Shown here: positions 1-64,000 of the stretch, in pieces
Position numbering within the stretch: position 1 is the first letter of the stretch
Layout of the letters: each line of letters starts with the position of its first letter
Assembly: GCA_964416765.1 (NCBI GenBank)
Contig: CAYQEU010000001.1
Span: 475,168-539,167, forward strand
Direction: 5' to 3'
DNA from: an uncultured Candidatus Saccharibacteria bacterium
Lineage (GTDB): Bacteria; Patescibacteriota; Doudnabacteria; UBA920
DNA: 64,000 nt
Translations under genes and position numbers: made by a program
Notes under the pieces: generated by a model
Told to the model about the DNA's origin: nothing
The model's database searches: none
Seen by the model: the letters and a program-made list of their open reading frames with translations, nothing else

Positions 1-1
1 A

Positions 2-142
2 AACGAATTCACCATTACCGACGATACGTTTTTGGCGCGGGTGCTGCAGCACGAAATTGACCACTTGAACAACATCCTGATCGCCGACAAATTTACCAAA
101 GTAACCCAGGGAGCGGATCTTCTGCCTCAATATCAGCCATGA
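2..142 (+). CDS. def: Peptide deformylase, C-terminal fragment (5' end outside window)
   Basis: Frame-2 translation ...ARVLQHEIDHLNNILIADKF...; QHEIDHLNG-type motif 3 of peptide deformylase; stop TGA overlaps next ATG (ATGA). Confidence 0.8.
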   Translation, partial: NEFTITDDTFLARVLQHEIDHLNNILIADKFTKVTQGADLLPQYQP

Positions 143-675
143 AATTCATAAAAGACATACTAGTCATAGACGTTGAGACCACCGGCCAGGACGTGGATAA
201 AGACAGCATTATACATTTGGCCGGAGTTGTATTAGACAAAGATAACCTGCTAGAGAAGAACTTTTTTTCTTCCTACGTACGCGTTAGCTTGCTTGATGGA
301 ACCATTAACCAGCACGCCCAGCTCCTTGGCATCCCGTTCGACCTCCTGCGCAAGAGTCCGAAAGTCTACGATACTATTAAAGCGTTTCGTGGTAACCTCG
401 GCCGCGACTATTTACTGGCGGTGCACAACATCGACAAAATTTTGTTCCTGCGCAACGCATTCCGGAAAACTTTACTGCCCTGGGACTACGACCCGCATAT
501 TTTGGAATTATGGACGCTCGGCTATATTTACACCTTGAATTACGGCATCAAGAAAATGCCAACTTTCCACACATTCCTCGACCATTTTAATTTGAAGCTT
601 AAAAACCGCGCGGACGCTTTGGAGCGCGCGCGGCTGTCGGCGGAAATTTTCCGCCGCATCATTAAAGAAATCTAA
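139..675 (+). CDS. DnaQ-like DEDD exonuclease-fold protein; Exo III motif degenerate (H and D replaced), possibly catalytically inactive paralog
   Basis: Exo I VIDVETTG and Exo II VHNIDKILFL present; Exo III region reads KNRADALERA instead of H-x4-D; translationally coupled to def and next gene. Confidence 0.6.
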   Translation: MKFIKDILVIDVETTGQDVDKDSIIHLAGVVLDKDNLLEKNFFSSYVRVSLLDGTINQHAQLLGIPFDLLRKSPKVYDTIKAFRGNLGRDYLLAVHNIDKILFLRNAFRKTLLPWDYDPHILELWTLGYIYTLNYGIKKMPTFHTFLDHFNLKLKNRADALERARLSAEIFRRIIKEI

Positions 676-676
676 C

Positions 677-1243
677 ATGTTCAAAAGGGACTTACTTTTG
701 TTTGACATTGAAGCAACGGGCATCAATATCGCCAAGCACGAAATGATTCAGCTGGCAGCTATTTTGCTGGACAAAAATACCTTGAAAGAAAAAGGCACTT
801 TCACCACATATATCAAGCCCAAAAAGTGGTCACAGCGAAGCCGCGAAGCCATGGCGGTAAATAAGATTACCTGGGACCAGCTCAAGGACGCGCCGACCAT
901 GCGGGTGGCGTTAAAGAAGTTTATCAAACAATTTTCCACTAACGTTACTCTCGCCCACTATGGGGGCATGATTGACATCCCGTTTTTGGCCACGGCTTTC
1001 GCGACCGAGAAAATGAAGTACCCTTACGACTACCACGTATTCGACCTGTGGCCGGTGTTTTATGTGTATATGGCCAATAAAAAGAAATTAAATGACCCAG
1101 CTAAAGTCCCCGGGTTTAGTCTCGACGGCATCGCCAGGCACTTCAAGGTTAAAGTGCCTGGCAGCCGCCACGACGCGCTGACAGATTGCCGCGTGGAAGC
1201 GGAAGTCCTACGTCACGTTCTGAAAGAAATTAAGACCCGCTAA
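677..1243 (+). CDS. DEDDh 3'-5' exonuclease (DnaQ/epsilon-like), all three Exo motifs intact
   Basis: Exo I FDIEATG, Exo II AHYGGMIDIPFL, Exo III SRHDALTDCRVEA; stop overlaps fmt start (TAATG). Confidence 0.7.
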   Translation: MFKRDLLLFDIEATGINIAKHEMIQLAAILLDKNTLKEKGTFTTYIKPKKWSQRSREAMAVNKITWDQLKDAPTMRVALKKFIKQFSTNVTLAHYGGMIDIPFLATAFATEKMKYPYDYHVFDLWPVFYVYMANKKKLNDPAKVPGFSLDGIARHFKVKVPGSRHDALTDCRVEAEVLRHVLKEIKTR

Positions 1244-2199
1244 TGAAGATTGTTTTTTTTGGCACTTCTGAAAATTCAGTTATTCTTCTAGAAACCGTCG
1301 CGCCACATTTCCAGGTTGTGGGGATTGTGACGATGCCTGATGCGCCGATAGGACGCAAACAAACACTTACCCCCAGCCTGGTGGCACAGTTTGCAGCTAA
1401 TTCGGAGGTGTTAAAGGATGTACCCGTGTTCAAGCCCCTCAACCCCAAGGAAGATGAGTTCTTGAATGACCTGAAAGCTTTGGAAGCTGACATGTTTTTG
1501 GTGCTGTCTTACGGAAAAATTCTGCCCCAAGAAGTGATTGATATTCCCCCGCTTAAAACAGTTAACGTTCACCCTTCCCTGCTTCCGCTCTACCGCGGCG
1601 CCACCCCGATCCAGAGTACACTCCTTAACGGCGAAACTGTGACCGGCAATAGCATAATTGTGATGGATCCTGAGATGGACCATGGTCCCCTTCTCGCCCA
1701 GCATGAAGTGGGAATTGACCCACACGAAACCTATCCGGAATTAGAAGCCAAGCTCGCCCGTGACTCCGCGCAAATGATTTTGGATGTCATTCCGCAATAT
1801 GCCGAGCAGCGCCTGGAACCCCGCGAACAGGAACATGAAAAAGCTACCTTCACAAAATATATCAGCAAAGCCGATGGCAAGGTTAATTGGGAAGAACCAG
1901 CAGAAAAAATCTATAACCGCTATCGCGCGTTCTACCGCTGGCCCGGAATCTGGACCACCTGGAATGGTGAAACGCTAAAAATTATTGAATGCCGCCCGGA
2001 CAAGGAGGGAACCGCGCTTACGGGCGGTGCGGTAAGCGCTCTACCCGCCGGAACCGTAACCGAAAACGGCGCTGTTGTATGCGGCAATGGGACTACCCTG
2101 GAACTGCTCAAAGTCCAGCGCGCCGGCAAAAACACAGTCACCATTCAGGAATTCCTCAATGGCAACAAAAATTTTATTGGGAGTCGATTAGGAAATTAG
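1243..2199 (+). CDS. fmt: Methionyl-tRNA formyltransferase
   Basis: N-terminal formyltransferase domain, HPSLLPLYRGATPIQ motif, C-terminal Fmt domain; genomic context after def. Confidence 0.9.
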   Translation: MKIVFFGTSENSVILLETVAPHFQVVGIVTMPDAPIGRKQTLTPSLVAQFAANSEVLKDVPVFKPLNPKEDEFLNDLKALEADMFLVLSYGKILPQEVIDIPPLKTVNVHPSLLPLYRGATPIQSTLLNGETVTGNSIIVMDPEMDHGPLLAQHEVGIDPHETYPELEAKLARDSAQMILDVIPQYAEQRLEPREQEHEKATFTKYISKADGKVNWEEPAEKIYNRYRAFYRWPGIWTTWNGETLKIIECRPDKEGTALTGGAVSALPAGTVTENGAVVCGNGTTLELLKVQRAGKNTVTIQEFLNGNKNFIGSRLGN

Positions 2200-2214
2200 A
2201 TTTGGAAGATAGCA

Positions 2215-2246
2215 AAAACTGCCTTATTTAAGGCAGTTTTATTTTA
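2215..2246. terminator. Bidirectional rho-independent terminator between convergent fmt and mltG
   Basis: Stem aaaactgcctta / taaggcagtttt with 2-nt loop, flanked by A-run and T-run. Confidence 0.6.
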
Positions 2247-3108
2247 AGTATAACGCTTTGTTCTTGAGGTGTTCGGCATACGTCTTGCTAAACACGACTT
2301 CTCCGGACGGCTGTTTATGGAGGAAATAGTAATAGTCTGATTTTTCCGGGTAAAACGCCGCTTCAATGCTGGCTAATGAGGGGTTGCAAATCGGTCCTGG
2401 CGGAAGTCCCGGATACCTATAAGTGTTATACGGTGAGTTAATTTGCAAATCCGCGTTGGTCGGGGTGGGATTATCCTTGCCGCTGACGTAATTCACAGTG
2501 GCATCACTTTCCAAGGGCTGGCCCGAGGTTAGGCGGTTGTAAAACACTCCGGCAATTAGCTTGCGCTCGTTCTCTGTTGAGTTGCCGCTTTCCTTTTCCA
2601 AAATAGACGCGAGGGTCATAATCTGGTGGAATGTCATCCCCTTTTTGCCGCCTAGGGTTAGTGTTTCGTAACCAGGGATTGTATAACTGTCGGCCGGCTT
2701 AATTCCGAGCGTGTCCACCCGGGCGGTGAAGTTATCCAGCAGTTTTTTTATGACCGTGTCGGTGGTGGCGCTTTTGGCAAACCGGTAAGTGTCGGGAAAT
2801 AAGTATCCTTCCAAGCCCTGCTTGGCGGGGATTTTGATGTACGGGTTGTCAGTAGGGATATTGGTTTTCGCGGCGGAGACAAAACTGGCAGCAGGGCCCA
2901 AACCGGCTTTTTCCAAAGCACCAGCCATTTCATTTATGTTCCAACCCTCAATTAAGGTGACCTGAGTTTCCTCAGCTTTTTTTTGCAGTTGGGCGATTCT
3001 TTCATTACGCGCGCGTTCGTAATACCGTAAACCTAAAACGCCGGCTACTCCGGCGGCGAGGATGAGCAAAACGAAACCGATGATAAACCCGCGCAGTATC
3101 CAGTTCAT
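2239..3108 (-). CDS. mltG: Endolytic murein transglycosylase MltG (YceG-like)
   Basis: N-terminal TM anchor; GYLFPDTYRF, AGVFYNRL, YNTYRYPGLPPGPICNP motifs typical of YceG/MltG. Confidence 0.85.
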   Translation of the reverse strand: MNWILRGFIIGFVLLILAAGVAGVLGLRYYERARNERIAQLQKKAEETQVTLIEGWNINEMAGALEKAGLGPAASFVSAAKTNIPTDNPYIKIPAKQGLEGYLFPDTYRFAKSATTDTVIKKLLDNFTARVDTLGIKPADSYTIPGYETLTLGGKKGMTFHQIMTLASILEKESGNSTENERKLIAGVFYNRLTSGQPLESDATVNYVSGKDNPTPTNADLQINSPYNTYRYPGLPPGPICNPSLASIEAAFYPEKSDYYYFLHKQPSGEVVFSKTYAEHLKNKALYLK

Positions 3109-3548
3109 TACTCACCCATTACTTTGATATGCATCTTGCGGGGGCGGCCGCCATCAAATTCAACGAAGAAAATACTTTGGCGCTCACCCAGCAGGGGTTG
3201 GCCGCTTTCGATGACGAAGGTTTCTGATGAGCCAAACAGGAATGACTTAACGTGCGCCTGGCCGTTGGACCTCTCGTTAACCGATACGTTTTCGCGGACT
3301 TCAAAAAGGTCGTGGCTGTAGCTGATGTCGAGCGGCACCAAGCGGTAGACCGCTTTCATGATGTCCTGGGCCAAAAGCGGCTCGTCGTGAGTACAGCGGA
3401 CACTGGCGGTGGTGTGCGGAGTAAAGACAGTGGCAGTGCCTGTTTGGACACCGGATTCGGTGATGGCCTGTTTAACCTGGTCGGTTACGTTGAGCAGCTG
3501 GAACTGCTTATTGGTCTTTAATTCGAGCGTTTTTAGAAGCTGTTTCAT
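3108..3548 (-). CDS. YjbQ/UPF0047 family protein (secondary thiamine-phosphate synthase-like)
   Basis: TTASV...NGQAHVKS...EFDGGR pattern characteristic of YjbQ family; 146 aa. Confidence 0.7.
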   Translation of the reverse strand: MKQLLKTLELKTNKQFQLLNVTDQVKQAITESGVQTGTATVFTPHTTASVRCTHDEPLLAQDIMKAVYRLVPLDISYSHDLFEVRENVSVNERSNGQAHVKSFLFGSSETFVIESGQPLLGERQSIFFVEFDGGRPRKMHIKVMGE

Positions 3549-3577
3549 TTGGTTTCAAGAGGAAAATTGATGGGTTA

Positions 3578-3586
3578 ATTATACCA
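3578..3586 (-). promoter_or_regulatory. Extended -10 promoter element TGGTATAAT (minus strand) upstream of yjbQ-like gene
   Basis: Forward attatacca = reverse complement TGGTATAAT, ~29 nt upstream of start codon. Confidence 0.4.
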
Positions 3587-3714
3587 CATATGTCCAATTA
3601 TTTGATTATTGGGTGAAGAATGTCTATTTCGGCTGACAAAGAAGCATCAATAATTATGTTGATTTTTGCTTATTTTGTTGTTACACTACAACAGCATAAT
3701 GATTCTAGGCCGCT

Positions 3715-4494
3715 ATGGACAAGGCAATTATCCAAAAACTGTTAGATTTTGGGCTCTCTGAGAAAGAGGCCAGAATTTATATTTCCCTTCTAGAGCTCGA
3801 AGTGGCAACGGCTTTTGAAGCGGCCAAGCATGCCGGCATCAACCGAAGTTCCGCTTACGTTGTACTGGAGAGCCTGAAAAAGAAAGGGTTGGTTGCGGTG
3901 TCAGAAGACAAGAAAGTGAGCCGATACGTTGCCTCCGCTCCAGACATATTACTTCAATCCGCCAGCCTAGAAGCCAAGCGCCACCAGGAAATCAAAGCAG
4001 GCATCGAGTCCGTTATACCCGAACTTAAGGCACTCCACAAGGATACAAAGATGAAGCCGGTGGTAAAAGTGTTTGAGGGAAAAAATGGGCTAATTTCGTT
4101 GTTTGAAGATTCCTTGTACGCTAAAGAAAGAGAAATAAGAATTGTTTCTTCATTAGAAAAGATTTTTTCTTTATTGCCTGAATACGTACCAAGCTACATA
4201 CAAAGACGCTGGAAAAAACGGATAAAAATGTTTGGCATTCATCCCAGCAAACCGACTCTTATACAATATGAAAAGATGGAGAAAGAAAGTGAGGATGAAG
4301 CGATCTTTATCCCCGAAGAAAATTATAAAATGCCAGCAGACTTTGCGATTTACGATAACAAAATTGCTTACATGACCGGCGACAACGGGGGCTTCGGTGT
4401 AATTATTGAGAGCACTGATATGGCAAATGCCATGAAAAGTATTTTCGACCTAGCTCACAAAGAAGCAAAGAGAATAGCAGCAAAGAACAAATAA
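3715..4494 (+). CDS. TrmB-family transcriptional regulator
   Basis: N-terminal HTH resembling TrmB (LDFGLSEKEARIYISLLELE...INRSSAYVVLESLKKKGLV); convergent with histidine kinase, zero spacer. Confidence 0.6.
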   Translation: MDKAIIQKLLDFGLSEKEARIYISLLELEVATAFEAAKHAGINRSSAYVVLESLKKKGLVAVSEDKKVSRYVASAPDILLQSASLEAKRHQEIKAGIESVIPELKALHKDTKMKPVVKVFEGKNGLISLFEDSLYAKEREIRIVSSLEKIFSLLPEYVPSYIQRRWKKRIKMFGIHPSKPTLIQYEKMEKESEDEAIFIPEENYKMPADFAIYDNKIAYMTGDNGGFGVIIESTDMANAMKSIFDLAHKEAKRIAAKNK

Positions 4495-6156
4495 TTACTT
4501 ATGTTCGGCTTCCGCTAAATCCACTACAGCTGTTTCCTCCAAGTCGCTGTTAAGGGGCAACGAGAAAATAAAGGAAGATCCCTTACCTTCTCCTTCACTT
4601 TCCACCCATATCTTTCCGTGATTTTGTTCGATAATTACTTTAGCTACGTATAGCCCAAGCCCTAAACCGGTAGCGGCAGTGGCTGCGTCTTTTCCTCGTG
4701 TATATTTGGAAAACAGAGTCGGTGCAATTTTAGGGTCCACTCCCCTACCTGTGTCTTTAACTTTCATGATTAAATCTGTAGGAGTTTTCTCTATACTCAT
4801 GGTTACTGAGCCTTGTTTGGTGTACTTTATTGCATTGTCGACCATGTTATTTATCACTTGTCTGACTTTTTCCTTGTCCATCATTACTGCGGGCAATGGT
4901 TCCGTAGGGACATTGTATACAAGTTCTATTTTCCTCATTTTAGCCTGAGGAAGTAACTGATCATAGGTTATTCTAGCTAATTCGGCCAGATCGGCTTTTT
5001 CAAAGAAGAATTCCATCTTACCCCTTTCGATGCGTGAGGCATTCAACAGGTCATCAATCAAGGAAATCTGGGAGTTATTTGTAGACTGCACCCTTTCAAG
5101 AGCAGACTTTACCTCTTCATTAAGATCCCCAAAATCCCCGGATAGCACGGCTCCAATGTACCACTTAATTGTAGCGGGGGGCGTGCGTAACTGGTGACTA
5201 GCAATAGAGATAAACTCTGCGCGTGCTTTATCCAGCGCTTCTAGCTTGACATTAGCTTCTTTCAACTGCTCCGTTAGAATTTGGAGTTGCTCTCTCTGTT
5301 TTACTTCATTAATTACGCTCCGTATAAGGAGTATTCCTACACCCAGTACGAGAACAAAAACACTTGATCTAAATATTACTATAGTTAGAGTATTAGAAAC
5401 AATCACTTCAATAAAGGTAGCTATCCCAAGAACAAAGACCAATATCTCCGTGGAAAGTATTTTTACATTTAGGAGTTTGCGACGAATTATGGCATAGCTC
5501 GCAGAAACTATGAATGGAAAGATAAACACCCCTCCCATTGGAACAAAACGTGGATTATTAAGAAAGGCAGGAAAAATAAAATTAAACACGACTAAAAGCC
5601 CAAACATTATCAACATTCCTACTAAGAAAGGCTTTAACTGTTTCTTAACTAAGTCATCGGAACGTATTATGCGTACTACTAGTCTGAACAACGAATAAGC
5701 TATTACGCTGAGAACAAATAAACCAAAAATTGCAATACCCGGGCCGTTTTGAACTCTGGATACTCTACCTTGTGTAAATTCAAGAACCCTGACAAAGACG
5801 TATGGCGTAAGAGTGAATAACGAAATAGCTCCGGTAGCAACAACCAACCATCTATCTTTAGCTCTTCTTGACCTTTCTTCGTTCGGTACCACGTACAAAA
5901 GGTAAAACAATGACGTTACCAACCAACAAGCTAAAAAGATTTCAAACCTTAGTAACCAAATGACTAACGACTGAGATTGGAATTGGTAACTTAGATAATT
6001 AACGACCGTCCAACTTATTGCTACTAAACAAAAATAGAAGAAATAACGGTTAGTTATACTTTTTGGGTTATTATAAAAGACCGCGTAACCTAGTATAAGG
6101 GTAGCTGCTACGCTGATACCAACCGACAACAGATCCAAATTGGTTAGAAAACCCAT
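4495..6156 (-). CDS. Sensor histidine kinase with ~6-TM N-terminal sensor region
   Basis: H-box FISIASHQLRTP, N-box DNAIKYT, G1 DTGRGVD, G2 GLGLGLYVAKVIIEQNHGKIWVESEGEGKGSSF; hydrophobic N-terminal half. Confidence 0.85.
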   Translation of the reverse strand: MGFLTNLDLLSVGISVAATLILGYAVFYNNPKSITNRYFFYFCLVAISWTVVNYLSYQFQSQSLVIWLLRFEIFLACWLVTSLFYLLYVVPNEERSRRAKDRWLVVATGAISLFTLTPYVFVRVLEFTQGRVSRVQNGPGIAIFGLFVLSVIAYSLFRLVVRIIRSDDLVKKQLKPFLVGMLIMFGLLVVFNFIFPAFLNNPRFVPMGGVFIFPFIVSASYAIIRRKLLNVKILSTEILVFVLGIATFIEVIVSNTLTIVIFRSSVFVLVLGVGILLIRSVINEVKQREQLQILTEQLKEANVKLEALDKARAEFISIASHQLRTPPATIKWYIGAVLSGDFGDLNEEVKSALERVQSTNNSQISLIDDLLNASRIERGKMEFFFEKADLAELARITYDQLLPQAKMRKIELVYNVPTEPLPAVMMDKEKVRQVINNMVDNAIKYTKQGSVTMSIEKTPTDLIMKVKDTGRGVDPKIAPTLFSKYTRGKDAATAATGLGLGLYVAKVIIEQNHGKIWVESEGEGKGSSFIFSLPLNSDLEETAVVDLAEAEHK

Positions 6157-6164
6157 TTGTTATA

Positions 6165-7229
6165 TTATGAGTATTTTATTTCTGGCTTCAATCGGGATGA
6201 CATCCCGCTTGGTGGGGTACTATATCCAATTCTAAATAACATAGCTACGCATTGTTGATCGTCCAACTTAGCTACATCTTGAATGATGCCATACGCATCA
6301 CTTATTATTTTAGCATGTTCTTCCGAAAGTGTTTGGTACTCCCCTGCCTTAATGCGCTGCGCTAAATAAACGATTCCTGTTACAGGATGCATACTTATTC
6401 CTAATTGCTCAGCATTAAGCCATATTCTTTGACTAATTTTGCCTGCTTGGAAAAACATCTTGTCATCATTTGGGACTACGACAAGACCGATGGCTGATCC
6501 ATTTGAATAAAGTTTAGAGTTATCCTTTGCTATAAAACGGGAAAGTTTTAAGGTTTGATTTAAAATGCGAGCTAGGGGCCAAACTTGTAGAATTTTAAAG
6601 AATATTAATTTTTGTAAGGGCAACTCCATCGTTTTCAAGTATAGACCTGTTTTTAGACTTCTCTCGGACGATGTAGTCCATCTGATATCCGCGTAAAATA
6701 GATCATGCAACTGTCTATTTTCCAACATAACTACTTCATTTTTTGACACCGCTTCACCAAGTAGTTGTTTTTGCTTTGGATCCTCAATTAAAATGAATTT
6801 TACATCTGGAGAGCCATTCCCTTCATGTAACAAGGAGTTTTTGTGTTCATCCTTGAGAGGAATATCTGCATAGAATTTCCTATTAGTCTGTCTAGACCTT
6901 ATAGAATTGACTAAGGGATTGGTGGTTGGGGCTGCAGGCATTAACTCAACTCGAAAGGTGTGAGAAGAATCCTCAGAATCGGGCCAAACATTTACATTGA
7001 CGGAATAGCCTAAGGTTTCTGCAACCAAGGAAATATTAGTTAAAAGAGCTCCGTGTGCTACTAATGTACCCCGTTGTCTATAATTAAATAGTACGTTATC
7101 CTTTTCCGGTAAGCTGTATACATCTATCACATTTTCGCGAACAACAAAATGCCACGGTTGAGAATTGTCCCCTGACGGTGCAAAGACGGCTTCCTCCAAA
7201 ATTTCCGTAATTTTCTTGGCGATTTCCAT
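6165..7229 (-). CDS. Nitroreductase-family oxidoreductase, apparently two nitroreductase-like domains (SagB/McbC-like architecture)
   Basis: N-terminal APSGDNSQPWHFVV nitroreductase signature; 354 aa, twice the usual domain length; 9-nt gap to HK gene. Confidence 0.55.
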   Translation of the reverse strand: MEIAKKITEILEEAVFAPSGDNSQPWHFVVRENVIDVYSLPEKDNVLFNYRQRGTLVAHGALLTNISLVAETLGYSVNVNVWPDSEDSSHTFRVELMPAAPTTNPLVNSIRSRQTNRKFYADIPLKDEHKNSLLHEGNGSPDVKFILIEDPKQKQLLGEAVSKNEVVMLENRQLHDLFYADIRWTTSSERSLKTGLYLKTMELPLQKLIFFKILQVWPLARILNQTLKLSRFIAKDNSKLYSNGSAIGLVVVPNDDKMFFQAGKISQRIWLNAEQLGISMHPVTGIVYLAQRIKAGEYQTLSEEHAKIISDAYGIIQDVAKLDDQQCVAMLFRIGYSTPPSGMSSRLKPEIKYS

Positions 7230-7236
7230 AACTTAC

Positions 7237-8352
7237 TTAAAGTAAATTCATCTTACCTAAAATATCATTCCTTTCTTGGTCCCGGTCTGACTTCGTGTTA
7301 GGTTCAAAGATATCCTCAAGACTCACATTATACTTACCTCCCTTAATGTTCTTCCCCTCAGCGAAGGCACGAAGCAGATAGGCTGTAACTACTCCGCTAA
7401 ATGAAGCGGCACTTCCTAGCTGAGGCCAGGAATACAGTGTCTTCCCCACTTCCATAAGTGAAGACAGCATTCTAGGAACTATATATTCGGGTCCTGCAAC
7501 TTTAGTTGCCAGCCGGGGTAGTTCTGTAGGCGGAAAGTTCATGAATTGTTCCATTCCAAAATCACCCAACGCACCGTTAAATAGCTGTAATTCTCGATCT
7601 AAATCATATCTCTCCACGTCCACAATTACACTATCTCCGTTATCAGTTGCCATAATTACAGGGGTTCCTGTCTCTCTTGCAACTTCTCTCAACCGAATTT
7701 TCATGGGTAAGTTATCAACACCCTCAACCAATATATTCAAGCCACTCAGGAAATCAACAATATTATTTTCATCTATACCTTCTTCGTAGAGATCAATTTC
7801 TGCATAAGGATTAATTTCTGCGATGATTCTGGCAGCCACCAGGGCTTTGTTCGTGCCTAGAACTGAGGCTCCGTATCTTAACCTATTCAAATTAGAAACA
7901 GATACTTCATCAGGATCGGCTAACTTAACCTGCTTTGCTCCTCCCATTATAGCAGTGGTTAGCGCGCCATGACTTCCTACGCTTAAACCTGCGAAACCCA
8001 CTCGGTAGTTGTAGTATTTCTCTTGTTCAGAGGAAGTAATTAGATTTTTATTTCTCGCCGTTCGCAATTCTAAATATTCCTTCTCAGGCAAATAGTGTAT
8101 CAAGCAATTAGACCATTCAAAATAAAACCACTCCCCGCACTCTTCGTAAGACTTCCCTTTCGTCTCAACCTTTAGAAACTCGTTTAGCTCAGTTTCGTAG
8201 TCGGTTAAAAAACGAAATTTTGGATTCCTTATAAAAAATAATTCTTTTAGTTGTTCCTCATAGCCATCGACTAACTTGACGTTTCGCTCTTCAATAAACT
8301 CATTCAATCCGCCGTCTGTGAAACTCTTTTTTTCTGCTGAAAATTTTATCAT
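7237..8352 (-). CDS. ThiF/MoeB/E1-like adenylyltransferase-family protein with ~115-aa N-terminal extension
   Basis: Rossmann GxGxxG YRVGFAGLSVGSHGALTTAIMGGAKQVKLADPDEVSVSNLNRL typical of E1-like ThiF family; 8-nt gap to nitroreductase. Confidence 0.7.
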   Translation of the reverse strand: MIKFSAEKKSFTDGGLNEFIEERNVKLVDGYEEQLKELFFIRNPKFRFLTDYETELNEFLKVETKGKSYEECGEWFYFEWSNCLIHYLPEKEYLELRTARNKNLITSSEQEKYYNYRVGFAGLSVGSHGALTTAIMGGAKQVKLADPDEVSVSNLNRLRYGASVLGTNKALVAARIIAEINPYAEIDLYEEGIDENNIVDFLSGLNILVEGVDNLPMKIRLREVARETGTPVIMATDNGDSVIVDVERYDLDRELQLFNGALGDFGMEQFMNFPPTELPRLATKVAGPEYIVPRMLSSLMEVGKTLYSWPQLGSAASFSGVVTAYLLRAFAEGKNIKGGKYNVSLEDIFEPNTKSDRDQERNDILGKMNLL

Positions 8353-8355
8353 AGT

Positions 8356-9852
8356 TTATGCCTTATTTAACCATTGTTGTTTAATACCACTCTTAAAATG
8401 AGTGTCGTGGTTGTAAGTCCAAAAAACAATATAAGGAGCAGTTCTTTTAATACCAAGCATTTTTGTTAGTTCTTTGAATTCGGAATTATGCTGAAGCAAT
8501 GTCGATATAACACTTTTTTGCGTGATTGCTCGGAGTTTTTTACTCACCGTAACTCTTGGCTTCATCTCAACATTAACTTCTAAAAATTGATTGCTCTTTT
8601 TGTCATAGACCGTTCTCATAGAAAATTTACCCGTTAGGTAAGGATGAAGGGTTCTACTCTCGAGAGCAATTTTAATAGTCTGCGGATAGACTTGTAAACC
8701 ATATAATGTCGTTGAAAAATCGCTTCGTTCATACACGTAGACGAAAGGTAGCGCATTCAAGCTGACTTTAGCTCCTTTTGCTTCTGATATGAGGTCGATC
8801 CCGTTCCTGCTAAATGCCGCAATTATTTCAGACAATCTATATGTACCTCCGCGGTCTCCAATATCGTAACGCAAAAAAGGTGTAGCACTATCGGCAGATA
8901 TAAGTACCTTACCTTCTTCCTCGTCGAATGCTATGAAGCTCGGGTTGTATTGGGCTAAGGTTGGAATTTTGTTATCCCTAAACAACTCTTGATAAACTTC
9001 TGCATGCTGAAGTGCTAGTCTTCTAATGAATATGCTCGCTGGGGTTTCAAATGCCATGGCTCCTAGCTCAGCACTTCCATATAGATTAAGAGTATCATTA
9101 TAGATATTTTTAATCTTTCCTCTTTTTACCACATAATCTCTGAAGTTTTCGGTAAAACTTTCTGCCGCAAACAGAAGCCTGAGGTTGAATTTAGAAAAAT
9201 CAATTTTCTCCAGCTTTGCTTCGTCCAATAGATCCTTTATGAAAGGAGGGTATCCTGCCAATATAACGTTATCAAAATTGACAGCAAGATTCCTCAGCGC
9301 GTGAAAGATCTCTTTTTTGTTTATTCCTGGAGTGATAATTGTCACAGGATGTCCTCTCAACGCTGTTATACGAAATGCCTGATATGTAATCAAACCCCCA
9401 ATCCAAACTCCCATACCAAAACAGTCTACTAGTAAAGTAGATCCTTTAGGCCCATTTTTTAGGAAGAATTCGGCTATAAGCGAATAATGTTCGTCCACAT
9501 CCTCTGTTCTAGGAAAGTATGTAGGTGACCCCGTAGATCCAGAAGTAGCCGTCATCACTTGACCCTTTTCCCGAAGCAAATTCTTCCAAGTTGTATCCGT
9601 TAAAGGGAACTTTTTAAAATAATTAGTTTTTGAAATAGGAGGTATGGCCGAAATGTCCGAATATTTTTTTATATTTCGAATCTTGATTCTAGCTTTAGAA
9701 AGATACCTCTTATAAGCAGTAACACCCTTGGTCATACTGTGAAATAACCGAAACGTAAGGTGTCTTTGTTTAGTCCCCCAAAAATTTTCAGCGCGTGCAA
9801 GCGTAGATGAGGTAATAGCGCGTGTTTCCTGAAGAGACTTAAAACTATTCAT
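8356..9852 (-). CDS. Adenylate-forming enzyme of the phenylacetate-CoA ligase / F390-synthetase (PaaK-like) family
   Basis: AMP-binding P-loop-like TSGSTGSPTYFP; overall length and YGSAE motif consistent with PaaK/CapK family. Confidence 0.6.
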   Translation of the reverse strand: MNSFKSLQETRAITSSTLARAENFWGTKQRHLTFRLFHSMTKGVTAYKRYLSKARIKIRNIKKYSDISAIPPISKTNYFKKFPLTDTTWKNLLREKGQVMTATSGSTGSPTYFPRTEDVDEHYSLIAEFFLKNGPKGSTLLVDCFGMGVWIGGLITYQAFRITALRGHPVTIITPGINKKEIFHALRNLAVNFDNVILAGYPPFIKDLLDEAKLEKIDFSKFNLRLLFAAESFTENFRDYVVKRGKIKNIYNDTLNLYGSAELGAMAFETPASIFIRRLALQHAEVYQELFRDNKIPTLAQYNPSFIAFDEEEGKVLISADSATPFLRYDIGDRGGTYRLSEIIAAFSRNGIDLISEAKGAKVSLNALPFVYVYERSDFSTTLYGLQVYPQTIKIALESRTLHPYLTGKFSMRTVYDKKSNQFLEVNVEMKPRVTVSKKLRAITQKSVISTLLQHNSEFKELTKMLGIKRTAPYIVFWTYNHDTHFKSGIKQQWLNKA

Positions 9853-10901
9853 TACTGTTTATTAAATATTTTTTCTGCCATAGCATCTGCCACGGCGTCA
9901 GGATTCAATTTTTGTTTCGATGATTCATCCAAAACTTTCTTGAGCGTCTTCTTCAGATTATTGATATTTTTTAATACCCTTGTTTTATCATATCCACCTG
10001 GTAAAAGTTCATCCGCTACATTGATCAACCCTCCCGCATTTGCAATATAATCAGGAATGTGAAGAATGCCTTTCTGGAACAACTTATCCTTTATACTTTC
10101 ATCCGCTAATTGATTATTAGCGGTGCCGCAAACAATTGGAGCTCTGAGGCTTTTTAATCTCTCATCATCAATATCATTTCCCAACGCACAGGGACAATAT
10201 ACGTCTACTTCAGTTGTCTGCATTTCGCTCATTGTCACCGGCTGAATGTTAGGATGCAATTTTGATAACAAGTCTATTTTGGTCGAATCTATATCGGTAG
10301 CAAAAACTACTCCACCGGCCTTAGCTAATAACCAAGCTAATTCGCTTCCCGTTTTCCCCACTCCTTTTATGGCGAATTTTTTTCCCGTAATATCGGAATT
10401 GTTATACAAGTGTTCTAAAGCTACTTGAATACAAAGGAATACGCTCATGGCGGCGTATTTGGATGGATCCCCTGCCAAACCAGTTTTACCAATGAAGTAC
10501 GGACTGTACTGAAGCATGTATTGCACCTGTGGCTCGCTAAGGCCAACATCTTCGCCAGTATAAAATCTCCCTTTGAGAGAGCTTACTTTTTCGGCATAGG
10601 ATTTTAGAATTGCGTTGGTATCAGAGTGTGCCAAATCAGCAATGATTACACCTTTTCCTCCTCCAAAGGGTAGTCCTGCGATTGCACATTTATAAGTCAT
10701 AGCACGCGAAAGCCTTAAAACATCTTTTAATGCTTGTTCTTTGTCTTGGTAATTAAATATGCGGGTACCGCCCAATGCTGGTCCCAAATTTGTGTTGTGA
10801 ACGGCAATATAACCGGAAATTCCCGAGTTGTCTTCCGACAAGTCAACGACCTGTTCGTGATCTTGGTATTCCGGTGTTTTGTTAATATCTATGTAATCCA
10901 C
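9852..10901 (-). CDS. Glu/Leu/Phe/Val dehydrogenase family (leucine/phenylalanine dehydrogenase-like)
   Basis: GGTRIFNY...AIAGLPFGGGKGVI catalytic Lys motif; C-terminal NAD Rossmann GVGKTGSELA; 349 aa. Confidence 0.8.
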   Translation of the reverse strand: MDYIDINKTPEYQDHEQVVDLSEDNSGISGYIAVHNTNLGPALGGTRIFNYQDKEQALKDVLRLSRAMTYKCAIAGLPFGGGKGVIIADLAHSDTNAILKSYAEKVSSLKGRFYTGEDVGLSEPQVQYMLQYSPYFIGKTGLAGDPSKYAAMSVFLCIQVALEHLYNNSDITGKKFAIKGVGKTGSELAWLLAKAGGVVFATDIDSTKIDLLSKLHPNIQPVTMSEMQTTEVDVYCPCALGNDIDDERLKSLRAPIVCGTANNQLADESIKDKLFQKGILHIPDYIANAGGLINVADELLPGGYDKTRVLKNINNLKKTLKKVLDESSKQKLNPDAVADAMAEKIFNKQ

Positions 10902-11017
10902 TGTTGCGATATAACCCCTCTAAATCTCTATAATTATAGCTAATTTAGGCATATATATCAACATTTAGCACTAAGTCAGGAGTTGACTTTTAAGTAAAAA
11001 AACTATGTAATATACCC

Positions 11018-11467
11018 ATGCCCTGTATTTTTTGCCAAATTGTCTCAGGGGAAGCGCCATCCCATAAAGTCTGGGAAAGTGAATCCCATATGGCTTTCCT
11101 ATCAATTTTCCCCAATACCGAAGGGGTAACCGTGGTGGTACCCAAAGAACACTACCCCAGCTATGTCTTTGATATGCCAGAATTAGCCTTCATGAGCCTT
11201 ATTGCCGCCGCCAAAGAAGTTGGCCTTTTACTGGACTCCAAACTGGATGACGTAGGCCGTACGGCCATGGTTGCCGAAGGCTTCGGTGTGGACCACGCCC
11301 ACATCAAACTTTTCCCCATGCATGGCACCAAGGGCGATTGGGTCCCCCGCCATTCTGACATCAATACCTATTACGAAACCTACCCAGGCTATATCTCCAC
11401 CCACGATTCCGACAAGGCGGACGATTCTGCCCTGGCTGACCTGGCCAAGAAGATAAAAAATGGGTAG
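11018..11467 (+). CDS. HIT-family (histidine triad) hydrolase
   Basis: HIT motif VDHAHIKLFP; CxxC at N-terminus; 149 aa. Confidence 0.75.
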   Translation: MPCIFCQIVSGEAPSHKVWESESHMAFLSIFPNTEGVTVVVPKEHYPSYVFDMPELAFMSLIAAAKEVGLLLDSKLDDVGRTAMVAEGFGVDHAHIKLFPMHGTKGDWVPRHSDINTYYETYPGYISTHDSDKADDSALADLAKKIKNG

Positions 11468-11624
11468 CAACGGCGTTTCGTTACTACCCAATTAATCATG
11501 GACTGGAATAATTTAAAAGAAACTGAAATGAACGGTCATACGGCGAATGGACAGCCAAAATACTGGCATCTCTTTGACATTATAGCGCGCAAACAATAGC
11601 CTATTCGCCAAAACAGTACTTTTC

Positions 11625-11633
11625 TGGTATAAT
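11625..11633 (+). promoter_or_regulatory. Extended -10 element TGGTATAAT upstream of response regulator gene
   Basis: tttcTGGTATAATaaac ~37 nt upstream of ATG at 11671. Confidence 0.4.
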
Positions 11634-11670
11634 AAACATAAGGTACTTAACCTTTTCTGAAACAAAAACT

Positions 11671-12150
11671 ATGGCAGACATAGAAAAACCGAAAAAGATC
11701 CTCATGATTGAGGACGACGTGGCCATGAGGGAAATTGTCATCCACAAGCTCATGACCCATGGTTTTGAAGTTAAAGAAGCTGAAGACGGAAAGCAGGGCA
11801 TTGATTTAGCTATTGCTGAAAAGCCTGACCTAATCTTGCTTGATTTGATGCTCCCGGAAGTTGACGGGTTCCAGGTTCTGGAAACTGTCCGCTCAAACCC
11901 GGACCAGAAAGTAGCCAACACCCCTATTATCATTTTGAGCAACCTCTGGAGCAACAAGGATATCCTTCGCACCAAGGCACTTAAAGTACAGGCTTACATG
12001 GTTAAGGCTTACTTTACCACCGAAGAAATCTTAACTAAAATCAACGAGATACTGGCTGCCGGACCCGACGCCCCGGCAGCAATTCCAGTCGAAGGAGCGC
12101 CATCCTCCGCCGCTCCCGCCTCACCGCCACCCGGAACACCGGCGCAATAA
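11671..12150 (+). CDS. Stand-alone receiver-domain response regulator (CheY-like) with Pro/Ala-rich C-terminal tail
   Basis: ILMIEDD...DLILLDLMLPEVDG...IIILSN receiver motifs (phospho-accepting Asp in LLDLML); no output domain. Confidence 0.8.
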   Translation: MADIEKPKKILMIEDDVAMREIVIHKLMTHGFEVKEAEDGKQGIDLAIAEKPDLILLDLMLPEVDGFQVLETVRSNPDQKVANTPIIILSNLWSNKDILRTKALKVQAYMVKAYFTTEEILTKINEILAAGPDAPAAIPVEGAPSSAAPASPPPGTPAQ

Positions 12151-12161
12151 TAACCAAAACT

Positions 12162-12196
12162 AAAACCCGCCTCTCTAGATGGCGGGCTTTTTGTTT
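12162..12196. terminator. Bidirectional rho-independent terminator between response regulator and HU gene
   Basis: cccgcc-9nt loop-ggcggg followed by cttttt; A-run upstream for opposite strand. Confidence 0.6.
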
Positions 12197-12212
12197 CTAA
12201 CGACTAATCTGT

Positions 12213-12503
12213 TTAGAGGATGGAATCCTTAGCAGCTTTTGCTACGCGAAACTTAACTACAGTCTTGGCAGGAATCTGGATAGATTCGCCGGTTGCCGGG
12301 TTGCGGCCCATGCGAGCATCGCGGTGCTTCTTCTGAAGCTTACCAAGGCCAGGAATGGTGAATTCGCCGCTCTTCTTGGTTTCGCTGTAAGCCAACGCAA
12401 CCATGGCATCCATCATTTCGCTAACTTCCTTGCGAGTCTTGCCGAGCTTGTCGGCCAAGTATTGTAAGGTCTCTGACTTAGTCATTGTTTGTACCTTTTG
12501 CAT
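12213..12503 (-). CDS. hup: HU-family nucleoid-associated DNA-binding protein
   Basis: ARMGRNPATGESIQIPAKTVVKFR arm motif typical of HU/IHF; 96 aa. Confidence 0.85.
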   Translation of the reverse strand: MQKVQTMTKSETLQYLADKLGKTRKEVSEMMDAMVALAYSETKKSGEFTIPGLGKLQKKHRDARMGRNPATGESIQIPAKTVVKFRVAKAAKDSIL

Positions 12504-12686
12504 CCGTGCCTGTAAATTTTCGAGGCCGGATTTAATTATTTTATTCCCTCCAAAAGATCCATAAAAATCATATCAGAAAGCCTAGTAAAATCAAGCATTT
12601 TTCAAAACTTGGCTTAAACAAGGCAAAAAACTCATTTAAAAAACCCCAATAAAATCAATGGGTTTAGGTACTAACAAAACCAAATT

Positions 12687-13664
12687 ATGCTAGAATGGTT
12701 TAAAGACATGCCAACACACGCTGATACTTCGAAAAAGTACAATTTCAAAAAGAGGGAAATTTTGGATTTATTAGCAAAAGAGTTCAAAATCACTAGTCCA
12801 CAATTAAGCCTTATTAAGTCAGGGCTGATTAATACTTCCATTAAGGTATCCTCTGCTAAAGAAGGTAAGTATTTGTTGAGGGTATACAAAGATCAACCGG
12901 AAGCAAAAATTCTGCGCGAACTGCTATTTATGGAGAAAATGAGCCGGAATCAAATCCCTGTACCCAAAATCTTTTTATCGAGAACCAAGTCTAAGATTAT
13001 TAAGTTTATGGATGATAGCGGAATAAAAAGAAAAGCTGTATTATTTGAGTTTAAAAGAGGTAAGCATATTTCTGCTTCACAACTAAATATGATTCAGGAG
13101 GTTGCTAATATTCATGCTCGCATGCACAAGGCAACCGGCAAGCTTACTCCTGCTTCTAAAGGAGTAAGAAACGCTATATTATGGCTTAAAGATGAACACG
13201 ATTCCGCTCAATACAAACTAAAATCTCTACCCGCCCAGAAGCAAAAACTCGATGTTATCTTTAGTAGCGTTATTAAAAAATTTCAAAAGTTACCTGTCCT
13301 CCCTCAAGGTTTGGCACACCTTGATTTTGATAGTTCCAATATTTTAGTGACCGGTCAAAAGGTCACTGGTATTATTGATTTTGACGACCTAGACCAAGTC
13401 CCTTTTATTATGGATTTGGGGTATTCCATATGGTGGTGGGTTTTTAATAATAACATCGTTAACTTGGAAAAAATTATTAATAACTATACTTCAGCCTACC
13501 AGAATGTCCGGCCGCTATCGTCAAAAGAACGTGAATCCCTCCGGTTGTTTATATCATTACGCAATATTACTCTAGCTTACTTATTGTTCGTTAACCTCCC
13601 CAAACGTCCAATCGTGGCTAAACTAAATAAAGCGATCTCTCTGAACAACCAGATTAACCGCTAA
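12687..13664 (+). CDS. Phosphotransferase-family kinase (APH/choline-kinase/homoserine-kinase-II-like); alternative start at 12708 possible
   Basis: Catalytic loop HLDFDSSNILV (HxDxxxxN) and IIDFDD (DFD metal-binding); Lys-rich N-lobe. Confidence 0.55.
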   Translation: MLEWFKDMPTHADTSKKYNFKKREILDLLAKEFKITSPQLSLIKSGLINTSIKVSSAKEGKYLLRVYKDQPEAKILRELLFMEKMSRNQIPVPKIFLSRTKSKIIKFMDDSGIKRKAVLFEFKRGKHISASQLNMIQEVANIHARMHKATGKLTPASKGVRNAILWLKDEHDSAQYKLKSLPAQKQKLDVIFSSVIKKFQKLPVLPQGLAHLDFDSSNILVTGQKVTGIIDFDDLDQVPFIMDLGYSIWWWVFNNNIVNLEKIINNYTSAYQNVRPLSSKERESLRLFISLRNITLAYLLFVNLPKRPIVAKLNKAISLNNQINR

Positions 13665-13668
13665 TCCT

Positions 13669-14799
13669 ATGTATATCCCCTTCCATGAACCTCACCTATC
13701 GAAAAAGACGGAATCAATAGTGAAAAAAGTTTTAGAGAGTAAGTGGCTTACTACGGGAAATTACGCCAAATTGTTTGAAAAGGAAATAGCTAGTTTCCTT
13801 CGGGCCGAGCACGTAACCGCGGTCTCATCGTGTACTGCCGCTCTGCATGTGGCTTACCTTGCCGTCGGGCTGGAACCAGGAGACGAGGTAATTGTTCCAA
13901 GCTTCACCTTTTGCTCTACTATAAACATGATTGTTAATACTGGTGCTAAACCAGTATTTTGTGATATCGATGAGCAATCCTTATGCTTAGACCCTAAGGA
14001 CGTGGCAAGAAAAATTTCCCCCAAGACCAAAGTAGTATTAGCCGTACATTTCGGCGGGACCCCGGCTGACCTAGATGCCATAAAAAAAGTTACCCAAGAC
14101 AAAAATATAGTTATAATTGAAGACGCAGCCCATGCCTTCACTACAAAATATAAAGGCAAGTATATTGGCACCCACGGTAACATCTCCTGTTTCAGCTTTT
14201 ATGCCACCAAAGTTTTAACTACTGGGGAAGGTGGTCTGCTTACTGTTCCTACATCATCAATGCTTACCACAGCTAAAACTATAGCCAATCATGGAGTCCC
14301 CGAGCAAAAGCACCACCGTTATTCTAAGTTAGGCAATCCTGGATACGAGGTGATTTATCCAGGATATAAATACAACCTAAGCGACCTCCACGCTGCAGTT
14401 GGCTTATCACAAATTGATTCAATTGAAGCTGACTTGAAAAAGCGCTCTGCCATAGCAAGCACTTATCAGCGCCTTTTAGGAAAGAATAGTAATCTAGTGC
14501 TCCCCCTTAACCCTGCCCAAAGAGGTAGCCAGCATTCTTGGCACTTGTTTACTACGCAAGTTGTTAAATCCAAGCACAGGGATCCCCTGCTGAGGCACTT
14601 AAAGCAAAAAGGTATAGGTACTAGTGTTCATTTTATCCCCAACCACGAGCAGCCATATTATAAAAAAATGTTTCCAAAAGTAAGACTACCAGTTACCGAA
14701 AGGGTCGGATCTACCATTTTGTCTTTGCCCATATATCCAGGATTAAAACCAGATGCCTTAAAATACATTGCTAAGGCCATAAACGAATTCTTATGGTAA
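13669..14799 (+). CDS. DegT/DnrJ/EryC1/StrS-family PLP-dependent sugar aminotransferase
   Basis: SCTAALHVA..., GDEVIVPSFTF, SFYATKVLTTGEGG (PLP Lys) motifs. Confidence 0.8.
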   Translation: MYIPFHEPHLSKKTESIVKKVLESKWLTTGNYAKLFEKEIASFLRAEHVTAVSSCTAALHVAYLAVGLEPGDEVIVPSFTFCSTINMIVNTGAKPVFCDIDEQSLCLDPKDVARKISPKTKVVLAVHFGGTPADLDAIKKVTQDKNIVIIEDAAHAFTTKYKGKYIGTHGNISCFSFYATKVLTTGEGGLLTVPTSSMLTTAKTIANHGVPEQKHHRYSKLGNPGYEVIYPGYKYNLSDLHAAVGLSQIDSIEADLKKRSAIASTYQRLLGKNSNLVLPLNPAQRGSQHSWHLFTTQVVKSKHRDPLLRHLKQKGIGTSVHFIPNHEQPYYKKMFPKVRLPVTERVGSTILSLPIYPGLKPDALKYIAKAINEFLW

Positions 14800-15719
14800 A
14801 TTTGCGAGGCAAAAACATTTTAATTACCGGTTCTAGTGGCTTCGTTGGATCGAACTTAGCCAAGGCCCTTTCAAGGCGAAGCGATATAAAAGTTACCTTA
14901 CTTGATACCAAGGCGCCCCGATATCCTGTTCCCGTAGGATGGCATTTCATAAAAGGATCCTTTGTCCAGCCTGATCTTCGCCGCAAAGCGCTGGCTGGAC
15001 AGGACCTTATTTTCCATCTGGGGGCCGTCGTAGGAGTAGAAACGGCTTTAAAGCAAAAAGAATTGCTGCGAAAAGTAAACTTAGATGCAACCATTGAGTT
15101 TATCGATGACGCTGTTCAGGCAGGGTGCAAAAAAATAGTATTTACTTCATCCTCAGAAATTTACGGCAACAGCAAAAAGATTCCATTCTTGGAATCGCAG
15201 CGAGCCAAACCGATATCAGATTACGGGAAGTATAAAATTTTAATTGAAAAGCATTTGCGGTCGCTGGTCAAGAAAGGCAAAATCAAAGCTACAGTAGTTC
15301 GGTTTTTTAATGTTTATGGGCCCGGGCAAAGGGATGCTTTCGTAATATCTCAATTTATTAAAAGAGCAGCGACTGGAAAACCTTTAATTATATTTGGCAG
15401 TGGCAACCAGACCCGAAGTTTCACCTACATTGATGACGCCATAACTGGATTACTTAAGGCCATGCGTTACGACCAAACTAATTTCGAAATCTTTAATATT
15501 GGCAGCGACCAAGAATTTTCCTTGTCCAAACTCGCTAATCTTATCGCTTCTTCCGAGTATCCGAAATTGAAAATTTTGTACCAGGATCCGACCATAAAGA
15601 GATATGACATAGCTAAACGAGTTCCCTCTTTGGAAAAGTCTAAGAAACTTTTAAAATTCCGGGCCAAGGTTTCTCTTCCCGCAGGACTGAGGTTTATGAA
15701 AGATGCAGAAACAGTTTGA
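14793..15719 (+). CDS. NAD-dependent epimerase/dehydratase (SDR family)
   Basis: ILITGSSGFVGSNL Rossmann; YGNSK (YxxxK) catalytic motif. Confidence 0.75.
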   Translation: MVNLRGKNILITGSSGFVGSNLAKALSRRSDIKVTLLDTKAPRYPVPVGWHFIKGSFVQPDLRRKALAGQDLIFHLGAVVGVETALKQKELLRKVNLDATIEFIDDAVQAGCKKIVFTSSSEIYGNSKKIPFLESQRAKPISDYGKYKILIEKHLRSLVKKGKIKATVVRFFNVYGPGQRDAFVISQFIKRAATGKPLIIFGSGNQTRSFTYIDDAITGLLKAMRYDQTNFEIFNIGSDQEFSLSKLANLIASSEYPKLKILYQDPTIKRYDIAKRVPSLEKSKKLLKFRAKVSLPAGLRFMKDAETV

Positions 15720-16965
15720 TCCAAAAGCATACAGCCCAGCTCGCCCTGGAAGGATATCCCAAATATATCCTTCCCCTTATTTAATATTTGATACCGTCGC
15801 GATTTTTTTCAGCGCAGTGTTACTTTTATTTCCGGGAATGAGAGACAAACTTCATAAAAAAATTAGATTGCTTCTGCTCCAAAAATTTCCAGCTAACGAA
15901 GCAGTTCTTTATGATTCGGGTAGGTCTGCTCTGGTCGCCGCTCTGGTTGAAAGCGGAGTAAAAGAAGGTGACGAAGTCATAATAAATAACAATTCGTGCC
16001 CGGCTGTGGCTGACAGCATAATCAGTACGAATGCAACTCCCGTTCTTGCCAAATGTAATGAGCAAGGTTGTATAGACATGGATTCACTAGACCAGATAAT
16101 CACCGCTAGAACCAAAGCAATAATTTTAACCCACTCTTATGGATTGCTCGATCAAGAACCGGTGCTCGAAGGTTCTGATATTGAAATAATCAATGATCTG
16201 GCGCAATGTGATCTGACAGACCCAGCTGTTATCGCCACAATCACTAAATACAAATTATCTATCCTAAGCTTTGGTCCGGAAAAATATTTTTCTGGATTGG
16301 GTGGAGGAGTCCTCCTAAACAATTATACGAGCCGGCCCACCCTGCCGAGTGGTGTTTCTAGGGTCGCACAACTCAAACAATCATGGGCATTTTGCGTTCA
16401 AAGATATCGCTACGTGTTAACTTTTTTTCTTTATTCTCTTAAGATTCCAGGGGTATTATCTCTGACATCCTCAATTCGCCTTTCTTTGCAATTCAAATCG
16501 AAAAAATCCCCTCACGACATATCCAAACCTGAAGCAATTGAGCCAAAATCCTATAATTCCTTTTTACTACTTTCGTTGTGGTATCGCCTTCACAGGATTA
16601 ATAGGGATATGAACGCCGAAAGAAACTACGTTTTGCTTAAAAGACTTTTGCCTGATATTCTAATTAGCCCCATTCTTTTGAATCAAACCCTTCCCCTCCA
16701 AGCGGTCATTAAAGTTCCTCCTCACGGAAGACAAAGATTAGCTGAGCAGCTTTCTAAACAAGGATTTCAAACGGTATGGAACTATTTTCCCCTTTCCTAT
16801 TACACCGCTTATTCAAATTTTCCGAGCCAAGTTAGCAATTTTTGGGAAAATGTTTTAACTATCCCTTTTCGTTCACTTTCTAGTTCTCAAATTCATAAAT
16901 TGGCAAAAATTATTAATGATGAAGTTATCCCAAATTCAGCAAATTCCCAATCCCTTTCTAACTAA
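15703..16965 (+). CDS. Divergent DegT-like aminotransferase paralog with ~180-aa C-terminal extension
   Basis: LYDSGRSAL, ILTHSYGLL, SFGPEKYFSGLGGG resemble DegT motifs; extra C-terminal region of unknown function. Confidence 0.45.
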   Translation: MQKQFDPKAYSPARPGRISQIYPSPYLIFDTVAIFFSAVLLLFPGMRDKLHKKIRLLLLQKFPANEAVLYDSGRSALVAALVESGVKEGDEVIINNNSCPAVADSIISTNATPVLAKCNEQGCIDMDSLDQIITARTKAIILTHSYGLLDQEPVLEGSDIEIINDLAQCDLTDPAVIATITKYKLSILSFGPEKYFSGLGGGVLLNNYTSRPTLPSGVSRVAQLKQSWAFCVQRYRYVLTFFLYSLKIPGVLSLTSSIRLSLQFKSKKSPHDISKPEAIEPKSYNSFLLLSLWYRLHRINRDMNAERNYVLLKRLLPDILISPILLNQTLPLQAVIKVPPHGRQRLAEQLSKQGFQTVWNYFPLSYYTAYSNFPSQVSNFWENVLTIPFRSLSSSQIHKLAKIINDEVIPNSANSQSLSN

Positions 16966-17752
16966 TCGATTTTTCGATCAGCCAAATTTCCAAAATGTTT
17001 TAAGGGAAGTGTTCTCTTTAAAAACTTCTGCTTTTAATTTTACCTTGGAAAATACAGATGGGTATATCAATATTCAAGAAGATAAAACAGGAATCTACTC
17101 AAATTTTATGGGCTATGGGGGTCCCATTATGGAGCGCCAAACCGGCAATATATCCTCTGTGCTTAGCGCTCTGCAACAGGAATATGGAAAAAAGTTTAGG
17201 CGTATCAAGCTTTACCCGTTCAATTCACAACTGCCTCATAACGGGTTCAAACCGGAGCAAACTTGGATTTTAGATTTAACAAAGTTTAATCTGGAAAACC
17301 TCAGTAAATCCGTAAGGTATGAAGTCCGAAAAGCAAAACAAAATGATGTATTAATCCGTCCTCTGGAGAAAGAAGAACTAGAATCGTTCTATAATATCTA
17401 CAAACAAACAGCTGCTCGGGTAGGCAGCAGTTATTTAACCCCATATCTGCTATTTCAAAAGCTACATGACATACCTGCATGCTTATTTCTTGGTGCATTC
17501 CACAAAAAAGAGTTGATTGCTACCAGCGTGTACCTACAATCTGACCAATATGTTTACTTCTGGTGGAATTCCTCAACAGATAAAGGACGATTACTTTCTG
17601 CTAATTACAGTCTTACCTTCGAAGCGATCAATTTATTTCAGAACAAGGGAATTTTGCACCTGGATATGGCTAGTTCCCATAATGAGAAAATACTCCGTTC
17701 AAAAGAAAACTGGGGTGCTACCCCAGCGAATTTTCTTAACCTATCTATTTAA
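16916..17752 (+). CDS. FemAB-like / GNAT-fold (Acetyltransf_6-like) acyl- or aminoacyl-transferase
   Basis: Size and pattern (YEVRKAKQNDV...YLQSDQYVYFWWNSS) reminiscent of FemAB/BioF2-like N-acyltransferases in sugar clusters; weak. Confidence 0.35.
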   Translation: MMKLSQIQQIPNPFLTNRFFDQPNFQNVLREVFSLKTSAFNFTLENTDGYINIQEDKTGIYSNFMGYGGPIMERQTGNISSVLSALQQEYGKKFRRIKLYPFNSQLPHNGFKPEQTWILDLTKFNLENLSKSVRYEVRKAKQNDVLIRPLEKEELESFYNIYKQTAARVGSSYLTPYLLFQKLHDIPACLFLGAFHKKELIATSVYLQSDQYVYFWWNSSTDKGRLLSANYSLTFEAINLFQNKGILHLDMASSHNEKILRSKENWGATPANFLNLSI

Positions 17753-18749
17753 CCATTGCTTCAGCAGGGTTAAATTCATAAGCGCGACGGGCATACTCAG
17801 GAAAATATTTGTGCACCAAGCCCTGCAATAATTTCATGTTATCAGGCTCGGGATTGGTCACTACTATAAAACCCGGGGATGATTCGTTGATATTGGTCCA
17901 GAGTTTGGCTCCGGCGCTGCTGGCAAAGTAAGCGGCGGCTGCGACATCCACTTTCTGCAAATCGAAACCAACAAACACATTGCCATTTTTGCTGACGGTG
18001 TCAGCGATCCCATACGCTGCGCTGCTATACCGGACATCTTTCAGCACTTGGTGGGAACCCTTTAGCTCTGCCCAAAATTTGGCCATCGCCTCATTCGTTT
18101 CTTCTGCTTCAGGGATGTCTGAAAAGTCGCTGTAGTACACTGATTCTTCAAACCTCCTCGGATTCGCTATGACTAGCCCTAGCTCGTCTGCTGAGACGTG
18201 AAAAGCTTTCTGGTCGCCTGCATAAAATAACTCTTGTTTTTCTGGCACATAGATCATTCCGTAATCCAACTTATTGCCTTTTTCATGGGCCAAGGAAATG
18301 CTGTAATCATTATATCCAGCCACATACGCCCTGGTGCCGTCTAGAGAATCCAAATAAAATCTAGATTCAGCCATTGGGTTACCGACTTTACCCTCTTCGC
18401 CTATGAAATAAGTCAGCTTTTCATCATTTACTTTTTTTAGCTCATCTAAAATCCGGGTTTGTGACTCCAGATCGGCCGCAGTCACGATATCGGTGCGGGA
18501 GTTTTCGAGCGGCTTTGTGTCTGCAACTACTGAATCTTTCTTTTCTACCAACAAAGCTCCGCCTTCAATAATCGCATCAAAAGCGTTGCGCAGGGATTTT
18601 TTCTTATCCGGGTCTTCTACAGTTGATTCTATCAAAATATAAAATCTATGAGCGATAGAATCTATTCTTTCAACATGGTCGCGCACTTTCTTCTCCGAGC
18701 TGGCCGAGAATTCAGACAGGGAGGATGAGCGTTCAAAATTATTTTGCAT
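17745..18749 (-). CDS. Inositol monophosphatase family protein (IMPase/CysQ-like) with N-terminal extension
   Basis: FYLDSLDGTRAYV (DPxDGT metal-binding) and WTNINES... motifs of IMPase superfamily. Confidence 0.6.
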   Translation of the reverse strand: MQNNFERSSSLSEFSASSEKKVRDHVERIDSIAHRFYILIESTVEDPDKKKSLRNAFDAIIEGGALLVEKKDSVVADTKPLENSRTDIVTAADLESQTRILDELKKVNDEKLTYFIGEEGKVGNPMAESRFYLDSLDGTRAYVAGYNDYSISLAHEKGNKLDYGMIYVPEKQELFYAGDQKAFHVSADELGLVIANPRRFEESVYYSDFSDIPEAEETNEAMAKFWAELKGSHQVLKDVRYSSAAYGIADTVSKNGNVFVGFDLQKVDVAAAAYFASSAGAKLWTNINESSPGFIVVTNPEPDNMKLLQGLVHKYFPEYARRAYEFNPAEAMVK

Positions 18750-18751
18750 TC

Positions 18752-19642
18752 TTAAAGAAGTTTATGATTTTTTAGCCACCCGATTGTAATTTCTAGGTTT
18801 TTCCTTTTCTGATAGTTGGCATCCTGGATTTCCAAAGATACGTGATACAGGGCTCTCGTCCTTTTTAGGCCAGATAAACATCGTGCTAAAACCTGTTCCG
18901 AAAAATCTCCTCGGGCTGGGGTTATTCCCTCATTATTATAACCTTTGGCTCCCGGGAAAGCGAGTCCGGCAAAGGAGCTGAAATGGTAATGTATTATTTG
19001 CCCTTGGATCGTACGGTAGTCGTTAAATTTAATTTTTTTGTTCTGGGCCAGAAAATTAGCTGCTTCAACCATCTTATTGGTAAAAGCCCAATGCCCAAAA
19101 TCCCAATTGATATATATGTTTTTAAATTTGCTAAATCCTTTAAAGTCTTGTGGGTACACGAAAATAGAATCAAAGTCAGTACCGTCATTGCCAATCACTG
19201 GCATATTCTCTATCGCCACTTTAACGGGCTTACCTTCTAAATACCTATCCAATTTTCCATAAAACGCCAACATTTTTTTCCGAATCAAAGGAAGCTTCTC
19301 CGGATCAAACTTATGAAGTGGCTGAATATAATTGGAATGCAGAATCACTTTCTCGATGCCTTCATTAGCCGCTAAATCCAAGTAACTATAAAGCAGATTC
19401 CGGAATCGGTGATCATCCAAATAATTAGCATTGTCAGTTGGGAAGTGAATACTAACTAAAGATCCAGGAAATCTTTTACGAACTTCCTGAATATTTTTGA
19501 CTATCCTTTTAAAAACCATGGGTGATTGGAGATTGAGCCCATCAAACAGGATTCCTTCTAACCCAAAATCATGACGCTTAATCAGAGCCTCAGGAATTTG
19601 GGACCGATCAGTTAACAGAAACGGAACTAAATACTTAATCAT
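18752..19642 (-). CDS. Sugar phosphate isomerase/epimerase, xylose-isomerase-like TIM barrel
   Basis: VKVAIENMP and DFGHW motifs typical of AP-endonuclease-2/xylose isomerase-like TIM barrel fold. Confidence 0.5.
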   Translation of the reverse strand: MIKYLVPFLLTDRSQIPEALIKRHDFGLEGILFDGLNLQSPMVFKRIVKNIQEVRKRFPGSLVSIHFPTDNANYLDDHRFRNLLYSYLDLAANEGIEKVILHSNYIQPLHKFDPEKLPLIRKKMLAFYGKLDRYLEGKPVKVAIENMPVIGNDGTDFDSIFVYPQDFKGFSKFKNIYINWDFGHWAFTNKMVEAANFLAQNKKIKFNDYRTIQGQIIHYHFSSFAGLAFPGAKGYNNEGITPARGDFSEQVLARCLSGLKRTRALYHVSLEIQDANYQKRKNLEITIGWLKNHKLL

Positions 19643-19644
19643 AA

Positions 19645-20328
19645 TTAGTCGCGTATTTCCCTGATCATTACAAAAGCTTCACATGCGCCGACATTATTCT
19701 TGCTTCCCCATAGCTTGGCGTTAAGCTTGATGGTTTCAAGTGAGCGAGGATGAGGAAACTCCCTTAATTCGCTGTTATAAGCTTTCATAGCTTGGAGCTT
19801 GTCTTCTAGTTCGCTTTCAATATTAACAAAGACATTGGGCAAGAAGGGTCGCTCAATACTAAAAGCCGACATTTCCGTACTGGAAAGGGTTTCGAAAGAA
19901 AGCAGCTGTTCCACTTTATTTTCGATTGGGCGGCAAGCAGTTAAGGCTGCTTGAAAAGCAATGCGATGATCAATATTCAAATCGCTCGCGTGATGAGTGT
20001 AAACAATGTTAGGTTTAAACTCTGCCACAGCCGTAGAGACTTTTTTCACTACATCCAAAAAATCAAGCCCGTCAAAACGGTTATCAGGAAGCTCTAATCT
20101 CAAACTCTGTTTGATTCCTAAGACATTGAGCGCTACTTCAGTCTCGGCAAAAGAGTCACTTTTAGTTATTTCAGACACTGGCTCATAGTAGTCTTGCCGA
20201 GAGCTTTTGCCGTCGCCCATTATCAAAACTGCAACCTGATCCCCGGCCTTAACATGCTTTCTGAGTGTTCCCCCAACCCCAATAATCTCGTCATCAGGGT
20301 GAGCCACGATAGCCAAAACTTTATTCAT
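19645..20328 (-). CDS. PIG-L/LmbE-family N-acetylglucosaminyl deacetylase (start moved to internal Met)
   Basis: VLAIVAHPDDE signature at N-terminus; HxxH later; upstream 14 codons overlap a predicted terminator so Met15 start preferred. Confidence 0.7.
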   Translation of the reverse strand: MNKVLAIVAHPDDEIIGVGGTLRKHVKAGDQVAVLIMGDGKSSRQDYYEPVSEITKSDSFAETEVALNVLGIKQSLRLELPDNRFDGLDFLDVVKKVSTAVAEFKPNIVYTHHASDLNIDHRIAFQAALTACRPIENKVEQLLSFETLSSTEMSAFSIERPFLPNVFVNIESELEDKLQAMKAYNSELREFPHPRSLETIKLNAKLWGSKNNVGACEAFVMIREIRD

Positions 20329-20348
20329 AAGAGTATTATAGTTTTTCA

Positions 20349-20390
20349 GGACAAAAAAATACAGGGCCAACCAAAGTGCGGTCAGCCCTG
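20349..20390 (-). terminator. Putative rho-independent terminator after RNHCP gene
   Basis: Minus strand: cagggc-loop-gccctg followed by tattttttt immediately after TAG stop. Confidence 0.4.
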
Positions 20391-20849
20391 CTAGTCTCGG
20401 TGCGGAACGCCGCCAACCCCGTAATAGGATAGCAGTACAGCGTCAGCAAGCGTCTGGTCGTTGCTGGCCAGTCCGAGTAATGCGTCCAGGGAATCGTCAG
20501 CCGCAATTCGATTACTGCTTTCCTTGTGACAGGAAACGCAGGAATGAATAATGCCGATTTCGCCGTCGTTCCTTATTTCAACCTCAAGAGGTTGCATGTT
20601 TCCACCGCAGATTGCGCTTCCAAGCCGCGAACCTACAGAGCTATCAACGTGCTTGCTCCACAAACACGTTGGACAGTGATTGCGATGACTTGAACCTGGC
20701 GCTAAGCCGGGTATCATCGCACGACAGTGGCTGCAACGGAAATCATTCCTTTTGTTCTTGGATTTTTCCAGCTTGCGAGCCGTTTTCAGGTCAAGCGAAT
20801 CATCATCTGCAAATCTCGCTTGATGCTTAAACGTTTTTGCCATGGACAA
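20391..20849 (-). CDS. RNHCP-domain zinc-ribbon protein
   Basis: Literal RNHCP motif (SHRNHCPTCLWSKH) plus CSHC and CVSCH Cys/His pairs. Confidence 0.65.
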   Translation of the reverse strand: MSMAKTFKHQARFADDDSLDLKTARKLEKSKNKRNDFRCSHCRAMIPGLAPGSSHRNHCPTCLWSKHVDSSVGSRLGSAICGGNMQPLEVEIRNDGEIGIIHSCVSCHKESSNRIAADDSLDALLGLASNDQTLADAVLLSYYGVGGVPHRD

Positions 20850-20872
20850 AGCCCTCCTTAACTTTGTGCATA

Positions 20873-20881
20873 ATTATAGCA
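20873..20881 (-). promoter_or_regulatory. Extended -10 element TGCTATAAT upstream of RNHCP gene
   Basis: Forward attatagca = reverse complement TGCTATAAT, ~24 nt upstream of start; SD-like aaggagg between. Confidence 0.45.
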
Positions 20882-20903
20882 CAAAAACGTTATTTTTGCA
20901 AGT

Positions 20904-21614
20904 CTATAAACCTCTGCTTTTATTGGGTTTTTTAAGCTTATTATTAAATTTAATAACCATATTTGAAATATTGGAGTCCAAAAGATAAGAATTGGCAATC
21001 ACACAGTGGCCTCCAATTGGACCATCGCAGTGTGTTAGGTATGGCCTTACCACTTCTCTTTTGCCTAATTTTTCGTACCCTTCGTTATAATCTCGGTTGG
21101 CCGAGCGGTAAACTTCTTCAAAGTCTAAACCATTTTTTTTGCACCATTGGTAAATTTCTTTTTCGAGCATAATTAACCAGCCATATTGAGTGGTTTCCCA
21201 TAGCTTTATTGCTTCTGTCGTTTCACTTCCGTCATAACATCTAACTTTGATTCCTGCCTTTTGAAAATAGCGAGCAGCTTTTTTGGCTTCCTTGCCGCCA
21301 AAGTACTTTACAAATGTTTTTAAACCTAATTCCAAATTTGGGTGAACGCCACGAACCGGACTATGCACAGATTTGCATTTTTTACTTGTTCCCACGGGGA
21401 CAGTGGAATGTATAATAGTTAATTTGGGACGGTATAACTTTTGATAACGTTTTACCTCAGCTATAAACTTATGACTATAACCAAAAGAAATATGCATCAC
21501 TTCATAGCCTCGGCCCTGAGGCTCAGAAAGTGTTAAATCTGCAATATCGCTTTTGATGATATTTGCTAAGGCCTGCCCTACCTCCCCATATCCTATAATT
21601 AGATGCTTATTCAT
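20904..21614 (-). CDS. NAD(P)-binding Rossmann-fold oxidoreductase (ProC/ketopantoate-reductase/6PGDH-like N-domain)
   Basis: N-terminal IIGYGEVGQALA GxGxxG; remainder not confidently assigned. Confidence 0.35.
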   Translation of the reverse strand: MNKHLIIGYGEVGQALANIIKSDIADLTLSEPQGRGYEVMHISFGYSHKFIAEVKRYQKLYRPKLTIIHSTVPVGTSKKCKSVHSPVRGVHPNLELGLKTFVKYFGGKEAKKAARYFQKAGIKVRCYDGSETTEAIKLWETTQYGWLIMLEKEIYQWCKKNGLDFEEVYRSANRDYNEGYEKLGKREVVRPYLTHCDGPIGGHCVIANSYLLDSNISNMVIKFNNKLKKPNKSRGL

Positions 21615-21671
21615 ATTTAAATAATTATAATAAAAATGCTCTTAAAATCAATCTTGTTAAAAACAAATGTC

Positions 21672-21703
21672 ATAAAATAAAACTCCCCAAAGGGGAGTTT
21701 TTA
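21672..21703 (-). terminator. Rho-independent terminator after rpsI
   Basis: aaaactcccc-aaa-ggggagtttt hairpin with flanking T/A runs. Confidence 0.6.
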
Positions 21704-21710
21704 ATATATT

Positions 21711-22322
21711 TTAACGCTTCGCCCACTGTGGACTGCGGCGTGCACCACGAAGACCTGGCTTCTTTCGTTCCTTTTTGCGGTCATCGCGGGTCAGGAACTG
21801 GTTCTTCTTCAAGACTTTGCGGACATCATTGTCCAGATCAGCCAAAGCCTGGGCAATCCCGTGGCGGACTGCCTGGGATTGGGCGTTCATTCCCCCGCCG
21901 TGTACGCTGGAAACGAAGTAGAAATCGCCGGCAAGACCGGTAACTTCCAAAGGCTTCATAGCCTGTTCCTGGTAAATCGGGTTGGCGAAGTAGGACTTAA
22001 AAGGCTTCTTGTTAACAGTATTGTCGCCCTTGCCGGAGAAGATGCGGACATTGGCAATAGCGGTCTTGCGGCGGCCGGTGGCAAACTGGTAGCGGTCTTT
22101 GGCCAGGGTTGGCTTTACGGCAACCACAGCTTCAGCGTCATTGCCGGACTTCATGCCAGCGGAAATAGCTGCAGCGGCATCTTTCATGGAAGGTGCGGCC
22201 GGCGCTTCAGCCTTCGCTTCAGCAGCTTTACGAGGAGCGCGAGGCTTCTTTTCTGCTGCGGGAGCCTTTGCCTTTGCAGGGGCCTTTGCCGGAGTCTTTT
22301 TTTCAGTATCTTTAGTAGCCAT
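21711..22322 (-). CDS. rpsI: 30S ribosomal protein S9 with ~70-aa Lys/Ala/Pro-rich N-terminal extension
   Basis: C-terminus KKPGLRGARRSPQWAKR; S9 core GGGMNAQSQAVRHGIA; N-terminal KAPAKAKAPAAEKKPRAPRKAAEAKAEAPAA tail. Confidence 0.95.
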   Translation of the reverse strand: MATKDTEKKTPAKAPAKAKAPAAEKKPRAPRKAAEAKAEAPAAPSMKDAAAAISAGMKSGNDAEAVVAVKPTLAKDRYQFATGRRKTAIANVRIFSGKGDNTVNKKPFKSYFANPIYQEQAMKPLEVTGLAGDFYFVSSVHGGGMNAQSQAVRHGIAQALADLDNDVRKVLKKNQFLTRDDRKKERKKPGLRGARRSPQWAKR

Positions 22323-22324
22323 AG

Positions 22325-22744
22325 TTATGCTTTCTTATCAATCTTATAATCGTGCTTAGCACCATTAACAAAGCGCAGTCGACTAATCATGGCTTTGCGG
22401 AACTTAACATCATCAAGCATGGAAAATACCGCGCGGCGCAAGACCTGGTCCGGATTCTTCACAATTTCCTCTTTCAAGGTTTTGGTGCGAAGGCCACCAG
22501 GATAGCCGGTGTGGCGGTAGTATTTCTTCTGTTCAACTTTGCGGCCTGTAAACTTCATGTTGTCCACGTTGGTGGCAACAACGAAGTCACCCATGTCCAT
22601 GTGCGGGGTAAAGTCGCGCTTGTGCTTGCCGCGAAGCAAAGTGGCAATGCGGGTGGCAACACGTCCCATGGACTGGCTGGAAGCGTCAATTTCGTACCAG
22701 ACGCGGTTGATGGTTTTCGGTAAGGTAATCTTCTGTGACTTCAT
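22325..22744 (-). CDS. rplM: 50S ribosomal protein L13
   Basis: WYEIDASSQSMGRVATRIATLLRGKHKRDFTPHMDMGDFVV typical L13. Confidence 0.95.
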   Translation of the reverse strand: MKSQKITLPKTINRVWYEIDASSQSMGRVATRIATLLRGKHKRDFTPHMDMGDFVVATNVDNMKFTGRKVEQKKYYRHTGYPGGLRTKTLKEEIVKNPDQVLRRAVFSMLDDVKFRKAMISRLRFVNGAKHDYKIDKKA

Positions 22745-22748
22745 ATAA

Positions 22749-23093
22749 TTATTCTACAAACTCCAAAATAGCTTTGGACACGCCGGAAGCCGGGTTGGTT
22801 AATTTAGTCAAACGGGTGTAGCCGCCCTTGCGGGAAACATACTTTGGCCCCAGTACTTCCATAGCCTTGGTAGCGGCGTTGCGGGTCAATCCGGCCATAA
22901 GCTGGCGGCGGTTGTGCAGGCTGTCGGTCTTGGCTTTGGTAATAAGCTTTTCAACGTAAGGCTTTACGGCGCGGGCGTTGGCATAGGTAGTTTCAATTCG
23001 TTCGTACAGGATGGCGGAGCTAGCCAAAGTGCGCAGCAGTTTTCTGCGGTGGTCAGTCCCCTTTCCAAATTTTTGCTTCTTGTGGTGTCTCAT
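22749..23093 (-). CDS. rplQ: 50S ribosomal protein L17
   Basis: MRHHKKQKFGKGTDHRRKLLRTLASSAILYERIETT typical L17. Confidence 0.95.
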   Translation of the reverse strand: MRHHKKQKFGKGTDHRRKLLRTLASSAILYERIETTYANARAVKPYVEKLITKAKTDSLHNRRQLMAGLTRNAATKAMEVLGPKYVSRKGGYTRLTKLTNPASGVSKAILEFVE

Positions 23094-23101
23094 ATGGTTA
23101 G

Positions 23102-24076
23102 TTAGGCGTTGCGTCCCAAAGCTTCCAAAATTTCAGCGATAGTCTTTTCGCCAAGGCCTGGGATATTATTAATTTCTTCATTGGAAAGCGCTTCCAAAGC
23201 CGGCACGGTAGAAATTCCGTTGCGGCTCAGGGCGTTGCGCGCGCGGTTGGACAAGGTCAGGGTATCGAGGCTGGCCCCTTCTTGCGCTGGAGCGGCTTCG
23301 CTGGCTTCCCCCATCATTTCCGGCTGTTCAGCGTCAGCTTCCATTTCCGGTTCGTCAGAAGGCTGTGGAGCGGAGATGTGGCGGGTTTCACCTTCAACTT
23401 TGAACATGGTCTGGAAGTGGTCCACCAGGATGCGGGATGCAATGTCAATCGCTTCAGCACCGGTAATTGTTCCGTCAGTTTCCATGTTAATTACCAGCTT
23501 ATCGAAGTTGGTCAATTGTCCGACACGGGTGTTGGATACATCAAAGAATACGGAAATAACCGGAGTAAAAATTGCGTCGATCGCGAGCAAACCAACTTCA
23601 TTGGCCTGGTTTTCGCGGGCTTCAACCGGCACATAGCCGCGGCCCTGTTCAACAATCAGTTCCATGTCGAGGTCAGAGTTCTTGTTATCCAGGGTGCAGA
23701 TGTGCAAATCCTTGTTCATGATTTCCACCTGGTCGGTGGTCTTGATGTCACCAGCGGTCACGATAGCTTCGCCTTTGACCTTGAGGGACAAACGAACCGG
23801 TTCAGAGGAATAGCTGCGCAGGCGCAGGTGCTTCAGGTTCAGGATAATCTGGATAACGTCTTCCTTGACGTTAGGGATAGTGGAAAATTCATGGTCCACA
23901 AACTTAATCTTTACCGCGGTAACGGCAGCTCCCGGCATGGAAGACAGCAACACGCGGCGCAAAGTGTTACCAATAGTAACACCGTAGCCCGGGTGAAGGG
24001 GCTCCAAAGTGGCTTGGTAGCGGTTATCGCCGAGGTCTTCGACGGCAACTTGATTAGGTAATAAGATGGGTTCCAT
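23102..24076 (-). CDS. rpoA: DNA-directed RNA polymerase subunit alpha
   Basis: N-terminal domain GYGVTIGNTLRRVLLSSMPGAAVTAVKI; C-terminal alphaCTD LSNRARNALSRNGISTV; operon position. Confidence 0.95.
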   Translation of the reverse strand: MEPILLPNQVAVEDLGDNRYQATLEPLHPGYGVTIGNTLRRVLLSSMPGAAVTAVKIKFVDHEFSTIPNVKEDVIQIILNLKHLRLRSYSSEPVRLSLKVKGEAIVTAGDIKTTDQVEIMNKDLHICTLDNKNSDLDMELIVEQGRGYVPVEARENQANEVGLLAIDAIFTPVISVFFDVSNTRVGQLTNFDKLVINMETDGTITGAEAIDIASRILVDHFQTMFKVEGETRHISAPQPSDEPEMEADAEQPEMMGEASEAAPAQEGASLDTLTLSNRARNALSRNGISTVPALEALSNEEINNIPGLGEKTIAEILEALGRNA

Positions 24077-24163
24077 AGTTTTCCTTTTTGCAAATTAGCT
24101 TGGTTTGCTCAAACGTCCAATATTCTTGTAGTTGCAACCTAATTTGCGTTAGTTATGAATATA

Positions 24164-24775
24164 TTAAATTCTACTGTAGTGTTCAACAATAAGCTGGGTA
24201 TTGATGAGGTTTTGGATCTGCTCCGGTGTCGGGGCGGACAAAACTTTGCCGGACATGTCCTGGGCATTGAGCTGCAGCCATTCTTGGACGCTAGCCGCTT
24301 TCATCTTTTCTTTCTGGGTCTGCATGTACTTGCTCTTAACTTTGTTCTCGCGGACTTTAACGGTATCGCCAGGCTTGGTCAGGTAAGATGCAATATCTAC
24401 TTTCTTGCCGTTTACTTCAAAGAAACCGTGGTTTACCAGCTGGCGGGCCTGGGCGCGGGTCTCAGCGAAGCCCAAGCGGAATACAATGTTATCGAGGCGG
24501 GATTCGAGCACGCGGAGAAGGTTATCACCGGTAATGCCAGGCTGTTTCAGAGCGGTTTGGAAGTAACGCAAGAACTGCTTTTCCATAACGCCGTAGTTGA
24601 TCTTGGCTTTCTGCTTTTCCTGCAACTGAATGCCGTATTCAGACAAACGGCCGCGGCGGCCCTGGCCATGCTGGCCTGGGGCGTAAGCGCGCTTCTGGAG
24701 AATCTTGGCGTCTTTGGTGGTAAAGGCAAACCCTAAACGTCGGGCTTTTTTAACTTTTGGTCCTGTGTATCTCAT
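24164..24775 (-). CDS. rpsD: 30S ribosomal protein S4
   Basis: MRYTGPKVKKARRLG..., S4 RNA-binding domain LESRLDNIVFRLGFAETRAQARQLVNHG. Confidence 0.95.
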   Translation of the reverse strand: MRYTGPKVKKARRLGFAFTTKDAKILQKRAYAPGQHGQGRRGRLSEYGIQLQEKQKAKINYGVMEKQFLRYFQTALKQPGITGDNLLRVLESRLDNIVFRLGFAETRAQARQLVNHGFFEVNGKKVDIASYLTKPGDTVKVRENKVKSKYMQTQKEKMKAASVQEWLQLNAQDMSGKVLSAPTPEQIQNLINTQLIVEHYSRI

Positions 24776-24779
24776 ATGG

Positions 24780-25271
24780 TTATACGCGTCTTACTTTCTT
24801 TTGGCGAACTCCGCCATGCGGGATGGGAGTGCGGTCCTTAATGGACAATACGGTCAAGCCGGAACCCTGCAAAGCACGTACGGCTGATTCACGTCCGGAG
24901 CCAATTCCTTTGATATATACATCCACTTCAGTCATGCCGCGTTCTTTTAAGCGAGCTAAGGCATCTTCCATGGTCTTGCCGCCAGCGTAAGGGGTAGACT
25001 TCTTGGAGCCTTTAAAACCGGCCTTACCGGCGCTGCCCCAAACTACCACATTACCAGACGGGTCGGTAACAGTAACAATAGTGTTGTTGTAAGTGGAGTT
25101 GATAAAAACCTTACCCTTCGGTACTTTGGTCTTGTTCTTTTTCTTGCGGCCGCGGATTTTTGGAGCCGTAGCAGTTGCGGTCGAAGAACCAGCCAAAACG
25201 CTTTCCGGAGTTTCCTCTGGAGCGTCAGTACCCTTCTTTTCTTCAGTTGTAGAATCTTGTAGTGATAACAT
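24780..25271 (-). CDS. rpsK: 30S ribosomal protein S11 with ~35-aa N-terminal extension
   Basis: GKVFINSTYNNTIVTVTDPSGNVVVWGSAG...IKGIGSGRESAVRAL...KVRRV. Confidence 0.95.
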   Translation of the reverse strand: MLSLQDSTTEEKKGTDAPEETPESVLAGSSTATATAPKIRGRKKKNKTKVPKGKVFINSTYNNTIVTVTDPSGNVVVWGSAGKAGFKGSKKSTPYAGGKTMEDALARLKERGMTEVDVYIKGIGSGRESAVRALQGSGLTVLSIKDRTPIPHGGVRQKKVRRV

Positions 25272-25276
25272 ATGGT

Positions 25277-25666
25277 TTAGGTCTTTTCTGCTGACTTCTT
25301 ACGGCCGGAACCTGCTGTACGGCGGACGTTGCCGTGGCGGGTGCGGGAGTTGGTCTTGGTACGCTGGCCGTGGACAGGAAGGCCACGGATGTGGCGGATG
25401 CCGCGGTAGGCGCTGATTTCCTTGAGTCGCTTAATGTTTACCAAAACCTGCTGGCGCAACTGGCCTTCAGTCTTCAGTTCTTTTTCAATAAATTCACGAA
25501 GGCGGTTTAATTCGTCTTCTCCCAAGTCCTTGGTGCGCTTTTCCGGGTCAATCTTGGTCGCTTCCAAAATTCTCTTGGAAGTGGTTAAGCCGATCCCGTA
25601 GATGTAGCGAAGGCTTGCTTCTATTCTTTTTTCGTTCGGTATAGTTACACCGGCAATTCTAGCCAT
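25277..25666 (-). CDS. rpsM: 30S ribosomal protein S13
   Basis: [34 protein letters not shown]...[19 protein letters not shown]. Confidence 0.95.
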
Positions 25667-25681
25667 ATCTTAATAAATAAT

Positions 25682-25798
25682 TAATTAACCTTGTCTTTGC
25701 TTGTGCTTAGGGTTTTTGCAGATAACAAAAACACGGCCAAATCTCTTGACCACTTTACAATCCTTACACATAGGTTTTACGCTTGCACGTACTTTCAT
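25682..25798 (-). pseudogene. rpmJ: 50S ribosomal protein L36 gene with apparent 1-nt frameshift (or sequencing error)
   Basis: Frame A encodes [19 protein letters not shown] (matches L36 N-terminus with C11, C14); consensus C-terminus [17 protein letters not shown] lies in the +1 frame after agaTTggcc (one nt missing in the R-x-G codon). Confidence 0.6.
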
Positions 25799-25910
25799 TG
25801 TTTAGAATCCTTAGAGCTCGCTATCAGTAGCGGAGCAGAAATTAAGAAAGAGTAAATGCTCTCTTTCGGCAGCCTGACTATTAATTATCGCTGCCCTGTA
25901 AAAAATTTAC

Positions 25911-26141
25911 TTACCGGAGCCTTCTAACTATCCGGCCCTTGTTTAAATCATATGGTGTTAGCTGGATGAGAACCTTGTCACCGGGCAAAACCCTGATCTT
26001 GTGGATTCTCATTTTACCGGCGAGGTGCCCGAGGACGACCTGCCCACTCTCCAACTCGACGCGAAAAACAGCATTAGGCAAATTTTCCAGAACTTTGCCT
26101 TCTAATTCTATTGTCTGTTCTTTGTTATCGCTATCTCCCAA
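25911..26141 (-). CDS. infA: Translation initiation factor IF-1
   Basis: S1-like fold sequence [44 protein letters not shown]. Confidence 0.95.
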
Positions 26142-26230
26142 AATGCTTGAGTACAGTAAATGATTCTTACAAATTTCGATTAATTTTAACTAGAATAGCC
26201 GAAAATGTCAAGATTTGGCCCCAAAAGTGG

Positions 26231-27925
26231 CTATTCTTGTATTTTTATATGAATTTTGCGCTTAAATAAGGGGGTATTTTGTTGCCAGCTCGGATGAAGG
26301 CTTATTTCGACCCGGTCAATAGCATCATTGGAAAGCAGGATTTCACTCACTTGCTGCCTGGTTTTTCCGAGTATTTTGGTCGAAAGGGAGTTTGCTTCCA
26401 AGGAGATTTTAGCCTGGGATTCATAGTGTAGCGAGAGGGACATAGTACCCGCGTTCAGGTCATAATTCTTTACCTTGTAGGTAATTTTATCCTGGTCCGC
26501 GCCCTGCAGCTGCCGGCCCGTCGCCAAGGAGTTTGATATCCGTTGCCGGATAATATTTTTCAGGTCGTCTTCGTTAAACGCCAAACCGGTTATGCGCAGA
26601 CTGCCCGAAACAGTGACGGTGGGGCTTTCCGTGCCGCTGGTTTTGTCCGGGACAAAATCGTTTACGGTCAGGCTTGAGGCGTCATCCAGCAAAATTAGGT
26701 TTTGTTGTTTTAACTTGTCTTTGACTGTTTGGAGCAGCTTATCTTTGAGCTGGCTTTGGGCCGACTTCAGGTCGTCGTCCGATACCACTGATACAAAGCG
26801 CGAGTTACCTCCAATTATCTGGGTGGAAGTTTTCGCAAACAGTCGCTGTGGCTGCGCGCCAAAGACCTGGTTGGAAATTTCCATGCGCGTGGAAGCGGGA
26901 GCGTTGTATGATTCTCCCCCGCCCGCGGCTACAACATGAGCGATGGTCGCGTTCTTGTCATCGCTGGCGCCACTGGCCGGCTTAATATTGTTTTGGTCTT
27001 CGGTAAACAAATAGTTTTTACTGCCGATGCTCAGGATGGTGGTGGCCGCTTTCAGGCTGATAGCCTGTCCGGTTAGATTATAGATGGCGACCTGTCCTTC
27101 GGATTTGCTGCCAATTTCTTTTTGCCCGGTGGTTTGCATGGAAACCGTGGCTTGAGGCGTTTCATCAAATGGCGTGGCGGGCATGGTCAATGCAGTTGCG
27201 TCGGCTTGCTGTACTTTAGTGTCAAAATTTACGTCTACGTCCCGCGCGATGGTCTGGGACTTCCCGTAAACCGTGATGTCCGCGGTGGGAAGAATAAACA
27301 GGACTAAAATTGAAAGTACGATTAAAGCCAGCCCAACAATGGCGACTATCCAGGCGGTAGCACGGCGTGAGCGGCGAACCTTAGCAACCGGCGCCTGAGA
27401 AGGAGAGCTAAATACGTTATCAGGGCCGCGGCTGGAAAGCGACGGCGATGTTGGCGCTACGGTAACGCGTGGCTTTGGTCGCAGAACTTTTTTTACTTTT
27501 TTGACCGCGGTCGGGGCAGTAGTGGCCGCGCTGGCCGCGGAAACGGCTCGTCGGGGTTTGGACGCGGCTACCGCGCTGGCGGCAGGAGCAGCTAAAGACT
27601 CGGCGGAAATTTTTGCGGCTTTAGGGATGCGGCGCGCGGGACGAATATCCGCAAAGGTGCCGCCGGCACGCTGGCGAGGCATTTGGCGAAGCGTGAATCC
27701 TGCTTCAGTGGCATAGGCCTGGCCATGCTCATCCATGGTTAGGATGGAAACACTTTTGCCCAAAAGGTCAATTTTCTTTTTCAGCAGTTTTAAGTTAATC
27801 CGGTCAGAAAATATGAAGCTACCCTTCGGCATAACCAAAACGACATCAGACGCTTTCTCGCGTTTGAGCTTGGTGACGATTTTTGCGATATCGTCCTCTA
27901 AATTAAGGTATAAAGTGGCAGCCAT
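26231..27925 (-). CDS. Hypothetical bitopic membrane protein (cytoplasmic N-domain, Ala/Pro/Ser-rich linker, one TM, ~350-aa extracytoplasmic domain)
   Basis: Single hydrophobic helix WIVAIVGLALIVLSILVLFILP after low-complexity PAASAVAASKPRRAVSAASAATTAP region; no recognisable motifs. Confidence 0.5.
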   Translation of the reverse strand: MAATLYLNLEDDIAKIVTKLKREKASDVVLVMPKGSFIFSDRINLKLLKKKIDLLGKSVSILTMDEHGQAYATEAGFTLRQMPRQRAGGTFADIRPARRIPKAAKISAESLAAPAASAVAASKPRRAVSAASAATTAPTAVKKVKKVLRPKPRVTVAPTSPSLSSRGPDNVFSSPSQAPVAKVRRSRRATAWIVAIVGLALIVLSILVLFILPTADITVYGKSQTIARDVDVNFDTKVQQADATALTMPATPFDETPQATVSMQTTGQKEIGSKSEGQVAIYNLTGQAISLKAATTILSIGSKNYLFTEDQNNIKPASGASDDKNATIAHVVAAGGGESYNAPASTRMEISNQVFGAQPQRLFAKTSTQIIGGNSRFVSVVSDDDLKSAQSQLKDKLLQTVKDKLKQQNLILLDDASSLTVNDFVPDKTSGTESPTVTVSGSLRITGLAFNEDDLKNIIRQRISNSLATGRQLQGADQDKITYKVKNYDLNAGTMSLSLHYESQAKISLEANSLSTKILGKTRQQVSEILLSNDAIDRVEISLHPSWQQNTPLFKRKIHIKIQE

Positions 27926-27976
27926 GGGAGTGTTTATACCCTAATTGTAAGGACTTTGGCCCAGGGGCGCAAACGG

Positions 27977-29137
27977 CTATTTTTGGTAATCCAGCCGCTT
28001 CTGGAAACTGATTTTTTTGCTGTTTTCGACCGCGGGCTGGTCAAATGGGTTCACTCCCCTGATAACCGAGGCATACACGGCGTACATTTGCCAAAAAGCG
28101 AGATATTCACCAATATGTTTTTCATCAATCTGATCCATCTCGTAGTGAAGTACCGGGATATTCAACCCTACCGCGTCCTGCTTGGTTGCTTCCATTTCGT
28201 AGCGCATTGATTCCTGCAAAGGAATTCCGGAAAGGTCATGGAGCGTGCCGTCTTTCAACCCGACACCTTCCAGGTTTTGCGGAATAGCGGTGGTCAGGCT
28301 ATGGCGAAAATTCCTGACGCTGGTAAAAAAGCCGGCCACGTTTTTGCGCCCGCCCAGGAACCGTTGGTTGGTATGGTGCTGAGACTCCGGGGACTCGTGC
28401 GCGAAATATGTTTGCCCTTTACCGTCTTTGCCAAAACTTTCGTGGCACAGTTGTACAATCAAATTGCTAATTCCGAATAAGTCATGAGAATAAAACGGCA
28501 TGAACACTTCCAGGTAATCCTGCTGTTCGAGCTGGGCAAGAATGGAAGCCGCCCGCCAAGCTTCATTGTCATTGGAAAATTGTTCGTGGAAAGCACGGCC
28601 CGCTTCAAAGATTGCTTTCACGTCAAAGCCGCACAGCGCCGCCGGCAACAAAGCAATTTCGGTAAATCCCGTGTAGCGGCCGCCAATTGGCGGGTGTTCT
28701 ACCACTTCCCCGCCCCGCGCCTGGGCAATTCGCGCCAGGGTTGAATTTGGACCGGTGATAAACAGCAAAGGATAATCCAAAAACTCCGACAGCGCTTCAA
28801 TTTGCGTTACCGTTTCACCCGACTTGCTGATGGCAATAACCAGGGTATCGTTTGGCTTGAGTTCATTCTTCAGTTCCGTGATGTAGTCAGGATCAACAGT
28901 TGACAGGAAATATGCGCGTTTCGTGGCTTGGCTATGCAGGGCCGAATAAATTCCCATAAAGCTGGTGATACTGCCGCCGTGGCCGATCACCAGAATGTTT
29001 TTGTAGTTAGAATACTTTTCCGCCAATTGGGTGATAGCTCCAAAGTCAGGATTGTATGACAAGAATTCTACGTCCTGGGGCAACGTCACTTCGGACATCG
29101 GGCGTGCCGAGGGGGAGTTTTGGATATCTAATTTCAT
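27977..29137 (-). CDS. pgi: Glucose-6-phosphate isomerase (short form)
   Basis: SKSGET sugar-isomerase motif, VNPFDQPAVE, conserved His/Glu region. Confidence 0.8.
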   Translation of the reverse strand: MKLDIQNSPSARPMSEVTLPQDVEFLSYNPDFGAITQLAEKYSNYKNILVIGHGGSITSFMGIYSALHSQATKRAYFLSTVDPDYITELKNELKPNDTLVIAISKSGETVTQIEALSEFLDYPLLFITGPNSTLARIAQARGGEVVEHPPIGGRYTGFTEIALLPAALCGFDVKAIFEAGRAFHEQFSNDNEAWRAASILAQLEQQDYLEVFMPFYSHDLFGISNLIVQLCHESFGKDGKGQTYFAHESPESQHHTNQRFLGGRKNVAGFFTSVRNFRHSLTTAIPQNLEGVGLKDGTLHDLSGIPLQESMRYEMEATKQDAVGLNIPVLHYEMDQIDEKHIGEYLAFWQMYAVYASVIRGVNPFDQPAVENSKKISFQKRLDYQK

Positions 29138-29138
29138 G

Positions 29139-30917
29139 TTATTGCAAAATACCTTTAATTCTTCGCACGCCGGCGGACACAGCTTCCTCTTTTTTAATTA
29201 CGAAGTGGCCGTTAATAATGGCGGTGTGCTCCACGTGGGGTCCGCCGCAAAACTCGCGGGAAATTACTTCGCCCGTTTTAGGGTCAGTAATGGTGTAAAC
29301 GGAAACGGTATCAGCGTATTTTTCGCCGAACAGGCCAATCGCGCCGAGTTCGCGGGCGCGGGACAGCGGCATCATTTCCTGGGTCACCACAGCATCACGT
29401 TTAATCCCATCATTCACCAAATCTTCGATTTGTTTCTTTTGTTCATCAGTTAACTTGTTCGGATAAGTGAAATCAAACCGGGTGCGGTCAGCGGTGATAT
29501 TGCTTCCTTTTTGCCAAACATCGTTGCCCAATACGGTTCGCAAAGCCTGGTGCAATAAATGGGTTGTGGTGTGGTAGCGGACCACTTCGGGTGAGGTATT
29601 AGCAAGGCCACCCTTAAATTCACCGGCACTGGCCGTGCGGGACAAATCCTGGTGTTTTTTGAATTCCTGTTCAAATTCGTCCTGGCCTATGGTTTGACCG
29701 GCGGCTTCAGCTAATTCTTTGGTAAGCTCAACAGGAAAACCAAAAGTTTGGTACAAATTGAACGCGTCGGTGCCGGAAACTTTTTCCTGCGCCGCGAACA
29801 GCTTTTCAAACTCCTTCAAGCCCTTTTCCAAGGTGCGTCCAAATTTGGCTTGTTCGGCAACCATAACCTCCGTAATTTTACCCACACGCTCGCGCAGTTC
29901 GGGATACGCCACTTCATATTCCGCTACAACCACTTCAATCAGGTTTTCCAGCCATTGGTCTTTCAAATTCAAAAGTTTGGCGTACACCATGCTGCGGCGA
30001 AGCAACCGGCGCAAAATATACCCGCGTTCCTTGTTGGTCGGTTCAACGCCATCGCTGGCAATGAAAACAGAAGCGCGGACATGGTCCACAATAATACGGG
30101 CCTTGCGGACTTCATCGTTGGTCATGATGCTTTGGTCAACCGCCAGCACGTCAAACATCTTTTTGAACAACTCAGTGTCATAAACCGAACGCTGTCCGTT
30201 AAGCACCGCCAAAGTCCGGTCCAGTCCCATTCCCGTGTCAACGTTCTGCTGGGCCAGCGGAACCAAAGTACCATCTTCTTTCTTTTCGAACTGCATGAAC
30301 ACGTCATTCCAAATTTCGACCCAGCGCGGGTCTTCGTTGGTTTCCTGGAAGTTTTCCGGGGCTGGCGTGCCGTCATCAATCCAATAGAACATTTCCGTGT
30401 CCGGGCCGCAGGGTCCGGTACTGCCGGCGATCCACCAGTTGTTTTCTTTGGGGAGCTTGGCGATGCGGCTTTCCGGCACGCCTAAACGCTTCCAGTGCCC
30501 ATAGCTCTCTTCGTCATATGGCGCGTCGTTGTCGCCGGCGAAAACGGAAACAGCAAGACGTTCCAACGGAATGCCCAGATATTCTTTGTTAGTCAAAAAT
30601 TCAAAACTCCATTCGATCGCTTCTTTCTTGAAGTAATCCCCAAAACTCCAGTTCCCCATCATTTCAAAAAAAGTCAGGTGGGTATTGTCGCCCACTTCGT
30701 CGATGTCGATCGTGCGGATGCACTTCTGTACGTTAGCCACGCGCTTGCCTCCCGGGTGGTCCTGACCCATCAGGTAAGGTACGAGCGGGAACATGCCGGC
30801 CATGGTAAACAATACCGAAGGGTCATTCTCGGGCACGAGCGAGGCGGAAGGGATAATCGCGTGGCTCTTGGACTTAAAAAATTCTAGCCATTTTGTACGG
30901 AGTTCTTGTGCGGTCAT
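29139..30917 (-). CDS. alaS: Alanine--tRNA ligase, truncated form lacking C-Ala domain
   Basis: Class II catalytic core FTMAGMFPLVPY, MGNWSFGDYFK; editing-domain HTTTHLLHQALR (HxxxH) and CGGPHVEHTA; only 592 aa. Confidence 0.9.
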   Translation of the reverse strand: MTAQELRTKWLEFFKSKSHAIIPSASLVPENDPSVLFTMAGMFPLVPYLMGQDHPGGKRVANVQKCIRTIDIDEVGDNTHLTFFEMMGNWSFGDYFKKEAIEWSFEFLTNKEYLGIPLERLAVSVFAGDNDAPYDEESYGHWKRLGVPESRIAKLPKENNWWIAGSTGPCGPDTEMFYWIDDGTPAPENFQETNEDPRWVEIWNDVFMQFEKKEDGTLVPLAQQNVDTGMGLDRTLAVLNGQRSVYDTELFKKMFDVLAVDQSIMTNDEVRKARIIVDHVRASVFIASDGVEPTNKERGYILRRLLRRSMVYAKLLNLKDQWLENLIEVVVAEYEVAYPELRERVGKITEVMVAEQAKFGRTLEKGLKEFEKLFAAQEKVSGTDAFNLYQTFGFPVELTKELAEAAGQTIGQDEFEQEFKKHQDLSRTASAGEFKGGLANTSPEVVRYHTTTHLLHQALRTVLGNDVWQKGSNITADRTRFDFTYPNKLTDEQKKQIEDLVNDGIKRDAVVTQEMMPLSRARELGAIGLFGEKYADTVSVYTITDPKTGEVISREFCGGPHVEHTAIINGHFVIKKEEAVSAGVRRIKGILQ

Positions 30918-31006
30918 AATAGTAGTATTTTAGCGAAAATTAGGGGTTTAATCAAAGAGAAAAGCCAATTCACAAGAGCGAATTGGCTTTTCGGTCTGAA
31001 CAATTC

Positions 31007-31930
31007 CTAAGACTTGCAAAACGCTTCCAGGCATGTCTGCAACACCGGCACCGTGGGGAAAATTTCACTTTCCCCCGCCGGCTCTCGCAACAGACCTGTC
31101 TTATGCACTTCTGCGGGACTCGCCAGGTGCGAATACTGGTTCGCCTTCCTGAGTGAGTCAGCGTGGTACACAAACACGTCCCGGTCCAGAAAACCGCGCG
31201 GGCTGGACTCGCAGTCCATAAACCGCACCTCCCCTTCGGGAATTTCGATTTCCTGGACTCGCAGGAGGTCAATGCCCCGGGTTTTCTCATCAATGTTGAT
31301 GAGACCCCGGTGTTCGACTACCCGAGTACCCCCGCCAATGAGCTGGCAGACAATTCTGAGGGTCTTTTCACCTGGCATCTTCGCGCGGTGGATATATCCG
31401 TCGCACGAACCATGGACGTTGACGCCTTGGTGGACCAGGCGCAGCTTTTGATAGTTGTTGATGTTCCAAAACAGGTCCTCGAACCGAGGCCCCGCATTGA
31501 AGCGGACAACTTTGCCGTCGACCATCACCGCCATCTCCTCAAGTCCTTCCCGGTACATGAGGTGGGGCATGTTAAACCATTGCGCGTAGTCATCCGCTAA
31601 ACCGGATGAAATCGCCACATGGTTGCCATAGGTTGGCGCCGCAGAGTCCTTGTGAAAAAGGGGCAATAAGCGAGTGTCCCCCTGCCGGTAGATATTCATC
31701 GTACCGCCAGCGGCCCAGCGCCAGTACCCTTTTTTCGCGAACTCCCCATTTGGATTGGAGATGATATCCCGCGTTGGTCCGTTGTAGAAAACTTCCGGAT
31801 TCTCCTCGAAGGTGACTTCAAGCAGATCTTCGGTGCTCTTGGTAATTTGGCACGCCGCCAGAATGAAGGGGTAAGTTTTTTGCTTGTCAAAAATATCCGA
31901 CAACCTTAACTGTGAGGATTGTTCTGTCAT
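31007..31930 (-). CDS. Conserved hypothetical protein
   Basis: Long ORF with ordinary composition, no motif I can assign confidently. Confidence 0.45.
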   Translation of the reverse strand: MTEQSSQLRLSDIFDKQKTYPFILAACQITKSTEDLLEVTFEENPEVFYNGPTRDIISNPNGEFAKKGYWRWAAGGTMNIYRQGDTRLLPLFHKDSAAPTYGNHVAISSGLADDYAQWFNMPHLMYREGLEEMAVMVDGKVVRFNAGPRFEDLFWNINNYQKLRLVHQGVNVHGSCDGYIHRAKMPGEKTLRIVCQLIGGGTRVVEHRGLINIDEKTRGIDLLRVQEIEIPEGEVRFMDCESSPRGFLDRDVFVYHADSLRKANQYSHLASPAEVHKTGLLREPAGESEIFPTVPVLQTCLEAFCKS

Positions 31931-32089
31931 TGTATCTCCTTTATTGCCGCCTCAAGCCGTCTGGTGCGTATTCGCCCCAGCCGGTTTAATGATTCGGCTT
32001 TTTGTGGATTTGTCTTTGTTTAAAATAGTTACCGACGCAGATACGAAGGTAACCATTAATTATAGCACAAATTAACAAAAATGTCAATA

Positions 32090-32118
32090 TAAAAACCCCC
32101 ATATTTCAGGGGGTTTTA
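32090..32118 (-). terminator. Rho-independent terminator after S41 protease gene
   Basis: aaaaaccccc-atatttca-gggggtttt hairpin directly downstream of stop (minus strand). Confidence 0.65.
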
Positions 32119-32139
32119 AATATATTGCTTTTCCTAAGC

Positions 32140-33399
32140 CTATTTGGTGACTTCCTGTAATGCCCGGTCCATTTGCGGGTCGCGGTTGTTTTTGATGTCA
32201 TCATCAGTTAACTTCACCTCCACGTCCGGATTGAGGCCGTCCTTATTCAGGTTCTTGCCGTTGGGGGTAATCCACTTGGCCACGGTAATCTTGACCGCGC
32301 CCTTGTTGTCCGGCAGGTTAAACAATTGCTGGACACTGCCTTTCCCAAAACTCTTCTCCCCTACCAACTCGGCCGCGCCATGGTCGTGCAGCGCGCCCGC
32401 GAGAATTTCCGCGGCCGAAGCAGACCCGCCGTTCAGAAGAAAAACAGTTTTAAGTCCCTTCAACCGGTCATAGCCGAGTGAGTTGTATGGTTGGTTATCG
32501 CTCGTGCTGCGCGCTTCGGTAACTACCAGCTGGCCTTTGGGCAGCCAGTAAGAAGCCAGGTCAACCGCGGCGTCAAGGTAACCACCTGGATTATTCCTTT
32601 CATCAATAACTACTCCTTTGGCCCCGGCCGCGATCAAATCATTAACCGCCTGGCCGAACGCGCCGGTAGTGTCCGAGCCGAACTGGGTCAGGGTGATGAC
32701 CGCGATCTTGTTGTCGCCAACCTGTTTGTAAGTAAGTTTTACGCTCTTTAAAGTAATGGTGTCACGTTTGATGCCAAGGTCAAAAGTGCCGGACTGGCCC
32801 TCGCGGAATAGTGTGAGGGTTACAGTGGTGCCTTTTTGCCCGCGGATCTTGGCGACCGCGTCATCAACGCTCATGTCAGCGGTGGACTCCCCGTTAATCT
32901 TTACAATGATGTCTTTGGCGCGAACTCCAGCCTTGGCCGCCGGGCTGTCGTCCAAAGGGGTTAACACAATATTGCCATCTACTTTGCCGACTTCAGCGCC
33001 AATCCCTTCAAAACTGCCGCCCAGCTGGGTGTTGAAATCCGCCAACTCTTTTGGAGTGAAGTAGGTTGTGTACTGGTCACCGGCCGCGGATACGGCTCCC
33101 TTGATGGCGCCATACAAAACATTCTGCTGGTTGATGGAACCTTTATCAATATAATTCTTATTCACTAGCCCCAGCGCGTCCCAGAGCAGGTTGTAGTCTA
33201 CCGTGGCGGGCGCGTCATTCTGGTTAATGACCTTAAACGACTTCGGGTCAAACACGAAACCTTTGTTACCGCTCACGTAACCCAGGCGGAAGCTGGCAAT
33301 GAGGGCGATAATAACTAAAGCCGCCCCGATCAACTTTCGGGTACCAGTTGATGACGGGACCGGCTCGCTTGGAATACTAAAATCTTTGTTGTCTATCAT
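32140..33399 (-). CDS. Carboxyl-terminal processing protease (peptidase S41) with PDZ domain and N-terminal membrane anchor
   Basis: PDZ region then LLNGGSASAAEILAGAL...GEKSFGKGSVQ catalytic Ser/Lys dyad motifs. Confidence 0.85.
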   Translation of the reverse strand: MIDNKDFSIPSEPVPSSTGTRKLIGAALVIIALIASFRLGYVSGNKGFVFDPKSFKVINQNDAPATVDYNLLWDALGLVNKNYIDKGSINQQNVLYGAIKGAVSAAGDQYTTYFTPKELADFNTQLGGSFEGIGAEVGKVDGNIVLTPLDDSPAAKAGVRAKDIIVKINGESTADMSVDDAVAKIRGQKGTTVTLTLFREGQSGTFDLGIKRDTITLKSVKLTYKQVGDNKIAVITLTQFGSDTTGAFGQAVNDLIAAGAKGVVIDERNNPGGYLDAAVDLASYWLPKGQLVVTEARSTSDNQPYNSLGYDRLKGLKTVFLLNGGSASAAEILAGALHDHGAAELVGEKSFGKGSVQQLFNLPDNKGAVKITVAKWITPNGKNLNKDGLNPDVEVKLTDDDIKNNRDPQMDRALQEVTK

Positions 33400-33419
33400 A
33401 TGGGTAAATCATAGCACAA

Positions 33420-35012
33420 TTATGGCTGGCTCGGCCCCTGCCAAGCCTCGTAGTTGCGGAAAACTATCCCCGCAACTGCCAGGGTCAGGAAGCTGTACAT
33501 CAAAATCTTGTCATTAAACAAGGTTAGGTCGAATACGCCGTAAGCCAAAATCCACAGCAGGACGAAACTGGCACCCGCGGCAACCGCAACATACACATTA
33601 TTTTGGCTCCCCCCCTGCTTCAGAAAATTCCACGCCTGGCGGGCGTAACTGAGCCAAATCAAAATAAAGAGAACAAACCCGACCACGCCCAATTCCACTA
33701 ATATATTCAAGTACAGGCTGTGGGCGGTCACGAATTTTTGCGGCAGGTTGTAGCGCAAATTCCTTTCCCCGGAAATGGAATCAAAGGTATCGGATTGGGA
33801 AATATCAGGCACGAGCGAAACGATAAAGTTTCCATATCCCACTCCCAGAGGGTGGCGCAACGCAAACATGGCGCTGTTTTTCCAGATTACGAGCCGGCCC
33901 GCGTTGGAGTCCTCTTCCAAATCATAAATACTGCTAACCCGTTCCAGGAACTCTTCCCCGCCAAGGCCGGATCGGATGAAGCTGAGACCTTTTACCAGGA
34001 GCGGCGAAGCGGCGAAAAACAAAATAACCAACGCCGTAATAGCTAAAAATCTTTTAGCGTGGGAACGCGCCATATTGCTCCAGTACATGTAAGCCGCCAT
34101 CAAGGCAGGCGCGGCTAAGCCAACCCATACTCCCCTGGTTCCTGAAAGAATCAGGGCCCAGGCGGAAAGAGCGATGCCCAGCCACAATAAAATTTTGCGC
34201 CGTCGCGAAGCGCCTGCCAAAAGGGCGGCCAAGAAGGTCAGCAGCAACGCGCACACCACGCCGAACGAGTGAGAATCGGGCATGATGCTGAACATGCGCA
34301 AAGACGGATTCCCGCCGGTATAGGAAAACCAGGAGTTCGAGTAGGCCAGCACGTTGGCGAGACTGAGGCCATAATAGGCCTTGGAAATTAAAATCGCCCA
34401 GTACTGCCAAAAGTAATATTGGTTAGAAAATAACGTGGCGCCAAACTGCACGTATCCCAGTAGAACAATAATGCCGAGCGAAGCGGCAACAGCTTTTACC
34501 AAGCGATAGACCTGGTCTTTTGATTTCACGACATTTATTGCTACCAGGTAAAGCAGGTAAATATTTACAAGAAAAGCAATCTGCTTTAGGGATTGGCCTT
34601 TGAACCGCGCCAGCATAACCGAAGCGGCGCTCAGAACGCCAAATAATATGATGTATTTATCCCAGGAAAATAGATTGCCGCGAACCTCCCGGTACAGTGA
34701 CTTCAGCGAACCGCCGTTCCGGTATTGTGAATACGCTTCTCTAATAAACCAAACCGCAAAAAGCCACGCGAGCATAAGGCGCCAAGCGGCCAGGGAATCA
34801 GAAAAGCGGTTAGGTAAAGCGAGATAGAACGGGATAGAAAAGACTACCAGCTGTAAGGCTTCAAACGGCGGCGCAATGAGCACAAACAAAGCCGCCGCCC
34901 CTGCGGAATACCACGCGGCGGTTTGCGGCCAGACTCCCACGCTTACCAGGTAAGCGGTGACCGCCTCGAAAACAACTATTAGTAGAAAAAAATATCTTAT
35001 TGGTTTGTTCAT
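33420..35012 (-). CDS. O-antigen ligase / Wzy_C-domain polytopic membrane protein
   Basis: >10 predicted TM helices; LILSGTRGVWVGLAAP resembles Wzy_C SGSRGAW motif. Confidence 0.6.
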   Translation of the reverse strand: MNKPIRYFFLLIVVFEAVTAYLVSVGVWPQTAAWYSAGAAALFVLIAPPFEALQLVVFSIPFYLALPNRFSDSLAAWRLMLAWLFAVWFIREAYSQYRNGGSLKSLYREVRGNLFSWDKYIILFGVLSAASVMLARFKGQSLKQIAFLVNIYLLYLVAINVVKSKDQVYRLVKAVAASLGIIVLLGYVQFGATLFSNQYYFWQYWAILISKAYYGLSLANVLAYSNSWFSYTGGNPSLRMFSIMPDSHSFGVVCALLLTFLAALLAGASRRRKILLWLGIALSAWALILSGTRGVWVGLAAPALMAAYMYWSNMARSHAKRFLAITALVILFFAASPLLVKGLSFIRSGLGGEEFLERVSSIYDLEEDSNAGRLVIWKNSAMFALRHPLGVGYGNFIVSLVPDISQSDTFDSISGERNLRYNLPQKFVTAHSLYLNILVELGVVGFVLFILIWLSYARQAWNFLKQGGSQNNVYVAVAAGASFVLLWILAYGVFDLTLFNDKILMYSFLTLAVAGIVFRNYEAWQGPSQP

Positions 35013-36097
35013 GCGCTCCTAAATACATTTAACGTTTCCTGGGCGCACTTGTTCCAGCTAAACATGCCGAGGCGTTGCTTGCCTTTCTGGACCAAATCTT
35101 GGGCCAGGTCCGGATTGGTCAAAATCTTCAGGATCGCCGCTTTAATTTCTTCTTTGCTGTGCGGGTCAAAGTAAAGAGCCGCGTCCCCGCCCACTTCGGG
35201 CAGTGAAGAGATGTTAGACACAGCGGCAGGCACCCCGCAGGCAAACGCCTCCAGCAGCCACATGCCAAAACCTTCGTAGAAGCTTGGGTGAATAAACATG
35301 TCCGCTTTCTGGTAGATTGGCCATCGGTCATTGTCGGCTACGTGGCCTAGGTAAACCACTTTATCAATATGCGTTTCCACCGCCTGCAGGCTGGCTTCGT
35401 ACTTCCAGCCGGGTTTTCCCACGATAACCAATTTATGCGGGAGTTCCGGATGCTCACGTTTCAGTTCGGCAAATGCTTCAATGAGACCAACCACATTTTT
35501 GCGCGGCTGGATGGTGGACAAAAACAGAATATATTTTTCCGGCAGCCTTTCTGCTACTTCGGGCGACAGCTGCCCGTTGCCCATATCCGGTACTTCATAG
35601 CCATGCTGTACGACTACTACTTTGGCCGGGTCAACTTGGTAATACTTTATTAGATCCTGTCGCGTGGCTTCGGACACGGCAATCACTTTGCTTGCGTTCT
35701 TTATGGCAAACGACGTTGACCAATGCAAATACTTTCTCATAAATCCTGTGAAAGCTTCGGGGTAGTTTACCCATGCAGTGTCGTGTATGGTGACCACCGA
35801 CTTTTTCGGATGGATCAGGGGCAGAGCGGAGGCCGGGATAAACAACAGTTCGGGTTTGTTAAAAAGCATTTCGAGACTCAGCCGGATTTGGGTCCACATT
35901 TTCGGGAATGGAATTACCCGCAACAAAAAATTACCCGGCAGTTTAGCAAACCACGCTTGCGGCGTGGTCCTTAAGTAGAGAGTATACTGGTCTCCAGATG
36001 GGATCTGGGCCAAATGAAGTATTAGCTGCTGGGCGTAGTGCTCAACCCCGGTTTTGGACTCATGGTTGGCCCGTTCAGCTTCAATCCCTATGTGCAT
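35009..36097 (-). CDS. Glycosyltransferase family 4 (start placed at internal Met; ORF track used upstream TTG)
   Basis: EX7E motif EGFGMWLLEAFACGVPAAVS; GT4 N-terminus MHIGIEAERANHESKTGVEHYAQQL; a TGGTATAAT -10 lies inside the upstream extension. Confidence 0.8.
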   Translation of the reverse strand: MHIGIEAERANHESKTGVEHYAQQLILHLAQIPSGDQYTLYLRTTPQAWFAKLPGNFLLRVIPFPKMWTQIRLSLEMLFNKPELLFIPASALPLIHPKKSVVTIHDTAWVNYPEAFTGFMRKYLHWSTSFAIKNASKVIAVSEATRQDLIKYYQVDPAKVVVVQHGYEVPDMGNGQLSPEVAERLPEKYILFLSTIQPRKNVVGLIEAFAELKREHPELPHKLVIVGKPGWKYEASLQAVETHIDKVVYLGHVADNDRWPIYQKADMFIHPSFYEGFGMWLLEAFACGVPAAVSNISSLPEVGGDAALYFDPHSKEEIKAAILKILTNPDLAQDLVQKGKQRLGMFSWNKCAQETLNVFRSA

Positions 36098-36119
36098 AAC
36101 TTGATGGTAAAGTGCCCTA

Positions 36120-36128
36120 ATTATACCA
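36120..36128 (-). promoter_or_regulatory. Extended -10 element TGGTATAAT upstream of GT4 gene
   Basis: Forward attatacca; ~23 nt upstream of proposed Met start at 36097. Confidence 0.4.
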
Positions 36129-36153
36129 AAAATCCCTTGATCCAACCAAAAAT

Positions 36154-36162
36154 GTGATATAA
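36154..36162 (+). promoter_or_regulatory. Extended -10 element TGaTATAAT upstream of 36187 gene (divergent from GT4 promoter)
   Basis: tgTGATATAATtaagg ~25 nt before ATG. Confidence 0.4.
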
Positions 36163-36186
36163 TTAAGGCATAATTAAATAAGTCGC

Positions 36187-36738
36187 ATGAAGAAACAAAA
36201 ACAATTTACCTTACTTGAGCACAAAAATTTGCTCATTGCCGCAGGCGTAGCCGCCGTGGCCGGGGTAGGCATTTATGTCTATACCCTTAACACCGAGCCG
36301 GATCTAGGCTTAGTTAGCACTACCCCAACTAACCAGCAAATCCATTCGGATAATACTAACTCCAATAAGCCGGGAACCAAGACTCCCGCTGCCGGCGATA
36401 CTTCCCAGCTCCACGGCAAAAACATCATGAATGTTGGACCTCAAAAAGCCGGAAACCAACTCATCGTGGATTTAGTTAACCTCGTAAAACCGGGTTACAT
36501 CGCTGTATATTCCGCCAACTCAAAAGGCGAACCGGGGTCATTGGTTTCAGTCAGCCCGCTAATTAAGGCGGGTACCAGCCAGGATCTGGTGGTAAAAACC
36601 AATTTGAAGGCCAATACCACCTATGTCATTGAACTGCGCAACGATGATGGCGACAGCAAATTCAACGCCGCCAAAGACTTGGTACTGTTTGACGCATCTG
36701 GCAAGCAGGTGATGGTAAACATTACCGCTTCTAAATAA
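36187..36738 (+). CDS. Hypothetical secreted/membrane-anchored protein
   Basis: N-terminal signal anchor LLIAAGVAAVAGVGIYVYTL; Thr/Asn/Pro-rich linker; followed by strong terminator. Confidence 0.5.
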   Translation: MKKQKQFTLLEHKNLLIAAGVAAVAGVGIYVYTLNTEPDLGLVSTTPTNQQIHSDNTNSNKPGTKTPAAGDTSQLHGKNIMNVGPQKAGNQLIVDLVNLVKPGYIAVYSANSKGEPGSLVSVSPLIKAGTSQDLVVKTNLKANTTYVIELRNDDGDSKFNAAKDLVLFDASGKQVMVNITASK

Positions 36739-36751
36739 TTCAACAGCTTTA

Positions 36752-36782
36752 ACCCGCGGGCTTTGGTCCGCGGGTTTTTTAT
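36752..36782. terminator. Bidirectional rho-independent terminator between convergent genes
   Basis: aacccgcgg-gctttggtc-cgcgggtttttt. Confidence 0.7.
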
Positions 36783-37306
36783 TCTTCCAATCCCAGACGG
36801 TACGCAAATACCGTTAATTCCTGCTCGTGGCCTTTAATCTGAGGGAAAAATTTTAACATCGTTTTACGGAAGAGCTTGCCATGACGCAGGGACCGGAGAT
36901 GGCAAACTTCATGGTACACAATGTAGCGGACCAGATGGTCAGGCAGGCGCCGGAGTTTTTTGTTAAATGTTAGCCGGCCGCGATTCGAACAATTCCCCCA
37001 CTGCCGCTTCATAAGGCGCAGCCGAATTTCCTGCGATCTTACTTTGAGTTGTTGTTCCGCTTCGGAAACAAACTCCTTGACCAAGTCTAACAAATGGTGG
37101 TCAGTTCTGTTTTCTAATATAATTTCTTTGGATTTGCTGTCCAATTTTTCGTAATAGTTTTGTTTGCGTTCAATCCATGGCTTGAATTCCCGAATAAACC
37201 GCTCCACGTCAAAAGGCCGGTTGGTGGGCACGATGACCCGCAGTCCTTTTCTTGAATATTCCAGCCGGGCAGCCCGAACCGGTCGTTTTACTACTTGGTA
37301 TTCCAT
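36779..37306 (-). CDS. YgjP/DUF45 (M48/WLM-like) zinc metallohydrolase
   Basis: QWGNCSNRGRLTFNKKL...IVYHEVCHLRSLRHG (HExxH) characteristic of DUF45. Confidence 0.65.
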   Translation of the reverse strand: MEYQVVKRPVRAARLEYSRKGLRVIVPTNRPFDVERFIREFKPWIERKQNYYEKLDSKSKEIILENRTDHHLLDLVKEFVSEAEQQLKVRSQEIRLRLMKRQWGNCSNRGRLTFNKKLRRLPDHLVRYIVYHEVCHLRSLRHGKLFRKTMLKFFPQIKGHEQELTVFAYRLGLEE

Positions 37307-37311
37307 TAATA

Positions 37312-37770
37312 TTATCCTGAGTTAATTCTGCTGTATTCACTGTTAGCGAGATTGTCTGCCTGCCGGGCCCAGTACGTGCCCCGGTCATGGTGGTAATATT
37401 TCACTGTCGCCATAAACCGCGCTTCCATGCGTTTCACTTCATCAAACCATTTCTTTACCTGCGGCGACCTTATGCCATACTCGCCGTTCATGTGGCGGAT
37501 TACCAATTCCGAATCCATCCATACCTCAACCTGGTTGCGGCAAAATTCCACCGCGCTATCGAGCGCGAAGATGAGCCCGGCGTACTCCGCTTCGGGTACG
37601 GTACATTCGCCCAAGTACTTCGCCCGTTGGTCAATTATCTGGTAATTGATATCCAGGAGCAGGAACGCGCAAGCCGCTTTACCGCGCGTGGCGTGATACC
37701 TGTCGCCGGGACGGTTAGGCACCCGACAGCAAGCGTCCGATATGATTTTAACCGTGTCGAATTTAGCCAC
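37312..37770 (-). CDS. Ribonuclease HI-family protein
   Basis: DEDD residues in RNase H order: SDACC..., AEYAGLIFAL, MDSELV, HHD...ADNLA; 152 aa. Confidence 0.65.
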   Translation of the reverse strand: MAKFDTVKIISDACCRVPNRPGDRYHATRGKAACAFLLLDINYQIIDQRAKYLGECTVPEAEYAGLIFALDSAVEFCRNQVEVWMDSELVIRHMNGEYGIRSPQVKKWFDEVKRMEARFMATVKYYHHDRGTYWARQADNLANSEYSRINSG

Positions 37771-37823
37771 TTCCCCTCCATCACGCTATTGTACACGACC
37801 AGGGTAAAATTAAACTGTAAAAA

Positions 37824-38972
37824 TTATAAACTATCGTTAAAAGAATACTTTTGAAGTTCGTATACCACGTCTTTTCTTTCGACGATAATCTTCCAGTTTT
37901 TCTTTTTTGCGTACCCCGCCAGCTGGCGGTTCGGGTTAAACGCTATGGGCTGGCCGACAATATTGAATAAAGGGATTTCCGTTTCCGTATCGCCGATGGC
38001 GAAAGATTTTTTAAAATCCGCAACCAGGCCATGTCCCCTCAAATATTTTTTTACCAACTTATCCTTATTTAGGTTCATTTCCTGGTCATTGAGCACCTTG
38101 CCCGTGTATTTTCCGTTTTTGACTTCATATTCCCGGCCGCAGGAGCCATGAAAGCCAAGGTAATCGGCGAATGGCTGAACAATATCAACCGGCGAACCTG
38201 ATACGGCAAAAAGGAAATAGCCGTCTTTTTTTGCTTCCCGGATTAAACGCCTGGTGTATCGGTACAGCCGTCCCCGCTGTTCGATGAGCAGTTGGCCGAT
38301 AGCCGACCTGACATTGTCCACTTTTCGCCCTTTGACGTTCCGGTAAAAAACCTGCACCAGCTTGTTTATAAAATCCTCATAACTCCCCTGCCGGTTTAGC
38401 CACGCTTCGTAGTAGCCGCTGATCTCGGATAAAGTTTTTTTTGGGAATATTTTTTTAGCCACCAAAGCGGACATAAGTTCCAAGACAAGGCTCGACCGGA
38501 AAATAGTCCCGTCGATGTCAAAAATACCAAGCTTAATTGGCTTGCCCGCCGCCGTGATATTAGCGGTCTTAAAATCCCCGGTACGGAAGGGCTTTAGCCG
38601 AACTATTTTTGGCTTTAAGCCGGATTTTGCCAACAATCCGCGGAGCTCTTTTACGTAGGCCTTTTGGTCATAACCTAACGCGATCACATGCGGTGACTCC
38701 GCGACAATGTGCGGCACGTGGTTACCCCGGGCACCCAGCACTGCTTTGTCTACCAACGGGTGCGAGCGCAGCATTTTCAGCCGTTCTGTTTCTTTGTGTC
38801 TTGGGATAAAACCCTTAATCTTCTTTACATTTTCATCACGTGCCACGGAAACAATCAGGCGGGGGTTTTTGGCCAGCTTTCTGGCCTGATGGAACATGTG
38901 TTCGTGGCCACCATGAATAATATCGAAGGTGCCAAACACCATTACCTTATTGTGTTTGTCGGTTTGCTTCAC
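37824..38972 (-). CDS. Fusion protein: N-terminal cytidylyltransferase-like nucleotidyltransferase + C-terminal HAD-IB hydrolase
   Basis: VFGTFDIIHGGHEHMF (HxGH nucleotidyltransferase motif) in first ~140 aa; HAD motif I GIFDIDGTIF and motif IV AIGDTETE in C-terminal ~230 aa. Confidence 0.65.
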   Translation of the reverse strand: MKQTDKHNKVMVFGTFDIIHGGHEHMFHQARKLAKNPRLIVSVARDENVKKIKGFIPRHKETERLKMLRSHPLVDKAVLGARGNHVPHIVAESPHVIALGYDQKAYVKELRGLLAKSGLKPKIVRLKPFRTGDFKTANITAAGKPIKLGIFDIDGTIFRSSLVLELMSALVAKKIFPKKTLSEISGYYEAWLNRQGSYEDFINKLVQVFYRNVKGRKVDNVRSAIGQLLIEQRGRLYRYTRRLIREAKKDGYFLFAVSGSPVDIVQPFADYLGFHGSCGREYEVKNGKYTGKVLNDQEMNLNKDKLVKKYLRGHGLVADFKKSFAIGDTETEIPLFNIVGQPIAFNPNRQLAGYAKKKNWKIIVERKDVVYELQKYSFNDSL

Positions 38973-40465
38973 GCGTCCCCTTTCCGCAAAAATTGCTTGA
39001 CGAAGGTCATGTCATCGGCGCGGAAGAAACCCAATACGAGCAGGGCCGCGCCATATACCGCTACGCCCAGCACAACCAGCGAACCGAGTAACAAGCCTGT
39101 CCCCTTGAGAGTTTCCAGAGAAAACAGATTATCAGCCAAAACTGAAAGTGCCGGTTTAGCCAGCCAGATCAACAAACCCATGACTCCCGCCGCCATGGCC
39201 GGGCGCCAAACAAAAGCCCAAAACTTGTAACGGGTAATCTTTTTTCGCACAAAGTAAAAATAAAATATGCCCTGCAATGTTTCTGATACCACTGTCATAA
39301 TGGCCGCCCCCTGGATCCCGTAACGGGGAAGCAAAATCAAATTTCCGATCAGGTTAACTATGACATTCGCGCAAGTGATGATTACCGCGAATTTGGTTAG
39401 CTGGGAAATTACGAGAGAATTAACCACAATGTAAACAAACAAGATAGCCGGGGCCCAGACCAATATGGCCAATGTCGGCGCCGCCGGCAAGAAGTCTTTT
39501 CCGGCCAATACCAGAACTATCTCTTTGGCCAACAGCATCCCACCGACAGCCATGGGGAGTGCCAAAGCGATGAGGAAACGAAGATACTGCTCCAGAGTTG
39601 AACGGATTTGTGGATAAGCTTTTTTTGCCATGAGTCCGGCGAAAACCGGGTACAGGGAAAAAGAAACGACCGATGGGAAAAAACCTAGGAGGTCAAAAAA
39701 TTTGTACGCCGCCGTGTAGAATCCGGTTGCAGTGTATCCCAAAATTTTTGTGATCAAAACTACGTCAATCCGGTTGTAAACGGTACTGAATCCAACTAAT
39801 AGCGCGAACGGGAGCGCCGCCTTGAAAATCCCCTTCACCAATCCCCAGTCCAAAGATACTACCGCTTTGCCAACATCTGGCTGTGGGATGTGCTTCACCA
39901 CGAACCGGCGATACAACACCAGCCCAACCACCGCGAAAATCACCTGATTGCTGGCGAGGAACACGATCCCCTGGCCAAACCAGATAGTGCAGAAAATAAC
40001 GGCGACGTTGATGAGGGAATTTAGGAAATTAATTAACGCTACTTTGCGGAGGTCATGGAACGAGTTCATGACAGCCAGGAACGGGTAAGTTAAACCGTTT
40101 AACGCGGTTCCCAGCCCGGCAACCAAAATGGCATGGTAGACTTCTGGCTCGTAATTCCCCAGCTTGCCGACAATCGCCATGGCGCAGTAGATGAGAGTGA
40201 CAAGCAAAACCTCTACCGCCAGGAAATTGTGAAAGTATTTTTTGGCGTTATGGGGCTCTTCACTGATTTTCTTGATGATGTACTGCTGAATTCCAAAATC
40301 AACAATGATACCAAAAATGGTCACAAACGAGAGGACAAATTGGTATTGCCCGGAAGAATGCGGCCCGAGGTAGCGGAACAGTTGGGCATACGCCAAAAAC
40401 AGCAGCACTAAGGCTGCTACCCTGGAAAGAGAAAGCCAGAATATGTTTTTGGAGGCTGAAGCCAT
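38969..40465 (-). CDS. Wzx/MOP-superfamily polysaccharide (oligosaccharide) flippase
   Basis: ~12-14 TM helices, length and N-terminal pattern typical of polysaccharide biosynthesis protein family. Confidence 0.6.
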   Translation of the reverse strand: MASASKNIFWLSLSRVAALVLLFLAYAQLFRYLGPHSSGQYQFVLSFVTIFGIIVDFGIQQYIIKKISEEPHNAKKYFHNFLAVEVLLVTLIYCAMAIVGKLGNYEPEVYHAILVAGLGTALNGLTYPFLAVMNSFHDLRKVALINFLNSLINVAVIFCTIWFGQGIVFLASNQVIFAVVGLVLYRRFVVKHIPQPDVGKAVVSLDWGLVKGIFKAALPFALLVGFSTVYNRIDVVLITKILGYTATGFYTAAYKFFDLLGFFPSVVSFSLYPVFAGLMAKKAYPQIRSTLEQYLRFLIALALPMAVGGMLLAKEIVLVLAGKDFLPAAPTLAILVWAPAILFVYIVVNSLVISQLTKFAVIITCANVIVNLIGNLILLPRYGIQGAAIMTVVSETLQGIFYFYFVRKKITRYKFWAFVWRPAMAAGVMGLLIWLAKPALSVLADNLFSLETLKGTGLLLGSLVVLGVAVYGAALLVLGFFRADDMTFVKQFLRKGDA

Positions 40466-40472
40466 CGGCTAA

Positions 40473-42152
40473 CTAGGAGCTAACAATCGCGCCTTTCGGG
40501 TACGCGTCAATTTCCGATTGGGAGAATAAGATAATGCTAGCTGGTTTGACCTTGCGGTTCTGGAAAGCGGTAAAGGTCATCGGCCGGACCTGTCCGCCGA
40601 GGATAATGTACACGGTCGGGTCGGTACGGCTCTTAATCACGGTATTATCGGTTGGCAACGCCAAGCCGCCATCAGGGAAACCGGCAACATCCTGGTCAGA
40701 CAAGACAATGATATTTTTGAATGACAGAGCGCGGTTGGCGAATACCTGCGCGGTCAGGCCGTGTTTTACCCCGTCCTGGAGCAGATACACGGTTTGGCTC
40801 GAAGAAGACTTTATCAAGCTGCCGCTGAGCGGGGTTACCAATCCATTCTTGGTGTAAGTATCGATTTCCGAATCGGGCACGATCTGCATTTTGGCAGCGG
40901 CGTTATACTGCGCGAAGCTTAACGGAGTAAACAGTTTTAAAGTACCGCCCTCTACCAAGTAAACAGCGGGGTTCTTTTGTCCACGAATTACACTTCCTTC
41001 GCTTGGTGTCAGCAGGTTACCAGCGGGGAAGATGTTGGCATCAGATTCGCTAACGGTAATGGCGCTTGAAGCATTCAATTTGCGCTGGGACAGGACAAAA
41101 CTGGATACCGGATGGCGAATGTTGTTTTCGAATACGAATAGCTGGCCGTTAACGCTGATTACAGTATTATCCGGCAAACCGTACGTGCCTCCGTCAGGAT
41201 AAGTCTGTATTTCGGTGGATGAAGCCACCTGCGCCGTATTCGGATCAAGATGGCGGGCTTGGGCCACGAAATTCGGCACTACTTGGCGCGTGCCATTCTG
41301 GATAACATAGAGGTTGCCATCGCCGCTAACCCTTATCAGAGTCCCGTTGGCAAAACGGAACCAAGAATTGAAGAACCGCCAGAAATTATAGTTACCGTTG
41401 AACACGTGTGGAGTATAACGGTAGAGGGCCGCGGTTGCCGCATTGCCCAAAGTAACGTTCTGCTGGGCCGCGACACCGTTGTAGCCGCCCAAAGTATTAT
41501 CGAGCACTATAGTATCGCCCACCTTGGAAGCGCCGCCGTTGTAAAACGGCCCGCGTCCTCCGGGGATGGTAAACGAACGCATCAACGATTTTGGAGCGCC
41601 CAAATAGCGGCTGCCCGATTCATCTAGCCCACCGAATAGCTGGTAGTAAAATCCGCGATAGATGTCGCCACAAGCGCTGCTATCCGGACAGCCGAAGCCG
41701 AGGGAAAAGTCCAAAGCGCGCTGCAAACGGGAGGGGTCAGAAAAAGTACCAGTGATCAGGCTCTGCTCTTTGTTCAAAGTAACCAGCATGACCTGCGGGT
41801 TAATGCCCGCTGCCTGTGACGCGTCCCAAATGAGCTGCGCGGCGGTACGGATTTGCGGCAGGTTCGGTTCCGGGTCTTCCAGTGTCTGTTTGACTGAGAC
41901 TTCCTGCGGTTCTTTGAGCTGGACTAAAAAGTCAGGCGAAGTATTGGCCAGGACGCTTCCTTTGCTGACCAGAAATTTTTGGATACCGTCAGCGCCGCCA
42001 AAAGTGCGGGTATCGGAAAAGGCCGCGTCGGAGATGAGGATGTTTGGGTTAAAGTTTGAATCCACGTCCGCCTGGGCGTGTACGGCTGCTGGCGTAAAAA
42101 TGCTTAAGCTAAAAATGAGAAGGGCTGCAAAGGTAACAAGTTTTTGTTTCAT
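40473..42152 (-). CDS. Secreted protein with N-terminal domain of unknown function and four ~65-aa C-terminal repeat modules
   Basis: Signal peptide MKQKLVTFAALLIFSLSIFTPAAVHA; repeats of form NLYVIQNGTRQVVPNFV...SSTEIQTYPDGG / PAVYLVEGGTLKLF...DSEIDTYTKNG / QTVYLLQDGVKHGL...SDQDVAGFPDGG / PTVYIILGGQVRPM...SQSEIDAYPKGA. Confidence 0.6.
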   Translation of the reverse strand: MKQKLVTFAALLIFSLSIFTPAAVHAQADVDSNFNPNILISDAAFSDTRTFGGADGIQKFLVSKGSVLANTSPDFLVQLKEPQEVSVKQTLEDPEPNLPQIRTAAQLIWDASQAAGINPQVMLVTLNKEQSLITGTFSDPSRLQRALDFSLGFGCPDSSACGDIYRGFYYQLFGGLDESGSRYLGAPKSLMRSFTIPGGRGPFYNGGASKVGDTIVLDNTLGGYNGVAAQQNVTLGNAATAALYRYTPHVFNGNYNFWRFFNSWFRFANGTLIRVSGDGNLYVIQNGTRQVVPNFVAQARHLDPNTAQVASSTEIQTYPDGGTYGLPDNTVISVNGQLFVFENNIRHPVSSFVLSQRKLNASSAITVSESDANIFPAGNLLTPSEGSVIRGQKNPAVYLVEGGTLKLFTPLSFAQYNAAAKMQIVPDSEIDTYTKNGLVTPLSGSLIKSSSSQTVYLLQDGVKHGLTAQVFANRALSFKNIIVLSDQDVAGFPDGGLALPTDNTVIKSRTDPTVYIILGGQVRPMTFTAFQNRKVKPASIILFSQSEIDAYPKGAIVSS

Positions 42153-42161
42153 GTTTGGTCC

Positions 42162-44042
42162 TTAATTAATGTATGCGTCGCCTTTGGAGAAACTGGCTAT
42201 ATCCTGGTCGGCGACATAAACGACCGGGAAGACCTGCAAACCGCGGCTAACGTAAAAATTATAGTTAATCGGATGCAACACGCCCCCGACAACCCAATAA
42301 ACGGTTGGGTTCTTGCCGGTGCGAAGCAATGTCCCTTCCGGCGGGGCAAGGAAGCTTCCAAGCAGCCAGGAGTTAACTTCAGTATAACTTAAAGTATGCA
42401 CATCAGCGAAGTTAAATCCGCGCAGTAAAAATACCTGATAAGTAACAGGAAGTCTCAGACCCTTCGACATGTAATACACAGCCGCGTCGGCATCCAGTTT
42501 GACCAAAGTGCCATCCAGCGGAGTCGCGTAATCCCCTTCCGGAAAGTTATTCAAGTCCGATTGGGCAACGGTTTTTATAGTCGCATTGGGAAAACGCTGT
42601 TCTTTGACGAACGGTGAAATCAAATGTCGCTTACTCCCAGAAATATAATAGTAGGGATCAGAGCTACCCACGCGAACCACGTCGCCTTCGTTGATCTGAA
42701 CAGCGAGCGAAATGTCTGTGGCGAGCGCTTTGGCCGCGTTGATGCGTCCGGCACCAAGCAGTCCCCGGCAGGAACCGCCACCGCACTGGCTGAGGTTAAA
42801 GTCATCAATGTTGTCAGCGCTCGCAATAATGGCGTCGCGGATTTGCGCGTTACTGGCGGAGGGGTTCTTGCTCTTAATCAGCGCCGCTTCGCCGGTCACA
42901 AAAGGAACCGCAAGTGAAGTGCCAGAAGCAAACGCGTAAGCATTGGAAGCGTAGCGCCCGCTGAGCGGATCGTGGTTGATAGTAGACAAAATCTTTTTTC
43001 CCGGAGCGGCCACGTCAACGCAGACTTTTCCGTAATTGGCGAAGTCGGGTTTAATATCGTTCAGGTCAGACGCTGTAACGCCGATAATCATGTTTTGGCC
43101 GTTGTCATCACAAATCGGGAAAACCGGGGTGGTATCCAAATTGCCGCCATTACTGGCCGCGTCGTTCCCAGCTGCCGCGATAATTACCACGTTTTTGTTG
43201 TACGCGTAGCTAATGGCGTTTGCTAAAGTGGTGTCATGCGAAAAGCCAATGCCGCCCAAAGACATATTGATGATATTGGCGCTGTGGTCAGCCGCCCAGA
43301 CAATGCTTTCGGCAACACTTGAAGCAGTTCCTGAACCGCCAGAATCCAACGCCTTAACCGGCATCAAGGTTATCTGCCAGTTGGTGCCCGCAATCCCCTT
43401 GCCGTTGTTCGGCACCGCGGCAATCACACCCGAGACTAAAGTGCCGTGGCCGTTATCATCTGAGTTGATCCCCGTGCTGATCGCGGTATTCCTAATAAAG
43501 TCGTAACCGTCGCGGTATGCTACCCCGCTCAAATCTGAATGGGTTTCATCAATACCCGTGTCGATTACAGCAACGATGTTGGTAAAGCTTCCGGTGGTCT
43601 TGCTCCATGCCGCGGGAAACTTAGCTTTGGCCAAGCCCCACTCATTGTTGGTGTCCATTTCATTGTTGGTGAACCCCGGATCGTTTGGCGTGACCACAGT
43701 GTCGTGCGAATTCACCACCGGGTCAATTTCCAAATAGTCATAATTGGCAGCCAGTTCCTGGCTTAGCTGGGAATATGTTTTGCCCGAATCAAATGAATAA
43801 ACATTCTGGAAAGCCTTGAGCTTGGAAAAGGCAAACTTCTTCTCTATATTAGTGGCGCCGGCTTGGGAAAGTACGGCGGCGTCAGTGGATTTTAGTTTAA
43901 CCACGTAGTGCCCGTTTTCCCCCGCAGCAGAAACAGCGGAGTCCGCGTAACTCAAAGTCGGCGTTGCGCCAAAAGCCAAAACCAGCCCCGTAATAATGAG
44001 GGCTGTGGCGGTGAACCTAAATTTTAAATATGAAGGTAACAT
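42162..44042 (-). CDS. Secreted subtilisin-like serine protease (peptidase S8) with C-terminal repeat modules of the same type as neighbour
   Basis: Signal peptide; catalytic triad motifs VAVIDTGIDETHSDL, HGTLVSGVIAA, GTSLAVPFVTGEAALIKS; C-terminal repeats DPYYYISGSKRHLISPF...SDLNNFPEGD etc. Confidence 0.85.
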   Translation of the reverse strand: MLPSYLKFRFTATALIITGLVLAFGATPTLSYADSAVSAAGENGHYVVKLKSTDAAVLSQAGATNIEKKFAFSKLKAFQNVYSFDSGKTYSQLSQELAANYDYLEIDPVVNSHDTVVTPNDPGFTNNEMDTNNEWGLAKAKFPAAWSKTTGSFTNIVAVIDTGIDETHSDLSGVAYRDGYDFIRNTAISTGINSDDNGHGTLVSGVIAAVPNNGKGIAGTNWQITLMPVKALDSGGSGTASSVAESIVWAADHSANIINMSLGGIGFSHDTTLANAISYAYNKNVVIIAAAGNDAASNGGNLDTTPVFPICDDNGQNMIIGVTASDLNDIKPDFANYGKVCVDVAAPGKKILSTINHDPLSGRYASNAYAFASGTSLAVPFVTGEAALIKSKNPSASNAQIRDAIIASADNIDDFNLSQCGGGSCRGLLGAGRINAAKALATDISLAVQINEGDVVRVGSSDPYYYISGSKRHLISPFVKEQRFPNATIKTVAQSDLNNFPEGDYATPLDGTLVKLDADAAVYYMSKGLRLPVTYQVFLLRGFNFADVHTLSYTEVNSWLLGSFLAPPEGTLLRTGKNPTVYWVVGGVLHPINYNFYVSRGLQVFPVVYVADQDIASFSKGDAYIN

Positions 44043-44762
44043 TTATTTATATTTGCCCATCCAGACGCCAAGGCGAATGCGGAAAAGGTCCACAAACGAC
44101 TCGAGGAAAGCGGTCATGGGAACGTGCCCCCCGCCAAACTCGTTCCACGAAACCCCCACTTCCTTAATCTTGTAGCCATGAGTCCGTGCGATGGCTAGCA
44201 CTTCCATGTCGAACGCCCACCCGAGAATGGTGACCCGCTTGAAAATCTCCAGCGCGGCCTCGCGCTTGAACGCTTTAAAACCCAGCTGAGTATCATAAAT
44301 TCCCGGCAACAACACAAAGCGAATCAACAAGTGGCTCAATTTTCCAAGCACTTGGCGCTTGAAGCTTTGTTTGACTTTAGTCAGGTCAGGATCAAGTTCC
44401 CGCGACCCGATGACTACGTCGTAACCCTGGTCAAAAAATGGGATAAATTTGCTGATTTCGGAAATTGGCGTGGCGTTGTCAGCGTCCATGAACATAATGA
44501 TGTCGCCGGAAGCATTCTCCAAAATTCCCCTTTTCACACTTCGGCCTTTCCCGCCTTCCTTATAGTTAACAGCCTTGGCCTTTTGCACAGTGGAGCTTTC
44601 CAGCTGCTTTACGACGTCATAGGTATGGTCGCTCGTGCCGTTGACCACTACGACAATTTCGTAGTCGAAAGCTTGAGTTTTTAAAAAACTGTCGATATCA
44701 GTGAGGGTTTTCGCGATGCGAAGCTCTTCGTTGTACGCGGGTACAACAACGGAAAGTTTCAT
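44043..44762 (-). CDS. GT2 polyprenyl-phosphate glycosyltransferase (DPM1/GtrB-like)
   Basis: MKLSVVVPAYNEELRI..., DADNATP DxD-type motif; 239 aa soluble GT2. Confidence 0.8.
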   Translation of the reverse strand: MKLSVVVPAYNEELRIAKTLTDIDSFLKTQAFDYEIVVVVNGTSDHTYDVVKQLESSTVQKAKAVNYKEGGKGRSVKRGILENASGDIIMFMDADNATPISEISKFIPFFDQGYDVVIGSRELDPDLTKVKQSFKRQVLGKLSHLLIRFVLLPGIYDTQLGFKAFKREAALEIFKRVTILGWAFDMEVLAIARTHGYKIKEVGVSWNEFGGGHVPMTAFLESFVDLFRIRLGVWMGKYK

Positions 44763-44805
44763 TTTTATATAATTAATGCAGCCCTTAAATAACAGGACTT
44801 CCTTA

Positions 44806-44814
44806 ATTATACCA
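44806..44814 (-). promoter_or_regulatory. Extended -10 element TGGTATAAT upstream of GT2 gene
   Basis: Forward attatacca ~44 nt upstream of start at 44762. Confidence 0.4.
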
Positions 44815-44879
44815 AATCTTCCCGGAACGGGCGATTTGGCGAAACCCTATATTAAAACGGGTCAGCAGGCGTTTTGTTA

Positions 44880-44921
44880 CAAAAAAAGAAGCGCTAACAG
44901 ACCGGGGTCCGAAGCGCTTCT
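44880..44921 (-). terminator. Strong rho-independent terminator after high-GC gene 44995..46170
   Basis: agaagcgct-[gaccggggtc palindrome]-agcgcttct hairpin followed on minus strand by TTTTTTT. Confidence 0.7.
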
Positions 44922-44994
44922 TCATGTTCACCCATCATCTACGTTGCCTGTTGCTGACCATTTCAACGATGAGTAAATTCCATTAAAAGATGAA

Positions 44995-46170
44995 TTAGGG
45001 AGGCGTGATGCGCGGCGGGACGGGAGTGATTTTCTTCAAATTGCCTCCCTTGAACACCTCGTATCCGATAAAGATAGCGACGGGGATAACGAATACCCAC
45101 CAGTGCCCCTTTATCCATTTCCAGAGTCCGCCCTTCTTTTGGTTCTTGAAGAGGGCTTGGAAAGTTACGTCGTGGGTTCCCTGCGCGTTAATGCACGGGT
45201 CAACCTCGACACGCAAATACACCAGTTGCTCCCCGACGATTTCGGGAAGCTTGCTCCGAATTTCCGACATCCAGTCAATTTTCGAGTTCTGCCCGTTGGC
45301 ATCCCCGAACTTGGCTATGACGCCCGCCTTGATGTCGGCGGCAACCTGCTCGACCGTGAAGGTCGGCATTTTGCGGAGTTGGTTAACGTCCTCCATATAG
45401 GGGGCGTTCACCGGCAGCACGTTGCTGCCAACCCGGAAGTAAACACCGGTCGGATTTCCGGGGATGCACTTGCAATCCTCGGTGGGAACCGGCTTCGTGA
45501 TGACCTGACGGTCGGTGATGACCTTACAGCCATCGTCCGTCTCAGTCACCCGAATAGTGTAACCATTGCTATCCGTTTCATCGTGGCTCGTCACCCGCGG
45601 TTGGGTGAGCGGCTTGCACGACGCATCAAAGGTGTAACCGGCGCGGACTTCCCACGTCGCGTTACCGCAGTTGATTGTCATCACGATGGTTTTCGTAATT
45701 TTCACGCGACGAACGGTAATAAGTTCGCCGTGGATATCACGATAACCGCGAGTGATACGGTAGACATAAAGCCTGCCGCTTCTCGAAACGGTCTCAAGGT
45801 CAATGTAGCTTTTCCCGGTTTCAGTCAGGATGTCATCCACAAGGATGTCCTGCTCGTCGTCCTGGGCGGGAGCCACATCTTCTCCCAGCGAACGGTCAAC
45901 CTGAGGGTCGCCGCCAACTTGGAGTTCCGAAGGGTTCCCCACTCGCAGACCGTTGCGCCGCATATAGTCGAGGATTTCTCCCCGGACATTCGGGTTACGG
46001 TAGTAAGCGGGAGTGCCGGGCTTCGCACTCGGCACATACTTCTGGGTTTTCGCCGCGTTGCTGCGGCGGGTTTGCGCGTTCGCCGACTGGATAATCGGCG
46101 TCAGCGGAGCAAATAACATAAGCCATACGGTCGTCGCGATGATGACCGCCTTCATATTGTGTTTCATCAT
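44995..46170 (-). CDS. Hypothetical exported protein with C-terminal TM anchor; markedly higher GC than flanks
   Basis: Signal peptide MMKHNMKAVIIATTVWLMLFAPLTPIIQSANA; C-terminal HWWVFVIPVAIFIGYEVF helix + Pro-rich tail; sampled 60-nt windows ~60-65% GC. Confidence 0.6.
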   Translation of the reverse strand: MMKHNMKAVIIATTVWLMLFAPLTPIIQSANAQTRRSNAAKTQKYVPSAKPGTPAYYRNPNVRGEILDYMRRNGLRVGNPSELQVGGDPQVDRSLGEDVAPAQDDEQDILVDDILTETGKSYIDLETVSRSGRLYVYRITRGYRDIHGELITVRRVKITKTIVMTINCGNATWEVRAGYTFDASCKPLTQPRVTSHDETDSNGYTIRVTETDDGCKVITDRQVITKPVPTEDCKCIPGNPTGVYFRVGSNVLPVNAPYMEDVNQLRKMPTFTVEQVAADIKAGVIAKFGDANGQNSKIDWMSEIRSKLPEIVGEQLVYLRVEVDPCINAQGTHDVTFQALFKNQKKGGLWKWIKGHWWVFVIPVAIFIGYEVFKGGNLKKITPVPPRITPP

Positions 46171-46201
46171 TATCTTTCACCTCTTGTGTATTAGACGGCG
46201 G

Positions 46202-47002
46202 TCACCGTCCATTTTTTCCTATGACCACGCCCTTATCGCTAAGAGCTTCATCAACCGCGTAAGGGAACAGCCAACGCATGTCCCGGTCGCGGTTAGAAAT
46301 TATCGTGTTACGTGCGACGCCCCATGTATTCAGGACATCGTCGTCAACCACCGCGAAAGTCTTCTTCATGTCATACGAGGAATCCTCGTACTTCCTTGAA
46401 AACAGAACTTTCAGGTGTCCGATACGCTCGGAAACCACGATACCCTTCATGTCGTACCACTCTATCTTGATGGATACAGTGATAGGAACGTGTTCGTAAC
46501 GCTGCGCTAACTTGTTCAGGAACTCTTCCTCGTAACGAATTACTTGGTAGTCCCGTTCCCGGTCAACGCCGCCCTTGTATTGGGCGCCGGAGTCAATGAC
46601 CCGGCGAACCCAGTTCGGAAGCTTGGGAACGCTCCACGCGACTTGGTTTGCCACGTTTTGCATCTGCTGCTTCTTTTCGATGTCCACGCGCGCTCGCGCG
46701 ATGTTGTTTTGGGCGACGCGCACTTTGGCTAACGCTTCCGCGTCATCCACCCAGTACGCGTTTCCGTAGAATGCCTCACCGGTAACAACGATGCGCCGCG
46801 TGCGGCGGCTATCGTTCTCGTCAACCAGTTCGACGCCATAAGCCTCTTTGAGTTTCTGGGCGATGACCAGCCGTGCGCCGGTCGAGTCGTCACGGAAACC
46901 CTGAAGTTCCAAGCTCGCGTAAGTCGTTTTGGACTGCGCGAAGCTGGGAACAAAAGAAGCAACGATAATTGCGATTGCCAATATGGCTTTAACTTTGTTC
47001 AT
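46202..47002 (-). CDS. Hypothetical secreted protein (start at internal Met giving signal peptide)
   Basis: MNKVKAILAIAIIVASFVPSFAQS signal peptide from Met21 of ORF-track ORF; co-oriented 31 nt upstream of 44995 gene. Confidence 0.55.
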   Translation of the reverse strand: MNKVKAILAIAIIVASFVPSFAQSKTTYASLELQGFRDDSTGARLVIAQKLKEAYGVELVDENDSRRTRRIVVTGEAFYGNAYWVDDAEALAKVRVAQNNIARARVDIEKKQQMQNVANQVAWSVPKLPNWVRRVIDSGAQYKGGVDRERDYQVIRYEEEFLNKLAQRYEHVPITVSIKIEWYDMKGIVVSERIGHLKVLFSRKYEDSSYDMKKTFAVVDDDVLNTWGVARNTIISNRDRDMRWLFPYAVDEALSDKGVVIGKNGR

Positions 47003-47257
47003 CTTTTGTGTCCTCCAACACGTGATTAGTCCCAGCTTCGACCAATCTTTTTCAAAGAGCATTTAGCTCTGAACCTGAAACGCTTAGCTGTTAGCGTTTA
47101 TATCTTGCGTGCCGTGAGCTCTCGCTCGCGGCCCACTAACGAGCAGGCCGCGGCGGAATGCCGGGCACATTCCTATCCATTTCGCGCTTTTGCTCAGCGA
47201 AATGGGTAAAAATCTACCCGAAACTCCCAAAATTTCCCTTATTCAATTTGACCTCAT

Positions 47258-47286
47258 ATTATATCACTTTTCTACACATTTGTCAA
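47258..47286 (-). promoter_or_regulatory. Near-consensus sigma70-type promoter TTGACA-N17-TGaTATAAT on minus strand, ~190-250 nt upstream of the secreted-protein gene pair
   Basis: Reverse complement of 47258-47286 reads TTGACAaatgtgtagaaaagtgaTATAAT; exact -35 and -10 hexamers, 17-nt spacer, extended TG. Confidence 0.5.
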
Positions 47287-47340
47287 TACTATGATTTAGG
47301 GCCTAAATAGGCCCAAAATTCGTAAAATATCAATATACTT

Positions 47341-47377
47341 AACGAAAAGGGATTCCCATAACCAGTATAGGAATCCC
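47341..47377 (-). terminator. Rho-independent terminator after sortase gene
   Basis: gggattcc-13nt loop-ggaatccc followed on minus strand by ttttcgtt. Confidence 0.5.
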
Positions 47378-47434
47378 ATATTATAGCTGAAGTTGCGGCT
47401 CGACCCAATGCCAAGATAGGCTTGGTAGATAGGC

Positions 47435-48880
47435 TTAGAAGCCAACCTGGGTCTGGCGGCCGAACAGGACCAAACGGCGCGCGGAGGTATCCACCGGCCA
47501 GCAGGTAGACAATGCTACGCGCGGGTCAGGGGTCTGCAGGAACTGGGCCTGGTCATTAGCTTGGTATTCCTTGCGGCCATCAACCACATAGTGAATGGTG
47601 GCTTTGCGTCCGTCTTTGACGGTAACTGTAATGGTGAAAGAAGTGCCGTCTTTGATGTTACCCAAACCGCGGAATACGTTCTTGTATGGGTTCTTGTCCC
47701 AGACGTATCCGCTGGAGTGTCCGGAGATATACGCGGTTCCAGCTTGGCTTGGCAAAGCCGTACCTGGGTAATGGACTACGCCCTTGTGCAAATCAGCGTC
47801 GAAGTTCTTGGTGTCCGAAGTAAAGATGATTGGAACCGAAATCTTGTAGCCCGGAATGTCCAAATGTCCCGGCTGGCTTTCGTCAATGTCCAGACTCATA
47901 AGCGAGTCGCTACCGGTGGCGCCGGCGGCTGAACGCGGAACAGTAGTGGAAGCGCCGGCAACCTGGCCACTGGCGGTAGTACCGCTGCCATCCACAAACG
48001 AATAGTTGCCCGGGTTCTGGTATCCCCCGCTGCCTGGCGCAGTCAACGCGTTGGCGATCCCGCCCTGGCTAAGCTTCAGGCTTCCGGCCGCCAAGCGGTC
48101 GGAAATAATCTGGCGGTCGAGGTAATTATCAACAATAGCTTTCTGGTTGTCAGTCAAAGCTTTGCCGGTCCATGGGTTTACCCCATTCAGGATAGTCTGG
48201 CCGTCAGGCTGACCAAGACCGAGAGTGTCATACGCTTTCGGGTTGAGGTTAAACAGGAACTTTTCAAAGTTGGTCAAACCGTTGCCGGAAAGGTCATTGT
48301 CCATGTCGATAACGGAAGCGTCGCTCACGTCATAAAAGAACTGCTGGATCCAGGTGGCGTAAGCGGCCGCCTGCTGCTTCTTCAGGTCAGCCATGCGCTG
48401 GTTGTTTTTTGACTGGCTTGCAACCTGGTTGCTGGAGGAGTTGCTCAAAAAGTTGGCAACGGAAAAGCTTGAGAAAAAGTATTGATAGATAAACAAGCCG
48501 ACCAAAAACACAGCGACATACGGTACCACGGATTTCGCGATCCGGAACGCACGGGCTTTCGGGTTCTTTTCGTTTTCCAACTCGATGGGCTGGTGCGGCG
48601 CTTCTTCGTCAGTTTCTTCAGAATGACCAGAAGGCATGGGTTCGGGAGCGGCAAAATTATCCGGGCGGGTCTGGCGCGCGGCCGCGGCCATGTCTTCCGC
48701 GCTTGGCGGTTCATCAGCCACATGAGTAGAAATAGCGTCAATAACAGGCAGGTTGGAAGGACCCGGCTCATGATGGGTTACCTGAGAGCTTTCCATGGTA
48801 GATTCAGACATATTCAACATCGCCGCTACTTCAGCAGTGGTGTCAGGAAAGGTCGGTTTTTCGGGATTGATATTAGGCAT
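47435..48880 (-). CDS. Sortase-family transpeptidase with long acidic/Pro-rich cytoplasmic N-terminus and one TM anchor
   Basis: C-terminal catalytic domain: YISGHSSGY (His), ALSTCWP (TLxTC Cys), RRLVLFG (Arg); TM VVPYVAVFLVGLFIYQYFF. Confidence 0.75.
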   Translation of the reverse strand: MPNINPEKPTFPDTTAEVAAMLNMSESTMESSQVTHHEPGPSNLPVIDAISTHVADEPPSAEDMAAAARQTRPDNFAAPEPMPSGHSEETDEEAPHQPIELENEKNPKARAFRIAKSVVPYVAVFLVGLFIYQYFFSSFSVANFLSNSSSNQVASQSKNNQRMADLKKQQAAAYATWIQQFFYDVSDASVIDMDNDLSGNGLTNFEKFLFNLNPKAYDTLGLGQPDGQTILNGVNPWTGKALTDNQKAIVDNYLDRQIISDRLAAGSLKLSQGGIANALTAPGSGGYQNPGNYSFVDGSGTTASGQVAGASTTVPRSAAGATGSDSLMSLDIDESQPGHLDIPGYKISVPIIFTSDTKNFDADLHKGVVHYPGTALPSQAGTAYISGHSSGYVWDKNPYKNVFRGLGNIKDGTSFTITVTVKDGRKATIHYVVDGRKEYQANDQAQFLQTPDPRVALSTCWPVDTSARRLVLFGRQTQVGF

Positions 48881-48911
48881 ATATTTGGCGTCACTTTTAT
48901 GATGACTTCAC

Positions 48912-48920
48912 ATATTAGCA
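48912..48920 (-). promoter_or_regulatory. Extended -10 element TGCTAATAT upstream of sortase gene
   Basis: Forward atattagca ~31 nt upstream of start. Confidence 0.35.
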
Positions 48921-49017
48921 CAAAAAGGACTTTTTGTCAAGTCCCTCCCTAAAAGCCCCATTATCTAGGTTTTAATCATTGCTTACACTAAAAAACGGCT
49001 TATTCATGGCCTCTACT

Positions 49018-49046
49018 TAAAAAACGGCTTATTTGGCCGTTTTGTT
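49018..49046 (-). terminator. Rho-independent terminator after NUDIX gene (preceded by a degenerate second copy of the same motif)
   Basis: aaaacggcc-loop-gccgtttttt on minus strand; second partial copy taaaaaacggcttatt at 48988-49011. Confidence 0.5.
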
Positions 49047-49049
49047 TCC

Positions 49050-49514
49050 CTATTTGCCGATTTCAATCTCGTTCCAATGCTTTTCCAGCATTTCACGCTG
49101 TTCGGCAATAATATTATCCGGCAATTCCTGGAAAACCCTTACTTCGGCGGCATTGTCATCCGGCCGCAGTTCCCCGGATACATAATCACAAAGAAAGGCC
49201 ATGCTAACCGAGTAGCCAAACCCGCGCTCTTGTTCTTCGCTAAAGAATTCCATGTAATCCAAAAACTTTACCGGTTTTACCTGAAGGCCGACTTCGTGCA
49301 GGGCGGTGCGAGCGATGGCGTCATCAATTTTTTCCCGGTACAGAACCATGCTGCCTGGAGTGTGCCATTGGTTAGTCCAGGTGGGCAGAGTTCGCAAAGA
49401 CAAAACAATCCCGTTGTCTTTGCGGATGACAAGGTCGACGCACAGGCGCGGAACCTGCGAATATATTTCTTCAAATTTTTCCGGCGGCAAAGGCCGGGAT
49501 GAGGAAGTGTCCAT
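49050..49514 (-). CDS. NUDIX hydrolase, GDP-mannose mannosyl hydrolase-like (start at Met44 of ORF-track ORF to avoid overlap with rmlA)
   Basis: LVIRKDNGIVLSLRTLPTWTNQWHTPGSMVLYREKIDDAIARTALHEVGL resembles Gmm/NudD NUDIX region; 7-nt gap after rmlA stop. Confidence 0.6.
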   Translation of the reverse strand: MDTSSSRPLPPEKFEEIYSQVPRLCVDLVIRKDNGIVLSLRTLPTWTNQWHTPGSMVLYREKIDDAIARTALHEVGLQVKPVKFLDYMEFFSEEQERGFGYSVSMAFLCDYVSGELRPDDNAAEVRVFQELPDNIIAEQREMLEKHWNEIEIGK

Positions 49515-49521
49515 GGCGAAG

Positions 49522-50289
49522 TTATTTGCCAAAAAGCGAGAGTCCGCCGAAAGTGGATTCATTTTTATGCGCCATGTCGCGCGCCCAGGAGTTGGCCTGG
49601 AAGTAAGCTTCAATGGTCCCGGCGTCAATCCACGCGCCTTCAAGGTGTTCGGCGCGGAGCTGTCCCCGTTCGCGGTACCAGTTGTTCAAGTCAGTAATTT
49701 CCAGTTCGCCGCGCGCTGACGGTTTGAGTGATTTGGCGGCTTCGACTACCTGCTTGTCATAGATGTAAATTCCCGGTTGCGCGTAGGGTGATTTTGGCTC
49801 TTTGGGTTTCTCTATAATATCCAAAACGTTGTTGTCTTTATCAAGCACCACGTTGCCGAGACGCGTCAGGTCTTCCTTAGGCACTTTTTTTACGAATATG
49901 GTGGCGCCGGACTTGAAATTGCTGATAGCCGGAGTAATATCATCTTCAAAAATGTTGTCCCCCAGGATCATGGTCACGTCATCGCCGTCATCAAGGAAGT
50001 TTTCCGCCACGATGAACGCGTGGGCAAGCCCTTCCGGCTTGTCCTGGATTTCGTAAGTAAAGCGAACGCCCGCGCCGAAGTCGCGTCCGGAACCGAGCAC
50101 GCGCATGTAATCCCCGCAATGGTCCGGGGCAACAATGATCAAGATTTCCTTAACGCCCGCGCGGATTAACTTTTCCAGCGGGTAGTAGATCATTGGCTTG
50201 TCGTAAATCGGCAACAGCTGTTTAGAAGTGACTTTAGTGAGCGGGTAGAGCCGGGTACCGGCCCCGCCGGATAGAATGATGCCTTTCAT
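49522..50289 (-). CDS. rmlA: Glucose-1-phosphate thymidylyltransferase-like sugar nucleotidyltransferase (short form)
   Basis: MKGIILSGGAGTRLYPLTKVTSKQLLPIYDKPMIYYPL signature; operon with rmlBCD. Confidence 0.85.
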   Translation of the reverse strand: MKGIILSGGAGTRLYPLTKVTSKQLLPIYDKPMIYYPLEKLIRAGVKEILIIVAPDHCGDYMRVLGSGRDFGAGVRFTYEIQDKPEGLAHAFIVAENFLDDGDDVTMILGDNIFEDDITPAISNFKSGATIFVKKVPKEDLTRLGNVVLDKDNNVLDIIEKPKEPKSPYAQPGIYIYDKQVVEAAKSLKPSARGELEITDLNNWYRERGQLRAEHLEGAWIDAGTIEAYFQANSWARDMAHKNESTFGGLSLFGK

Positions 50290-51206
50290 TATTTGGGAAG
50301 GTTAGCTAAATATTCTTGGAGGGCTTCCTGCCAGGAGCGAAGCGCGGGCAACTTTGTGTTGTTAAGAATTACGCGCGCCGGGCGTTTGGCCGGGCGTGGG
50401 AATTCCGTCCCGGGCACTGGAAGCAAAGTGATGTTTTGGCCGTCGGGAGTGGTGTCAGCGCCCTCCGCCGGAGCCTTGATGCTGATAGTGTAACCGAGCT
50501 CCTTAAACAGTTCGGTAGCCAAACCATACCAGCTAGCATACCCTGAATTAACAATATGGTAAATACCTGTTTCCTTGCCCCCGGTTAACAGCTCTTTGGT
50601 GGCGCGGGCCAGGTCAGGAGCGTAGGTGATGCTGTAGGTTTCGTCATTCACTACTTTTATAACGTTGGTTTTTTTCGCGACGTTAATCATGATGTCCACG
50701 AACGCCGGTTTGCTGGCCTCGCTCGCCCCTTTCGGACCGAACAACACATTGGTGCGGATCAGATAATAGTGGGCCCCGGAGTTGATGACCGCCTGCTCCC
50801 CCGCCGCCTTGCTTTCGGCGTACACGGAAAGGGGGCCGGTTTGGTCGTCTTCATCGTAAGAATCATTTTGCCCGTCAAAAACAAAACCGGTGCTGTAATG
50901 CGCTAGGGTTACGTCCAACTCCTTGCAGAGTTCGCCCAGTTTCTCGGGAACTTCCGCGTTCAGCTTCATGGCAAGGTCGCGGTTGGTTTCAGCGCCGTCA
51001 ACGTCGTTGTAGGCGACGCAGTTTAGCACAGCGGATAAATTCGGAATGGCTGAGAGTTTGGCGCGGACTGCCGCGTAATCAGTTACGTCGAGCTCGGCGC
51101 GGTCGAGCAGCAGCGCGTTGGGGAACACAATACCAAGCTGCTGCCCCAGCGTGCCGGCGGCTCCCAGAACTACGACGCCGTCTCCATTGTCAGGAATTGG
51201 TTTCAT
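50289..51206 (-). CDS. rmlD: dTDP-4-dehydrorhamnose reductase
   Basis: VVLGAAGTLGQQL Rossmann, RmlD-length, operon context. Confidence 0.8.
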   Translation of the reverse strand: MKPIPDNGDGVVVLGAAGTLGQQLGIVFPNALLLDRAELDVTDYAAVRAKLSAIPNLSAVLNCVAYNDVDGAETNRDLAMKLNAEVPEKLGELCKELDVTLAHYSTGFVFDGQNDSYDEDDQTGPLSVYAESKAAGEQAVINSGAHYYLIRTNVLFGPKGASEASKPAFVDIMINVAKKTNVIKVVNDETYSITYAPDLARATKELLTGGKETGIYHIVNSGYASWYGLATELFKELGYTISIKAPAEGADTTPDGQNITLLPVPGTEFPRPAKRPARVILNNTKLPALRSWQEALQEYLANLPK

Positions 51207-51764
51207 CTATTTAAATTTATCGGGAAAAGTCTCTCGGAGGGTGGCGGCAGTTTGGTCTCGCTCGGAAACCACGGGTTCGGAAACTTCCCACTTAATGTTC
51301 AAATCAGGGTCATTGTAGCGAACGGTAAATTCCTTGCCTGGCGCCCAATACTCGGTGGTCAGGTAAGTGTAATCAACTTCGTCTGAAAGCACGGCAAAGG
51401 AATTGCCGATGCCGGAGGGAATGAACACCGCAACGCGATTGGAGTCGCCGATGGTAAGAGTGATATGACGACCAAAAGCTTCGGAGTCCGGACGCATGTC
51501 CGCCAGCACTGCTTGGACATCTCCGCGGGTCACGTTAATGAGCTTGTGCCATGGCGCGGCGTGGATTCCCCGTAAAGTGTTTTTAACGGAGCGGGAGTGG
51601 TTGGCCTGCACAAAATCTATGGAGTAGCCGGCGCGGGCTTCAAGATCCGCTTTCCGGAACGCTTCACGGAAAAATCCCCGGTCATCCGGGAAAGTAGGCC
51701 GCTCGATAATGAATAGCCCTTTCAGTTCAGTTTCCTTTATAAAATCCTGTTGGTCAGTGCCCAT
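51207..51764 (-). CDS. rmlC: dTDP-4-dehydrorhamnose 3,5-epimerase
   Basis: DDRGFFREAF, RGIHAAPWHKLINVTRGDV, cupin-fold RmlC motifs. Confidence 0.9.
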   Translation of the reverse strand: MGTDQQDFIKETELKGLFIIERPTFPDDRGFFREAFRKADLEARAGYSIDFVQANHSRSVKNTLRGIHAAPWHKLINVTRGDVQAVLADMRPDSEAFGRHITLTIGDSNRVAVFIPSGIGNSFAVLSDEVDYTYLTTEYWAPGKEFTVRYNDPDLNIKWEVSEPVVSERDQTAATLRETFPDKFK

Positions 51765-51766
51765 GT

Positions 51767-52780
51767 TTATTCTTTAATGATGGCTTCGCCCTTTTGTTGG
51801 TAAAACTCTTCGCTGTCCTTGGCGGATTGTTCCCACCACTGCCGGTTATTTTGGTACCATTCAATGGTTTCTTTTAGTCCTTGTTCAAAATCGTGTTCCG
51901 GGTGCCAGCCAAGCTCGCGGTTTATCTTGGTCCAGTCAATGTCGTATTTTTGGTCGTGGCCGGGACGGTCGGTAATCATTTCGAGACGGTCTTCCGGCAA
52001 TCCCATGAGCGCGATTATTTTTTGCGCCACCTCTTTATTGGTAATCCCTTCGGTCATTCCGCCGACGCAATATGTCTGGCCAATCTCCCCTTTTTGAAGA
52101 ATGTCGTCAATGGCGCGGCAGTGGTCGCGCACAAACAGCCAATCACGCATTTGGTTGCCAGGGGCGTACAAACGAATGTTGTCGCCGTTGATCAGCCTAA
52201 TTATAGAGCGGGAGATAAATTTTTCCGGGTGCAGGTACGGGCCGTAGTTGTTACTGCAATTGCTTATGGTAACCGGCAAGCCGTAGGTGCGGTGGTAAGC
52301 GCGGACCAAATGGTCGCTTCCCGCTTTGCTGGCGGAATACGGACTGCTCGGGTCATACGCGGTGTCTTCGGTGAACTTGTCTTTTTCATCCAGCTCCAAA
52401 GCGCCAAACACTTCATCGGTTGAAACATGGTGGAAGCGCTTGATGCCGAGTTGGCGCGCTGTTTCCAAAAGCACGTGAGTGCCCATCACGTTGGTGCGGG
52501 TAAATACGTATGGGTCGGTAATACTACGATCGACGTGGGTTTCGGCGGCGAAGTGCACCACCGTGTCACACTCTTCCATGGCTTTGCGTACGGTATCTTC
52601 GTCAGCGATGTCGCCCTCGATGAAAGAATGGTTGGGAGCGAGCGGCTCAAAGTTTGCCCGGTTTCCCGCGTAGGTGAGTTTGTCCAAAATGATGACTTCG
52701 TCTTCGGGGTGGATTTCCGCCCAGTATCTTACAAAGTTAGAGCCAATAAAGCCGGCAGCGCCGGTCACAAGTAATTTCAT
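51767..52780 (-). CDS. rmlB: dTDP-glucose 4,6-dehydratase
   Basis: MKLLVTGAAGFIGSNFVRYW, YSASKAGSDHLVRAY (YxxxK); 337 aa. Confidence 0.9.
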   Translation of the reverse strand: MKLLVTGAAGFIGSNFVRYWAEIHPEDEVIILDKLTYAGNRANFEPLAPNHSFIEGDIADEDTVRKAMEECDTVVHFAAETHVDRSITDPYVFTRTNVMGTHVLLETARQLGIKRFHHVSTDEVFGALELDEKDKFTEDTAYDPSSPYSASKAGSDHLVRAYHRTYGLPVTISNCSNNYGPYLHPEKFISRSIIRLINGDNIRLYAPGNQMRDWLFVRDHCRAIDDILQKGEIGQTYCVGGMTEGITNKEVAQKIIALMGLPEDRLEMITDRPGHDQKYDIDWTKINRELGWHPEHDFEQGLKETIEWYQNNRQWWEQSAKDSEEFYQQKGEAIIKE

Positions 52781-52786
52781 ACGGTA

Positions 52787-52795
52787 ATTATACCA
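52787..52795 (-). promoter_or_regulatory. Extended -10 element TGGTATAAT only ~7 nt upstream of rmlB ATG (leaderless-type arrangement)
   Basis: Forward attatacca at 52787-52795, start codon ends at 52780. Confidence 0.4.
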
Positions 52796-52898
52796 AAAAA
52801 GTCTGGCTTTGAGGAAACGCTGATTTGTGTCATTTAAGGTAATGATTGGTTCTTTTTATTCTTGTTTACGGCATCTTTTTCGGCTATTATGAGAGCAT

Positions 52899-53897
52899 AT
52901 GCCCCGAGTAACCCTTATCCAAGTCGTATATAACAGCCGCAAATTCATTGAACCGGTATTTACCGCGGCATTAAACCAGACTTATAAAGACACCGAGTTT
53001 GTCGCCGTGATTGCCGCCAATGATGATGGGGGTAAAGAATTAATTGCTGAAAAATTCCCGCAGGTAAAAATTATTGACCCGGGCTATAACATTGGTTTCT
53101 CCCGGGGCCACAACGAATATTTTGCCCAGAGCGAATCCGAATTCTTCCAACTGGTGAACCCTGATTTAATTATGGAGCCAACTTACGTGGAGGAAATGCT
53201 GAAGGCTTTTGCCGACCCTCAAGTGGGGGCTGCTACAGGAAAACTCCTGCGTTATGATTTTGAAAACAATAAGCCTCTGAATATTATTGATACCACGGGG
53301 GTCGTGTATACCAAATCCGGGCGCGGGCGTGACCGGGGCCAGCATGAAATCGACCAGGGCCAATACGATAACCAGACCACGGTAATCGCGGTTTCCGGGG
53401 CCGGCCCGATGTACCGCAAAGCAGCTCTGGAAGACGTAAAATTCAAGCGTGAAGACGGCCGGTTTGAGTATTTTGATGAAGAGTTCCACTCCTATTGGGA
53501 AGATGTAGACCTCGGCATGCGGTTAACAAACGCCGGATGGAAGTGCTTATACGTGCCGAAGGCTGTTGCCTACCACGGCCGCGCCGCGGGGTCTTCGCCC
53601 GGCGGGTATAAGAAAGTTTTATCTTTTATCCGGTTCCATAGTAAAATAAACCCACGGGTAAGACGGCTAAATTATAAAAACCATATATTCCTGTTCCTCA
53701 AAAACGCCCCCTACCTGTACCCCCAGTTTTTCATCCGGGAGTTCTTCTATAACATTTACACCTTGATTTTTGAAACTTCGACGCTCAAGGTGCTCCCCGA
53801 ATTATTTCGCCAACTCCCCCACATGTGGCGAAAACGGAAGATTATCGCCAAGAACCGCAAGATCCCGGCCAGCGAAATGACTAAATTATTCTCCTAA
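52899..53897 (+). CDS. Glycosyltransferase family 2 (rhamnosyltransferase-like)
   Basis: VTLIQVVYNSRKFIEP..., DPD/DxD region NPDLIMEP, GT2-A fold length. Confidence 0.75.
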   Translation: MPRVTLIQVVYNSRKFIEPVFTAALNQTYKDTEFVAVIAANDDGGKELIAEKFPQVKIIDPGYNIGFSRGHNEYFAQSESEFFQLVNPDLIMEPTYVEEMLKAFADPQVGAATGKLLRYDFENNKPLNIIDTTGVVYTKSGRGRDRGQHEIDQGQYDNQTTVIAVSGAGPMYRKAALEDVKFKREDGRFEYFDEEFHSYWEDVDLGMRLTNAGWKCLYVPKAVAYHGRAAGSSPGGYKKVLSFIRFHSKINPRVRRLNYKNHIFLFLKNAPYLYPQFFIREFFYNIYTLIFETSTLKVLPELFRQLPHMWRKRKIIAKNRKIPASEMTKLFS

Positions 53898-53899
53898 CC

Positions 53900-54802
53900 A
53901 TGGACAAACACATCGACCTCTCTATTATCATAGTTCCCTACCGTTCCCGCGAAGAAATGATTGTCACGCTGGACGCTGTTTATGCATCCAAAACCCAGTA
54001 TTCCTACGAAGTCATAATCGTGGATAATGATTCGCGCGACGGCACCGTGGAAATGATACGGGAACATTACCTCTCTCGCCCGGAACTGGCGGAAAAAACC
54101 GTTTTAATAGAAAACGCCAATGAGGGATTTGGCAAAGGAAATAATAAAGGGATGGCCATGGCCAAGGGCGATTATATTCTGCTCCTGAACCCCGATACCA
54201 AAGTGGCCGAAGACAACTTCCAGGTCATGATTGATTTCATGAAGGCTCACCCAAACATCGGCATGTCTTCCTGCAAGCTCATTAAAGCCAATGGTGAAAT
54301 CGACTGGGCCTCACGGCGCAGCGAACCAAACCCCAAAGTGGCGTTCTACCGCTTGAGCGGCCTGCAGTATTTATTCCCCAAAAAGTTTGGCGCTTACAAT
54401 GTTCTGGACAAGCACGTCGATGAGGAAACCCAGGTTGACTGTATTGTCGGAGCATACATGATGATTTCCCGCGAATGCTACCGGCGCGTCGGCGGTTTTG
54501 ACGAAGACTTCTTTATGTATGGCGAGGACGTTGACTTGTGTTTTCGGGTCCGCCAGGCAGGCTATAAAATCTGGTATTACCCAAAAACCTATTCCTACCA
54601 CTTTAAGGGCCAGTCTTCCAAGAAAGCTTCCAAGTTTTCCCTGTACCACTTCCATAACGCCATGTGGATCTACTTTGAAAAGCACTACCGCCACAAGACG
54701 AACGCCATAATGTCAGCGTGCATTTATCTCGGCATTTGGGGACGCTACTACCTGAAACTTGTGATCAACCACTTTAAAACCGACAAAGCAATCAGCAAAT
54801 AA
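53900..54802 (+). CDS. Glycosyltransferase family 2
   Basis: LSIIIVPYRSREEMI..., VDNDSRDGT, LLNPDT motifs. Confidence 0.8.
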   Translation: MDKHIDLSIIIVPYRSREEMIVTLDAVYASKTQYSYEVIIVDNDSRDGTVEMIREHYLSRPELAEKTVLIENANEGFGKGNNKGMAMAKGDYILLLNPDTKVAEDNFQVMIDFMKAHPNIGMSSCKLIKANGEIDWASRRSEPNPKVAFYRLSGLQYLFPKKFGAYNVLDKHVDEETQVDCIVGAYMMISRECYRRVGGFDEDFFMYGEDVDLCFRVRQAGYKIWYYPKTYSYHFKGQSSKKASKFSLYHFHNAMWIYFEKHYRHKTNAIMSACIYLGIWGRYYLKLVINHFKTDKAISK

Positions 54803-54832
54803 AAAAGACCCGCGTTACGCGGGTCTTTAAAT
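54801..54832. terminator. Bidirectional rho-independent terminator between GT2 gene and rplU
   Basis: agacccgcg-ttac-gcgggtct hairpin with A-run before and T-rich after. Confidence 0.7.
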
Positions 54833-54836
54833 TTCT

Positions 54837-55142
54837 TTAAATCTTGGTAATTTCTACTTCAGTGTAGCTTTGGCGGTGGCCCTGGGTGCGGCGGTACTTG
54901 CTTTTGGCTTTGTACTTCAAGATTACTACCTTTTTGGCGCGACCCTGTTTTAGCACTTTAGCTTCCACAGCGGCGCCATCTAGAAATGGCTTGCCGAGAT
55001 TGTACTTTGTGCCATCAAAAGTGGCCAAAACTTTATCAAAGGTGATTTTTGCGTCCTTTTCGCCGGACAACTTTTCAACCTGGATTTTGTCTCCCTTGGA
55101 AACCATGTACTGTTTTCCGCCGGACTGGATGATTGCGAGCAT
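54837..55142 (-). CDS. rplU: 50S ribosomal protein L21 (no adjacent rpmA)
   Basis: MLAIIQSGGKQYMVSKGDKIQVEKL...RQGRAKKVVILKYKAKSKYRRTQGHRQ. Confidence 0.9.
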   Translation of the reverse strand: MLAIIQSGGKQYMVSKGDKIQVEKLSGEKDAKITFDKVLATFDGTKYNLGKPFLDGAAVEAKVLKQGRAKKVVILKYKAKSKYRRTQGHRQSYTEVEITKI

Positions 55143-55254
55143 TCTATAAAGTTAAATAATACTGGCTAATTTTAACAAAAAGCGCGTTAAAAGTCAATAA
55201 AAGCGCTTTCCTGGTGGGAGAACGCTTCTATTAGTTGGGAAAGATGTGAAAATG

Positions 55255-55731
55255 TTATTTTCGACGGGCTTTTTTGACGTAGTATTGGATACTGCGTCCG
55301 GTTGAGTCCTTCATCCGGTCAAACCGAATGTGGCTAAAACTTCTCTGTTCGACCTTGCGAATTGCGTCGCAAGCTTTCCAGTTTTGCCGCTGTGCCGCCA
55401 GCAGCGCCGGGGTTTGCTTCCTCTTATTCCGTTCTATCACCAGCTGGGGCATCTTGTTGATGATGTGACGGATTGAATCCGGGTTGCCGACTTGCGCCGC
55501 GAAGTGCAAAAAAGTGTTCCTCGTTTGCCTGTCCACGACTGTCAGGTCAATTGGGCTGTCTTCAACCCATGCTTCGACCATTTCGGCATTGCCGTGGAGT
55601 ATCTCGTCTAATAGAGCGTACTCCTTTTCTCCGACCGGGTCTTGTTTCTTACCCGGATGAACCAACTCAATGACTTGTTTGGTTGGGACCGCCTTGACTT
55701 TGTGCAGTGCACTAGCACTCTTGCTGCTCAT
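55255..55731 (-). CDS. Ankyrin-repeat-like protein
   Basis: Two ANK-like units NTFLHFAAQVGNPDSIRHIINKM and QTPALLAAQRQNWKACDAI. Confidence 0.4.
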   Translation of the reverse strand: MSSKSASALHKVKAVPTKQVIELVHPGKKQDPVGEKEYALLDEILHGNAEMVEAWVEDSPIDLTVVDRQTRNTFLHFAAQVGNPDSIRHIINKMPQLVIERNKRKQTPALLAAQRQNWKACDAIRKVEQRSFSHIRFDRMKDSTGRSIQYYVKKARRK

Positions 55732-55836
55732 CTTTCTGTGTATGTCCTCCTAAGTTGAAATACCTTGCGGTATAAAAATAATCCCGTGGGAGAAATTTCC
55801 TAAGGGATTATGGCATATTTATTGAATTATTTCAAG

Positions 55837-56907
55837 CTATTCGGTGTCGGTGTAATTGGACTTTTGCTTTTTGCGGTACATGGAAACCACGGTAACACCA
55901 AGGCCTACCATGACCGTAAACAGGATTAACAGCGCTACAAGCTTACCAAAGCTCTGCAAATAAACTGCGGCCAGCCCAAACAAAGCTGAAATCGCGTACA
56001 AAATTAAAACAGTTTGGCGCTGGGAGAAGCCGAGGTCTAGCAAACGAAAATGCAAATGGAGCCGATCGCCAATGAAAGGGCTTTTGCGACTCAGCAAACG
56101 CTGGGCAATCACCCACGCCACGTCCAAAATGGGAATTCCCATAACCAACAGCGCGGTTGCGATTTTCCCACCCAATATTATAGACAGCGCGCCGAGAATA
56201 AAACCCGTTAGCGTACTGCCACCCTCACCAAAAAATATGGTGGCAGGATGAAAACTGTAAACAAGGTAGCCCAGCAGTGCACCACAAAACATTATGCTAA
56301 GCGTCGCCGTCATTGGTTGGTTAACGGTTGGTCCGAGCGACAATAGAAACAAAGCAAAACTGGCGATACAGGAAATTCCCGCGGTCAGGCCATCGATGCC
56401 GTCCAAAAACTTGGTGGTGAACATCATGCCAACCATCCAAAACCAAACGAAAATTGCTGAGGCCGGAATGGTAAGAATTTTGAATGCCAGTGAAAACGGC
56501 GCGCCAAACGGGTTACTGATAAACGTAATACCCACGCCAATACCGGCCCACACCACAACCAGTGCCGCCAGCGCGGGGAAAATCCACAAAATTTTCGGCG
56601 ATAAGTCATAGCGGTCATCGAGATACCCACCGACCATAAGAACTGCCGCTCCACCGATTATAGCCAAAAAGAACTTCAATGGAATGACATGGAAATCAGG
56701 AGAGCCAAACTTTAAATATACTAACAGCGCTCCAACAAAAGCTATGAACAAAGCCAACCCGCCGAGTTTTGGGATTGGCCCTGAATGCAAGTTGCGGGGA
56801 GGGCGGGGCAGGTCGATGCACTTGAGCCACACGGCCAAACGCCTCACCCATGGGGTGGCGATCAGGGCAATTACTAGAGCTAAACCGAAATAGGCTAAAT
56901 AAATCAT
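55837..56907 (-). CDS. UDP-GlcNAc:undecaprenyl-phosphate sugar-1-phosphate transferase (WecA/MraY family)
   Basis: 10-11 TM helices; GGYLDDRYDLSPK (DDxxD), GLAALFIA... typical Glycos_transf_4. Confidence 0.8.
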   Translation of the reverse strand: MIYLAYFGLALVIALIATPWVRRLAVWLKCIDLPRPPRNLHSGPIPKLGGLALFIAFVGALLVYLKFGSPDFHVIPLKFFLAIIGGAAVLMVGGYLDDRYDLSPKILWIFPALAALVVVWAGIGVGITFISNPFGAPFSLAFKILTIPASAIFVWFWMVGMMFTTKFLDGIDGLTAGISCIASFALFLLSLGPTVNQPMTATLSIMFCGALLGYLVYSFHPATIFFGEGGSTLTGFILGALSIILGGKIATALLVMGIPILDVAWVIAQRLLSRKSPFIGDRLHLHFRLLDLGFSQRQTVLILYAISALFGLAAVYLQSFGKLVALLILFTVMVGLGVTVVSMYRKKQKSNYTDTE

Positions 56908-56908
56908 G

Positions 56909-58579
56909 TTATTGCGCTTTACCCCCTGATGTTTGCATCTCTTTCATCTGCAAGGCGGTGTTTTCTCCTTTGCGGGCTTTGGGGGTGACGAAGAATTCCA
57001 AGTAGAAGCCCAGCATCAAGCGGGTCTGTGCTTCAATAGCTGGCAAACTACCAAACACGACAGACACAATTGGCACCAAAAACCACTGGAGATACATCAT
57101 GACACTGCGGGCCGGACCGTATTTTTTGGGGCGCGGCGGCAATAAAATTAGATTGATATAAACACTGCAAATCAAAAACAAGGTAGCTGTGGTCATGAGG
57201 GTTTTGGTGACAAGCGGCAGGTTAAACGCCACAACGCTCTTCAGGAATTCCTGGCCGCCAATAATCAACGGTAACCAACCTAAAATGGAAATAAGCACAC
57301 TGGCCGCGGCCCAGTTAAAGTCCCCTTCCACGTACTGCCAAAGCTTGTACATCCGGTCCCAAAACGGGGCTTTGCTTTTAATTAACGGCATGATCAAATG
57401 AGGGTAATACTCAACATTGTACGCCCAGCGGCGCTTCTGCTTGTACTGGTTTATGAGGGTCTGCCAGAAAGTTTCGGCCAAACAGGTATCAAGCGAAACA
57501 GGAATCAGTAGCGGCACAACCTCATAATCCCCATCATAGTGCAGGTAACATTGCCAATAAATGTATCCGTCCTCATTTACCAAATCCTTTTTCCAGAAAC
57601 CAACGTCCACCAGCGCCCGCAACGTCATGGAGTGGGAAGAGAACGTGCGAAGCCTATCTGGACGTGATCCTTCAGTAAACTGCCAGAACGAATTGGAGAC
57701 AGATACAACACGGATGAGTGCGGGACTGTCCCAAATATTATTGTTATATATGGTAATCGGCTGGTAACTGCGTCGGTAAGGCTTCTCCGAAGTCAAAAAC
57801 TCATATGCCACGCGGGCGAAGTATTGTGGGTGTACTATGGTGTCGCTGTCAAAATTGGCCACCAAAACCTGGTCAACAGTGATGCCATCCGCTTCCAATT
57901 GCGGCATAACGTGCTGTACCGAATAGCTGCAATTAGCGCTCTTTCCCTTGATTTCCCCGGGCAACCCGTCGGGGTGGACAGTGATAAAAAATTTATAAAA
58001 TTCCTTCCCGTACTGGTCCTTGATTTTATTGGCGACATCCAGCGCTTGCTGGCCGACTCTTTCTTCAGCCGCCAAAATGACCATTATGCGATCCATCGGA
58101 TAGCGCGACCGGGTCAGGGAATGGAGAGTGGATTGCAACACTTCAAAGCTCTCATCTACAAACGGAATAATTACGAGATGGTAAAAATCCCGATAGTCTC
58201 GCTTAATCAAAGGACGCGCGACGGTTGAATTCAGCCGTTCCCACTCTTCGAGATAGTAATCGCGCTGCAAAGAAGTCTGGGCCACTAGTTCCTGCTCGCG
58301 CAAAAACTTTTTGAAACCCTCCAGGTCGCTGTTCATCCGTTGTAAATAATCCAGCCAGTCGATTGTAACGAAGAACCGGAATTTTCTATAGCTCGCCAAC
58401 AAGTGCAACGAGACGTTTACTGCCTTAAGGAGCCAATACAGGTCAAAACAAACAATGAAACAGGCCGCCCACACGGGACGGTAGTAAGACAGGACCAGGG
58501 CGCCAAGAAAAACTGTCCAGATTTCTAAACCTGGCAGAATTTCCCAAAACCTTTCCCTTGCGGTGCGTTTCCGAAACAT
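56909..58579 (-). CDS. Membrane-embedded GT2-like glycosyltransferase (start at Met13 to give 1-nt coupling overlap with upstream small gene)
   Basis: N-terminal TM segments, central GT2-like region VANFDSDTIVHPQYF, C-terminal TM segments. Confidence 0.55.
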   Translation of the reverse strand: MFRKRTARERFWEILPGLEIWTVFLGALVLSYYRPVWAACFIVCFDLYWLLKAVNVSLHLLASYRKFRFFVTIDWLDYLQRMNSDLEGFKKFLREQELVAQTSLQRDYYLEEWERLNSTVARPLIKRDYRDFYHLVIIPFVDESFEVLQSTLHSLTRSRYPMDRIMVILAAEERVGQQALDVANKIKDQYGKEFYKFFITVHPDGLPGEIKGKSANCSYSVQHVMPQLEADGITVDQVLVANFDSDTIVHPQYFARVAYEFLTSEKPYRRSYQPITIYNNNIWDSPALIRVVSVSNSFWQFTEGSRPDRLRTFSSHSMTLRALVDVGFWKKDLVNEDGYIYWQCYLHYDGDYEVVPLLIPVSLDTCLAETFWQTLINQYKQKRRWAYNVEYYPHLIMPLIKSKAPFWDRMYKLWQYVEGDFNWAAASVLISILGWLPLIIGGQEFLKSVVAFNLPLVTKTLMTTATLFLICSVYINLILLPPRPKKYGPARSVMMYLQWFLVPIVSVVFGSLPAIEAQTRLMLGFYLEFFVTPKARKGENTALQMKEMQTSGGKAQ

Positions 58580-58950
58580 TAGTTTACAAAAAATAAAAAT
58601 ATCATGGCCGTGCACATAACCAGTGCCACCAGCCAGCTAATCAGCGCTACTAAAATACCGAGGAAATCTTCTCTTGGTATGCCGTATCGGTAAATCAGGT
58701 AGTTGATGATGGCGACCCCTGCTGCTGCTGCGGGGACAAGGTAAAGATCGCGCTTACGGCCGAGCAAGTCCACTCCGATGATGACATTATAATGGAGCGC
58801 CACGGTGCTAGGACCGCTCCGCGCCTTAAAATATGTTAAAACCAATGTTATAATGGTTGTGGCAAGAGTAAGCATCCACAAAAAATAGACCAGACGTGGA
58901 CTGGTCAAAGCTTTTTCAAACAGGGTTGGTTGTGCCTCTAATTCGGCCAT
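58579..58950 (-). CDS. Small polytopic membrane protein (GtrA-like size)
   Basis: 123 aa, 3-4 hydrophobic helices, translationally coupled to downstream GT2 gene. Confidence 0.45.
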   Translation of the reverse strand: MAELEAQPTLFEKALTSPRLVYFLWMLTLATTIITLVLTYFKARSGPSTVALHYNVIIGVDLLGRKRDLYLVPAAAAGVAIINYLIYRYGIPREDFLGILVALISWLVALVMCTAMIFLFFVN

Positions 58951-58999
58951 ATTCTGTAGTATTTTACCAAAAACAGGGCTTACTCACAAGATTGCTTTT

Positions 59000-60730
59000 A
59001 TGACAAAAAAACAAATCATCATATTCTTCCTTATCCTGGCAACGGCAGTATTTTTCCGGTTTTACATGATCCGCACCTTACCGGGCGGCTTATTCCCTGA
59101 TGAGGCGGCTAATGGACTTGATATTAACTCCATGCAGCAGGGCCACTTGCAACCTTTCTACGAACGAGGCAATGGCCGGGAAGCGCTGTTTTTTTACGTG
59201 GAATGGGCTAGCGTGGAAGCGTTTGGCAAAGGCCCTTGGCAGCACCATATCTCTTCGGCCGCGGTCGGGACTATTGGGGTAATCCTCTGCTTTTTCGTTA
59301 CCAAAAAGCTTTTTGAAGCATTTTCTGACGGCAGCGATGAACAAAAACACCGGGCCGTTAACCTAGGCTTGCTGGCAATGTTTCTTATGGCAGCTTCGAC
59401 CTGGCACGTGACTCTTTCCCGAACCGCTTTTCGGGCCAACACAATACCCATGTTTGCCGCCGCGACCATGTACTGCCTTCTTTGCGCCTACACCGCGCTT
59501 ACTAAAGGAAAGCGTCTGGCTTGGGCCGCTACTGCCGGAGCGGTTTTCGCTCTTGGTTTCTATACTTACATAGCTTACCGAATTATGGCGCCAATTCTGC
59601 TAGTAGCAGTGGGGTGGCCTTGGCTCATGGACCTTCTTCACCGTCCCCGTTTCTTCTGGACCAAAAAGTTTTTTGTACCCGCCGTGGCGTTTATAATCGC
59701 GGCTGTTATTTTTGTTTTCCCGATAGCAAAGTATTTTTATGACCACCCCGGTTCTTTTGTGGGACGAAGTGACCAGGTAAGCATCTTTAATCCGGACCTG
59801 AACGAAGGGCATTTGGTTGGAGCCTTGGCCGAGGTAACCAAACAAAGCTTGCTGGGCTTCTTTTTCCATGGTGATATCAACTGGCGTCACAATGTTTCCG
59901 GTGAACCATTTTTACCCTGGTATGTTTCCCCGTTCTTCGCCCTCGGTTTAATTTTCGCAACGCTTCGCGCCGTGCGTTTCTTTTTCTCCCCACGCAAACA
60001 TTACGGCGATTGGCCGTACTTCCTCCTGGCCGGATGGTTCTGGGGCATGCTTCTTCCAGTAGTCACTACCGCTGAAGGGATTCCACATGGCCTACGCAGT
60101 ATTGGGTTAATCCCCGCGGCTTATATCCTGAGTGCCTGGGGAATCTTTATTGTCTTTGAAGCCTTGGGCAAATTGCGGGCGGTTTACTGGCGCTGGATAA
60201 CCCCGGTCAAACGCCGCATCCTAACATGGTCATTTAACTCACTTAAAGTCTGTTTCGTCCTCGCTATGCTTACCCAAACTTACATTCTCTATTTTGATGT
60301 AGCTCTAGCCAGCCCTGAACAGGCGTTTGCGTTCCGAGATGACTTAACTCCCGTGGCTAATTATCTCAATGGCTTTTATGATAATGAATCAGCGGTCCCC
60401 GCTGGCAAAATACCGGCCAATTATCCAAACCCTCATACCAGAGAAAACACTTACCTCATCCTCGACGATTACGCTTCCCAGACAGTGGATTATCTTACCA
60501 CCGTGGACGGCGCGCACCCTAGCAACCCCAAAAACCAACCCTACAAGCGGGTTAAGCCCGAAGATATTGGGACACTAACCCATTTGCACGCCGGGGACCA
60601 AGTGGTGTTTAACCAAACCGCAACTCCTGAAATTAAAACTTTTAAAGCAAATAATCCAACAGCCGGCCTGGTGGTGGAGGTCAGAAATAGTTTTGACCAA
60701 GCTGTCATGGCTGTCTACCAAATCCCATGA
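59000..60730 (+). CDS. GT39/GT83-like (PMT_2/ArnT-family) polytopic glycosyltransferase
   Basis: N-terminal LPGGLFPDEAANGLD (DE motif in first loop), >10 TM helices. Confidence 0.65.
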   Translation: MTKKQIIIFFLILATAVFFRFYMIRTLPGGLFPDEAANGLDINSMQQGHLQPFYERGNGREALFFYVEWASVEAFGKGPWQHHISSAAVGTIGVILCFFVTKKLFEAFSDGSDEQKHRAVNLGLLAMFLMAASTWHVTLSRTAFRANTIPMFAAATMYCLLCAYTALTKGKRLAWAATAGAVFALGFYTYIAYRIMAPILLVAVGWPWLMDLLHRPRFFWTKKFFVPAVAFIIAAVIFVFPIAKYFYDHPGSFVGRSDQVSIFNPDLNEGHLVGALAEVTKQSLLGFFFHGDINWRHNVSGEPFLPWYVSPFFALGLIFATLRAVRFFFSPRKHYGDWPYFLLAGWFWGMLLPVVTTAEGIPHGLRSIGLIPAAYILSAWGIFIVFEALGKLRAVYWRWITPVKRRILTWSFNSLKVCFVLAMLTQTYILYFDVALASPEQAFAFRDDLTPVANYLNGFYDNESAVPAGKIPANYPNPHTRENTYLILDDYASQTVDYLTTVDGAHPSNPKNQPYKRVKPEDIGTLTHLHAGDQVVFNQTATPEIKTFKANNPTAGLVVEVRNSFDQAVMAVYQIP

Positions 60731-62244
60731 AAAAATACTATGCCGTAGCCGCGGCCACTGCACTCGGCCTGTTCATGCGTTTCTTAGACATAAGCAAAAT
60801 TTCCCTCTGGCACGATGAGGCGTTTTCCGCTCTGCTCATCCGCTACCCCTGGGGAGAAATGTTCCACCGCATAGCCGAGGATGTCCACCCGCCGTTGTAT
60901 TATATTGTGCTCCGCTTGTGGTCTTATGTTTTCGGGTCTTCAGTATTGTCCCTGCGCGGGTTTTCGGCGGTATGCGGCGCCCTGACGATCCCTCTCACCT
61001 ATTATATAGTCGATAAGTACTTCGCTAACCGCAAAGCCGCCATTATCGCCAGCGTGCTCATGGCTGTAAACTTTTTCCAAATTTACCGCGGCAGCCTGGA
61101 AGCGCGCATGTACACCTTCGCCATTCTAATCTCTCTTTTGGCGACCCTGGCGCTGTTGGATGCGCTTTACACTCAGGTACAGGGGAAAAAGAACTGGGTG
61201 CTGTGGGGGCTATTCGCCTTACTGGGCGCCTCTATGATCTATACCCACTATTACCTTTCTTTCAACCTGATTGCCTTGGGAATTTACGCCCTTTACTTCT
61301 TGTATAAAAATTACCGGTTTAAATTTAGGGAATACATTCCGTTTGCCGCCGCCTGTGCTGGTGTGGGGGTTCTGTTCCTTCCATGGCTAAAAGTTTTTCA
61401 TGCCCAGCTTTCCCAGGTACAGGATGTGTTTTGGATCTGGCCAATGGACCGCTGGAGCATTTCCAATACGTTCTGGGACCTTACTCTCGCGTTTCGCTCC
61501 GGCTGGATTCCGAACAATGTTCTGCTCGTGCTAATCACCGTGTTTGCGGTATTGGCACTGTTTACCCTGGTGCGCTACCAGCAGTCAAAAGAAAAATGGC
61601 TGGTTTTGGTTTCCGTGTTAGCGCCCTTTGTTGGTTCATTGATTTTCTTAACTATTAATCACCTCCAGGGCCATACCAGTTCTGTATTCCTGATCCGTTA
61701 TTTCGTTCTGATCAGTCCGTTCTACCTCATCGCCGTTTCATTATGGCTTGCGTCTTGGAAACGTCGAACCCTGACCTGGCTTGTCGCCGGATTCCTTATT
61801 TTGGTCAACCTGTACGGTTTCTATGATTTCTTTTATAACCAAGGCGCCGCGACAAAACCGGGCATGGCAGCGCTTACTAGGTACCTAAACTCATATGCCA
61901 ATTCCGGCAAAGATAAAATCATTGCCGCGACACCGTATGAATACTTTAACCTAAAATATTACCTCAGGACTCCGAATCCTCCGCTCCTATACACTTATGG
62001 ACGGCCGAGCGTAAGCCAGCTGGCTCACTACGACGGGACGGCTTTGCTTGAAGACACTAATCTAATAGCGGACTTAAAAACGGGGACTAAGGCTGAGGAT
62101 ACCGTCTGGGTAGTATGGACTCACGCTTATAGCGGCGACAAACCATTAGTGCCCGCGAACTGGACCCAAATAGAAGAACGTGGCTTCGACGACATCCAGC
62201 CGTATCCAACCACGCTCTATATTACAGAGTATAAGGTTAATTAA
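60727..62244 (+). CDS. Second GT39/GT83-like (PMT_2/ArnT-family) polytopic glycosyltransferase
   Basis: SLWHDEAFSALL (DE motif), multiple TM helices; overlaps previous gene by 4 nt. Confidence 0.65.
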   Translation: MKKYYAVAAATALGLFMRFLDISKISLWHDEAFSALLIRYPWGEMFHRIAEDVHPPLYYIVLRLWSYVFGSSVLSLRGFSAVCGALTIPLTYYIVDKYFANRKAAIIASVLMAVNFFQIYRGSLEARMYTFAILISLLATLALLDALYTQVQGKKNWVLWGLFALLGASMIYTHYYLSFNLIALGIYALYFLYKNYRFKFREYIPFAAACAGVGVLFLPWLKVFHAQLSQVQDVFWIWPMDRWSISNTFWDLTLAFRSGWIPNNVLLVLITVFAVLALFTLVRYQQSKEKWLVLVSVLAPFVGSLIFLTINHLQGHTSSVFLIRYFVLISPFYLIAVSLWLASWKRRTLTWLVAGFLILVNLYGFYDFFYNQGAATKPGMAALTRYLNSYANSGKDKIIAATPYEYFNLKYYLRTPNPPLLYTYGRPSVSQLAHYDGTALLEDTNLIADLKTGTKAEDTVWVVWTHAYSGDKPLVPANWTQIEERGFDDIQPYPTTLYITEYKVN

Positions 62245-62930
62245 ACAACCACCGTTCCCTTAAACTTACCGCTGCCCGAAAGGGCGGCGTTTAAGTTATC
62301 CAAATTTTTGCCGTTGAGGATAACCACTCTCTGCCGATGTGCCTTGGCGTATTTTGTGGCTGTGGGGTCAAAAGGCACGTTCGCTCCCGGGCTCCACTTG
62401 GTGCCCACGATTTTTTGAAAATTCGCCCAGTCGATCAGCTCAATCTTCTTCGCGTCTTTATGCTTTCGCGGGTCTTTATCATAGACGTAATCAATATTAC
62501 TCATGTTAATCACCTGCGCCGCTTTATATCGGTGAGCCAGCATTACAGCTTCATAGTCAGTGCTGCGTCCGGGCTTCCAGCCACCTGAAACTAAAACGGG
62601 TTTGGTAAAACTGCCGGGTTTTTCCGGGTTGGTGACAATGTGGTTTTCCGCAATTTGTTCACCCAGAGCATGGCGTACCAATTGGGCGTTTAAGTGAGTA
62701 GCCGCAATGCCCATCCAATCAAGTGACTCGCTGGATGGTTTTGATGCTTTAACTAGGGCATTTTGATATACCCGGGCTGGTGCTCCGCCGCCGATAACCA
62801 GGACAAAACGGTGTCCGGATTTTACTTTCCGCTTTATCAAAGCCGTGAATTTCTTCAAAAAATCATGATTGATTCCGTTGGGAACCAACACAGAACCCCC
62901 TACCGAAATAACAAAAGTTTCTTTTTTCAT
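62241..62930 (-). CDS. pyrH: UMP kinase (amino-acid-kinase fold)
   Basis: FVISVGGSVL, VLVIGGGAPARVY; 229 aa. Confidence 0.75.
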   Translation of the reverse strand: MKKETFVISVGGSVLVPNGINHDFLKKFTALIKRKVKSGHRFVLVIGGGAPARVYQNALVKASKPSSESLDWMGIAATHLNAQLVRHALGEQIAENHIVTNPEKPGSFTKPVLVSGGWKPGRSTDYEAVMLAHRYKAAQVINMSNIDYVYDKDPRKHKDAKKIELIDWANFQKIVGTKWSPGANVPFDPTATKYAKAHRQRVVILNGKNLDNLNAALSGSGKFKGTVVV

Positions 62931-62934
62931 AAGT

Positions 62935-63930
62935 TTAGTTTGAACATGGTGTATTAATTAGGCAAAGATAGGCCCGGGTAGGCAATCGCATATCAACATA
63001 AACCAAACCGCGATAGCGGTCGGGTGGGGTTTGGTCCAATAACAATTTTAGTTTAGCAGAAGTATCGGAAATATTAATGCTTGGTTCCAGTATGACCCGG
63101 AAACGTGGCGGGTTTGCCTTACCTGCGACGGTCGTTTTCACCAATACGGCCGCAAGGGTGCCATCTTTCCAGCTTTCGGTAAATTTTTGAGTTGTCTCTG
63201 GATCCCCCTCGGGCAATTTTGCTTCAAAATAAGCGTAGTTTTGACCCGTTGTTTGGGGGAACAGATTGGCGGTGTCTTCCACCAGGGAAAGTAATGCCGG
63301 ATCGAGATACTGGTCGGTAACATTGACAGACGCCGTGTGATTAACCGATACCGTAACGAGCGCCCCACTTTGGGGCAGATCTTCACCTATTTTTGGCAAA
63401 ATCCTTTTAACGGTTCCGTCATTATACAGGATTAGTTCATCCTGGGGACGGAAGATCGCGTAGCGTTCATATTTCTCTATTAGCACAATGCGGGCCGACT
63501 TGGTCCTAAAAGTTTTTTCGCCGGCAATGACTTTGGACACCGCGGGAACCTTGGCCGCGATTGCTTCCGCTATTTTTTGAGGGTCAAAAAATAGGTAGTT
63601 TGCCCCGGGAACATACCAAGGTCGCGAATGTTGGTATTCAGCCACTGCTTGTTGGGCTAACAAGCGATTGTCATTATTTAGCCCTTCCACTTTTATTTCC
63701 TTCACGAACAGAGGATTGGGCACGTACAAAACATAAGCGGCGGCGATTAAAGCCGCGGCCAGCAGCAATTGCATGATTAGGCTTGCTAACCCAACTTTTT
63801 GGAGACCGGCTTCAACCCTATTTTCCGAACGGACCCGCGCCACGCGTTTGTAACTTCGGGCAACCTGGAGTTTTTTGGTAAAGCCAGCCCGCTGAAAGCG
63901 AACTCGTGGATCTAGTCGTTTTTGTTCCAT
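62935..63930 (-). CDS. ftsQ: Cell division protein FtsQ/DivIB-like (POTRA domain, single TM)
   Basis: Basic cytoplasmic N-terminus, TM LIMQLLLAAALIAAAYVLYV, then POTRA-like LFVKEIKVEGLNNDN. Confidence 0.5.
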   Translation of the reverse strand: MEQKRLDPRVRFQRAGFTKKLQVARSYKRVARVRSENRVEAGLQKVGLASLIMQLLLAAALIAAAYVLYVPNPLFVKEIKVEGLNNDNRLLAQQAVAEYQHSRPWYVPGANYLFFDPQKIAEAIAAKVPAVSKVIAGEKTFRTKSARIVLIEKYERYAIFRPQDELILYNDGTVKRILPKIGEDLPQSGALVTVSVNHTASVNVTDQYLDPALLSLVEDTANLFPQTTGQNYAYFEAKLPEGDPETTQKFTESWKDGTLAAVLVKTTVAGKANPPRFRVILEPSINISDTSAKLKLLLDQTPPDRYRGLVYVDMRLPTRAYLCLINTPCSN

Positions 63931-63931
63931 C

Positions 63932-64000
63932 TTAAGTATTGAGCCAATAAGGTTCCTGTCGGCAAAGCATGCTTGCCGCGCTCGTAGGCTCGGCCATTAC
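63932..64000 (-). CDS. 3' end of an upstream minus-strand gene (unidentified)
   Basis: Open frame ...VMAEPTSAASMLCRQEPYWLNT* ending 1 nt before ftsQ-like start. Confidence 0.3.
   Translation of the reverse strand, partial: VMAEPTSAASMLCRQEPYWLNT

What the first reader, a model, noticed from the sequence alone, without database searches (positions are those of the whole stretch)
12687..21614. Low-GC block of amino-sugar/aminocyclitol-type tailoring enzymes
A roughly 9-kb block at about 38-42% GC is sandwiched between the HU gene and the ribosomal operon. It encodes an APH-like phosphotransferase, two DegT-type PLP aminotransferases (one with a 180-aa C-terminal extension), an SDR epimerase/dehydratase and a FemAB/GNAT-like transferase. 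On the opposite strand it encodes an inositol-monophosphatase-family protein, a xylose-isomerase-like TIM-barrel enzyme, an LmbE/PIG-L deacetylase, an RNHCP zinc-ribbon protein and a Rossmann oxidoreductase. The kinase, aminotransferase, IMPase, LmbE and TIM-isomerase combination is reminiscent of aminoglycoside/aminocyclitol or mycothiol-like pathways rather than a simple O-antigen sugar cluster.
Basis: partly seen in the sequence, partly recalled or inferred. Interest (0 to 1): 0.65.

Follow-up and report, generated by a model that had tools for sequence, protein, structure and literature searches.

The report
Acquired aminoacyl-amino-sugar biosynthesis cassette
This 9-kb low-GC block is a horizontally acquired ten-gene cassette, shared in its core with Bacillus and Streptomyces, that most likely builds a small amino sugar carrying a tRNA-delivered amino acid (chemistry resembling the antibiotic prumycin) in what appears to be a tiny-genome uncultivated bacterium.

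Summary
All ten ORFs exist at the stated coordinates with the stated domain families. Their GC3 is about 0.40, against about 0.58 for the rest of the window.

Related metagenomic strains (identical HU and L13 proteins; flanks 87-93% identical in DNA) lack the block. Window 12631-21701 replaces 749 bp there, so the block is an insertion or replacement.

The aminocyclitol/mycothiol reading is not supported. There is no cyclitol synthase, glycosyltransferase or ligase, and the IMPase-like gene is not a conserved member.

Six genes form a rare, mobile core also found in other Parcubacteria, in the Bacillus velezensis and B. cereus groups (some on plasmids) and in Streptomyces:
- an ArnB-like aminotransferase;
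- a UXS/ArnA-motif SDR;
- a second, divergent PLP enzyme;
- a Fem-type transferase whose model best matches Sba18/Sbb17, tRNA-dependent enzymes that aminoacylate an amino sugar;
- a PIG-L deacetylase;
- a TIM-barrel metalloenzyme.

Bacillus and Streptomyces copies start with a UDP-HexNAc-type 6-dehydrogenase, and the Bacillus copies end with an MFS exporter and a small GNAT. This window's type instead has an APH kinase, a phosphatase, a mini-dehydrogenase and an RNHCP zinc-ribbon protein.

Best inference: an Ara4N-like 4-amino-pentose that is N-aminoacylated and then 2-N-deacetylated. The product and its fate are untested.

The parts
12631..21701 (.). Strain-specific island (9,071 bp) holding all ten genes. 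In related strains it is replaced by 749 bp with one 192-aa membrane-protein gene.
   Evidence: blastn of L091 against the window: homology at 87-93% identity stops at window 12630 and resumes at 21702. GC3 is about 0.40 vs about 0.58 for the background.
12687..13664 (+). APH-family small-molecule kinase at the head of the plus-strand operon. Found in the dehydrogenase-less CPR-type copies.
   Evidence: Pfam APH 92 bits. The catalytic HLD(F/Y)DSSN and IIDFDD motifs are conserved in 4 orthologues. The nearest solved relatives are homoserine kinase II (2ppq) and amicoumacin kinase (6sum); NahK matches only marginally. It co-occurs with a phosphohydrolase and never with a full-length dehydrogenase.
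13669..14799 (+). DegT1: ArnB-like sugar 4-aminotransferase (core gene).
   Evidence: Pfam DegT 394 bits. The best NCBIfam model is ArnB at 342 bits, below its 631 cutoff. The best PDB hits are ArnB at 274-278 bits; the next family scores 223. It is 47-52% identical to cassette orthologues in CPR and Bacillus.
14793..15719 (+). Extended SDR with a decarboxylase-type S-S-E / YxxxK active site (core gene).
   Evidence: Pfam Epimerase 164 bits. SSSE(I/V)YG is invariant in the 5 orthologues aligned. Characterised UXNAcS reads STSEVYG and is 34-38% identical, scoring better than the RmlB-type control. PDB neighbours include UDP-GlcA epimerases and decarboxylases.
15703..16965 (+). DegT2: divergent fold-type-I PLP enzyme, the signature gene of the cassette (core gene).
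   Evidence: The DegT hit covers only residues 64-204. The Schiff-base Lys (SFGPxK) and the PLP Asp are conserved. It is fused to the Fem-like protein in L001 (670 aa). The family is rare: 23 representative clusters at E<=1e-30 out of 1.84 billion.
16916..17752 (+). Fem-type double-GNAT transferase, a putative aminoacyl-tRNA-dependent N-aminoacylase of the sugar amine (core gene).
   Evidence: Pfam FemAB 42 bits, above the cutoff of 24. The AF2 model has pTM 0.71. The top Foldseek hits are Sbb17/Sba18, aa-tRNA-dependent synthases solved with streptothrisamine (E 1e-12, TM 0.64), followed by FemX. Lys263 near the C-terminus is invariant in 11 orthologues from 3 phyla.
17745..18749 (-). IMPase-family phosphatase. 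An accessory gene specific to this copy; it stands where other copies have an MBL-fold hydrolase.
   Evidence: Pfam Inositol_P 61 bits. The GEEG and DSLDGT metal-binding motifs are present. It has no orthologue in the 12 other cassette loci; L004, L087 and L088 have Lactamase_B_2 instead.
18752..19642 (-). Xylose-isomerase-like TIM-barrel metalloenzyme, next to PIG-L in most copies (core gene, step unknown).
   Evidence: AP_endonuc_2 23 bits here and 45 bits in the Streptomyces orthologue. Invariant residues include E145, D181, H184, H218, H220 and E271. The only significant PDB profile hit is MJ1311.
19645..20325 (-). PIG-L/LmbE zinc N-deacetylase (core gene). The ORF can be extended to a TTG at 20370.
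   Evidence: Pfam PIG-L 91 bits. The AHPDDE and HxxH-type motifs are invariant. It is 51-60% identical to cassette orthologues. It scores below the BshB/MshB cutoffs. An M20 amidohydrolase is present in L089 (which has no PIG-L) and in L086, which is cut short.
20391..20849 (-). RNHCP zinc-ribbon protein of unknown function. An accessory gene restricted to the CPR copies.
   Evidence: Pfam RNHCP 101 bits. Eight Cys/His ligands are invariant. It is present in all six distinct CPR loci that cover that side, and it overlaps or abuts the full-length dehydrogenase gene in L089 and L090. There is no literature. A terminator-like hairpin follows at 20361-20391.
20904..21614 (-). Mini NDP-sugar-dehydrogenase-like protein: Rossmann GYGEVG plus a central domain with IGGHC, and no UDP-binding C-terminal domain.
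   Evidence: Weak hits to the UDPG_MGDP_dh central domain and to TIGR03026. IGGHC aligns with IGGYC of a full-length dehydrogenase. It has a 46%-identical orthologue in cassette locus L087. It is not a pseudogene remnant.
17709..17727 (.). Bidirectional GC-rich hairpin where the two convergent operons meet.
   Evidence: Terminator-like site found on both strands. The Fem-like gene ends at 17752 and the IMPase-like gene ends at 17745.

Best explanation
The block is a horizontally acquired biosynthetic cassette for an N-aminoacylated amino-pentose of the 4-amino-4-deoxy-arabinose type. The chemistry resembles that of prumycin (4-N-alanyl-2,4-diamino-2,4-dideoxy-arabinose).

Proposed order of steps; all are inferred except where marked:
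1. A UDP-N-acetylhexosaminuronic acid is the entry substrate. In the Bacillus, Streptomyces and some CPR copies it would be made by the operon's own 6-dehydrogenase. In this window the source is unknown.
2. The SDR oxidises C4 and decarboxylates, giving a UDP-4-keto-pentose.
3. DegT1, which is ArnB-like, transaminates C4.
4. The Fem-type transferase moves an amino acid from an aminoacyl-tRNA onto that 4-amine.
5. DegT2, a PLP enzyme sometimes fused to the transferase, tailors the new aminoacyl group. One possibility is L-to-D epimerisation, because that group would then carry the only free primary amine.
6. PIG-L removes the 2-N-acetyl group.
7. The TIM-barrel metalloenzyme performs an unassigned step.

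In this CPR-type version, the APH kinase and the IMPase-like phosphatase add a phosphorylation/dephosphorylation cycle. I read this most likely as self-protection or a pro-drug step, standing in for the MFS exporter and GNAT of the Bacillus versions. The product is most likely a free small molecule rather than a polymer unit.

Shown by tool results: the gene content, the insertion, the conserved cross-phylum core, the family and fold assignments, and the conserved catalytic motifs. Inferred: substrates, order of steps, identity of the product and its fate.
For: Acquisition:
- GC3 is about 0.40 vs about 0.58.
- Strains with identical HU and L13 proteins and 87-93% identical flanks lack window 12631-21701.
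- Other copies sit on Bacillus megaplasmids flanked by IS elements or next to resolvase and GIY-YIG genes.

Conserved core:
- DegT1, SDR, DegT2, Fem-like and TIM, plus a deacylase, occur in every complete locus from CPR, Bacillus and actinobacteria.
- DegT2 and the Fem-like protein are fused in L001.

Chemistry:
- DegT1's nearest solved relatives are ArnB, at 278 bits vs 223 for the next family.
- The SDR has an invariant S-S-E...YxxxK motif, like the characterised UDP-GlcNAcA decarboxylase UXNAcS (STSEVYG). It is 34-38% identical to UXNAcS, more than the RmlB-type control.
- The operon-head dehydrogenases score best against UDP-ManNAc and UDP-GlcNAc 6-dehydrogenase models and are 38-43% identical to the characterised UGlcNAcDH. 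This fits an N-acetylated substrate and the need for a deacetylase.
- The Fem-like model best matches Sbb17/Sba18, tRNA-dependent enzymes solved with an amino-sugar substrate. An invariant C-terminal Lys is positioned like the catalytic Lys of FemX and DhpH.
- DegT2 keeps its PLP Lys and Asp.
- An M20 amidohydrolase stands where PIG-L would be in L089, which argues that a deacylation step is required.

Small-molecule fate:
- None of 13 loci carries a glycosyltransferase or flippase inside the cassette.
- Bacillus copies end with an MFS exporter and a small GNAT that has weak similarity to streptothricin and spermidine acetyltransferases.
- On the B. thuringiensis plasmid, alanine dehydrogenase and TdcB lie just upstream.
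- The APH profile is nearest to homoserine kinase II and amicoumacin kinase, not to anomeric sugar kinases.
- Prumycin is reported from the B. amyloliquefaciens group. Its first isolation from a Streptomyces is from my own knowledge; one search gives only the 1971 reference. These are the two non-CPR groups that hold the cassette.
Against: - No enzyme here reaches an equivalog cutoff, and no step has been tested biochemically.
- This copy lacks the full-length 6-dehydrogenase (tblastn negative across the 64-kb window). The source of a uronic-acid substrate is therefore unexplained. I could not search the rest of the genome.
- The S-S-E motif argument rests on my own knowledge of UXS/ArnA/RmlB/GalE active sites plus one characterised sequence. 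By overall score the SDR is as close to LegB- and GalE-type models as to UXS.
- The Fem-like model is only moderately confident (mean pLDDT 69; the C-terminal 27 residues, which include Lys263, are below 50).
- The CPR copies have no exporter, and the host has native surface-glycan machinery, including an ArnT/PMT-type GT-C, elsewhere in the window.
- The roles of TIM, RNHCP, the mini-dehydrogenase and DegT2 are guesses.
- No searchable paper links any gene to prumycin, so that link is circumstantial.
Confidence: 0.55

Rival explanations
1. Surface-glycan diversification. The cassette makes a modified nucleotide sugar (for example a UDP-4-N-aminoacyl-amino sugar). The host's own glycosyltransferases, encoded elsewhere, then add it to a cell-envelope glycan, S-layer or pilin. 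The island would be one allele of a hypervariable surface-antigen locus.
For: - The CPR copies have no exporter.
- The same window holds native-composition surface-glycan genes: a Wzy_C ligase, GT4, GT2, a Wzx-type flippase, RmlB/RmlD-type enzymes, an ArnT/PMT-type GT-C and a sortase.
- In related strains the neighbouring variable slot holds a typical sugar-tailoring set: GFO_IDH_MocA, DegT, an acetyltransferase and a methyltransferase.
- ArnB-like and SDR chemistry is classic envelope-modification chemistry.
Against: - None of 13 cassette loci in three phyla carries a glycosyltransferase, polyprenyl-phosphate transferase or flippase within the cassette.
- Bacillus copies carry an MFS exporter and a small GNAT instead.
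- The kinase/phosphatase pair and the PIG-L plus TIM pair have no obvious role in making a nucleotide-sugar donor.
- The closest structural relatives of the Fem-like protein work in antibiotic biosynthesis.
Confidence: 0.28
2. Sugar-phosphate route (kanosamine/NTD-like). In the dehydrogenase-less CPR version the pathway runs on a phosphorylated sugar rather than a nucleotide sugar. APH phosphorylates a scavenged sugar, the SDR or mini-dehydrogenase oxidises it, the DegT enzymes aminate it, and the IMPase-like or MBL enzyme removes the phosphate at the end.
For: - APH plus a phosphohydrolase never co-occurs with the full-length dehydrogenase.
- The mini-dehydrogenase lacks the UDP-binding domain.
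- DegT-family enzymes can act on sugar phosphates: NtdA appears among DegT2's PDB hits.
- IMPase-family enzymes dephosphorylate sugar and cyclitol phosphates.
Against: - DegT1 and the SDR are about 40-50% identical to those of the dehydrogenase-type copies and keep the same motifs, so they should use the same kind of substrate, a nucleotide sugar.
- The SDR is an extended SDR of the NDP-sugar class.
- The APH profile is not close to known sugar kinases: NahK matches at E 0.03-0.3.
- The mini-dehydrogenase is missing from several APH-type copies.
Confidence: 0.1
3. One reading: an aminocyclitol/aminoglycoside-type or mycothiol/bacillithiol-type pathway built around an inositol or GlcNAc-conjugate intermediate.
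For: The domain combination (APH, DegT, IMPase, LmbE, TIM) superficially resembles those pathways. PIG-L's best named models are BshB1/BshB2. DegT2's weak PDB hits include 2-deoxy-scyllo-inosose aminotransferases.
Against: - No cyclitol synthase, glycosyltransferase or cysteine ligase is present.
- PIG-L scores far below the BshB and MshB cutoffs.
- The IMPase-like gene is unique to this copy and is replaced by an MBL-fold gene elsewhere.
- DegT1 is clearly ArnB-like.
- The conserved core includes a Fem-type transferase and, in other phyla, a UDP-HexNAc-type dehydrogenase. Neither belongs to those pathways.
Confidence: 0.04
4. Peptidoglycan-precursor editing. The Fem-like protein is an ordinary cross-bridge transferase acting on UDP-MurNAc-pentapeptide or lipid II, and the sugar enzymes are unrelated neighbours.
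For: Pfam FemAB hit. One homologue is annotated by NCBI as a 'peptidoglycan bridge formation glycyltransferase FemA/FemB family protein'.
Against: - The gene is always embedded in the same six-gene set across three phyla and is fused to DegT2 in L001.
- It is absent from closely related strains, which presumably still make cell wall.
- It is structurally closer to Sba18/Sbb17 than to FemX, and at 278 aa it is shorter than FemX or FemA.
Confidence: 0.03

Closest known systems
Arn pathway for UDP-4-amino-4-deoxy-L-arabinose (Ugd, ArnA, ArnB, ArnD) and the Bacillus UDP-GlcNAc 6-dehydrogenase / UXNAcS pair
   Same: The proposed logic is the same: 6-dehydrogenase, then SDR 4-oxidase/decarboxylase, then an ArnB-type 4-aminotransferase, then N-acylation of the 4-amine, with a later deacylase. 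DegT1's best solved relatives are ArnB. The SDR shares the S/T-S-E motif and 34-38% identity with characterised UXNAcS. The cassette dehydrogenases in other genomes are 38-43% identical to characterised UGlcNAcDH.
   Different: There is no formyltransferase domain; the N-acyl donor is predicted to be an aminoacyl-tRNA used by a Fem-type enzyme. There is no ArnC, ArnT or ArnE/F inside the cassette. The deacylase is PIG-L (or M20), not ArnD, and is proposed to act on the 2-N-acetyl group. This window's copy lacks the dehydrogenase. No protein reaches the ArnB or ArnA equivalog cutoffs.
Sba18/Sbb17 (Orf11-type) aminoacyl-tRNA-dependent transferases of streptothricin-related antibiotics (BD-12), and FemX
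   Same: They share the double-GNAT Fem fold and a similar length (278 vs 285-288 aa). They are the top structural matches (E 1e-12, TM 0.64). Their known function is the transfer of an amino acid from aa-tRNA onto an amino-sugar amine. The window protein has an invariant Lys near the C-terminus, as in FemX and DhpH.
   Different: Sequence identity is only about 15%. The genomic context is entirely different, with no streptolidine or streptothricin genes. The acceptor is predicted to be a 4-amino-pentose nucleotide, and the donor amino acid is unknown. In some genomes the protein is fused to a PLP enzyme.
Prumycin (4-N-D-alanyl-2,4-diamino-2,4-dideoxy-L-arabinose), an orphan antibiotic of the B. 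amyloliquefaciens group and Streptomyces
   Same: The predicted product class matches the structure: a pentose with a 4-amine in the arabino series, an aminoacyl group on N-4 and a free 2-amine. The cassette occurs in the B. amyloliquefaciens/velezensis group and in Streptomyces, the genera from which prumycin is reported (plus my own knowledge of the Streptomyces origin and of the structure). Alanine dehydrogenase lies next to the B. thuringiensis copy.
   Different: No biosynthetic genes for prumycin are described in the searchable literature, so membership cannot be tested. The CPR copy differs in its accessory genes (APH, phosphatase, RNHCP, mini-dehydrogenase; no dehydrogenase, WbqC or MFS) and may make a different congener.
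Aminoglycoside producers' kinase/phosphatase self-protection (for example streptomycin 6-phosphate) and amicoumacin kinase
   Same: An APH-family kinase is paired with a phosphatase inside a biosynthetic cluster for a basic amino-sugar compound. The APH profile hits amicoumacin kinase at E 2e-12 and aminoglycoside kinases more weakly.
   Different: Similarity is at family level only. There is no cyclitol core. The kinase's substrate is unknown, and it could act on a precursor rather than on the product.

Membership tests
Aminocyclitol-aminoglycoside biosynthetic clusters | A cyclitol-forming enzyme (2-deoxy-scyllo-inosose synthase or myo-inositol-1-phosphate synthase) | tested here: not met
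   Pfam and NCBIfam scans of all ten proteins show no such domain. None appears in the related cassette loci either.
Aminocyclitol-aminoglycoside biosynthetic clusters | Glycosyltransferase(s) joining amino sugars to the cyclitol | tested here: not met
   No GT domain lies within 12631-21701. The GTs in the window lie at or beyond 35 kb and have native composition.
Mycothiol / bacillithiol pathway | A deacetylase that is a true MshB or BshB equivalog | tested here: not met
   BshB1 71 bits vs a cutoff of 182; BshB2 40 vs 195; MshB 17.5 vs 224.
Mycothiol / bacillithiol pathway | MshA/BshA glycosyltransferase and MshC/BshC cysteine ligase | tested here: not met
   Absent from the block and from all related loci.
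Arn (UDP-Ara4N) pathway | An ArnB-type UDP-4-keto-pentose aminotransferase | tested here: inconclusive
   The best PDB relatives are ArnB (278 bits), but the NCBIfam ArnB model gives 342 bits against a cutoff of 631. It is ArnB-like, not an equivalog.
Arn (UDP-Ara4N) pathway | A UDP-GlcA 4-oxidase/decarboxylase (ArnA C-terminal domain or UXS type) | tested here: inconclusive
   S-S-E...YxxxK motif and 34-38% identity to UXNAcS. Overall scores to GalE- and LegB-type models are similar or higher. Activity was not tested.
Arn (UDP-Ara4N) pathway | UDP-sugar 6-dehydrogenase supplying the uronic acid | tested here: not met
   The window has no full-length dehydrogenase, only a 236-aa mini version. 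One is present in the Bacillus, Streptomyces and two Parcubacteria copies.
Arn (UDP-Ara4N) pathway | Formyltransferase, ArnC, ArnD and ArnT | tested here: not met
   None lies inside the cassette. A Fmt-like formyltransferase (1243-2199) and a PMT_2 GT-C (60727-62244) are distant native genes.
FemABX / aa-tRNA-dependent GNAT-fold transferases | Double-GNAT Fem fold | tested here: met
   Pfam FemAB 42 bits, above the cutoff of 24. The top 11 Foldseek hits are Sbb17/Sba18, FemX and FemA at probability 1.00. Caveat: the model's mean pLDDT is 69.
FemABX / aa-tRNA-dependent GNAT-fold transferases | A conserved catalytic Lys in the C-terminal GNAT domain (FemX K305, DhpH K329) | tested here: inconclusive
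   An invariant Lys263 lies near the C-terminus in 11 orthologues. Its equivalence rests on position only, and the model is unreliable there (pLDDT below 50 for 252-278).
FemABX / aa-tRNA-dependent GNAT-fold transferases | Use of aminoacyl-tRNA as the donor | not testable with these tools
   This needs an enzyme assay.
Known anti-phage defence systems (PADLOC) | Any protein matching a defence-system model | tested here: not met
   No hit for any of the ten proteins at E<=0.001.

The most novel reading that the evidence does not exclude
An ultra-small-genome (CPR/Patescibacteria-like) bacterium has acquired a strain-variable gene cluster for a secreted, tRNA-dependent aminoacyl-diaminopentose antibiotic of the prumycin type. 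It has refitted the cluster with its own protection and handling module (APH kinase, phosphatase, RNHCP zinc-ribbon protein) in place of the exporter and acetyltransferase used by Bacillus. The same analysis would identify the long-orphan prumycin gene cluster in B. velezensis and Streptomyces, and would reveal a new PLP enzyme family (DegT2) that edits a sugar-bound aminoacyl group.
Probability: 0.25. Interest if true: 0.8.

Novelty: new variant of a known kind. Interest (0 to 1): 0.6.

Why it matters
- **An undescribed conserved cassette.** The searchable literature describes nothing like it. It combines Ara4N-type nucleotide-sugar chemistry with tRNA-dependent aminoacylation, a reaction known so far for only a handful of natural products.
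- **A testable candidate for prumycin biosynthesis.** The genes behind this antifungal and antibacterial amino sugar, known since 1971 and relevant to Bacillus biocontrol strains, are unknown. The cassette is present in the genetically tractable strain FZB42.
- **Unexpected host.** Finding the cassette as a strain-variable island in a bacterium that appears to have a very small genome bears on whether such reduced episymbionts make specialised metabolites or diversify their surfaces by gene transfer from Firmicutes and Actinobacteria.
- **Functional handles on unknowns.** The cassette gives a first context for the uncharacterised RNHCP domain, for WbqC, and for a rare divergent PLP enzyme family.

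Tried and rejected
- **Exact look-ups of the source contig** with the DegT1 protein and with P0001 found nothing on record. The rest of the 681-kb genome could therefore not be inspected for a dehydrogenase, GlmU or exporters.
- **Collection scans.** The genome-collection scan with DegT2 alone found no relative. An eight-sequence DegT2 alignment was too divergent for the metagenome scan; a four-sequence CPR alignment worked.
- **Word-indexed homolog searches** for DegT2 and the Fem-like protein returned very few relatives. The exhaustive HMMER search was needed to size the DegT2 family.
- **PIG-L is not a marker of the cassette.** Of the 80 GTDB loci retrieved with its motifs, only a few carry the set.
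- **The 236-aa Rossmann ORF is not a decayed dehydrogenase.** tblastn with Bacillus dehydrogenases finds no remnants in the window. The ORF has an intact N-terminal GxGxxG and a conserved orthologue in L087.
- **Integration signatures.** There are no tRNA genes in the window and no convincing flanking direct repeats. One 26-nt imperfect inverted repeat (12639-12664 / 20908-20933) is probably chance.
- **Promoter-like sites** are no more frequent than in shuffled sequence.
- **Defence-system rival.** There are no PADLOC hits.
- **Literature.** No paper links genes to prumycin, none concerns RNHCP, and Gu et al. 2010 on UXNAcS is not held. I recovered the UXNAcS and UGlcNAcDH sequences from another paper's supplement instead; that text contains frame errors, so I used tblastn.
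- **WbqC plus FemAB literature search** gave nothing relevant.

Full report
OBSERVATION. They are APH (12687-13664 +), DegT (13669-14799 +), an extended SDR (14793-15719 +), a second DegT-related protein (15703-16965 +) and a FemAB/GNAT protein (16916-17752 +). On the opposite strand lie an IMPase-family protein (17745-18749), an AP_endonuc_2 TIM barrel (18752-19642), PIG-L (19645-20370), RNHCP (20391-20849) and a small Rossmann protein (20904-21614). No NCBIfam equivalog cutoff is reached by any of them.

COMPOSITION. The compositional claim holds gene by gene. GC3 is 0.33-0.47 for nine of the ten genes (RNHCP is 0.52). The genes to the right mostly fall between 0.50 and 0.70. The low-GC zone seen in the sliding profile is in fact two islands, 3715-10901 and 12687-21614. 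They are separated by three genes of native composition: HIT, a response regulator and HU.

THE BLOCK IS AN INSERTION. Exact-sequence look-ups of the window's HU and L13 proteins recovered several metagenomic contigs (L091-L098). They show the order S13-S11-S4-RpoA-L17-L13-S9, one 192-aa gene, HU, then the response regulator. At the DNA level L091 is 87-93% identical to the window on both sides. Homology stops at window 12630 and resumes at 21702. So 9,071 bp of the window (12631-21701, all ten genes) stand in place of 749 bp that hold one small membrane-protein gene. Homology also ends at window 11625. Beyond the response regulator, the relatives carry a different sugar-tailoring cluster (GFO_IDH_MocA, DegT, an acetyltransferase and a methyltransferase) where the window has HIT and the other low-GC island. 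There are no tRNA genes and no convincing flanking repeats.

HOST. Exact copies of window proteins sit on a 681,337-bp NCBI contig. The nearest relatives of the cassette proteins come from Paceibacterota/Parcubacteria, Nomurabacteria and Doudnabacteria. I infer a CPR/Patescibacteria-type host, but I did not prove this.

A CONSERVED, MOBILE CASSETTE. Neighbourhoods recovered through the PIG-L, DegT2 and Fem-like proteins show the same core in three phyla. The core is DegT1, SDR, DegT2, Fem-like and TIM, plus a deacylase. It occurs in:
- CPR loci L001, L004 (identical to L085), L086, L087, L088, L089 and L090;
- B. velezensis (L002, L003; also strain FZB42) and B. atrophaeus (L005);
- B. cereus-group megaplasmids (27 plasmid hits; L084);
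- a Streptomyces MAG (L022) and a Kineosporiaceae MAG (L015).
Identities to the window proteins are 47-52% (DegT1), 37-48% (SDR), 27-35% (DegT2), 28-39% (Fem-like), 31-43% (TIM) and 51-60% (PIG-L). In L001, DegT2 and the Fem-like protein are one 670-aa polypeptide, and a 694-aa relative exists. The family is rare: of 1.84 billion representative proteins, only 23 match DegT2 at E<=1e-30. The PIG-L subfamily itself is much broader; most of the 80 GTDB loci found with its motifs lack the set. Mobility is evident from plasmid location with flanking IS elements and from adjacent resolvase and GIY-YIG genes.

ACCESSORY MODULES.
- Bacillus and actinobacterial copies begin with a full-length NDP-sugar 6-dehydrogenase and contain WbqC. 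The Bacillus copies also end with an MFS transporter and a small GNAT. On the B. thuringiensis plasmid, alanine dehydrogenase and TdcB lie just upstream.
- CPR copies never have WbqC or MFS, and they carry RNHCP wherever that side of the locus is covered.
- CPR copies come in two kinds. L089 and L090 have a full-length dehydrogenase, overlapping or abutting RNHCP, and no APH. The window, L001, L004, L087 and L088 have APH at the operon head and no full-length dehydrogenase. In these, APH comes with a phosphohydrolase: an MBL-fold protein in L004, L087 and L088, and the IMPase-like protein in the window. L001 is cut at the contig end. L087 and the window also share the mini-dehydrogenase (46% identity).
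- L089 has an M20 amidohydrolase and no PIG-L. L086 also has an M20 gene but is cut before the PIG-L region.
These swaps (IMPase for MBL, M20 for PIG-L) suggest that a phosphoester hydrolysis and a deacylation are the needed functions. This is my inference.

WHAT THE ENZYMES LOOK LIKE.
- DegT1's closest solved relatives are ArnB enzymes (274-278 bits; the next family scores 223), and the best NCBIfam model is ArnB.
- The SDR has an invariant SSSE(I/V)YG...YxxxK. From established knowledge of extended SDRs, T/S-S-E marks UDP-GlcA decarboxylases (UXS, ArnA), T-D-E marks 4,6-dehydratases and S-x-T marks GalE epimerases.
- I recovered the characterised B. cereus UDP-GlcNAcA decarboxylase UXNAcS from a paper's supplement. 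It reads STSEVYG. It is 34-38% identical to the cassette SDRs (about 160-187 bits summed), against 110 bits for the window's own RmlB-type control.
- The operon-head dehydrogenases of the Bacillus copies score best against UDP-ManNAc and UDP-GlcNAc 6-dehydrogenase models. The Bacillus and L089 dehydrogenases are 37-43% identical to characterised UGlcNAcDH, and the L090 enzyme about 30%.
- DegT2 matches the DegT profile only in its N-terminal half. It keeps the Schiff-base lysine and the PLP aspartate, and its C-terminal half still aligns with DegT.
- The Fem-like protein passes the Pfam FemAB threshold. Its AlphaFold model (pTM 0.71, mean pLDDT 69) best matches Sbb17 and Sba18, 'aminoacyl-tRNA-dependent peptide synthases' solved with streptothrisamine, ahead of FemX and FemA. 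A 2026 review describes this enzyme type (Orf11 of BD-12) as transferring glycine from Gly-tRNA onto an amino-sugar intermediate. It names a C-terminal lysine as the key residue in FemX (K305) and DhpH (K329). All 11 cassette Fem-like proteins share an invariant Lys near the C-terminus.
- PIG-L keeps the family's zinc-site motifs. The TIM proteins conserve a set of Glu, Asp and His residues typical of metal-dependent sugar isomerases and epimerases, and they hit only MJ1311 in the PDB.
- The APH keeps its kinase motifs. It is nearest to homoserine kinase II and amicoumacin kinase, and barely matches anomeric HexNAc kinases.
- The IMPase-like protein keeps GEEG and DSLDGT.
- The mini-dehydrogenase has GYGEVG, and its IGGHC aligns with the catalytic-cysteine motif of a full-length dehydrogenase. 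It lacks the UDP-binding domain.
- RNHCP conserves eight zinc ligands and has no literature.

MOST LIKELY MECHANISM (inferred). UDP-HexNAc-uronic acid is decarboxylated by the SDR to a UDP-4-keto-pentose. The ArnB-like DegT1 transaminates it to a 4-amino-pentose. The Fem-type enzyme N-aminoacylates that amine from aa-tRNA. DegT2 tailors the aminoacyl group, PIG-L removes the 2-N-acetyl group, and TIM does an unassigned step. The predicted product class, a 4-N-aminoacyl-2,4-diamino-2,4-dideoxy-pentose, is the structure of prumycin. Prumycin is reported from the B. amyloliquefaciens group; its original isolation from a Streptomyces is from my own knowledge. These are the two non-CPR groups that hold the cassette. 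No searchable paper assigns genes to prumycin, and the 2026 review of tRNA-dependent enzymes lists nothing like it. In the window's version I read the APH and phosphatase pair as a protective phosphorylation cycle, replacing the MFS and GNAT of Bacillus. A salvage or sugar-phosphate input role is a live alternative, because APH never co-occurs with the dehydrogenase.

MAIN WEAKNESSES.
- This copy has no full-length dehydrogenase anywhere in the 64-kb window.
- No exporter accompanies the CPR copies.
- The host has native surface-glycan genes in the same window, including a flippase, a Wzy_C ligase, several GTs and an ArnT/PMT-type GT-C. A surface-glycan fate therefore remains a serious rival (about 0.28).
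- The aminocyclitol/mycothiol idea fails its membership tests. No PADLOC defence model matches.

OPERON STRUCTURE. There are two convergent units. The plus-strand five-gene operon has overlapping or nearly abutting genes. The minus-strand genes meet it at a bidirectional hairpin at 17709-17727. A strong terminator-like hairpin at 20361-20391 follows RNHCP, and another at 21679-21701 lies at the island edge, just downstream of the S9 gene. The promoter scan was uninformative.

VERDICT. The block is a foreign, antibiotic-cluster-like amino-sugar cassette, but it is not of the cyclitol or thiol kind. It is a new variant built from known enzyme kinds, with a testable link to an orphan antibiotic and an unusual host.

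Noticed in passing
window 3715-10901: A second low-GC3 island (GC3 0.34-0.45). It holds a TrmB-like regulator, a 7TM histidine kinase and a minus-strand operon: a ScyB-like amino-acid (tryptophan-type) dehydrogenase, a PaaK-like adenylate-forming ligase, and a ThiF-like E1 plus a nitroreductase-like FMN protein. The last two together correspond to the two halves of the 'Rv1355c family'. It may be another acquired small-molecule pathway. Related strains lack it.
   Followed up: partly
L091 11031-20003 (also L092-L097): In related strains the slot beyond the response regulator holds a different sugar-tailoring cluster: three GFO_IDH_MocA oxidoreductases, DegT, an acetyltransferase, a methyltransferase and an MBL-fold protein. 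The S9-HU-response regulator neighbourhood is therefore a hot spot for exchanging accessory sugar genes.
   Followed up: partly
L001 11567-13579; protein P0195: DegT2 and the Fem-like transferase are fused into one 670-aa protein in a CPR genome, and a 694-aa relative exists. This is gene-fusion evidence that the two act together.
   Followed up: partly
L089 6551-8405; L090 1046-2829: RNHCP is co-transcribed with a full-length NDP-sugar 6-dehydrogenase in two Parcubacteria copies; the genes overlap in L089. RNHCP and WbqC never occur together across phyla. This may give a first functional context for the uncharacterised RNHCP domain.
   Followed up: partly
L089 155-1453; L086 about 390: An M20-family amidohydrolase sits at the operon head in two CPR copies. 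One of them (L089) lacks PIG-L, which looks like a non-orthologous replacement of the deacylase.
   Followed up: no
L084 2410-4520 (B. thuringiensis plasmid pKBT365): Alanine dehydrogenase and TdcB (serine/threonine ammonia-lyase) lie immediately upstream of the plasmid-borne cassette. IS4 and IS110 transposases lie downstream. This suggests a supply of alanine for the product.
   Followed up: no
window 33420-63930: A native-composition surface-polysaccharide region: a Wzy_C ligase, GT4, a cytidylyltransferase-HAD fusion, a Wzx-type flippase, RmlB- and RmlD-type enzymes, GT2s, a PMT_2/ArnT-type GT-C, a sortase and a subtilase.
   Followed up: partly
window 21711-22322: Ribosomal protein S9 is 203 aa long, and the Pfam S9 domain covers only residues 83-203. 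It therefore has an N-terminal extension of about 80 aa, which the related strains also have.
   Followed up: no
window 12639-12664 and 20908-20933: A 26-nt imperfect inverted repeat (81% complementary). One arm lies in the HU-APH intergenic region just inside the island's left edge, and the other at the 3' end of the mini-dehydrogenase gene. It is probably chance.
   Followed up: no
window 15703-16965: The database gene call for DegT2 (P0149, 365 aa) starts 55 codons later than the ORF. Orthologues from three phyla conserve the longer N-terminus, so the 420-aa form is more likely correct.
   Followed up: yes

Follow-up and report, generated by a model that had tools for sequence, protein, structure and literature searches.

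The DNA analysed here (the window) is a stretch of 64,000 nucleotides from an uncultured Candidatus Saccharibacteria bacterium (GCA_964416765.1, CAYQEU010000001.1:475168-539167). Two genes encoding exported proteins, designated A and B, lie on its minus strand together with a promoter, a leader and a terminator in the same orientation. In order of transcription, the features are:

47299..47314, no strand assigned: perfect DNA palindrome GGGCCTATTTAGGCCC, 12 nt upstream of the -35 box
47258..47286, minus strand: sigma-70-type consensus promoter, TTGACA-17-TGATATAAT (TG-A-TATAAT), score 12/12, with an extended -10 box
47003..47252, minus strand: structured 5' leader of about 250 nt, its 5' end placed from the -10 box
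46202..47002, minus strand: gene A, an ORF of 266 aa; the product is basic, contains no cysteine and is predicted to be exported by a signal peptide (...SFA/QS)
44995..46170, minus strand: gene B, an ORF of 391 aa; signal peptide, ectodomain, C-terminal membrane anchor and proline-rich tail (PRITPP)
44881..44923, minus strand: intrinsic terminator, GAAGAAGCGCU...AGCGCUUCUUU followed by a U-run (U7), about -22 kcal/mol

Genes A and B and their genomic setting

Both ORFs announced in the preliminary description were found, on the minus strand, and so were the features attributed to their products. Indeed, an N-terminal hydrophobic segment of the signal type is seen in each protein, and B carries the hydrophobic C-terminal anchor HWWVFVIPVAIFIGYEVF followed by the proline-rich tail PVPPRITPP. 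The ends given for gene B (44995-46170) were correct; the start given for gene A (47062) was not, and is almost certainly located at 47002, because the ATG at this position lies 8 nt past a GGAGGA and because the beginning of the signal peptide (MKK/MNK) is kept in all orthologues.

Profile searches of A and B against Pfam, NCBIfam and PDB sequences returned no match, in agreement with the earlier statement that neither protein has a recognisable domain. An AF2 model of B built from a 12-sequence alignment has a mean pLDDT of 67.7, and a Foldseek search with this model found no match in the PDB (best E 0.2, TM <0.12). The ectodomain of B contains six cysteines, four of them in invariant alignment columns. 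A conserved sortase sorting motif, sought with the regular expression [LIVN]Px[TSA][GANS], occurs in no member of the A or B family, and in B the membrane helix comes first and is followed by KGG...PRITPP, an arrangement that is not that of LPXTG-type sortase substrates. The best explanation of these sequence features is that A would be secreted and that B would be held by its C-terminal membrane helix and expose a disulfide-rich ectodomain; both proteins are basic and could be abundant components of the cell surface. No other protein of the locus evolves as fast as A and B, which show 18-49% identity versus 63-81% for the GT2 protein and 80-81% for rmlA. The gene A family, whose lineages share 18-31% identity (alignment A6), was seen only in this same operon.

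The near-perfect promoter reported upstream of the pair is present at 47286..47258(-), with a score of 12/12 and an extended -10 box. It is the only promoter site found in 44000-48000, and the whole window holds just two such promoters. Its pattern, TTGACA-17-TGnTATAAT, is exact in 8/8 distinct leader-bearing sequences, and near-consensus forms occur in the distant loci L022 and L023 (the L numbers designate the loci compared). The gggcct-aaat-aggccc hairpin noticed near the -35 box does exist as the palindrome at 47299..47314, but it lies upstream of the transcription start and is therefore not part of the leader RNA. Judging from its sequence, it may be an operator, an UP-like element or a hairpin remnant; TTTTGGCYTATTTTAGGC-like motifs were seen by eye between the sortase terminator and the -35 box, at variable distance, in most of the orthologous loci inspected. 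At the other end, the terminator (about -22 kcal/mol plus U7, at 44923..44881) is as strong as had been claimed. Strong terminators (-19 to -30 kcal/mol) follow gene B in 10/10 loci, and their sequences are unrelated from one locus to another, save in three close relatives of the window. With a promoter and a terminator of its own, the pair constitutes an autonomous expression unit, encoding two exported proteins, as proposed beforehand.

The gene order rmlBCDA-sortase-leader-A-B-GT2-S8-558aa-flippase is common to L001, L009, L010, L013, L015 and L019, and its sortase-A-B-GT2 core is retained in the distant loci L022/L021 and L023, where A falls in the normal size class. Slot and order are identical in all the related Saccharibacteria contigs recovered, including lineages whose B proteins are 27-33% identical; L010, the match from the genome collection, is a Saccharibacteria MAG. 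Pfam scans identified rmlABCD, GT2, GT4, Wzy_C, flippase, S8, S41 and sortase in this envelope neighbourhood, and the families returned for the 36 window proteins scanned were those of envelope biosynthesis, sugar metabolism, signalling and housekeeping. An orphan and rapidly evolving pair of genes is thus found between a sortase gene and cell-wall glycan genes. Elsewhere in the window, an RNase H-like RVT_3 domain (37312-37770) is the sole mobile-element-related Pfam match among these 36 proteins.

A conserved structured leader

The leader comprises the following elements, from 5' to 3':

47164..47218, minus strand: H1, a long irregular hairpin with apical part CCAUUUCG...CGAAAUGG (20 pairs, 6 of them compensatory, 96% paired)
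47159..47174, minus strand: nearly invariant 16-nt block AGGAAUGUGCCCGGCA, whose 13-nt core AAUGUGCCCGGCA is identical in 8/8 sequences (alignments A4 and A7)
47116..47162, minus strand: multi-helix domain composed of H2 (GGC/GCC), H3 (GCGGCC.../...GGCCGC) and H4 (GAGC-GAGA-GCUC)
47078..47099, minus strand: H5, hairpin AAACGCU-AACAGCUA-AGCGUUU with a conserved loop and two compensatory pairs
47025..47046, minus strand: H6, hairpin AUUGGUC-GAAGCUGG-GACUAAU, with 6/7 stem pairs compensatory
47008..47021, minus strand: H7, SD-displaying hairpin GUGUU-GGAG-GACAC (SD GGAGGA at 47016..47011, start codon at 47002..47000)

Folding of the leader is markedly stronger than that of shuffled sequences (z = -6.2). 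Across eight distinct orthologues, which represent about five independent lineages, the fold comprises seven helices; pairing holds in 93.8% of the cells of its 57 modelled pairs, versus 34-45% in slid controls. Compensatory changes affect 21 pairs of the leader, a number reached by 0/500 shuffles, and 4-7 pairs in the slid controls. H2 and the lower part of H1 do not vary among the eight sequences and hence speak neither for nor against pairing. Flanking intergenic DNA shows no visible alignment between loci, whereas the leader keeps its 13-nt invariant stretch. The leader thus contains a conserved structured domain supported by covariation, as do the aptamer domains of riboswitches, and the cis-regulatory RNA leader suggested in the preliminary description finds its counterpart in a conserved structured RNA with strong covariation. 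Among the individual hairpins proposed there, the ccatttcg/cgaaatgg and cgcggcc/ggccgcg stems are borne out by covariation or G-U wobble. The ggaatg/cattcc hairpin was rejected as a conserved pairing, its bases belonging to the long helix H1 and to the nearly invariant block.

In the window clade, folding predicts an unpaired stretch over the first 25 nt or so of the leader. The GUCA at the 5' end can pair with a nearby or a distal UGAC over 4-5 bp; the long-range version of this helix is possible but was set aside, as its pairs are only invariant or broken. H1 is the sole part of the leader that is weakly recognisable in the distant loci L022/L021, and the invariant block is conserved even where its pairing partner differs (L001, L015). 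In the multi-helix domain, H3 (9 pairs, 98.6% paired) shows G-U/A-U wobble and one compensatory pair, and H4, with two of its four pairs compensatory, reads GAGC/GCUC in the window, L003, L013, L015 and L019 and AGGC/GCCU in L009, L001 and L010; its loop is of the GNRA type in most lineages. The loops of H5 and H6 are complementary, CAGCU:AGCUG in the window clade and CAGCA:UGCUG in L001, L010 and L013, that is, with one covarying pair, and a kissing loop between these hairpins is a probable candidate interaction. Finally, the pairing of H7 is kept by differing stems (GUGU/ACAC, GGAU/AUCC, GGGU/ACCC, GUAC/GUAC and GUAU/AUAC) at a stability of just -4 to -6 kcal/mol, with GGAG in the loop. No conserved anti-SD was found. 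An alternative GUGCC:GGCAC pairing can be drawn, both sides of which are invariant and so give no covariation signal either way.

The Rfam scan recommended in the preliminary description was run over the leader and matched no RNA family. Rfam 15 gave no match in the whole window at gathering thresholds; at E<=10, region 44700-47500 gave only chance matches to eukaryotic snoRNAs, viral RNAs and sRNAs (14-20 bits versus gathering thresholds of 36-100), and the orthologous leaders gave none at E<=5. A covariance model of the leader (R1) gave scores of 193-263 bits; each locus has a single copy, placed in every case immediately before gene A. Neither the window nor any of the loci contained a second R1 match; L023 and L025 gave none at all, and the distant loci L022/L021 gave only a weak H1-like hairpin. 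Searches with exact patterns of the RNA core retrieved one true match (L010) and one chance match in a Flavobacteriaceae coding region from the genome contigs, and WBZR01012126.1 (= L009) alone from the metagenome contigs; a match from the viral contigs, in a GC-rich phage contig, was also due to chance and was rejected by the covariance model. Literature searches on RNA motifs of Saccharibacteria or CPR bacteria and on the A and B proteins found nothing relevant. According to these sequence comparisons, the leader is a conserved structured RNA that was previously undescribed and falls in no Rfam family, and R1 provides a means of annotating it in further genomes.

Possible functions of the leader and origin of the operon

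Taken as a whole, the explanation that we consider rather probable is that of a vertically inherited envelope operon of one subclade of Candidatus Saccharibacteria, located in the core of a cell-envelope glycopolymer locus and equipped with a new structured, cis-acting leader. The unit appears to be built for strong, discrete expression, with its extended -10 promoter, displayed SD, C/G-ending codons and strong terminator. Its transcript would be abundant, would start at the position read from the -10 box and would retain the leader intact. The most likely role of the leader is a post-transcriptional one in cis, affecting how stable the A-B mRNA is and/or how well it is translated. Two options share the weight about equally: the invariant multi-helix junction could bind a specific factor (a small ligand or a protein) and so modulate expression, or the leader could be a constitutive stabiliser and translation enhancer, as for S-layer and outer-membrane protein mRNAs.

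A point against this explanation is that no clear OFF-state was found, H5 amounting to -4 to -7 kcal/mol and its U-run being absent in the window clade. It can be suggested, tentatively, that the leader represents a new class of sensing RNA (riboswitch or protein-responsive) of one Saccharibacteria lineage, gating two diversifying surface proteins. If so, the envelope or host-contact proteins of a reduced-genome epibiont could be tied to a signal of metabolic or host origin. The genomes of Saccharibacteria and other Patescibacteria are very small, our searches found no described regulatory RNA for them, and the leader would offer a concrete entry into the control of the cell surface by these epibionts.

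A classical riboswitch, in which H1-H4 would form an aptamer (e.g. for a second messenger) and H5 plus a U-run a conditional terminator for A-B, is unlikely. The multi-helix junction, invariant nucleotides and covarying stems are indeed typical of aptamers, the H5 loop is conserved, and c-di-GMP riboswitches located upstream of sortase-dependent adhesins in Clostridioides difficile provide a precedent for the control of surface proteins. However, the putative expression platform is poor: the H5 stem of -4 to -7 kcal/mol, which 3-4 nt separate from the U-run, compares with -19 to -30 kcal/mol for the real terminators of these loci, and a U6 run follows it only in L001, L010 and L013, being replaced by UUUG in the window clade, interrupted in L015 (UUAUUU) and short in L019. 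H5 is therefore not a reliable attenuator, being too weak and missing its U-run in the window clade, L015 and L019, and it was rejected as such. Furthermore, no conserved antiterminator pairing was found, and Rfam riboswitches gave no match even at E<=10.

It is also quite improbable that the leader, in its structured part (about 47252..47078), serves chiefly as an sRNA, either stand-alone or derived from the 5' UTR, with A and B expressed by read-through. A very strong promoter does open straight onto a compact structured domain whose sequence invariance exceeds the needs of the helices alone, and the AU-rich single-stranded linker AAGAUAUAA and the weak hairpin and U-tracts after the domain are possible processing or termination points. 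Nevertheless, conservation and covariation do not stop there but extend unbroken over H6 and the SD hairpin as far as the start codon, and the motif is single in each locus and immediately upstream of gene A. No other promoter is visible for A-B; the TTGAC(A) conserved after H5 was considered as a second promoter and discarded for want of a -10 partner.

Base composition bears on the horizontally acquired surface or effector cassette advanced in the preliminary description, which would be marked by a foreign high GC content and its own expression signals. The GC content of A and B is somewhat raised, as stated there, but not to the extent given (55-65% against 40-50%). Indeed, it is 53.1% for A and 55.6% for B against 49-55% for the neighbouring genes, only the short intergenic spacers falling to 37-41%. 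Relative to the genes beyond 22 kb (mean 50.6%, sd 2.3), the excess is about +1 sd for A and +2 sd for B, and B has the highest GC and GC3 of the genes in the 22-64 kb part of the window. Codon usage of A and B is within the range of the neighbours, with an effective number of codons that is unremarkable within the window. GC3 and NNC codons are raised for A and B in 4/4 orthologous loci tested, more strongly in low-GC relatives (in L015, GC3 is 0.47 for A and 0.54 for B versus 0.26-0.33 for the neighbours). The GC3 excess follows each host genome and not one common donor value, and its recurrence in all four loci argues that the genes maintain it and did not bring it along in a transfer; GC-biased gene conversion, at a surface locus that recombines, is another possible cause. 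The truly atypical block of the window lies at about 3.7-21.6 kb.

The A-B unit resembles genomic islands in its self-contained promoter and terminator, its above-average GC content and its orphan proteins, whose families are tiny and extremely rare (about 10 clusters for B among 1.84 billion representatives) and had no homologue outside this clade in the searches made. It differs from them in its conserved synteny, the same slot and order recurring in all related lineages recovered, even where B identity drops to 27%, and in a mild composition offset that recurs in each host genome. The check on presence or absence proposed beforehand thus revealed no patchiness. Moreover, the window lacks tRNA genes, the 36 proteins scanned include none with a mobility-gene domain, and the genuinely atypical block is located elsewhere. 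Horizontal acquisition is therefore already largely refuted and must be rated very improbable, a high GC content combined with an own promoter being a misleading cue in this case. Rather than a recently imported cassette, A-B is a conserved operon of two genes whose exported envelope products evolve fast.

Finally, conservation at the DNA level (e.g. regulator sites) or of a small upstream ORF in place of RNA structure is hardly credible: an AUG in the invariant block (AUGUGCCCGGCA) opens a 28-codon ORF in the window and a palindromic element lies upstream of the promoter, but this AUG has no SD ahead of it, indels in the 3' flank of the block shift the frame between the window, L009 and L001 (GGCA-UUCC, GGCAAUUUCC and GGCAAUUGCG), for which reason a leader peptide was rejected, substitutions are compensatory in stems and not at third-codon positions, and the 58 G-U cells and the strand asymmetry of 22 kcal/mol (alifold, sense -76 versus antisense -54 kcal/mol) point to a transcript of the gene strand.

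Comparison with known expression systems

Like the factor-binding leaders and riboswitches that control surface proteins, this leader has a multi-stem domain with invariant junction nucleotides and lies in the 5' UTR of a surface-protein gene adjoining a sortase gene. It differs from riboswitches in that it has no Rfam match at the thresholds tried and no convincing expression platform was found, and in its restriction to a single operon of one Saccharibacteria subclade.

Leaders that stabilise the 5' end of mRNAs include the E. coli ompA 5' UTR, the Bacillus aprE leader and the cryIIIA STAB-SD. The present leader shares with them its position before an exported-protein gene, presumed here to be highly expressed, a 5' end that can pair and an exposed SD-like element. 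It is far longer and more elaborate, and its 5'-end pairing of 4-5 bp is not accompanied by covariation.

The efficient synthesis of Lactobacillus S-layer proteins has been attributed to unusually stable transcripts, and in at least two species the explanation given is a long 5' UTR whose secondary structure is stabilising, combined with biased codon usage (PMC3666127); two consensus promoters were reported in one study cited by this review. The A-B operon resembles these slpA-type cassettes in its strong consensus-like promoter, long structured 5' UTR, biased codons and fast-evolving exported envelope products, so that promoter, structured leader and codon bias are those of an S-layer-type expression cassette, with an effective number of codons that remains unremarkable. 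The products themselves are not those of S-layer genes: A and B are small and carry neither an SLH nor any other wall-binding domain, and B possesses six cysteines and a membrane anchor. The leader also differs from slpA-type leaders, as its sequence-conserved blocks and multi-helix junction are maintained across deep divergence and exceed what a generic protective hairpin would display.

Expression signals and leader of the A-B operon

Every element described here lies on the minus strand. The two genes for exported proteins, A and B, are organised as follows:

48880..47435 (-), sortase gene (Pfam Sortase), upstream of the A-B promoter
47377..47349 (-), sortase terminator
47314..47299 (-), perfect 16-bp palindrome between the sortase terminator and the promoter
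47286..47258 (-), A-B promoter, sigma-70-type TTGACA-17-TGATATAAT, 12 of 12 with extended -10
47252..47003 (-), leader of about 250 nt, its 5' end placed from the -10 box
47218..47164 (-), helix H1, a long hairpin whose apical part covaries
47174..47159 (-), nearly invariant block AGGAAUGUGCCCGGCA, 13-nt core identical in 8/8 leaders
47162..47116 (-), multi-helix domain H2, H3, H4
47099..47078 (-), helix H5
47046..47025 (-), helix H6, 6 of 7 pairs compensatory
47021..47008 (-), helix H7, its loop presenting the GGAG of the Shine-Dalgarno (SD) sequence; stem sequences differ across lineages
47002..46202 (-), gene A
46170..44995 (-), gene B
44923..44881 (-), terminator 3' of gene B, about -22 kcal/mol, with a U-run

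The promoter is the sole promoter-like site in 44000-48000 (shuffled sequences give 3.8 at the looser threshold of the scan) and one of two perfect extended -10 promoters in the 64-kb window; in each of the eight distinct sequences that bear the leader, this consensus is preserved base for base, extended -10 included. A strong terminator follows B in 10/10 loci, with sequences unrelated beyond the close relatives of the window. For gene A the proper start should be 47002, which is 8 nt past GGAGGA and common to all orthologues; an in-frame ATG at 47062 sits in a leader hairpin and is missing from the orthologues. With its promoter, displayed SD, terminator and third-position enrichment, the unit appears to carry every mark of strong, insulated expression.

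Two further signals were noted. A partly palindromic TTTTGGCYTATTTTAGGC-like motif, recognised by eye between the sortase terminator and the A-B -35 in the window (47299-47314) and in the orthologous loci L001, L003, L009, L010, L013, L015 and L019, lies about 12 to about 70 nt from the -35 and may be a regulator binding site. The second perfect extended -10 promoter (TTGACA-17-TGCTATAAT, 32087..32059, minus) directly follows a terminator hairpin and opens a unit (31007-32087, minus) made up of a leader (about 120 nt, z = -3.1) and a 307-aa ORF without a Pfam or NCBIfam match and, judged by eye, without a signal peptide.

Structure and distribution of the leader RNA

Folding of the window leader gives -102 kcal/mol (z = -6.2). 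Eight distinct orthologous leaders from about five lineages were aligned (A4, and the model-based A7), and RNAalifold with explicit pair counting gave 57 modelled pairs in seven main helices. In this alignment (i) 93.8% of cells are paired, versus 34-45% with the partners slid by 1-3 columns, (ii) two-sided changes occur in 21 pairs, versus 4-7 in the slid controls, and (iii) none of 500 shuffles reaches the observed value on four of five measures. H4 is GAGC/GCUC in five of the sequences; the other three have AGGC/GCCU, and most carry a GNRA-type loop. This covariation across the eight leaders supports the cis-regulatory RNA leader that the preliminary description had proposed as a possibility. 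It is the gene strand that carries the structure: alifold reaches -76 kcal/mol there but -54 kcal/mol on the antisense, where 58 G-U cells would become A-C.

Complementary loops cap H5 and H6 (CAGCU:AGCUG in the window clade, CAGCA:UGCUG in L001, L010 and L013, with one covarying pair), which suggests that they kiss. The 5' GUCA of the transcript (47252-47249, with its partner at 47056-47052 in the window) is invariant and a UGAC partner is always present, either in a local 5'-terminal hairpin (L001, L010 and the distant loci L022 and L023) or in a conserved distal UUUGAC (L013, L015, L019); the window clade pairs UCAAA with UUUGA. These pairings, which show no covariation, suggest a sequestered 5' end.

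The covariance model of the leader (R1) matches exactly once per locus (193-263 bits), with no further copy elsewhere in the window. Rfam 15 gave no match for the window or any orthologous leader, and exact-pattern scans of genome, metagenome and viral collections returned same-clade members and chance matches only. In distant B-family lineages the promoter is still near consensus and the leader still long; an H1-like hairpin alone is recognisable in L022 and L021, and nothing in L023 and L025. The motif is real, absent from Rfam and narrowly distributed, and represents a new family within a known kind, the structured cis-acting leader. This new covariation-supported 5' leader in a Saccharibacteria subclade is the main value of the analysis; it precedes an orphan, fast-evolving envelope pair.

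Possible modes of action

An action in cis on the stability and/or translation of the A-B mRNA is favoured as the probable reading, because no convincing switch was found in the leader: H5 is weak, no conserved anti-SD was found in the leaders, and the SD hairpin is itself weak and leaves GGAG exposed. The consensus SD displayed in the H7 loop would serve strong expression. Within this reading, weight is split about equally between an element that responds to a factor and one that stabilises or enhances constitutively. The leader exceeds a protective hairpin. Its invariant 13-nt junction stretch survives where the flanking intergenic DNA stops visibly aligning; such conservation argues for a sequence-specific interaction, be it tertiary folding or the binding of a ligand or protein.

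Transcription attenuation, for which H5 would have to serve as terminator, is unlikely, as the stability of this helix is just -4 to -7 kcal/mol and several lineages, the window included, lack its U-run. A separate or processed small RNA is considered marginally less probable still, and a DNA-level or uORF explanation of the conservation is highly improbable. In L019 (1430-1500), hairpins with a shared duplicated GCACUU/AAGUG segment replace H5 and H6; they could pair alternatively in a terminator/antiterminator-like manner, in this lineage alone.

Exported proteins, composition and origin of the operon

Protein A (266 aa) is a basic protein with a signal peptide and, for the most part, no Cys. 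Protein B (391 aa) carries a signal peptide that ends in AQT, conserved YY, PQ, DEED and CxN..W motifs, six Cys (four in invariant alignment columns), and a C-terminal hydrophobic helix, after which come KGG and a Pro-rich PRITPP tail. Neither contains a sortase sorting motif or matches Pfam, NCBIfam or PDB-sequence profiles. The AF2 model of B (mean pLDDT 67.7, 12 sequences) is beta-rich with a helical insert, and Foldseek found no similar solved structure. A and B evolve fastest within the locus (identity 18-31% and 27-49%, versus 63-81% for GT2, 80-81% for RmlA and 50-64% for S8) and are probably orphan exported envelope proteins. B homologues form only three clusters among 5.8 billion proteins (word-indexed search) and ten among 1.84 billion representatives (profile search); A is even rarer. 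One match from the genome collection identifies the taxon as an uncultured Candidatus Saccharibacteria MAG.

The preliminary description read the pair as a high-GC cassette (55-65% against 40-50%), a contrast that was overstated: B has 55.6% GC (GC3 0.70) and A 53.1% (GC3 0.64), versus 49.3% for GT2, 54.1% for the sortase gene and 55.2% for rmlD. Beyond 22 kb, the window genes have a mean of 50.6% (sd 2.3), and short intergenic spacers alone fall to about 37-41%. Effective number of codons and codon-usage distance are unremarkable for both genes. The cue itself points to a real signal, far larger in AT-richer relatives, where GC3 of A and B exceeds that of the neighbours by 0.10-0.25: 0.47 and 0.54 versus 0.26-0.33 in L015, 0.42 and 0.52 versus 0.31 in L001, and 0.51 and 0.52 versus 0.38-0.41 in L013. 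C-ending NNY codons are likewise enriched (nearly doubled in L015, 0.60 versus 0.32). Relative to each host genome the offset is preserved, which makes it a maintained, conserved trait of the operon; two possible sources are translational selection, as in a highly expressed operon, and GC-biased conversion, as at a recombining surface locus.

Compositionally, the truly anomalous part of the window is not A-B but 3700-21650, a low-GC block. Its genes have 37-43% GC versus about 51% elsewhere, with a few higher-GC ORFs among them, and encode a 7TM histidine kinase, a nitroreductase-like protein, ThiF, a 498-aa ORF of no assigned family, a Glu/Leu dehydrogenase, an APH-type phosphotransferase, two DegT aminotransferases, an epimerase and an inositol monophosphatase. 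This block may be an acquired aminosugar or modified-peptide cluster.

On every recovered homologue contig with flanks present, A-B occupies one slot (rmlB-rmlC-rmlD-rmlA-sortase-[long intergenic]-A-B-GT2-S8 peptidase-558-aa protein-flippase), and it still does so where the identity of B to the window copy drops to 27-33%; in distant L025 the A-position gene encodes 389 aa. The window neighbours are envelope glycopolymer genes (rmlABCD, several GT2, MraY/WecA-type GT4, Wzy_C, flippase, GT1, cytidylyltransferase-HAD, S8, S41-PDZ and sortase). No tRNA gene occurs in the 64-kb window and no mobility-gene domain among the 36 window proteins scanned. From the shared slot and these absences, A-B is best read as an old, vertically inherited component of the lineage's envelope locus, and the horizontal acquisition suggested earlier is very unlikely. 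Of the preliminary description, the observation is confirmed and the interpretation supported only in part: the leader holds, horizontal transfer does not.

Two neighbours deserve mention: the conserved 558/559-aa exported protein (40473-42152, minus), which always follows the S8 peptidase in these loci, belongs to no Pfam family and matches NCBIfam only faintly and below threshold (EccB-like), and an ORF of 152 aa that carries an RNase H-like RVT_3 domain (37312-37770, minus), inside the envelope locus and adjoining a YgjP-like metallopeptidase gene.

Lactobacillus S-layer genes offer a comparison. In at least two species their unusually long transcript half-lives have been ascribed to the stabilising structure of a long 5' UTR; biased codon usage was also noted and one cited study reported two consensus promoters (PMC3666127). 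The A-B unit shares this pattern of promoter, leader and codon bias. Unlike a plain protective hairpin, its leader holds a 13-nt invariant stretch at a multi-helix junction.
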